From: Paramicrosporidium saccamoebae KSL3
Lineage: Eukaryota > Fungi > Cryptomycota
Assembly: GCA_002794465.1 (NCBI GenBank)
Contig: MTSL01000159.1
Coordinates: 1,298-33,297 of the forward strand
DNA length: 32,000 nucleotides
Direction: 5' to 3'
Position numbers and translations under genes: made by a program. Positions 1-32,000 of the stretch are shown in pieces. How positions within the stretch are numbered: position 1 is the first letter of the stretch; every line of letters starts with the position of its first letter. Below the pieces are notes generated by a model. That model did not search any database and was not told where the DNA came from. It saw only the letters and a program-made list of their open reading frames with translations.

Positions 1-7
1 CGTATTC

Positions 8-154
8 GTGTGCTAAAGTGGATCGCTTTGCTGGGTATCTAAGGACAGTGAGATGTGATGTGTATCTATACTATTCCAGGATTAGCAATGAACAGATTTC
101 CGCATGACTTGGGTCGTGGTATTATCCCCACTATGCGACAATAGCAATCCATTA
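8..154. ncRNA. Unassigned structured element, copy A (paralogue of 21851..21998)
   Basis: Shares collinear blocks with 21851..21998: GTGTG[C/A]TAAAGTGGA, GCTGG, GGATTAnCAnnGAAC, TTCCGCATGAC, GTGGTAT[T/C]ATCCCCACTA[T/C]GCGACA and TCCATTA. The overall span is the same (147 vs 148 nt) and there is hairpin potential. The repeat is directly visible; the ncRNA call is inference. Confidence 0.5.
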
Positions 155-261
155 ACGTTCTGTAAATGGCGTGTCATAGTAGACTGATTAGACATGATCT
201 CTTAAAATATACTGAAATCATTGCCTCAAAGTAAGAACTTTGCAGTGTAACGAACTTACCA

Positions 262-352
262 TTCCACTCTACACACACATGCGCACTCCACATACACTTG
301 CACACTCTACACACTCTTGCACACTCTACACACACTTGCACACACGCACACA
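262..352. repeat. Imperfect CA-rich minisatellite (alternating TTGCACAC / TCTACACAC units)
   Basis: Directly visible, e.g. ttgcacac-tctacacac-tcttgcacac-tctacacacac-ttgcacacac-gcacacac. Confidence 0.85.
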
Positions 353-378
353 CATTTTATTGACACGCTACACTCTTC

Positions 379-1125
379 TTATATCATCACAGCAAGCACA
401 ACAGCAAAAGCAATCGATACGGCACTGAATTGATAGGTCGAGGAGGCACTATTTCCAAGCGAATGCAACTTCCAGTACATCTGATCAAGACCGCCCTTCT
501 TCAATCCCTTGTCCTTGCGATTCTTTAGGACGCTGGTGGAGTACTGCGCGACAACTTGAAGATCCAGGTTGCGTTGAATAATGTATTTGAATTTGATTGG
601 CTTCCATTCCTTGGATTTCTTTTGAAGATTTTTGGCCAGATCAGAAAGCTTTTTTACGCGATTCAGCACTTCGTCTTTAGTCTTGGCCGCTACCAACATG
701 TCATCGAGTCGTTGATGCATGAACCGATGGATCGAAATCTTTTTAAAGACGGGCTCCAGATGGTCAGCATTGGGTCCTTCGAACACTTGGGTGGCGCCGT
801 CAAGGATCTTGCGAAAGTCCTCCTTCTTGCGGCCCTTGAAGATATCGGTTGTAATGTTAAAGTTCTTGCAACACTGCTGCACCAAGTCCAGCAGGGCATG
901 CATGCTAGTCTTCATTGACTCGGGAGAGATCTTGTTGTCGCGAGTGGCCTTTTGCAGCTGCTGGAACGGCTTTACGTAAATCTCGACGTACGGCTTAATG
1001 TCATCAGGTTTATCAAACGATTTTAGAATTGCGCGCCAGTCGTCTTTGGGAGGCAAAGCTTTCCACGGATCAAAGAGATCGGCACAAGCAAGACTAAGCA
1101 ACATGGTAGCAGTGAGAAACTTCAT
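379..1125 (-). CDS. Orphan secreted, probably GPI-anchored, Lys-rich helical surface protein (248 aa, intronless)
   Basis: ATG-initiated ORF with a signal-peptide-like N-terminus (MKFLTATMLLSLACA). The C-terminus has small residues (GNSASST) followed by a terminal hydrophobic tail (FSAVSIAFAVVLAVMI). AATAAA lies 17 nt after the stop (356-361, minus). No family recognised. Confidence 0.75.
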   Translation of the reverse strand: MKFLTATMLLSLACADLFDPWKALPPKDDWRAILKSFDKPDDIKPYVEIYVKPFQQLQKATRDNKISPESMKTSMHALLDLVQQCCKNFNITTDIFKGRKKEDFRKILDGATQVFEGPNADHLEPVFKKISIHRFMHQRLDDMLVAAKTKDEVLNRVKKLSDLAKNLQKKSKEWKPIKFKYIIQRNLDLQVVAQYSTSVLKNRKDKGLKKGGLDQMYWKLHSLGNSASSTYQFSAVSIAFAVVLAVMI

Positions 1126-1174
1126 GGCTGCGTAATCTGCATGTTGTCACTACCTCATTCATATACCGCTCTGT

Positions 1175-1265
1175 CCAATGTTTAGCCTGCAACCAATCAG
1201 AAGCCTGGGTTTTCTCACTGAACCTCGGCTGGCTGCCCAATAGGCAGACTGCCAAGCGAACCAAT
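1175..1265 (+). promoter_or_regulatory. Cluster of four CCAAT boxes in the divergent promoter upstream of TOR
   Basis: CCAAT at 1175, 1193, 1237 and 1261, all on the + strand within 91 nt. Function is inferred. Confidence 0.45.
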
Positions 1266-1304
1266 CGCGATTAATTAGGGCGCATGACTGTCTCATATCT
1301 CGAG

Positions 1305-4300
1305 ATGGAAAAGTGGGAATCTGCCCTTCAGTCGTACTTGCATCGTTTAGTTGACAAGTATATTGCACTAAATAGTTTCTCAGCATGTTAGGAGTCGGGC
1401 TGTCCAAGAAGCGGCGGCTGAAGGTCTAGCGGTGGAAGTTAAACGTTTAGCCACCTTACTGTCTAAAGAATCATTCAACAAGCTTATGCACGAACTAAAT
1501 CGTCGATTATATGAAATGGTTCATGGTGCAGACATGCATGAAAAACAGGCCGCTGTTATTGCCATAGGTATCCCCAACTCGCCATTGACTCGGTAGCTCG
1601 CCTGGCTGAACAGGCAACGGATGAGACCCTGTCCAACCTGTCCAGATATGCAAACTATCTTCGTACACTGATACCAGGGAGAGATCTGGTCCTCACAGCC
1701 AGCTCTGCCAATGCTCTGGCGCGCCTAGTTGTCGCCGCTATGGGAACCGCCTTGGCCGCAGAATTGGTAGAGTATGAGTTTGGTCGCTGCTTTGAATGGA
1801 TCTCAGAGCGTAATGAAAACGGAACGATTTCTGCCATGTTAATTTTTAAAGAAATGATCGAGCTTTCCCCAACTCTTGCCTATCCTTTTATCATGACTCT
1901 GATGGAGCTGACGTGGTCAGTCTTGTTGTCGTCCAAGAGTGCTACACTGCGTCAAGTCACTGAAGACACTCTGCGGTCCCTCTTGCTATGTTTCCGCGAC
2001 CGGTCTGATCAAGATTCCATAAGTGAGATTATTGGTAATGTGGCAACGGAAACTATTGAAAAATTGCGAGACTCCACTACTATTCCACTCAGTGCAATTG
2101 CTGGGATCGCCATCGTAACACAGGTATTTCCCTCCCTAGTTAGAGAGCGCCACTTTGAAGGCTTTATTTTGGTCGTCCTTCAGCTGGCAACCTTGAAAGA
2201 TTCAGCAGTCAAGCAAGCAGCGTTCTCTCTAATTCCTGAGCTGGCATCCCTGAATTCAAAATCATTTTCTGGCTCCTATTTGGAACAATGGACGCAGCTA
2301 TTAATTGAAATTTTGAACAAGAAGGACAAGGAGCGAGTCATTACTTTGAAAGCAATCAAATGTACAATCGATAGCTTGGGGAGTGAAATTTTGCCTAGCG
2401 TGGATTCCCTTAACCGCTCTCTTCGGCAATTGCTATTGACAAGATCAAAGCTGCGCCCTGCTGAGGAGACTGAAATAATGGACTGTGTAGCTTCCCTAGC
2501 TCGTGCTCTAAAGGGAGCTTATCAGAATTCAGTGAGGACTCTTCTTCCAGCCTTACTGGCTGGTGAGCTAAATTCAAGTCTGCGGTCGGCCCTTCATTCC
2601 ATCGTAGAGAACGTTCCCAATTCAATGCCTCTAATCGAGGATCATCTTTTGGGATCTGTTGGAAGGATATTGGATACCGACAATGATCCGGCGAGCGAAT
2701 CCCAAATTGTTTTCGCATGTGAGACCATCACTCGGTTTAATTATTGTGAGCCTATGCTGGATACAAAGTTGGGTGACAAGTTGTTCAGTCTTTTGTCCAG
2801 TACCTCGGTAAGTCTAAGACAGGCTGCCGCGTTATCATTGGCTCATTTGTCTTGTCGACCGATTGGAGGAGAGTTTTACGAGTCATTCCCCAGTGTAATC
2901 AAGGTTGTGACTCTGCTGTTGACTCTGTCATCGTCCGATCCAGATGTAAATCTTCGCTCCGCTGTGCTTGAGGCGCTCAATGCCGACTCTCTAGACTTTT
3001 ACTTGTCCTCGACGGAGCCATTTCACATTTTATTAATGATTTTGAGCACGGGGACCTTGGCCTGTCGATTGACAGTTGTCTCTGTTGTTGAACGTATTAC
3101 ACGACACAATACTGGCCTGATTTACCCACATTTTCGCTCCATACTTTTACAACTTCTGGCCGATCTTGGCTGTCCACATCCCAAGAGCATATCTGAGGAT
3201 GCGGCAGTGGTATTGTCAGAAGTAGCCCGTCTCCCTGCTTCCCTTCTAAAGCCCACTGTAGAACCGCTACTGCGAGCTCTTTCTTCTCGACTTTTGGATC
3301 CCAATCCAAACACTGCTACGGCGGTGCTGGTCACGCTCGGAAGGCTTGTTCAGGTCAATCCGCAGGCCTTTAATAGCCATGCTCTTTCTCTTGTCAATTC
3401 CATTTCCAAAATTTTGGGAGATCAGAGTTCATCCAAGAGGCGACTGGCCGCGTTGGGATTCTTGTGCATGCTTTTGAGAAATGTGAATCGGGCCAAAATT
3501 CCATCAGAACGTCTCGCCGCTCTTCTCTTGGAAACTGCCGATTTGCTACGAATTGAACTCGTGCGTCCGGTGCGCAACGAGGCGATCAAATTAATTGGTA
3601 TCATCGGTGCTCTTGATCCATACAAGATGCGCGCACTTGAAATGGAACAGCAGCTTTGTTTAAATAATGCTCAACCAGAATCCTCTATTGAGGATGCCCC
3701 GGCATCGGACGTTGTATCCACGCTTTCGGATGATTACTATCCCAGTGTTGCAGTGTCCTCTTTGTTAAAGATTTTGGGAGACGCATCTCTCGGTAAACTG
3801 CACGCCGGAGCAGTGCAGGCCCTGCTTGCAGTTTTCCAGTCTATGGGGGTTCGCAGTGCATCCTATCTAGTTCAAGTGATGCCCGTCATTTGTCGAATTC
3901 TCTGGCAATCGGGCGATCGCGACAAGGCCATTGTCACTTATACCCTTCAAGCGCTTTCAGCATTGATCACTACTGTTGGACTACATATTAGACCCTTTGC
4001 TCTTGATTTGGTCTCAGTTGTCAAGGAACTCTGGAATAGCCGGGATGTAGGAATGCTGTCACAACATTCCGATGTTGCCCTCAAAATGGCCCTTCTCTCT
4101 GTGATTCGAAGCCTCTCTGACGCCTTGGGTGGAGAAACCTTGGTCGAAATTGTCTCCTTTGTTCCAATGGTTGTCTCCATGTTGTCAGTGAGACATGCCG
4201 AGTCAAATTCTGAGCTCATGATTGTGACGCTATCTGCCTTACACAGCTTGGCGGGATACGCAAGGGACCATGTGCACTCTATAATTGCGGCGATCAATGA

Positions 4301-7300
4301 ACTTTTGATGGAAACGACGGCTTCCAGTGAATTTATCAAAAGGTCGATTCTGCTTGTCCTGGAATTGGCCGACTGCGCAGACATTCGTCTTGATCTTCCC
4401 TTAATTGTCCCACTCATTGGGATTGCACTAAATTTGGATGGCGAAAATGTCAAGACAGTTAGGGTCGCTGATCGGCTTGCTTGTTATTTGGCAATCAATT
4501 TCTCGGAAGAATTTAATCCGCTTCGCCGACAGGTTCCTGCTGAAAAGCTGCCGGCACTGAGCCGCCTACTACGCCATTCTCTCGCCCAGCCATTGACCGG
4601 CTTATTCATGATTGATGAGCTGTTGCTGGGAGTAGAGGATCTGTCCCTGAGTGCATCGTCAGAGCAGTTGGTACCCCGGATACCTACTGTAACCACTACG
4701 CCGGTTGGAAAGTTGGCAATAAATGAGCAGAATCTGAGGAGGAGCTGGGATTCCTTTGACTGTAACAGCAAAGAAGACTGGTTCCACTGGATTCGTCGTT
4801 TTGAAGCCGAATTGCTCAAAGAATCGCCAGCGCCCTCTCTGAGGGCCTGTTCTCATCTGGCCCTTAAACATTATCCGCTGGCTAGAGAACTTTTTAATGC
4901 AGCTTTTGCTGCCTGCTGGAATGACCTCTCTGACGGATTGCAAGATGAGCTCGTGGGTGCATTAGAGGCCGCACTAGCCTCCATTAGCATCCCTCCCGAG
5001 GCAATGCAAATAATTCTTGGATTAGCCGAATTTATGGAACGGGACGACCGTCCTCTTCCCATGGATGTTGCCACTTTGGGGGCCTATTCCATGAAATGCC
5101 ATGCATATGCAAAGGCTCTGTACTACCAAGAGACTGAATTTCAAAATTCCCCATCTGCTGCCTCAGTGGAGGCGCTTATTAGTGTAAATAGTCAAATTCA
5201 GCAGCCAGATTCGGCTGCGGGGATCCTTGTTTGTGCGCAGAAGCAGCATGGGATTGTTCTTGAAGAATCGTGGTATGAAAAACTACAACGCTGGGACGAC
5301 GCTCTCTCCGCCTACCGGGCCAAGTGGGAACGGGATCCGCAGAGTTTTGATGCTCTCTTGGGCATATTCCGTTGTTGGCACGCCCTCGGGGATTGGGACG
5401 CACTAAATTCACTTGCTACCGATGTTTGGCACGACGTGCCTCCTCCAGTTCAGGCTTCCATCCTCCCCTTAGCAGCCTCGGCAGCATGGAGTATAGGTGA
5501 TTGGAACAAGATGGACGAGTATGTGGCCAAACAATCGCCCAACTCTCTCGAGGGTGCAGTTTTTAGATCTGTGTTAGCCATTAATCACCAAGTTTACGAT
5601 GAAGCGGAGCGCTATGTCACTACTACAAGAGAACTACTTGATACCGAGCTCACAGCAATGTTGGGTGAAAGTTATAGTCGCGCCTACAATACCATTGTGA
5701 GGGCACAGACCCTCTCCGAGTTGGAAGAAGTCATTGCATTCTGTCAGGCTGGAGATGATTTAAAGAGACGAAACATTATTAGAAGATTTTGGTCAAGCCG
5801 GCTGGACGATTGTCAGGTCAGTGTTGATGTCTGGCAGAGAATTTTAAAGATCCGCGCTTTAGTGACCCCTCCTGAGGAAGCACAGGCACGCTGGATTAAA
5901 TTTGCGACATTGTGTAGACGCAATCAGAGGCCTTTAATCTCCCGAAGAATCTTATTGGGTCTGCTCCACGTTGATGAACGCCAAGTAGATTCGCTCGATC
6001 TAACTCAAGCTTCCCCTGCCGTTGTTTATGGTTTTTTAAAGCATAATTGGGAACTCGGAGAGCGTGATGTTGCCGTACGATATTTACGTCAGTATGGACG
6101 CTATTTGGCACAGCTGTTGGATCGCAAGATGGCTCAAACTCAGCTCCACGGCGGCGCAGCGCCCGGGAGCGCTGAAGCGATGGAACTCGAAGATCAGACG
6201 AAACTGCTGGCAAGATGTCATTTCAAGCTCGGAGAGTGGCAAAAGTTCATTTCAATTGAAAAAGGCGAAGAGATTAATAGTGGGACAATAGAAAGCTACC
6301 TTGCCGCCACCTCATACGATAAGAATTGGTACAAAGCTTGGCATGGATGGGCACTAGTGAATTTCGAAATGGCCATGACACACGAACGGAGACAGAGTCA
6401 GGCACTTTCGTATGGAGCGAGCTTAGGCATTCCTGGCCAACGGAACGGTAGATTGAACCCATATCTAGTGCCCGCAATTCAGGGATTTTTCAGATCAATC
6501 GGTTTATCAGATGGGAACAGCTTGCAAGACTCGCTCAGGCTTCTCACACTTTGGTTTAAATATGGCGCACTTGCAGAGGTAAATGCGGCTGTTGGTGATG
6601 GATTCCATTCTGTTCCGGTCGACAATTGGCTCCAGGTTATACCTCAATTGATTGCTAGGATCCACGTACCCAGTCCACAGGTTCGTCGTCTGATCCATCA
6701 TTTGTTGAGCGACATTGGAAAACAGCATCCCCAAGCCCTCATATATCCCCTCACCGTGGCCAGCAAGTCCCAAAGTGTTGCCCGTCGAACTTCGGCCCTC
6801 GCAATCTTGGACAAGATGAGATCTCATTCAGCACGATTAGTCGAGCAGGCAATCATGGTGAGCCAAGAGCTTATCCGAGTTGCCATTTTATGGGAGGAAA
6901 TGTGGTATGAGGGCTTGGAGGAGGCCTCTAAGCAATACTTTGGCGAACACAATGTGCCCGCCATGCTGAGCATATTAGAGCCGCTCCATCAACTGATTGA
7001 AAAGGGACATGATACAGCTCGAGAGCGGGCATTTTTAGAAGCCTACAGTGGAGACTTGAAGGAGGCTCGGGAACAGTGTCTTCGATACAAGAGGACTGGA
7101 AATGCCAATGACTTGAACACTGCCTGGGACTTGTACTACCAAGTGTTTCGTCGTATCAGTAAGCAGCTGCCACAACTTGGAGCAATTGACTTGGACTCTG
7201 CTTCGCCTCGACTCTTGGCTGCTGGCGACTTGGATATTGCAGTTCCCGGAACTTATAGAGCGGGAGGCGCGGTAGTCAAAATCACTTCATTTAGCCCCAC

Positions 7301-8465
7301 AGTGGGGGTCATTAGTTCGAAGCAAAGACCGCGAAAATTGGTGCTCGTTGGCAGTGATGGACAGAGATACAAGTATCTACTCAAGGGACACGAAGACTTG
7401 CGTCAAGATGAGCGCGTGATGCAGCTTTTTGGACTGGTCAATACAATTCTTGAGATAGATTCCGAGACCCAGAAGCGACACTTGATGATTGAGAGATTCG
7501 CCGTTATTCCATTATCCCAGAATACAGGACTAATTGGCTGGGTTCCTCATTGCGACACAATCCACTCACTGATTCGTGACTATCGAGAGGCTCGCGGGGT
7601 GCTACTCTCCATTGAGCATCGGCTGATGCTTCAATTTGCACCCGATTATGATCACCTGCCGACGATCAACAAAGTGGAGGCGTTTGAATATGCCCTGGGA
7701 AACACGGACGGACGTGATCTTGGACGTATAATGTGGCAACGATCGCTTACCTCTGAGCTCTGGCTTGAGCGTCGTCTCTCCTATACACGCTCGTTAGCTG
7801 TCATGTCCATGGTGGGCTATATTCTTGGACTAGGCGACAGACATCCTTCCAATCTGATGATTGACCAAGTATCGGGACGTGTCGTTCATATAGACTTTGG
7901 AGACTGTTTTGAAGTTGCGATGCAACGCGACAAATTCCCTGAACGGGTTCCATTTAGGCTGACGAGAATGTTGGTCAAGGCCATGGAAGTCAGCGGAATC
8001 GAAGGCTCGTTTAGGATCACTTGTGAACACACGATGCGCGTTTTGAGAGGAAATAAGGATTCTCTCATGGCAGTGTTGGAGGCGTTTGTCTATGATCCTC
8101 TGATCAATTGGCGTTTGTTGGCAAGGCCGGAGCCGGCAAAGCCAAGTACCCTGACTGGAAGTTCAGGATATTCGGAACTGAGCGGTGAAACTGGGATTGC
8201 GTTCCCGGAAAACTTTTCATCCAGTAGACGTGTTCGTCGTGACGCTGAAATTTCTCGTCTGGAGGACGAAAGCATCAATCGTCCCGAAGCCGTCAATGCC
8301 GGCGCATTGAATGTAATCAATCGCGTGTCAAACAAACTCACAGGTCGTGATTTCCGCACCGCGGCGCCCCTAGATACAGCTGCCCAAGTTGATCGTCTTG
8401 TAAATGAAGCCACACTTGTTGATAATTTATGTCAAGCCTACGTTGGATGGTGTGCATTTTGGTAA
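1305..8465 (+). CDS. TOR: Serine/threonine kinase TOR (PIKK), ~2365 aa; exons 1305-1357, 1392-1567, 1597-8465 (alternative in-frame ATG at 1284)
   Basis: HEAT-like N-terminus (SRYANYLRTL, ELVEYEFGRCFEWI), FAT domain, FRB (LWEEMWYEGLEEAS...AWDLYYQVFRRI), kinase motifs (LLKGHEDLRQDERVMQLFGLVN, GLGDRHPSN, HIDFGDCFE) and FATC end (LCQAYVGWCAFW*). GT-AG introns of 34 and 29 nt restore the frame. Confidence 0.97.
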
Positions 8466-8647
8466 ATTGTGGATGTGATGATTGTGCTGAGCGTGGTGAA
8501 TGTGTCGAGGGGGACGGATGTGTCGGGCGTGATTCTTGTAGTAATTGCGTTTGTAACAGAGACCGATGGTTTTGATCCGTGGACCTGAAAAGTTTGTGAT
8601 AAAAGTTTGCTATTAATGTGCTGATATGTAATCACTGGATGTACTCG

Positions 8648-8755
8648 CTCACAATAGACCCTTCTCCCTAATCAATGGATGGAACCCCTCGCAATAGACC
8701 CTTAATTCACAATCCAGTCTCTCACAATAAGCCCCTAATCCATAATCAATGGGTG
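8648..8755. repeat. Three degenerate tandem units (period 33-40 nt), core CTC[A/G]CAATA(G/A)(A/G)CCC..TAAT
   Basis: Units start at 8648, 8688 and 8721: ctcacaatagaccc, ctcgcaatagaccc, ctcacaataagccc. Units 1 and 3 both end in taatcaatgg. Confidence 0.7.
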
Positions 8756-8801
8756 CATTTTCTCGAAATCACACACCAGTTTCAACTTTTAGTGTCTTTT
8801 A

Positions 8802-9131
8802 TTATGGTTCCCGCCATTCTTGTCGACACATTGGACATTGACTGTTCTGTTCGTCTTGCTGTTGTAGCCACTTTACGATGCAATGCATATGGAATGCATG
8901 TCGGCAGGCACCCGTCACTAAAGGAAATGAGGGACTGACATGTCGCCTTACTTAGGGGACAATCATCGCCAGGGAAGCGACACGCCGGACATGCGGCCTC
9001 GTACTGATGCTGGCAAATGCCACAGACCGTCTCATTGTTCACCTGCCAGTGCCATGTTCCCACAGCTAAATATCTAAAAAGATACGCAATGAAGACAATA
9101 GCAGCTACTTGGTCACCCGGACGCGGCCCAT
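8802..9131 (-). CDS. APC11: Anaphase-promoting complex RING-H2 subunit APC11; exons 9131-9109, 9073-8952, 8917-8802
   Basis: Spliced protein [86 protein letters not shown]. The PGDDCPL, H.FHMHCI.KWL and CPMCRQEW motifs are APC11-type. Introns are 35 and 34 nt. Confidence 0.93.
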
Positions 9132-9192
9132 GGCTTCAGGGGACCTGTAATTGTCCAGGCTAAATACAGTTCGACTAATACAACAGCAAAGT

Positions 9193-9658
9193 TTATTGGC
9201 GTCTGTCACCGTGATGGCCACCGCCTCTTCCTCCGCGGCCCCGTCCCCTCGAGTCTCCACGACCCCTTTGTCCTCCACGACGGGGACCTTGGGGCCGTTT
9301 GTTCAGTTCTTTGGCATTGTCCATTACCTAAGGATTAGTCTGCAGCATCACCATTTGGTATACCTCCTCAGGGAGACGGACAAACTTGATCGTGCTCCCA
9401 CGAATAAATGTCTCTGCTAATTTCCAAAAGCGATTTCCATCAGCCGATGTTTGAATGACCTCGGAAAGATGCAAATTCATCCATATATCGCATTTGAGCA
9501 AGACTCCATTAAAAGTTTCCCCATTCTTCACCTCAACCAGCTAAACAGGATATGAGTAAATATATTTGCAGTTCTTTACAATTGCACTCTTCTTGGCTGA
9601 ATTTAACAGTCCCAAAGGTAGCTACAGGGTCACAACAGCAAAAGATGCATACCACCAT
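9193..9658 (-). CDS. LSM4: U6 snRNA-associated Sm-like protein LSM4 with RGG tail (119 aa); exons 9658-9653, 9621-9580, 9540-9364, 9327-9193
   Basis: MVLPLGLL...LVEVKNGETFNG..L.KCDIWMNLHL.EVIQTSADGNRFWKLAETFIRGSTIKF, followed by RGGQRGRGDSRGRGRGGRGG. Introns are 31, 39 and 36 nt. Confidence 0.93.
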
Positions 9659-9735
9659 CGTTGAGACTGGTTAATCAGGAAAGATAAAATTCGAATTTTC
9701 GTTTTCCTCTGTCTAATTGCGCGTCCTCCACGGCG

Positions 9736-12700
9736 ATGGAACGTAGCTGGCAGGAGTTGCTGGGCCGCATATGTAGCAAAAGTAAGCATAAGAATTTTTG
9801 ATAACCTGCTTGTAGGTGCTCCTTGGTGCATTGAGGAGCTTTCGGCGCTACGGGACCAATTGGAGGTTATACCCACGGCAGCCCAGGGAGAATTTGTGTC
9901 AAAGTTGGTTCCTTGGGCACTGCAGCAGCTAAAGGATGTCAAGGTCAGTCTGGATGGAAATTCTGGAGAGCATTCGGGACGGCTTGCTGTACTCATGGTG
10001 ATGCGTGTATTGCCAACATATATGGAGGCAGTTAGACCTCATGTTGATGCAATCATGCCAGTGCTGCTCAATATCATGACAGACGATGCCGATGACAATG
10101 CTGTCGAGGCGATGCAGCTGTTCACAGAAATGAACAAGACCTATCGTTCTGCCGTTGAGCAATACGTACCTGCGTTTTTGGATTTCATCCTGGAACTCGC
10201 TCGAGATTTTGAGAAAAACTCCATGGCCCAAATATTGGAATCGACCAGACGCGACAGTTCCAAGGATGGAAAGACTCTGTGCATTTCGCGTGAATCTACT
10301 CGCCTTCTTAACGACGCACCGGTGATGATTGTGCTCATTTTCCAACTCCATCGTCGCTTCATTAACGAATACATTCCTCGCTTCGTCCCAGTAGTTGTGC
10401 AACTTTTGGAAGTTGACTCTGAGCGTCCTCCCTGCAATCCACCAGAAATTCGTAGCTTGGAGGATCTCGGAAGGGAAACATTTTCGTCTTCGCGAGGAGC
10501 CTTCAATGAGTACATTTCAACTCAGATCAAGGTACACGCATCTCTTTGTAGGCTGTAATGTTGTTTAGGTCCTTTCATTCTTGGCATATATTGCGCGCGG
10601 CTTCGCACCAACCTTGAGAGAATATAGAGAGACAATTCCAAACATTGTGGTTCGTCTCCTGACGCGATGTCCGCCTGAGGGCGCCCCAGCTCGAAAGGAG
10701 CTTCTTGTTGCAGTGCGGCACATCCTGTCCACCGAACTTCGGCAATCCTTCCTTCCCCATTTGGATACTTTGATGGATGAACGACTGTTATTGGGTGAGG
10801 GCTACACTGCACACTATATATTCCGTCCCGCGGCGTACAGCATGCTGGCTGATTTGATTCACCACGTGCGTCTGGATCTTGATTCCAACATCATTGACCG
10901 TGTTATCGGCATGTATAGCCACGCATTGCACGATCCAACTCTCCCAAACGGCATTCAAACAATGTCCATCAAACTCCTCCTCAACTTGGTAGATGCCATT
11001 GCCAATGAAAAGTTCCCTGCAGCCAAGCGGCGTGACTGCTTTATGAGAATCTTGACGACTCTGCTGCTCAAATTTGAGTGGCTGCAAAAAGTGGTCTCCG
11101 AGCTTTTGATCCTTCGTAAAGCTGGAAGCACATCTTCGCCATTTGATGAACGTCGATATGACCCATTCTTTGATGATCCTCTGCGGGCCAGACCGATTCC
11201 TACGGATAGCCTGGCACTTGATCCCAGTAGAGACAATATCCGAGACCTAAAGTTCCAATTGAAGACTTTGATTAACGGAGTGAAGAATCTGATTCTTGCA
11301 CTTCGCACTACACCAATCTCTGAATCAAACTCTGCCACCAGCTTTACCCCAGAAGAAGGCGAAATGTTCATGGTCAAGCTCTTTCGTGACGGAATCCTCT
11401 GCTTTGAAATCTTTTACTTCAAATTCCCATCAGAAGAGAGTCCCGCTGGTTCCAGCAATTCAATGTCCAGTGCCAATTTGCAGATTGCGTCCACTCAGCC
11501 CAGCACCATTCCGCCTGATGAGAAGGATCTGATGGATCAATTTGGCTACATTTTCACTCTTCTTGATCCTGCGCTATTTAATGATGTAATTTCGTCAAAT
11601 ATGGATTTTTTGATCGAGAGAACCAAGGAGAATATTGCGTTGGTTTCGGTACCGCAGTATTTTTTGGCAATTTCTGGGATATCCAAAGGATTTGCAACTG
11701 TCCTCGCCCGTCACGTCGTTGATCGTTTTGAGGAAGTCGGATCGCCGAACCCCATCGCGGGAGCAGTTATCCTACGCCTATTCAAACTTTTGTTTCTGGC
11801 AGTCTCCGTTTATCCAGAGGAGAATGAATGTGTTCTCCAACCTCATCTGGCCGAAATTATCCTAAGCTGTTTCCGTCACTATCCAAAGGCAGCCACGCCG
11901 GTGAATTACTTTCTTCTGCTGCGATCCCTTTTTAGAAGCATTGGTGGCGGTCGCTTTGACAGTCTGTACAAGGAGGTGCTCCCTCTACTCCAGACGATAC
12001 TCGACGAATTGACGCATCTATCACCGAGTACAGCCGATCCAAGTTTGCGCGACATGTACGTGGAACTGTGTCTGACTACTCCAGTGCGATTGAGCAACTT
12101 GCTTCCGTTCCTATCATATCTTATGAAGCCCGTCTTGCTCGCCCTCCAATCCGGCACTGATCTGGTCAATCAAGGACTACGTACTTTTGAACTTTGCATC
12201 GACAACTTGACTCCAGATTTCCTCGAGCCGATTCTGGCACCCGTCTTTACTGACATTCTCAGCTGTTTGTGGAAGATGTTGAAGCCACCTCCAGCCAATC
12301 AGCTACACTCCCACACTGCAGTTCGCCTGTTGGGCAAATTGGGCGGTAAATCGCAACGATTCCTCACAACGCCTCCCTCGTATGCACACCGAAAAGCGGT
12401 TGGTTCTGGATTATTTTTTGAATTTCGATTCGACTTGCCTCCAGTAAAGACTATCCGTGTCCCATGTGATTCCATCGCACGCATAGCCATGTTTACTATC
12501 AATTCTCCAAATCGTAATCACGATGCCCGTTTCCAGGCTCTCGACTTTTTAAAGCGTACCATGGCGAGCATTTTGGGCAGATATGGCGTGCGGGAGAACT
12601 TGGAGGGGATCCAAGAGCGTCTGGCTTTGCTAAGGAGCCCTCCATCAACCAAGGAGCATTTGGATTCACTAAAGAGTCCTTCATCGTCTAAAAACGAGGC

Positions 12701-15700
12701 TGATCTGCTGGATGAGGGGAATGCCATGGCCCATGGCCTCGATATTCGTTTCTTAATGGAGGCAAACAGTGATCCTAATGATGGCACCATTGTTACTGAC
12801 GAGGCCAGCCGCCAGCTGCTCTGTGAAGTCGTGTGTGCCCTGTTTGATGCCTACGTCCAGCCAGAGTTGAGGGGCGATATTTCTGTGCTGTTAATCAGCT
12901 TTTATCGTCTAATCGTCCTCGCCTACCTTTCAAGAAATGATCAACAACAGCGTGTGCTTAGATGCATGGACTTTGACGTCTTGACAGACATCATGATGGA
13001 GTATACTACGGTCCAAAACGAGTCTCAGGCAACATTGGCATGGGATATCCTCTGTGGGATTCACGAGCAATATTCCCTGTGCATTCCCGACCGTGAAGTT
13101 CAGTTTGAACACAAAGTCCTGTTCCTGGTGGCCGACAAGGTAATTAGCGCATGCTTCCGCACAAACACCTGGCAACGCGTGGCTGCCTGTCGTACTATTT
13201 CGCATCTCTGTGACCTGGATCTGAGCCTGCGATTCTACTGGCACCATCAGATCCGCCTGATCCGCGGTGTTTTGTATGTGATGAAGTCCCTGCCTTCTGG
13301 AGCATCATCAAAGTACAGCGAAGAACTGACGGGTGTTGTTTTCAAGGTTCTCCGTCTGGCTAATCGTATTGATAAGAGCGACAAAAATTCACGAACCGAG
13401 GAATTTATGACACAGCACCAACAGTACTTTGACCAGGTCATGCTGGCCTTGGTCACTGAACTGTCTAACCCAAATGCCGTGGTCCGAGACGCAGTCAAGG
13501 CATCATTCCAACTTCTCAGTGACATCCAAGGATGCGAAGTCACTGATCTGCTGACTCCATTGAAAAGCCGAGTTTATGGTCCAATCTTTTCCAAACCTCT
13601 GCGTGCCCTCCCTCTTCATGTGCAAGTGGGCTACATTGATGCAATTACCTACTGCTTGGCACTTCGTCCGCCTCTCCTTGAGCTCCATGAAGAATTATTG
13701 CGACTTGTGAATGAGGCTGTCACAGTAATCGAGGCGGAAGATTCTACTTTAGTGTCCCGTGCTACGCAAGCACATAATGCTACCAACCTTTTGAGTCTCC
13801 GACTGGTCTGCATTAAACTCTTGTCCACGTGTCTTTCAAGTGCAGAATTTCAGCAAGCTCGTCTCCACCCCCTCCGCAACCAGATTGTCTCCGTCTTCTT
13901 CAAGACCCTTTATGCCCGTCAACCGGAGCTGGTGGACGTTTCTCGTGCTGCACTTGAGCAAGTCATGGCACAACAACATAAGCTTCCCACAGAACTCTTG
14001 CAAAACGGCCTTCGTCCTGTACTCCAGAGTCTTGGGGAGCCTCGACACTTGAATCTATCTGCAGTTGAGGGTCTTCGGCGCATTCTTCAACTCTTTTCGC
14101 ACTTTTTCAAGGCCGAGATTGGACGCAAACTTTTGGATCATCTTCATGCATGGGCAGATCAGCAAGCTAACGAGGCAAACAGCAAGGCGCCTCATCTGGA
14201 TGGCGCTGAAGTAAAGGTCATCACTGCTATCATGGAACTCTTCTGTCTATTACCTTCGTGTGGACAATTATTCATGGGCGATCTTGTCCAAGTTGTGTTG
14301 CAGCTAGAAGCTGTGCTGAAGCGTCGTGCCTCGTCTCCATTTAGACCTGTCCTGTTGCGCTTCATGGAGCTGTACTCTCAGGACGCTGTTTCGTATCTTT
14401 CCGAGAATATTACCAATGAATCTGTGGTCTCTCTCTTTGCTGCAATTCTCTGCTTGCCATTAGCCAACAAGGTGACTATTGAGCTGTCCAAATCCTTTGA
14501 AATAATTTCAGCGGCATTCCATTCAGAAAATTGCAATGTAGAAATCCGGATCCGCTATCTCATCCTCTTCCGTCAATATCTTTTGAAACACGCCGCCCTT
14601 TTGTCGGAAGCAAACGTTCAGCTGTTTGGGGGATACATTACAAAGTTTTGGGCTTTTCTCGTGTCTTCTGGAGGAAGATTCTCAGAAGCGATTCCCGTGG
14701 TGGCAAATCTATCAGCAGCCAATCCGCTGGAAAATTTGGTAGCAAAGTTGATTGGCGAAGTTACAACACTCTTTGTGAGCGCACATCCTGGACAGCTTGA
14801 CTGTGCATTTTCGCTGCTGAAAATCTTCCGTTTACCTCAGGTAATGGATGCAACCGATCTTCCTGCATTCTTCCGCGGCTGGCTGCGAAAGTGCTCGCCA
14901 TCCCTTCTCCGCGAAATCCATATCAAATGGCTTCGTCTCTACAGTGATCCCGAGACACACTTCACCACAAAGGAAAGATCAACTCGTCTTCTAATCCAGC
15001 CCTTTATGTCGGAAATAGATAGATTTTCAGATGCTGAAAGGGATATGATATTGGATGACGAGGTCTTTTCCTTGATCGACAAGGCCATCTGGCACCGCGA
15101 TTGTCGGGCGTGTGAAAATGGATCCTGTGTTGTTGCGGTGGAAGAGTTGCAGCTGACAGTTCTTTTGATGAATTCGATGAAGAAACATTGGCCCAAGCGT
15201 GCTGCTCAATATCAAGGCCGAATCAATTCCTTCCTGTTGAATCGCGTGCAATCTCTAGATTGTTCCGTGCGCTATTCTGCCTTGTACACTTTTGGTCTGG
15301 CTTTGGTAGAGTCAAAAGCTCCGCCGCAAGATTTGCTGCACGTCGTCTCGGCTCTGTTGTGTGCCCCTACCGCCGATATTAGAGCAATCCTAAAGTTGAG
15401 CTTTGACTTGTTCCTCCCATATCTTGCCAATCAAGGAAAGGATATCCAGGGACAGCTTGTTGGAAAGGTCGTCAGTTGTCTCTCCAAGGATGTATTTCTG
15501 ATGACTCTGGTCCTGTCGCTCTGGCAGTCAATTGGTCAGTATTCCGAGGAAATCTATCCCATTGCTGCCGACCTAATGCCCGCCTTGGTGACTTCCTTCT
15601 CTCGGTGTGGCCCCATGGCATTCTCAGCTGCCGATAGCCGCCCGATTACTCTGGATATTGCAAGCACTCTGTTTTCCTGGCACTCTCGATTGGGAAAATC

Positions 15701-18700
15701 TTCTCCGTTTCACAAAAATTCGCATCTATCAGATTTGATGGTCAACAGTCTTGTCCGGATCCTCTGTGCATTGCCTGACTATTCAGACACTTCCATCTTT
15801 AATCGCGGAATAGGAATCCTTGAACTGTATTTGAGGGAATTCTGTAAAAGTGACAGTCTCCTGCGTCTCTCTAGCTTGGAAAGAATGTTGGGCCCTGTGG
15901 AAAGTCAGGAGGAACAGCACGTTCCCATGATCATTTGTGGTGTCCAGGTGCTGAACTGCATTTTTCGAAATCGCGGACCCCTTCTGATCTTGTCTGACCT
16001 TACTCAGTATGAACGCTGGATCCGTTTGCTGCTCGAGCGATGTCCCGGGAAGGTGTTGGAGTCTTTTGGGGAATTACTATCCACCATATTTTACAAAATC
16101 TCCCAAGACGATATGCCTCCCTCCCCGGTGGAGGATTTGAGAGATTCAATCGTCGCCTCGGTTTTGGAAGGGCTGAATGCGGGCCGCAATATCCCCATCT
16201 GTTTTGCTGCCTTAAAGGCGGATTCGAGCGATATGATGCCGCCAGACACCATTTTGCCTGCTTTTGCTCGATCTTTCCAGCGCGCTGTTCGCGATCATAT
16301 TTCTCGTCAGGATTCGACCACGAGCGCGAACCCCTCAGACATTCAGTCTGCGCAACATTTTTGTAATCAAGTCCTCATTCCCGGTTTGGAATACGGAGTA
16401 AGACATATTGCACATTCAGATTTGCCGCGGAGCATCTTCCTGGGCTCGATGCAAACCCTGTGGGAGCACAATGCGGATTCCGAGTTGATGCGAATCTTGC
16501 TTACTCAAGTATTAACTTGGGTGCGTTCGTCTGATCCTGTGCCTTCACTGCGAGACAAAGTTGAGCTTTTATTAGTTCCCTGCAAGTCGGATTCTCTGAA
16601 TGATTGTCACTTGATGGAAATTTTTTTGGACATTACATTTGAAATTTACTCAAAGTCCACTTATGCCAAAACCGAGCTGCGATCAAGACTTGAGGGCGCC
16701 TTCATAAGGGGCCTGAGAAGTGACAATGACGCTAAACGACACGCATTCACAGATCTTTTAGACTCTAGTATTCCTCGTAATGTCCTGGCAAGACTGAGAC
16801 ACATCTTTGAAACTCAGAGGTGGGAATTGGCAGGATCTCATTACTGGATTCCAATGGCCATTGAGCGGCTTCTTGAGGCAGCGTCTGAAAACGGCCCCAC
16901 AGTGGCGCCCATGGATAGCTTCGAAATGTCCCCCGAATGGTTGGAGCGCAATTCGACCGTTTGCAGTGCAATTATCCCCTTATTCAACATGCTAGGAACG
17001 GTTGCAAAGAGTTCTACCCGTGAGCATGTGAGAAATATTGGGACATTGGCATCAATGGATAATAGTCTTGCTCATGGTTTGTGGATCTCATTGTTCCCTG
17101 CGATATGGTCTGAATTGGGTCCTGATAGTCATACTTATATGAACGGACGACTAACCCGAATAATTGCCAATGATTCTTTCCTCTGTCAAGCTCGCTTGAG
17201 ACCAAATGTCGTAAAGTCTCTTGTTGAATCTCTCTTGACATGTCAACCTCTTCCCTCTGTTCCGCCATTTTTGATTGCCTATGCTATGCGCACGTATGCA
17301 ACATGGTACTCTGGCTGTTTGTATTTGGAAAAGCTTTTTGAAAAGACTCCCGTCGATGTAAACCCCTCTGATGCGGCGACAAAGGAGCAGCCTTGGTCAG
17401 AGTTGGTGTCTTCCATGGGAGCAATGTACCGTGAGCTCGGAGAAAATGACTTTATGTTTGGGGCTTTTCGACGCGGATTCTTGTTGAATGAGACGAATAT
17501 TGCACTGTCGTTTGATCAAATGGACATTTGGCCGCAATCTCAAAAGCTGATTGAGGGAGCCATGTCAAAATGTCGCGCCGGAACCGTGCCATTTTCTGAA
17601 GCAGAGTTTTCGGTTTGGGAGGAACGTTGGATTGCAGAAGCCAAGGAGCTGCAACAATGGGATCTGCTGACTGATATCTCTCGCGCCGATATGGACGCTG
17701 AGCTTGGGCTTGAGTGTCTTTGGAGGTTGGCGGATTGGGGCTCAAGCGACACACACACTGCTGCTGCCAATCTGATAAAGTCTTGCCCAGAACCTACTTC
17801 GCGTCTCAAATTCTTCGAAGCATTCCTGACAGTCACTCAAAACCGCGAACAGTCTGATCGATTTAATCATTTCCAGACTTTGGTGGAAGAAGCACTTCAG
17901 CTGGCCTTGAATGAGTGGCAAATGTTGCCGCCTCATCCTTGCCCTGCCCATGCGCAAATTCTTCATAATTTCCAAATGTTGGTTGAAATTCAAGAAAGTC
18001 TCGCGCTTTATTCCAACCTCGCCCCCGCTGGTGGAGGAGCCTCTAATTTGTCGCGGCCCCAGTTCTTGGCTGATTTGAAGGGACTGCTTACTGCTTGGAG
18101 AGAGAGGTTGCCCAATTCCTGGGACGGAATGAACTTTTGGAGCGACATTTTGGCATGGAGACAGCATGTCTTCTCCGCCATCAATTCCGCCTTTGCTCCC
18201 CTCGCCTCAGAGTCTTCCACCGTTGGAGTGAATCCTCAAGGACAGGCTGCATCTGGAGCAAATCCCTCCTCAACCCATCCATTCGCATTCCGTGGATACC
18301 ATGAGATGGCTTGGCTTATTAATCGTTTCGCCCATGTTGCTCGCAAAAACAACATGACCGATGTCTGCTTATCCTTCTTGAATCGGATCTATACTCTGCC
18401 TAATATTGAGATCCAAGATGCATTCTTGAAGCTTCGTGAGCAGGCCAAGTGCTACATGGATACTCCCGCCGACTTGCCGACTGCACTTGAAGTGGTGAAT
18501 GCCACAAATTTAAACTATTTCAGCGGACTTCAGAAGGGCGAGTTTTTTGCACTCCGTTCGGTTATACTCTCGAGACTCGGAATGGTGGAAGAGGCAAACC
18601 GTGTATTTGCTCAAGCAGTCCAAATTGACTTGAATATGGGCCACGGTTGGGCGGCCTGGGGACGTTTCAATGATCAGCGATTTAGCCAGCAACAAGACAT

Positions 18701-21023
18701 TAATCTTGCAGTCAATGCAATCAACTGCTATCTCCAAGCTGCCACTTTGTTCAAGGCTCACAAGTCAAGGAGATTCTTGGCCAGGATTTTGTGGCTGCTA
18801 ACATTTGAGGATTCTACCGGGAGCCTGGGAAAATCTTTTGAAATGTACAATCACGATCTTCCAACATGGTTCTGGGTTTCGTTTGTCCCTCAATTGCTTG
18901 CTTCGCTTGCACGTAAGGAACAAAGACAGGCTCGGTTTGTATTGATCAAGATTGCAAAGAATTATCCCCAGGCATTGTATTTACCACTCCGTACGTTCCA
19001 CGAGGACTGTCGTCTACAATATGGGTCTCGTCTCGGCCTTGGTGGAACAGGTACCGATAATTGGGTTTATTGATTAATTGTAGACATCAAATCGCCCACT
19101 CCTTCAAATTCCCAGTCCCAGATCATGCCTCCTCCTTCGCAAAATCAAATGGCCAACGCGTCCCCCCATATATCGCAGTCCCCATTCCCACCAGGTACTG
19201 GGGAAAATTCTCAAGGCGATCCTGCTACCCATTCAAGAAAGCATCCATTTGAATCAGCAGAGGACTTGTTGTCGATTTTGAAAACAGGGTATCCGCTTTT
19301 AGCACTTACTATGGAAAATGCCATGGAACACATTGTCCATCGTCTTCGTTCTAGTGTTGATGAAGACTTTTATCGAGTCCTGACTTCATTGATTGGCGAG
19401 GCCTATCAACATATTATGAATCGCATCGCGGGTCATGGCGGCGCAGCTGGCCAAACGAATGCATTGATGGAGGCCTCGCTCCGTAGAGTATTCACAATGA
19501 TTTGCAACTCTTCTTCGCTGAGCCCCATTTACAAGGCCGAGTTTGAGAGAGATTTTATGGTTGTAGAATCATCAGATCCCAATTCTGTACTGGGTCGTCT
19601 GTTCATGTGGCGCAACAAGTTGGAGCCCAGTTTGAAGCGTCACCCACGTCAGTTAGTTTTGGATGGACTGAGCAGATTCTTGGCAGAATTCGAATACCAC
19701 CGCTACGATGAGATTGATGTGCCAGGACAGTATCTCCTGATGCGTGACGGGAATCAAGACTTTGTTAAAATTGACAAATTTGACGCATTGGTTCCCGTAG
19801 TCCGTCGCCATGGAACCTCTTATCGTCGGCTTGTTATTCGTGGCTCTGATGGTCAATTGTATCCATTCGCAGTTCAAAATCCGGCTGGCCGTCAAACGAG
19901 GAGAGAAGAGCGCGTCCTTCAATTGTTAAGATTCCTAGATGTGGCTTTGAAGCGAAGTCTCGATGGTCGTCGGCGCAACCTTTATTTTAATGTCCCAGCC
20001 GTGGTCCCTATATCCGCCCATGTCCGCCTGGTTGCCGATGATCCAGCACATGTCACCTTTGAGGAGATCTTTGAGTGGTTCTGCGAACAGCGAAAAGTGT
20101 CTTGCGACCAAGTCTTCCTGTACTTTAAAGAGCAGATCTTGTCGGAATTGCCCCATATCAGTCAGGAAGCCCCCAGAATGAATGTAGAGCTGCTTAATCT
20201 ACGGACGGATCTATTTACTAGTATTATTTCTACAATTGTTCCCAGTACCATCTTGACGAAATACATGGATCAAATGACGCTCTTTGCTGCTGAACGGTGG
20301 GTTTATCGTCGCGATTTCATCCGTCAACTCGGCACCAATCTGTTCCAAAACTACATATTTTCCATCGGACACCGATTTTTGCACAAGATTGGCTTCTCAA
20401 AGAAGAGTACGGCAGCTATTCAGACCGAAGTTTTGCCAAGTAAGATTTTTAGCCAGTAGCTTAATGATTTAGTGGTTACGGCGTCTGGTCAAATCTCACT
20501 CATTGAAATCGTTCCCTTCCGATTTACCCCAAATCTGCAAGAGTATGTCACGTCGATTGGGACTGATGGAGTTCTCCTGTCATCCATTGTATCATGTGGT
20601 CGGCATCTCTCCAAGGCCGACTCGGATCTGAATGAGTTCCTGTCAGTATTTGTAAGGGATGAACTTCTTCTTTGGTATCTAAACTACTGCTCTATACAGC
20701 AACAGCAGCAGAACGGAACTGAGAATGGAGAAAGTCAACCTTCCAATACCACCAAGCCGGGCCCAATGATTGGGGAAATTGTAGAAAATCCATTTGAACG
20801 ACTAGAAGCAGCCGGAATTGATGAAAAGACCTTCTTCTCTCGAGTCCAGCAAAATTGCGAGCTGATTATGAAAAGAACGCAGACTCTTTCTTGCATCAAA
20901 GAGCAGGAGCAAGTGTCAGAGCATCCAGCACCTTTATTCCAAACTGTCCTGGATCTGCTATCATCTGCTACAAACCCACAAAAATTGGCTCAAATGGATG
21001 GCCATTGGCATCCTTGGTTCTAA
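9736..21023 (+). CDS. TRA1: Tra1/TRRAP pseudokinase PIKK (SAGA/NuA4 subunit), ~3716 aa; exons 9736-9781, 9816-10531, 10569-19050, 19084-20439, 20473-21023
   Basis: Tra1 motifs QIK|VLSFLAYI, RKELLVAVRHIL, YFLLLRSLFRSIGGGRF, ELCLTTPVRLSNLLP, QGLRTFELCIDNL and FRGYHEMAWLINRFAHVARK. The PI3K-like domain is degenerate (no DRH/N/DFG) and the FATC ends DGHWHPWF*. Introns of 34, 37, 33 and 33 nt join four track ORFs in frame. Confidence 0.97.
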
Positions 21024-21057
21024 TCTTAAAATTTAATAAATGTATGTTGTTGTCGCT

Positions 21058-21756
21058 ATGAGACAGAGAATGCCAAATGCAACGTTATATGTCCATGTCC
21101 GCCGGAGATTTGTATCTCAGCTTCTGAACGGAGAGTTTTTGAATTTATCATGTGCAAGCCGGGAAACTCTGGACATTATAAGGGATCATTTTTCAATACG
21201 CCCAGATTTTGTTTCGGAAAAGGAACATTCTGATTTGGTTGAAGAAGCAAGGCTTGCCCTGAGAAAAACCAGCTGGAGTAAAGACCATTTCGATTCTGTA
21301 ATTCACCACTATCGTGAGGTATCGACTAGCCAAATTGGACGACTTCCTTGTCTCCAAAAGATTTACCAGACCAGGATCCTCCCAGCGTTCTTTCCGAACA
21401 GCCGCCCTTTGGATCCTCACATTCTTGAATTGGCTCCTGATGGATACATTCTGCCACATCTTGACAATGTAAAACGCACTTTATCATTTTAGTGACTGTA
21501 GTATTGTGGAAGTACAATAGTTGGCTTATCTTTGTTGTCGACACGCATCATGCGTTTTCGGCGTGCAAATAACCACGATGACTATTTTGAAGTAACCTTG
21601 CCGCCTCGATCAGCATACGTGCAAAAGTACGACTCCTCTCAGGTGAAAAGATAATTGTCTAGAGAGGCGATTCGATTTCACTTTGAGCATGAGATCAGGC
21701 CGGCAGAGTGTACAGAGTCTAGGATTTCTTTTCTATTCAGAGAACTACTATTGTGA
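21058..21756 (+). CDS. ALKBH7: AlkB-family Fe(II)/2OG dioxygenase, ALKBH7-like (start 21040/21058/21070 uncertain); introns ~21469-21501 and 21627-21662
   Basis: HFDSVIHHYRE, HILELAPDGYILPHLD, CGSTIVGLSLLS, IRFHFEHEI and RISFLFR match the ALKBH7 pattern (HxD...H...R). Confidence 0.85.
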
Positions 21757-21850
21757 GTTTTGTAAAAGCCTTCTATTGGTGTTTTGTGACGTAAAGGATC
21801 GATCAATTGGGTATTCGAGGATGACTCTCTAGTTTAGAGAAGACATATTT

Positions 21851-21998
21851 GTGTGATAAAGTGGACTGATTAGCTGGAGATTATAGAATTATCATGTTAT
21901 TTGTGAAGCTACAAATAGGCTGTTGGATTAACAGCGAACCGGTTCCGCATGACAAAGTTTGTGGTATCATCCCCACTACGCGACATTTTGGTCCATTA
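21851..21998. ncRNA. Unassigned structured element, copy B (paralogue of 8..154)
   Basis: Same conserved blocks and orientation as copy A. It sits in the 368-nt convergent gap between ALKBH7 and MBIP. Confidence 0.5.
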
Positions 21999-22124
21999 TA
22001 TATATTGACTCTCACACAGTGAGACTTGTAGTAAATGTTCTTGATTGGACATCCTAGTCCGTAGATACATCCTCTCTCAAGAATCTCGTGTCTTCTAAAG
22101 GCTATTCAATACAAAAATAAACAT

Positions 22125-22805
22125 CTATTTAGTCTGTTTTAGTAGTCTACTTCGAAGCTCGCTCATTCTTCGCTTCAACTCTCCCAAAGATGAGTCGTCT
22201 ACAGCGTCTGAATCTTCTTCCACCTCTTGGACAGCATCTTCTTTAACCCTTTTCTTACTTGCAGCGTTGCTGGTGGTACCAGGTAATTTTGATACCCGCC
22301 CACCAGGACGAGCGCTGGCCTCCGCTTCGGCCCTCCCGTAGTTAAACACGCGAGACGCAATCTGAGGATAAAACATCTCAATCTTTAGAATTTTATCTTC
22401 GAGGACTTTCACCCTCTCCACCAGCGACCTGTCCAAAGGTGCCACGACGATCCCGAGGTGAGTCTCAATATTCCTCACGCGCTCCTCCAGGCCGTTGAAA
22501 ACTGGACGGTCGGAGATATCGTGCGAAACGACAATTCCATGAGGAGATACAAGCTTTCCACAGGTCGAAGAAATTACAGATCGGCTCAGCGGGCCATCTT
22601 GGTTATCCACAACACTTGAGCGGATATGACTTTCCTTATTTATGAGCCTTGTATTCAGCCGTGCTGGTAGGCCAGAGTCCTCAACGGTTTCTATAAATTC
22701 TTCTTGATTTTGGCGGCCTATAAGCTCGCCTTTGTCCTTAATAAAAGCCGCGATTTCTTCTGTAAGATTTACGACTGGCGCGTCGTCCTGTATGCTGGCG
22801 TCCAT
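22125..22805 (-). CDS. MBIP: MBIP (MAP3K12-binding inhibitory protein)-like protein; start ATG 22805 or 22850; intronless
   Basis: EIAAFIKDKGELIGRQNQEEFI, SHIRSSVVDNQDGP and LEERVRNIETHLGIVVAPLDRSLVERVKVLEDKILKIEMFYP recall the MBIP blocks IEAFI..K..EINENN.REF, SH.K.S.VVN..GP and EERL.NIE.HL...P...Y.RIK.LEDKIL.LE..SP. Recognised from memory, not searched. Confidence 0.75.
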   Translation of the reverse strand: MDASIQDDAPVVNLTEEIAAFIKDKGELIGRQNQEEFIETVEDSGLPARLNTRLINKESHIRSSVVDNQDGPLSRSVISSTCGKLVSPHGIVVSHDISDRPVFNGLEERVRNIETHLGIVVAPLDRSLVERVKVLEDKILKIEMFYPQIASRVFNYGRAEAEASARPGGRVSKLPGTTSNAASKKRVKEDAVQEVEEDSDAVDDSSLGELKRRMSELRSRLLKQTK

Positions 22806-22848
22806 GCTCACTGTGATTGGTGAAACCCTGGCGGGAACTCCAAGTCTC

Positions 22849-23467
22849 ATGTTGTCTGGGAATCTCTCATTTAACGAGGCCCTTTCAAGTCTCAATGTCG
22901 GGTATTTTAGCTCCTGTAACTCTCTTAACTGTCTGATAGAGAACTATTTAAGGACTTTGATGATAAGGGTGTCCTGGGAGACCTTGACTTGTATGAGCGG
23001 AAGTAGAATCGACATATTCGTCTAATACTGATAGGGGTAGAAAGCCTGAAAACGATTGGGATCTTCGTCGCGACTTGCACAACCTGACAAAAAAGGCTGA
23101 TACTTGTGATAGACTACTGGAGTCGCTTGTGGGTGAACGCCAAAGGTTTGAACCCTCGAAAAATAGCAGCGGCGATCTCGTGTCCACCCTTAATTCTCTC
23201 CGCGACGGCCAGCGCCAACTTATTCAGGTCGTTGACAAACTCAGATCAGAGCTCACAGAGGAAAGGCGGTCCAAAGAATTGCTGATTAGTGAAGTGAGGA
23301 ACATGTCTAATTCCTGGGCAGGATCCCAGAAGGCCCTGTCCCCAATGACCAACGCTCTTTCACCAGGAGCCTCAGAATCCGATCTGAAATACAAAGAACT
23401 GAAGAAAAAGCTACTCATGGCGAATTTAAAAATACTCGAGCTTCAAAATCGAAAAAATGACAAGTAA
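22849..23467 (+). CDS. Unknown coiled-coil protein (~182 aa); proposed exons 22849-22901, 22940-23002, 23035-23467
   Basis: The track ORF 23075..23467 lacks an ATG. GT-TAG introns of 38 and 32 nt extend it in frame to ATG 22849 (MLSGNLSFNEALSSLNVGELFKDFDDKGVLGDLDLYERKGRKPENDWDLRRDLHNL...). Heptad L/E/K-rich segments are present. The 5' exons are not homology-anchored. Confidence 0.55.
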
Positions 23468-23501
23468 ATATTCATATTCTCAATTCTGTTTTTAAAGGTT
23501 G

Positions 23502-24532
23502 ATGAGCATCAATCTCAGCGGCACGTTGCTTCCTCATCATGACAACACCTTTAGTAAAGGTGACTGTGGTACAAAGGTCTTTCAGGTAATAATACAAAGG
23601 AAGGATTGCTGTGGTGGGCGGCAGTCTTGAATACACTGGTGCACCTTACTTTGCCGCAATGGCTGCCCTCAGAACAGTAACTCCTTCAGCCATCAGCCAA
23701 CATCTAGGGCGCAGACTTGGCTTTCGTAATTTGTACACAAGACGCTGCAACTCCGATCAAATGCTATTCTCCCGAACTCATAGTATATCCTCTCTTGCCA
23801 TGCTCCAAGTCTGCATTTGCGGAAATTGACCCTAGTGCTATAGAACGGATATTTGCTCGTATTAATGTGGTAATATTTGGGCCTGGATTAGGGAGGGACG
23901 AAGTAACCCTTCAAGCCGTGTCTAAAATAGTCCTTTTGGCACATCAGAAACGTATTCCCACTATTCTTGACGGGGTAGCCACCCGGACCTACCTCTAGAT
24001 CCATTTTAGGATGCTCTATTCATGCTGTCTTTGTGCAAAGAAAAAGTTCCCACTGGTCCATTAACAATTCTGACACCTAACCATCGTGAAATGGCAATGC
24101 TTTGTAACGCTTTCGAGCTAGATGAGAGCTCCCCCGACGCTTGTCTATTACTTAGCAAGGCGGCCCAAGGATCATTAGTATTTTCTAAGGGTGCCAAGGA
24201 TTGTATTGCATACGAAGGTCGATGTACATCGTCGTCACACCAATGTCATTAATGTAGGTTTGCAGTGTGAATCACCGTCCGTGCCTCGCCGATGTGGGGG
24301 GCAAGGTGATATCTTGACCGGCATTCTAGCTACTTTCTGGCATTGGTTCAACATTAATCTTGCCGGATCAAAGAACAAAGACAAATCTCTGTTAGAAGTT
24401 GCGGCAGATTGTAGCAATTTGCTACGAATGGTAGCCCAACTAGGATATGGAGAACATGGTAGAGGGACAATTGCGACGGATTTTATTGACCAAATCCCCC
24501 GTGCTGTACGGCAATTTGAGCCCACACTGTAA
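23502..24532 (+). CDS. NAXD: ATP-dependent (S)-NAD(P)H-hydrate dehydratase (YjeF-C/CARKD); introns 23569-23599, 23677-23707, 23975-24009, 24218-24257
   Basis: SKGDCG|RIAVVGGSLEYTGAPYFAAMAALRT|GADLAFVIC...IKCYSPELIVYP, VIFGPGLGRD, ILDG|DAL, ILTPNHRE and RRCGGQGDILTG. Confidence 0.93.
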
Positions 24533-24962
24533 AACTCTGCATAGCAGAGGAATATTTAATGCTTGGCAATGTGCATATAAAAAATACGATAGTCATTCAC
24601 CACGATCCACAAGTAGATTTTTAGCGTTATGTGCTTTAATCGATTTCAGTTTGTGAGATTCAATAAATAGGGTTGACAAAGTAGAATTCTTGCATCATCT
24701 TGACGAAAATATTATTATTGGGCGCATTAAGTGTCGAATAAAAAATTGTCTTGCACAAAATTTAAAGGATGTGGTCGCTGGATGTTACACTTAATTATTT
24801 GCTCGCTGTGGAATCAAATCAAAAACAATTTTTGCCCATTTTGAAGCATTTGCACGAAGGGGGATCTGGACACAAAGAGCTTCGGACACGATCAAGGCCA
24901 TTTCGGCATTACTGCACATATGTTGGCTACGGTTTGCCAGCAAGTTTTATTGGATTCGATTT

Positions 24963-26093
24963 TTAAGACTCTCGTGCTGCAAAGGATTCATAGTCAAGAA
25001 CGTCATCTCGACTCCCTAAAACAATAGGACTACGTGCGTGGATGGACGCCGGAGTTACGTCAAGTATTGGCTTGCTGCCTGTTGAAGCATACCCACCTGC
25101 ATGCTCCATAATAAAGGCCATCGGAAAGCATTCATATAACAACCGCAACTTTCCAGATTTTGATTTTTGGTCGGCGGGATAGGCGAAAATCCCTCCATAT
25201 AATAATGTGCGGTGCACATCAGCCACCATGCTACCCACATATCGAGCAGAATAAGGCGACTTTGAAGCATCACTTGGATTTTTAATGCTGTCGAAATATG
25301 CGCGACATTCAGGTGTCCAGTATTTTGTGTTTCCTTCATTGACAGAGTAGATTTTTCCCCGATTTGGAATTTTAATCTACACACTAGTAAACGATATCCG
25401 GAGACGTACATTTTGGTTTGTTATAATAAACTCACCGAGGTTCTAAACTGTTAGATATAGTAGGACAGGGTATACAGGATCTAGAGTGAATCCATTTACT
25501 CCCTGGGAAGTAGCCAAAACAAGAATAGTAAAACTCCCATACATTGCATATCCTGCGGCGATCATCTCGCGGCCTGAGCGTAGAACATCACTGATCTCCC
25601 CGGTTGAGTTCTCCTTAACCTGATATATTCCAAATATTGTGCCAATAGAGACTCCAGCATCAATATTTGACGATCCGTCCAGCGGATCAAAGACAACGCA
25701 GTACTTTCCTCTCAGCGCAGGGTCTTCTACAAGTATTGCCGTTTCGTTTTCTTCTGAAACCATTACAGAGACTTTGCCACAGGATTTGAGACAATTTATG
25801 AAAATTTCGTTGGCGATAACATCGAGCTTTTTTACATCCTCGCCTTGCACATTTACACCTCCTGCCAGTCCGGTCCTAAAATATCATCACAGCCGCCAAT
25901 AATACAAATTGGCAAGTCCGGCTCGACGTACTTGGGATGATATGAACTTGCACGCAACTTGAATGGACACTAACAACAGAGTTAGATCCCCGCTTGCTTC
26001 CGGAATCGTTTGCTGGGTGTGTAGTACATGTCGTGACAAGGTAACAAGGTTAGTCTCGATCTTCTCATTATAAGAAGCGTCCTGGAGTTGCAT
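24963..26093 (-). CDS. FBP1: Fructose-1,6-bisphosphatase class I; introns 25905-25876, 25475-25443, 25409-25377
   Basis: [62 protein letters not shown] and [17 protein letters not shown]. Confidence 0.97.
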
Positions 26094-26160
26094 GATTATG
26101 GTACTGAATTCACGCCGATTATTTATATTAACGGGGACCGGGGCTTTAAGAATTACTGTG

Positions 26161-27095
26161 ATGGATTCTCATACAAAACAGCTTGTTTCTCCCGGGCAAC
26201 TGATAACCAATGATCCAGGATACATGAGGTTATAATGGTGTTCTTTCATAGAGTTTATAGAGGTCATGGAACCTATTGTATATCCGAGACCCTTGTGTCG
26301 TCTGTCGCAGGAAGCGTGGAGCGCGTTAATAAGCTTGTAAGTGTCAAGGCCCTTCGAAGCCGTTTCATGGCAGAGATAGGCGACGTTGTTGTTGGGAGAA
26401 TTATTGAGGTAGGCTGTATTTTATTTGTGACACGGGCTGTAGATAGGATCAAAGCGGTGGAAAGTAGACTGTAATTCGCGTCAAGACTCTGCGCTACTAC
26501 TTTCGTCGATTCATTTGCCGGGAGCTATTCAGGTTTTATCTTTTGAATAATTATGTCATATTTTAGCGTCGCAAATCGGAATCAGACGAGCTTCAAATGA
26601 GAACATTTTATTCCGAAGGAGAGATTATTGTGGTAAATCCAAGTGTGCACATTACTTAATACTTAGGCCGAGGTGCAAATGCTTTACCAGGATGGTGCAT
26701 TTGGAATTCACACACGTAATTTAAAATACGGCAAATTGGTGACAGGAGAACTTGTAAATGTGCAGCCAAATTTAGTTCGACGAAGCAGATCCCACTTCTT
26801 GTTGCTTTCCTGGGATGTTGAAGTTATATTGGGACTAAATGGATACATTTGGGTTGGATTGCCTCGAAAGACGCCGAATGAGCAGGATCTGGATGCCATT
26901 TACTCTTCGGAATTGCAACCAATATCGGTTCAGCAAAGAGAACAAATATCTCGCACGAGAAACTGTATCTTGGCTCTAGATAAGTGCTTCAGATCGATTG
27001 ACGAGGATTCCATTACGTTTGTCTATAATGCCTCAAGCAGTTGTAATATTCAGGAAATTCTCCATGACGAATTCCTCCTCAAACTATCCGCATAA
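26161..27095 (+). CDS. RRP4: Exosome cap subunit RRP4/EXOSC2; introns 26229-26260, 26409-26442, 26533-26566, 26633-26666
   Basis: GYMR|GHGTY, SVAGSVERVNKLVSV, EIGDVVVGRI, KRWKVD, RRKSESDELQMR, HTRNLKYGKL and VILGLNGYIWV. Confidence 0.95.
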
Positions 27096-27150
27096 TTTTT
27101 GTGCACATAGAACATGAATAAAATTCTATAATTTCAGTGTCTGCAGATAT

Positions 27151-28489
27151 CTAGGGCTTTTTGAGCACAGCGTAAAAAAATCCAATGGTATCTTCAAGAC
27201 CTGCAGGCCAAAATCGTTTTACCTTTTCACATTCACTGTCAGACAGTCCAAATCCCGAAAGACCGGGACTTCCATAGCCAAATCTTGGGGTTTCAAGCTG
27301 CATCCCTAATTCTTGAACAGCATAGGCAACGACCTGCTCGTTTTCATCGGGAACCATTGTACAAGTTGAATACGACATGCAGCCACCTGATTTAAGTAGA
27401 GCACACGCCGTTGACACCATCTTCATCTGATAACTAGCATATCCACGGAGGTTTGGACTGTAAGAGCTCGCAGGAATAAGAGGTCGTTGGCCGAACCCAC
27501 TGCATGGCGGATCTAAACAGATACGACTGAAACTATTCGGCAATAATTTATCTGTGCCTCCAGAGTACTCTGCAGGCGACACTCCCAGACCATCTGCACT
27601 TAGGAGCTTAGATGCGTCAGCAATATATGCTCTGGCAGAGGTAACAGATTGCTGTGCGAGTGTGTCCTTCAACTTGTTAACTTTGTTAATATTTTTGTCC
27701 AGAGATATCAGCAACCCGGTATTTTTCATTTTAATACCAATATGTGACGACTTGCCGCCCGGAGAGGCACACATATCCAGAACGATCTCACCTGGCCTAG
27801 GTGCAAGCTCCTCAACCACCAAAATGCTAGGCAAATTTTGGGGAAAGTACAACTGTCGGGGAAACTGCTCAAAGGAAGGCATTTTCCATTTAGTCTGTAT
27901 CATTTCAATGGCCAAACCTTTTGAAGGCTTGTCGAAAAATAGCTGCTCCCTCGACTATAACATCACGCCAAATTAGTAGACGTACCATTTTTAGTATTCC
28001 ATTTCCAACAAACTTCTTCCTGCCACCATAGATTTTGCGAAATCCCCGCGTGCATTTTTCATCCAGATCAGCCCATACGGATACAGCGCTGTCTCCAGTC
28101 GCGTCATCTTGAATCGCGATCACTCCTGGTCCAAACACATGTGCACCGCGTAGAACGGCTTGGGCGCACTCTACTGAAACAATTGCTTGTCTCTCGGTGG
28201 GAATAACATCGAGAGGCCCCTTTGCCTTTATTGTCAGTACTTCGGGCATACCGGGTAACGGAATAGCACAAAAAGATGAATCCTGAGCATGAAGAATAGC
28301 TGCAGCTTTTGTCAATGCCGCTTCGGGACTGGACTGCAACGTATTTACCCGAAGAACCGACATGGTTGGTGGGCTCAACAGGAATTCTGCATTGTGTATA
28401 ATCTGGTCGTGGGAAATGTCTTGGTCAACAGTGAGGAAACTAGTCAAAACCTTGGCGACAAGTTCGCAAGCATCAATAGAGTCCTCCAT
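27151..28489 (-). CDS. NSUN6: NSUN6-like tRNA C72 m5C methyltransferase with PUA domain; intron 27985-27955
   Basis: PPTMSVLRVNT, PUA-like CAQAVLRGAHVFGPGV, VLDMCASPGGKSSHI, LDPPCSGFGQRP and YSTCT with both catalytic Cys. Confidence 0.9.
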
Positions 28490-28521
28490 GAACCCCTTGC
28501 TAACGCAAACCTGGATCAATT

Positions 28522-29869
28522 ATGGGGACTCGGCGCAAGCAAAGGACACTGTCGTCTTTTTTAGGAAAGGAAGAACCTTACGACCAATTCTGGACGGAAA
28601 GGGATACAACATTAGTATACAACAGAGGATGCATTCCAGAAGGCATGTCAATATTGAAAGTTGCCACTTTCGACCTTGTACAAGTTCTCAACTGCAGTGT
28701 TGATGTGGGCTAGGATGAAACGTTAATAACCACGTCTTCTAAAAGGGTGTTTGGCAAAGATGCTGACGATTGGCGGTTTCTACTTTCTGAAGTGCCTGGT
28801 CGGCTAGCTCGTATACACGACGAAGGGTACTATGGATGTATGGTCACTGAATTGCGCTCTAGGTTTGTCATTGTCATATTTACCAACCAGCTTGGGGTTG
28901 GGATGGACGGCCAAGGCCAACGAATGGCCATCTTTAAGTCCAAGATACAGAATATTTTTGAAAAAGTTGCATGTCGGTGCAGGTCTCCTTATAAATCGTA
29001 GGTCAAGGTACCCATGATTTTGTACGCTGCGCTGGCTGAAGATGAGAAAAGAAAGCCATGCATTGGAATGTGGGAAGAATTTGTGGCCGATCATGCACAA
29101 TCTAGAACTGTAGATCTGACGGCTTCGTTTTTTGTGGGCGATGCCGCTGGTAGACAAGAGGGATGGAAGCTTGGCCGCCGCGCAGATCACGCCAGCACAG
29201 ACAGAAAATTTGCCATTAATGTGGGATTGAGGTTCTTTACTCCAGAGCAGTTTTTTCTGGGAGAGGCAGAGGTCGAGTACCCGAAAGATCCTTTTGATCC
29301 GCGAAAAATTCCGCAAGTCATATCGACTCCCTTGTCGGACGTGGTTCCCAACCTTGGTACAACTCGAGAAATTATTATATTTGTCGGATCACCTGCCTCT
29401 GGAAAAAGTACCTTTTATCAACGCTATCTAGAGCCTAAGAAGTATGCACTCATCAGCCAGGTATTCCATATCTAAGATTTATTTATAATTTCAGGACCAA
29501 CTGAAGACTTCCATCAAGTGCATCAAGCAGTTTGAGCAAATTTTGTCCTCGGAAAGTAGTATTGTAGTCGACAATACGAATCCAACAATCCAGGGACGCA
29601 AAGCATACATTGACATGGCACTTCAGAGAGACTTGCAAGTACGCTGTTTTTGGTTTCAAGCAGAGTCGCATCTATCGCATCATCTGAATATCCATCGTTC
29701 TATTACAAAGAAAACCCATAGACTTCCACGAGTAGCCTTTTCATCGTACCATAAACGCCTTGAAGAACCCACCTTGAAGGAGGGATTTTGTGAAATTATC
29801 AGGATTCCCTTCATCCCCGAGTTTGACAACACGGAAGACCGGCGGGTTTTTGAAATGCATCTTGTTTAA
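28522..29869 (+). CDS. PNKP: Bifunctional polynucleotide 3'-phosphatase/5'-kinase without FHA (Pnk1-like); introns 28678-28713, 28827-28862, 28966-29001, 29461-29494
   Basis: HAD motif FDL|DETLI, IFTNQ, RKPCIGMW, FFVGDAAGR, DRKFAINVGLRFFTPE, P-loop VGSPASGKST and VVDNTNP. Confidence 0.93.
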
Positions 29870-29896
29870 ACGATTTGTACAAGAGAATAGCATTAA

Positions 29897-31031
29897 TTAA
29901 AACGGCATTCCTGACAACCGAAAACGACTGCCAGATGGCAATCGGTCAATAAATGACGTAGGCCGGTCATCGCTAGAAGACATGAATCCCAGTCCCATTG
30001 TGGGGGTAGTAAATCCGTACCAAAATTCACCAAAGCCTCCCTCTTCAAGAATTAAACTGATGAATCCAGCCGATGGAGGGCGGTTAAACTCAATTTGTGT
30101 AAAATCTTGCAAGTATTTAGATAATATGGCTGATCGATCGGTATCAGAGTATGACCCTGCTTTAACGACAGAACATAGGGCTCTTGCAAAGTCTGTTTGC
30201 ATCAGCTGCTCCCCCGTACCTAATAGAGACAATCAGACAATCTCTCATAGCTTACCAGTTGTGCAGCAAGACATTTGTGCCAATCCTATGGCGCATTGGT
30301 TGGTTATCCAAAATCCACAGCCTGGGACCGCAGAGTCACCAATACGTCCCGCCGTCTTCAAGGATATGCCTCCAGTACTCACTGCAACTGCCATTGCGCC
30401 TTGTGAGTCAATTGCGATCGCGCCAACAGTGTCCTGTGTCTCTGCTTCATTGGGATCAGTGCTCGCTCCCAAGCTTGCTTTGTGCTTTTCATGCCTCTTA
30501 ATCGAAGCTGGACTAACCATAGGACCTGAGAGCGGCTCAGAATGCTCATACGTTGTCAAGTTACGATCTTTTGCAAACTTCCAGGCGCCCCTGCCACACA
30601 AGAACCTACAATGAGATACGCACACGGTTTGTGATACATTGGAGGTACTAACTTGGACCTAATTCTCTGCTCCTCTAAGACTTGACGGGCCAGAGAGATA
30701 GGATTCTTCACATCTGCAGGGTAACAATTTTTAACAAAACTATACTGGGAACAGCCCCAACTGATCCAAACAATCTCGACTGTCCCTCCATGATGGCGGC
30801 ATCACACTCCACCATACCATCCCAATTGAGGGATGAGCCAATTCCAGCATTCGTCAGTGGACAGTCTTCCAACATTTTGACTGCACCCTCAACTGTATCG
30901 AGGGCAGATACTCCTATCTTAAGAGCATTTATAGCTGCATGACAGGCACGGTTACACAGCTCATTCATGGCGCTTTCATTAGCGTACGAATGCTGTCCTG
31001 CGCCTACGTGAACAGCAACAAACTCCTTCAT
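29897..31031 (-). CDS. TASP1: Threonine aspartase (Taspase-1-like Ntn hydrolase); introns 30745-30714, 30637-30606, 30255-30220
   Basis: FVAVHVGAG, LEDCPLTNAGIGSSLNWDGMVECDAAIM, VKNPI, autocleavage site QD|TVGA, STGGISLKTAGRIG and TTG|TGEQL. The HVGAG start and GG..LK..GR motif favour Taspase over plain asparaginase. Confidence 0.85.
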
Positions 31032-31058
31032 CCCACAAAGTCTCACCGCTTCAACTGG

Positions 31059-31088
31059 CCAATCAAGCGGCTCGGGGCCCTATTTAAA
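31059..31088 (+). promoter_or_regulatory. CCAAT box plus TATA-like box upstream of the candidate snoRNA
   Basis: CCAATCA at 31059-65 and TATTTAAA at 31081-88, about 29 nt before the first hairpin. Confidence 0.45.
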
Positions 31089-31116
31089 GGCAAGTTGCAG
31101 ACCCTGACCCCGGACG

Positions 31117-31249
31117 AGCATTCTAGTGTACTGCGTTGGCCTGTGACCTGTGGCCTCCAGCTGAAGGATGCAGAATGCTAGATAAGTAGGTGACCGGAAT
31201 TTGGTGTCTGTGCTATATCACATTCTCCCATTACGGTAATCACACAAGC
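31117..31249 (+). ncRNA. Candidate box H/ACA snoRNA
   Basis: Hairpin 1 is closed by AGCATTCT/AGAATGCT (31117-24/31172-79) and immediately followed by AGATAA (ANANNA H box, 31180-85). Hairpin 2 is closed by GTGA/TCAC (31190-93/31240-43) and immediately followed by ACA (31244-46) + 3 nt. Length is ~133 nt. Confidence 0.6.
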
Positions 31250-31308
31250 CTATCTTCAAAACCAAAATCAACTCATATAACAGTGTGCATGTATGTATAT
31301 AGCCAGAG

Positions 31309-31696
31309 TTACTTGTATCCGTATGGTGCGGTAGTTGGGAGCTCTACCTTTGTGTAGTGCGGGTAGAAGTGGACAGGGCGGCGGCATTCGTGCTTCTTGG
31401 AAAAGTACGTGTAGCGCTCTAAGGGAGACAAGTGTGAGTACCGTAAAGTCAGGTTTGCGCGGTCCTACGCATCAAGCAATCTTTCACAAGAGAGATACAA
31501 GTGCCTTCATTTCTAATCCAAGACTATTCAATATCGTCAAGGTATTTTCAACATTTTTAAGTCTTTCTCGGATATGGCTCTTTCGGGATTGACTCATCTT
31601 ATATGGCAGTTTGCTAATACTATAAAAATGCATAAAGTGGCAGTACCGTAAGTAACTACCAAGCGTGACACTGGAAGCTCTAAAAGGTCCTAACAT
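31309..31696 (-). CDS. MRPL31: Fungal mitochondrial ribosomal protein L31 (mL60), 106 aa; exons 31696-31647, 31613-31499, 31464-31309
   Basis: MLGPFRASSVTLGSYLR|KLPYKMSQSRKSHIRERLKNVENTL...HLSPLERYTYFSKKH.CRRPVHFYPHYTK resembles MFGPFR...GGLLWKIPWRMS..QK...RERL..VD...S.KDKY.TF.KK...RK..H..P..TK. Introns are 33 and 34 nt. Confidence 0.85.
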
Positions 31697-31760
31697 GTCC
31701 GACAAACGTATAAATTCAGAACCAAAGTGCCGGGGGTCAGCCGTTAGCTTGCATCAACTG

Positions 31761-31863
31761 GTAAGACTTGTTCCACCTACTGTTGCTCCTTCCATCCGTC
31801 GTATGCATGGTGGATGGAGAATTCCTTTGCTACACATGGTTGAATGGTATTAACACAGTGTAG
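31761..31863 (+). other. Putative 103-nt 5'UTR intron of RPL41
   Basis: Donor GTAAGA at 31761, branch-like TTAAC near 31850 and TAG acceptor at 31861-63, two nt before the ATG. Confidence 0.6.
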
Positions 31864-31865
31864 AT

Positions 31866-31943
31866 ATGCGTGCTAAGTGGGCCAAGAAGCGTATGCGCCG
31901 CTTGAAGCGGAAGAGAAGGAAGATGCGCGCTCGTTCCAAGTAA
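31866..31943 (+). CDS. RPL41: Ribosomal protein eL41 (25 aa), below the ORF-track cutoff
   Basis: MRAKWAKKRMRRLKRKRRKMRARSK*. Confidence 0.96.
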   Translation: MRAKWAKKRMRRLKRKRRKMRARSK

Positions 31944-31994
31944 CAAGGGCAGCGCAAGCTCTAGCCGCCCAAGGCTGCATAAGTGTTAGCCATT

Positions 31995-32000
31995 AATAAA
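31995..32000 (+). terminator. Poly(A) signal AATAAA downstream of RPL41
   Basis: Canonical hexamer 51 nt after the stop. Confidence 0.55.

Follow-up and report, generated by a model that had tools for sequence, protein, structure and literature searches.

Lineage-specific gain and turnover are typical of the snoRNA gene clusters of fungi and plants, which are independently transcribed or polycistronic. The Paramicrosporidium clade, to which the organism studied here belongs, is kin to the highly reduced Microsporidia. Among individual snoRNAs, U3 offers a close comparison for part of the element described below: its GAC box and box A pair with nucleotides (nt) 19-25 and 9-16 of the 18S rRNA, respectively (PMC3130255). 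Fungal U3 genes are multicopy and independently transcribed, their box D (CTGA) is almost perfectly kept, and they do not form diverged paralog families (PMC5832005). The genome of Paramicrosporidium saccamoebae (accession MTSL00000000), a member of the Rozellomycota and a parasite inside the nuclei of amoebae, was reported in its genome paper to have a gene space of 76% and a repeat content of 0.53%, mostly simple repeats, and a literature search found no papers on the noncoding RNAs of this genome. In this work, a repeated intergenic element of this genome was analyzed. The feature is real and nontrivial, is more complex than first noted, and fits no known family.

The window, namely, the whole 32-kb stretch of DNA that was analyzed, is part of P. 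saccamoebae contig MTSL01000159.1 (129,789 bp; GCA_002794465.1) and begins some 1.3 kb from the end of the contig. It contains the genes for TOR (1740-8465) and Tra1 (10581-21023, in three ORF pieces) and, on the minus strand, a gene for a 248-aa protein (379-1125). Copy A of the element is situated between the 3' end of the latter gene and the 5' end of a gene for a 261-aa protein, which is on the same strand and outside the window. Copy B is flanked by two convergent 3' ends, those of a 2OG-oxygenase-like gene that ends at 21756 and of a 256-aa ORF that ends at 22125. Since the complement of AATAAA can be read at 354-359, copy A is placed some 200 nt past the polyadenylation signal of its neighbor. 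The 248-aa and 256-aa neighbor proteins were compared and found to be unrelated; the idea of paralogous flanking genes was thus rejected, and the element is therefore not a duplicated gene tail. The spacer of copy A also harbors unrelated tandem repeats at 265-343, and such repeats are also present in the spacer of a relative, L011. A relation of the element to the 40-nt repeats at 8616-8769 was rejected as well, as the similarity was not significant.

The original prediction of two diverged elements of about 147 nt held up, and all six blocks were found where they had been placed and with the identities first reported. These blocks are GTGTG[C/A]TAAAGTGGA (8-22 in copy A and 21851-21865 in copy B), GCTGG (30-34 and 21874-21878), GGATTA.CA..GAAC (79-93 and 21925-21939), TTCCGCATGAC (98-108 and 21943-21953), GTGGTAT[T/C]ATCCCCACTA[T/C]GCGACA (block b6; 116-140 and 21961-21985), and TCCATTA (148-154 and 21992-21998). 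As had been proposed, a covariance model, R1, was made from copies A and B, and it found both of them at 178 and 177 bits: the full copy of locus A, termed unit A1, spans 4..156 on the plus strand (177.9 bits, E = 6.8e-33), and that of locus B, termed unit B, spans 21847..22000 on the plus strand (176.6 bits, E = 1.2e-32). With filters off, the rest of the 32-kb window scored at most 13.8 bits. The local alignment of A and B had a score of 65, and blastn returned an E value of 1.8e-6 for a 62-nt core piece; the match between the two copies is far beyond chance.

The sequence conservation between A1 and B is patchy. Identity is 81% in the 5' block and drops to 41% in a variable region of 44 columns, which corresponds to 35..78 of A1 on the plus strand and in which 18 of the 44 columns are identical to B. 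It amounts to 73% in the GGATTA...TTCCGCATGAC segment, 29% in spacer i (7 nt in both copies), 92% in the 25-nt block b6 (23/25), 14% in spacer ii (7 nt in A and 6 nt in B), and 100% in TCCATTA. The least conserved window of 44 columns was matched in only 0.15% of permutations (p = 0.0015). Spacer i has kept its length of 7 nt though 5 of its 7 positions are rewritten, and minimum-free-energy folds show that the variable region forms its own hairpin in each copy despite its rewritten sequence. With segments of 7-45 nt, this mosaic is finer than gene-conversion tracts would leave, and uniform neutral decay would not predict it either; it points to constraint on the blocks.

Blocks of this kind could also be conserved as DNA, and an alternative explanation is that the element is cis-acting, a cluster of protein sites that forms a promoter or UAS, a terminator or insulator, or a replication origin. 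The blocks of 5-25 bp and the intervening spacers, which vary freely in sequence while hardly changing in length, are in line with this idea, as is the recurrence of GATTAG/GATTGG/GGATTA-type motifs inside the element. Furthermore, pairs of the CCAAT-box-like CTGATTGG are located 45-75 nt before the start codon of the 248-aa gene (1170-1200) and also upstream of a gene in the relative L010, and locus A is upstream of the divergently oriented 261-aa gene. However, copy B lies between convergent 3' ends, where there is no gene to regulate, the window shows no enrichment of CTGATTRG (5 matches versus 2.7 expected), and a hairpin-bearing block of 25 nt at 92% identity would be unusual as a transcription factor site. 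A cis-acting DNA element would also not predict the compensatory changes and the plus-strand-only G·U pairs described below, and we consider this explanation improbable.

Three helices, termed P1, Pb, and Pc, are common to both copies, with 94.7% of the cells paired on the plus strand; sliding the 3' partners by 1-3 columns lowers this value to 24-50%. In A1, the P1 arms AGUGGAUCGC (17..26, plus strand) and GCAAUCCAUU (144..153, plus strand) pair at 9 of 10 positions, and in B all 10 positions of AGUGGACUGA (21860..21869, plus strand) and UUGGUCCAUU (21988..21997, plus strand) pair, three of them as G·U. The conserved 3' hairpin domain is at 101..137 of A1, where it encloses Pb and Pc, and at 21946..21982 of B, both on the plus strand. 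Pb is formed in A1 by CGCAU (101-105) and AUGCG (133-137), with 5/5 positions paired on the plus strand, and in B by CGCAU (21946-21950) and ACGCG (21978-21982), with 4/5 positions paired on the plus strand, where there is one A·C, and 5/5 on the minus strand. Pc pairs GUGG with CCAC on the plus strand at 4/4 positions in either copy, namely, 116-119 with 128-131 around the 8-nt loop UAUUAUCC in A1 and 21961-21964 with 21973-21976 around the loop UAUCAUCC in B. Of the stems first described for the 3' hairpin, the inner GTGG/CCAC was thus confirmed in both copies, and the outer stem, CGCAT/ATGCG in A versus CGCAT/ACGCG in B, is therefore not unchanged in both.

The terminal helix P1 reads GGAUCGC/GCAAUCC in A versus GGACUGA/UUGGUCC in B, and its inner four pairs are UCGC/GCAA in A1 versus CUGA/UUGG in B, corresponding to seven substitutions in facing 4-nt segments. 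From A1 to B, there are two double compensatory changes (U-A to C-G and C-G to A-U) and one change from G-C to G·U, and at a further inner position a mismatch in A1 corresponds to a G·U pair in B. Only two full copies are readable; with these, 246 of 500 shuffles reached the observed covariation score, and by our own enumeration the probability that P1 retains at least 3 of 4 pairs at the substituted positions by chance is about 0.16. Folding energies are ordinary, with z-scores of 0.04 to -1.3. The compensatory rewrite described initially, TTG/CAA in A versus CAAAG/TTTTG in B, does exist, with a helix of 3 bp in A that crosses the CGCAT stem and overlaps the P1 3' arm. It was given little weight because it crosses Pb and competes with P1, and the better-supported covariation is that of P1.

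The wobble pairs also bear on the strand. Three G·U pairs of P1 in B and one in A are possible on the plus strand only, and those of B become A·C mismatches on the minus strand; one Pb pair favors the minus strand, being a G·U pair only there. The G·U wobble pairs therefore favor the plus strand by 3 to 1, and the initial choice of the minus strand was not supported. Patchy conservation and maintained stems fit a structured RNA better than neutral decay.

The homology between the loci is not limited to 8-154 and 21851-21998, the ends proposed initially: it is present there, extends to at least 4 and 21847 (TATTYGTGTG...), and continues in an upstream leader. Similarly, the count of two copies is right for full copies, and to these are added a partial unit at 170-192 and another unit 5' end beyond an assembly gap. 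The leader, the tandem arrangement of locus A, and the assembly gap had all been missed at first. The leader common to both loci, which was identified by alignment between them, is about 31 nt long, corresponds to TGTGACGTAAAGGATCGATCAATTGGGTATT at 21785..21815 on the plus strand, and has the shared motif TGTGACGTA ... AGGATYGATYARTTGGGTATT; its counterpart at locus A is outside the window, at approximately 11290-11330 of L001 on the reverse strand. The leader alignment scored 19 without the terminal GGTATT and about 31 with these 6 matches, the latter value being an estimate, and the maximum of 1000 shuffles, 27, is below the estimated 31. The leader may represent a promoter or else the beginning of a transcript. 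At the junction of leader and unit, locus B has a specific insert of 30 nt (21816..21845, plus strand, as read from the sequence) with a TATT direct repeat at its borders and the perfect palindrome CTCTAGTTTAGAG inside. At locus A, the leader directly abuts a unit start, without insert.

An assembly gap of 143 N is found directly to the left of window position 1, and the first 26 nt of the unit occur again beyond it, with three mismatches (GGTATTTGTGTGCTAGAGTGGATCGC). According to the scaffolder's estimate, the unit starts on either side of the gap are 170 nt apart. A partial third unit, A0, is located at 170..192 on the plus strand, 162 nt past the start of A1; it comprises the unit 5' end only (GTGTCATAGTAGACTGATTAG), repeating the first 23 nt of the unit. 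When aligned locally with the 5' end of unit B, it scored 25, a value that was equaled by 0 of 1000 dinucleotide shuffles (p < 0.001). Given the unit starts beyond the gap and at 170-192, the simplest view of locus A is that of a tandem array. Its period is probably 162-170 nt, and the array most simply consists of one unit that would be mostly hidden in the gap, the full A1, and a truncated third unit. A0 retains the B-type GACTGATTAG, which suggests that the two P1 arms of A1 changed together. A motif M of about 38 nt had also been considered to occur three times per locus, of which only the unit 5' end in A0 and the shared leader hold statistically; in shuffle controls, the third motif copy upstream of B gave p = 0.79 against the B unit, and a conserved tail downstream (the b8-b9 similarity) gave p = 0.58.

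We tentatively read these features as an orphan, lineage-specific family of putative small structured RNA genes, located on the plus strand and tandemly duplicated, and would give this reading somewhat less than an even chance. Transcription, strand, RNA ends, processing, and function are aspects that we infer from the sequence. At each locus, the shared upstream leader would either act as promoter or form the start of the transcript. Behind it would come a single unit at B and, at A, a short tandem array (at least 2 units and a truncated third). The mature RNA would measure about 140-150 nt, and its ends would be joined by the 10-bp terminal helix P1 (AGUGGAYYGM / KYRRUCCAUU), which would enclose a hairpin region that is free to change and a 3' domain with strong conservation. 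This domain, with CCGCAUGAC, a 7-nt spacer, the GUGG/CCAC hairpin (loop UAUYAUCC), and CUAYGCGACA, may be the part that binds protein or RNA. The units of locus A might be freed from a polycistronic precursor, with P1 setting their ends, as in fungal and plant snoRNA clusters.

Relatives were found by searching public assemblies with the C terminus of Tra1. The order of Tra1, the oxygenase-like gene, and the convergent gene is kept in all relatives for copy B, and the spacers differ in length. In the P. saccamoebae window, 368 nt separate the convergent genes at copy B, compared with 150 nt in L002 (Logan DRR438482; 83% protein identity), about 180 nt in L007 (Logan SRR35124148; 72%), and about 0 nt in L003-L006 (Logan and JGI; 66%). 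From the larger spacer of copy B and the position of copy A past a polyadenylation signal, it follows that the element is extra sequence retained in a compact genome. In the syntenic spacers of the relatives, no element was detected by nhmmer, by shuffle-controlled local alignment, or by the covariance model with filters off. Similarities noted by eye in these spacers had been taken as candidate orthologs and were rejected, as no local alignment rose above the shuffle null. For locus A, homologs of the 248-aa protein (63% and 56% identity) were available, and the element was not found downstream of them within the short contigs at hand. Exact-pattern scans for the core gave 0 matches in JGI metagenomes, GTDB genomes, and IMG/VR, and a search with the TOR N terminus gave no match. 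Being absent from the syntenic spacers and the scanned collections, the family is therefore, as far as visible, confined to P. saccamoebae. A recent duplication, selfish or accidental, would account for this absence no less than a young gene would.

The former of these possibilities leads to a second alternative, according to which the element is a nonfunctional repeat, that is, a short tandem repeat, a segmental duplication, or the relic of a nonautonomous mobile element. It would have reached a second locus by copying within the P. saccamoebae lineage and would since have been in decay, its stems being inverted repeats that are due to chance or inherited. The lack of the element at the syntenic sites of relatives with identities of 83, 72, and 66% for B and 63 and 56% for A is compatible with such a scenario, as are, at locus A, the tandem units, the truncated unit, and a gap with unit ends on both sides and, at locus B, the 30-nt insert with TATT microhomology flanks. 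Tandem and partial units together with a microhomology insert are hallmarks of slippage-prone DNA, unrelated tandem repeats exist in the same spacer (265-343) and in L011, and the folding energy is unexceptional. A decaying repeat accounts poorly, however, for identity that varies strongly within very short distances (p = 0.0015) and for substitutions that cluster in both P1 arms with pairing kept, and the repeats reported in the genome paper make up just 0.53% and are mostly simple.

A mobile origin also meets with structural objections. A MITE was rejected since the 10-bp inverted repeat is internal and not terminal: the homology runs at least 13 nt past its 5' arm, continuing upstream via TATTYGTGTGMTAA and through the leader, and ends within about 3 nt on the 3' side. 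The earlier proposal of a nonautonomous element RNA was not substantiated, as terminal inverted repeats at the homology ends, an A-tail, and a linked transposase ORF were not found, and inspection of the flanks, as had been suggested, revealed no target-site duplication at the homology boundaries. LTR-type TG...CA ends were not found either. Overall, we regard a decaying repeat as unlikely, though still of appreciable weight.

To return to the putative RNA gene family, a coding function does not apply. Because of a 1-nt indel, the frame of TTCCGCATGAC relative to GGATTA.CA..GAAC differs between the copies, in agreement with the noncoding nature proposed originally, and a protein-coding exon or micropeptide was excluded by this frame-shifting indel between blocks 3 and 4 and by discordant ORFs. 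Over the copies, the plus-strand ORFs have 17 versus 42 codons and those of the minus strand, which are in different frames, 37 versus 44, and a lookup of the short ORFs over copy B found no gene call with such products on record. The statement that the element matches no RNA family was equally borne out: there were 0 matches at the gathering threshold of Rfam 15 in the window, and no family reached its gathering score in L001-L003, L007, L010, and L011. A permissive Rfam search by E value at both loci (slices of 106-451 nt) returned only chance scores of 11-17 bits, versus gathering scores of 40-72.

The individual classes were also inspected for their defining features. A box C/D snoRNA is expected to carry box C (RUGAUGA) and box D (CUGA) beside the terminal stem as a K-turn in all copies. 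This class was rejected because a scan for K-turn geometry at both loci produced many chance pairs, of which 0 were at homologous positions. The sequence beside P1 in A1 is UUUGCUGG / GCGACAAUA, and CUGAUUA of copy B corresponds to UCGCUUU in A1, so that the G·A pairs are lost. H/ACA RNAs have the order hairpin, H box (ANANNA), hairpin, and ACA at 3 nt from the end, with the pocket 14-16 nt from the ACA. ACA triplets are present in GCGACA on the plus strand and CACACA on the minus strand, but an H/ACA RNA was rejected for either strand, given that the 3' pocket side is only 1 nt and that the ACA is about 6 nt from the upper stem, not 14-16. By reading, the hinge contains no conserved ANANNA on either strand, as had already been remarked, and the ACA-type snoRNA or scaRNA that had nevertheless been suggested was discarded.

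For tRNAs and SINEs, the features sought were a cloverleaf or internal A and B boxes, a terminator in the form of a T run, a tail that is A-rich or made of simple repeats, and a target-site duplication. ARAGORN found no tRNA, whether introns were allowed or not, the minus strand has an A-box-like TCGCRTAGTGG (10/11) and no B box, and runs of at least four T are missing after the element on either strand; a tRNA, a SINE, or a pol III gene was rejected accordingly. No Sm, pol III, K-turn, or H/ACA signals are conserved between the copies. A likeness to the 3' minor domain of 18S rRNA (h44/h45 and 3' tail) was at shuffle level (p = 0.47-0.89) and was dismissed.

A further possibility is that the element belongs to a known class and has diverged strongly from its other members, being either a snoRNA-type RNA such as a degenerate box C/D or H/ACA RNA or a U3-like pre-rRNA chaperone whose leader pairs with the 5' end of the 18S rRNA. 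The 18S 5' sequence used here was a general one and not that of P. saccamoebae rDNA. If its 5' end is assumed to be universal, the leader (GAUCAAUUGGGUA in copy B and GAUUAGUUGGGUA at locus A) pairs unbroken with 18S nt 1-13, and collinear pairing extends over nt 1-29, with differences from the perfect complement that are all wobble compatible. Under the same assumption of a universal 18S sequence, the duplex energies are -25.1 and -22.3 kcal/mol versus a window background of -15.9 ± 3.7, which places them only at about the 1st-5th percentile. Moreover, the order GUGAC ... AGGAUC in the element resembles the GAC box and box A of U3 (PMC3130255), and isolated UGAUGU/AGUGA/CUGA-like motifs are present. 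The pairing of leader and 18S rRNA should be viewed as a lead rather than as a finding.

U3 itself is recognized by its GAC, A', A (GGAUCAUUUCUAUAG core), C', B, C, and D boxes and by a match to the Rfam models U3 or Fungi_U3. The by-eye candidates, namely, GAC ... AGGAUC, a box-A-like UGUGUGCUAGAG, and an M2-like hairpin, were ruled out as evidence of a U3 snoRNA by Rfam and by shuffle-controlled alignment. Models of U3 and other snoRNAs gave no match at E <= 10, including in slices of 106-281 nt, and alignments to human and yeast U3 were no better than shuffles (p = 0.52-0.97), compared with p = 0.002 for the human-yeast U3 control alignment. The fungal U3 box set is absent from the element, which also sits uneasily with the conserved box D and the lack of diverged paralog families in fungal U3 genes (PMC5832005). 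As there is, in addition, neither a C/D-type nor a B/C-type K-turn at homologous positions in both copies, membership of a known class in highly diverged form appears doubtful, at about one-tenth of the total weight in our estimation. Less probable still would be a new class of small nucleolar-type RNA, neither C/D nor H/ACA, whose leader would pair with 18S nt 1-13 and approximately 23-27. Such an RNA would be of recent origin in the Paramicrosporidium lineage, derive from a tandem, polycistronic gene, and act as a pre-rRNA chaperone or processing guide.

Retained, duplicated, and patchily conserved sequence in short spacers is a good place to seek unannotated functional RNAs. If the element is transcribed, it would represent a young, species-specific family of structured RNAs of no known class and would offer a rare view of the birth and duplication of small RNA genes in a shrinking genome. 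If it is not, slippage-type tandem DNA would persist even in so compact a genome, and the element would also mark a misassembled spot of the reference, the 143-N gap.

Among known systems, the element shares with MITEs, SINEs, and short satellites that it is short, noncoding, and multicopy, that it has an inverted repeat and tandem and partial copies, that it is missing at the orthologous sites of relatives, and that it caused an assembly gap. It differs from them in its internal inverted repeat and in the lack of a target-site duplication, an A/B-box pair, a T-run terminator, and an A-rich tail; moreover, ARAGORN detected no tRNA-like head, and its divergence is patchy and not uniform. With the 5' domain of U3 it has in common the GAC ... 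AGGAUC order (PMC3130255), and its leader would be collinearly complementary to the 18S 5' end if the latter is universal, whereas the universal GGAUCAUUUCUAUAG box and boxes C', B, C, and D of U3 are lacking. In contrast to snoRNA clusters, the element has no conserved C/D K-turn, no H/ACA architecture, and no Rfam snoRNA match. Like the snoRNA clusters of fungi and plants, however, it is made of small noncoding intergenic units of about 150 nt whose ends are joined by a terminal helix, and these units were duplicated in tandem behind one shared upstream region. Although every test of membership in a snoRNA class failed, the closest analogy is a polycistronic snoRNA cluster.

An assembly gap of 143 N lies directly to the left of window position 1 (L001 11127-11269, in a stretch of contig MTSL01000159.1). 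The first 26 nt of the approximately 150-nt structured unit occur on either flank of this gap, with three mismatches between the two flanks, and a tandem array at this site was probably collapsed or broken in the reference assembly. Further repeats of a different kind are found between copy A of the unit and the stop codon of the neighboring 248-aa gene, namely, 4.2 copies of the 19-nt tandem repeat CACTCTACACACACTTGCA with 86% matches (265-343). The spacer downstream of the ortholog of this gene in a relative (L011, about 915-1095) also contains tandem repeats, of 8 nt and 11-12 nt, which are unrelated to the 19-nt repeat. At the other end of the 248-aa gene, paired CCAAT-box-like motifs, CTGATTGG ... 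ATTGG, are present at 1170-1200 on the minus strand and at 1165-1200 of the relative L010. In P. saccamoebae and this relative, the pairs are located 45-75 nt upstream of start codons, and they may represent a promoter element common in the clade; across the whole window the motif is not enriched (5 matches versus 2.7 expected).

TOR and Tra1, both of the PIKK family, adjoin each other on the same strand (window 1740-21023; L001 1-9842), and the recorded gene call for MTSL01000159.1 joins them as a single product of 6083 residues. Tra1 is composed of three ORFs, and the breaks at about 19073/19125 and 20459/20472 may correspond to short introns or frameshifts. Directly past the TOR stop codon, a perfect GTGATGA plus CTGA is found (8470-8495), followed in the same spacer by a 40-nt repeat with the core TAATCAATGGATG...CTCGCAAT, which occurs three times in diverged form (8616-8769); the similarity of this latter region to the structured element was not significant (p = 0.09-0.96). 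In the 2OG-oxygenase-like gene beside copy B, about 36 nt that begin with GT and end with AG (21627-21662) look like a very short intron. The frame past it reads AIRFHFEHEI... and matches GQLRWDFEHEV... of the relative L002.

In the syntenic spacer of L002, a relative at 83% protein identity, a perfect box C (AUGAUGA) is separated by about 70 nt from a box D (CUGA) (12416-12496); Rfam returned 10.8 bits only. A 19-mer of this spacer matches, at 16/19 positions and in sense orientation, the conserved 18S segment GTACCGATTGAATGGCTTA (p = 0.003 versus shuffles). This candidate may be an unannotated C/D snoRNA.
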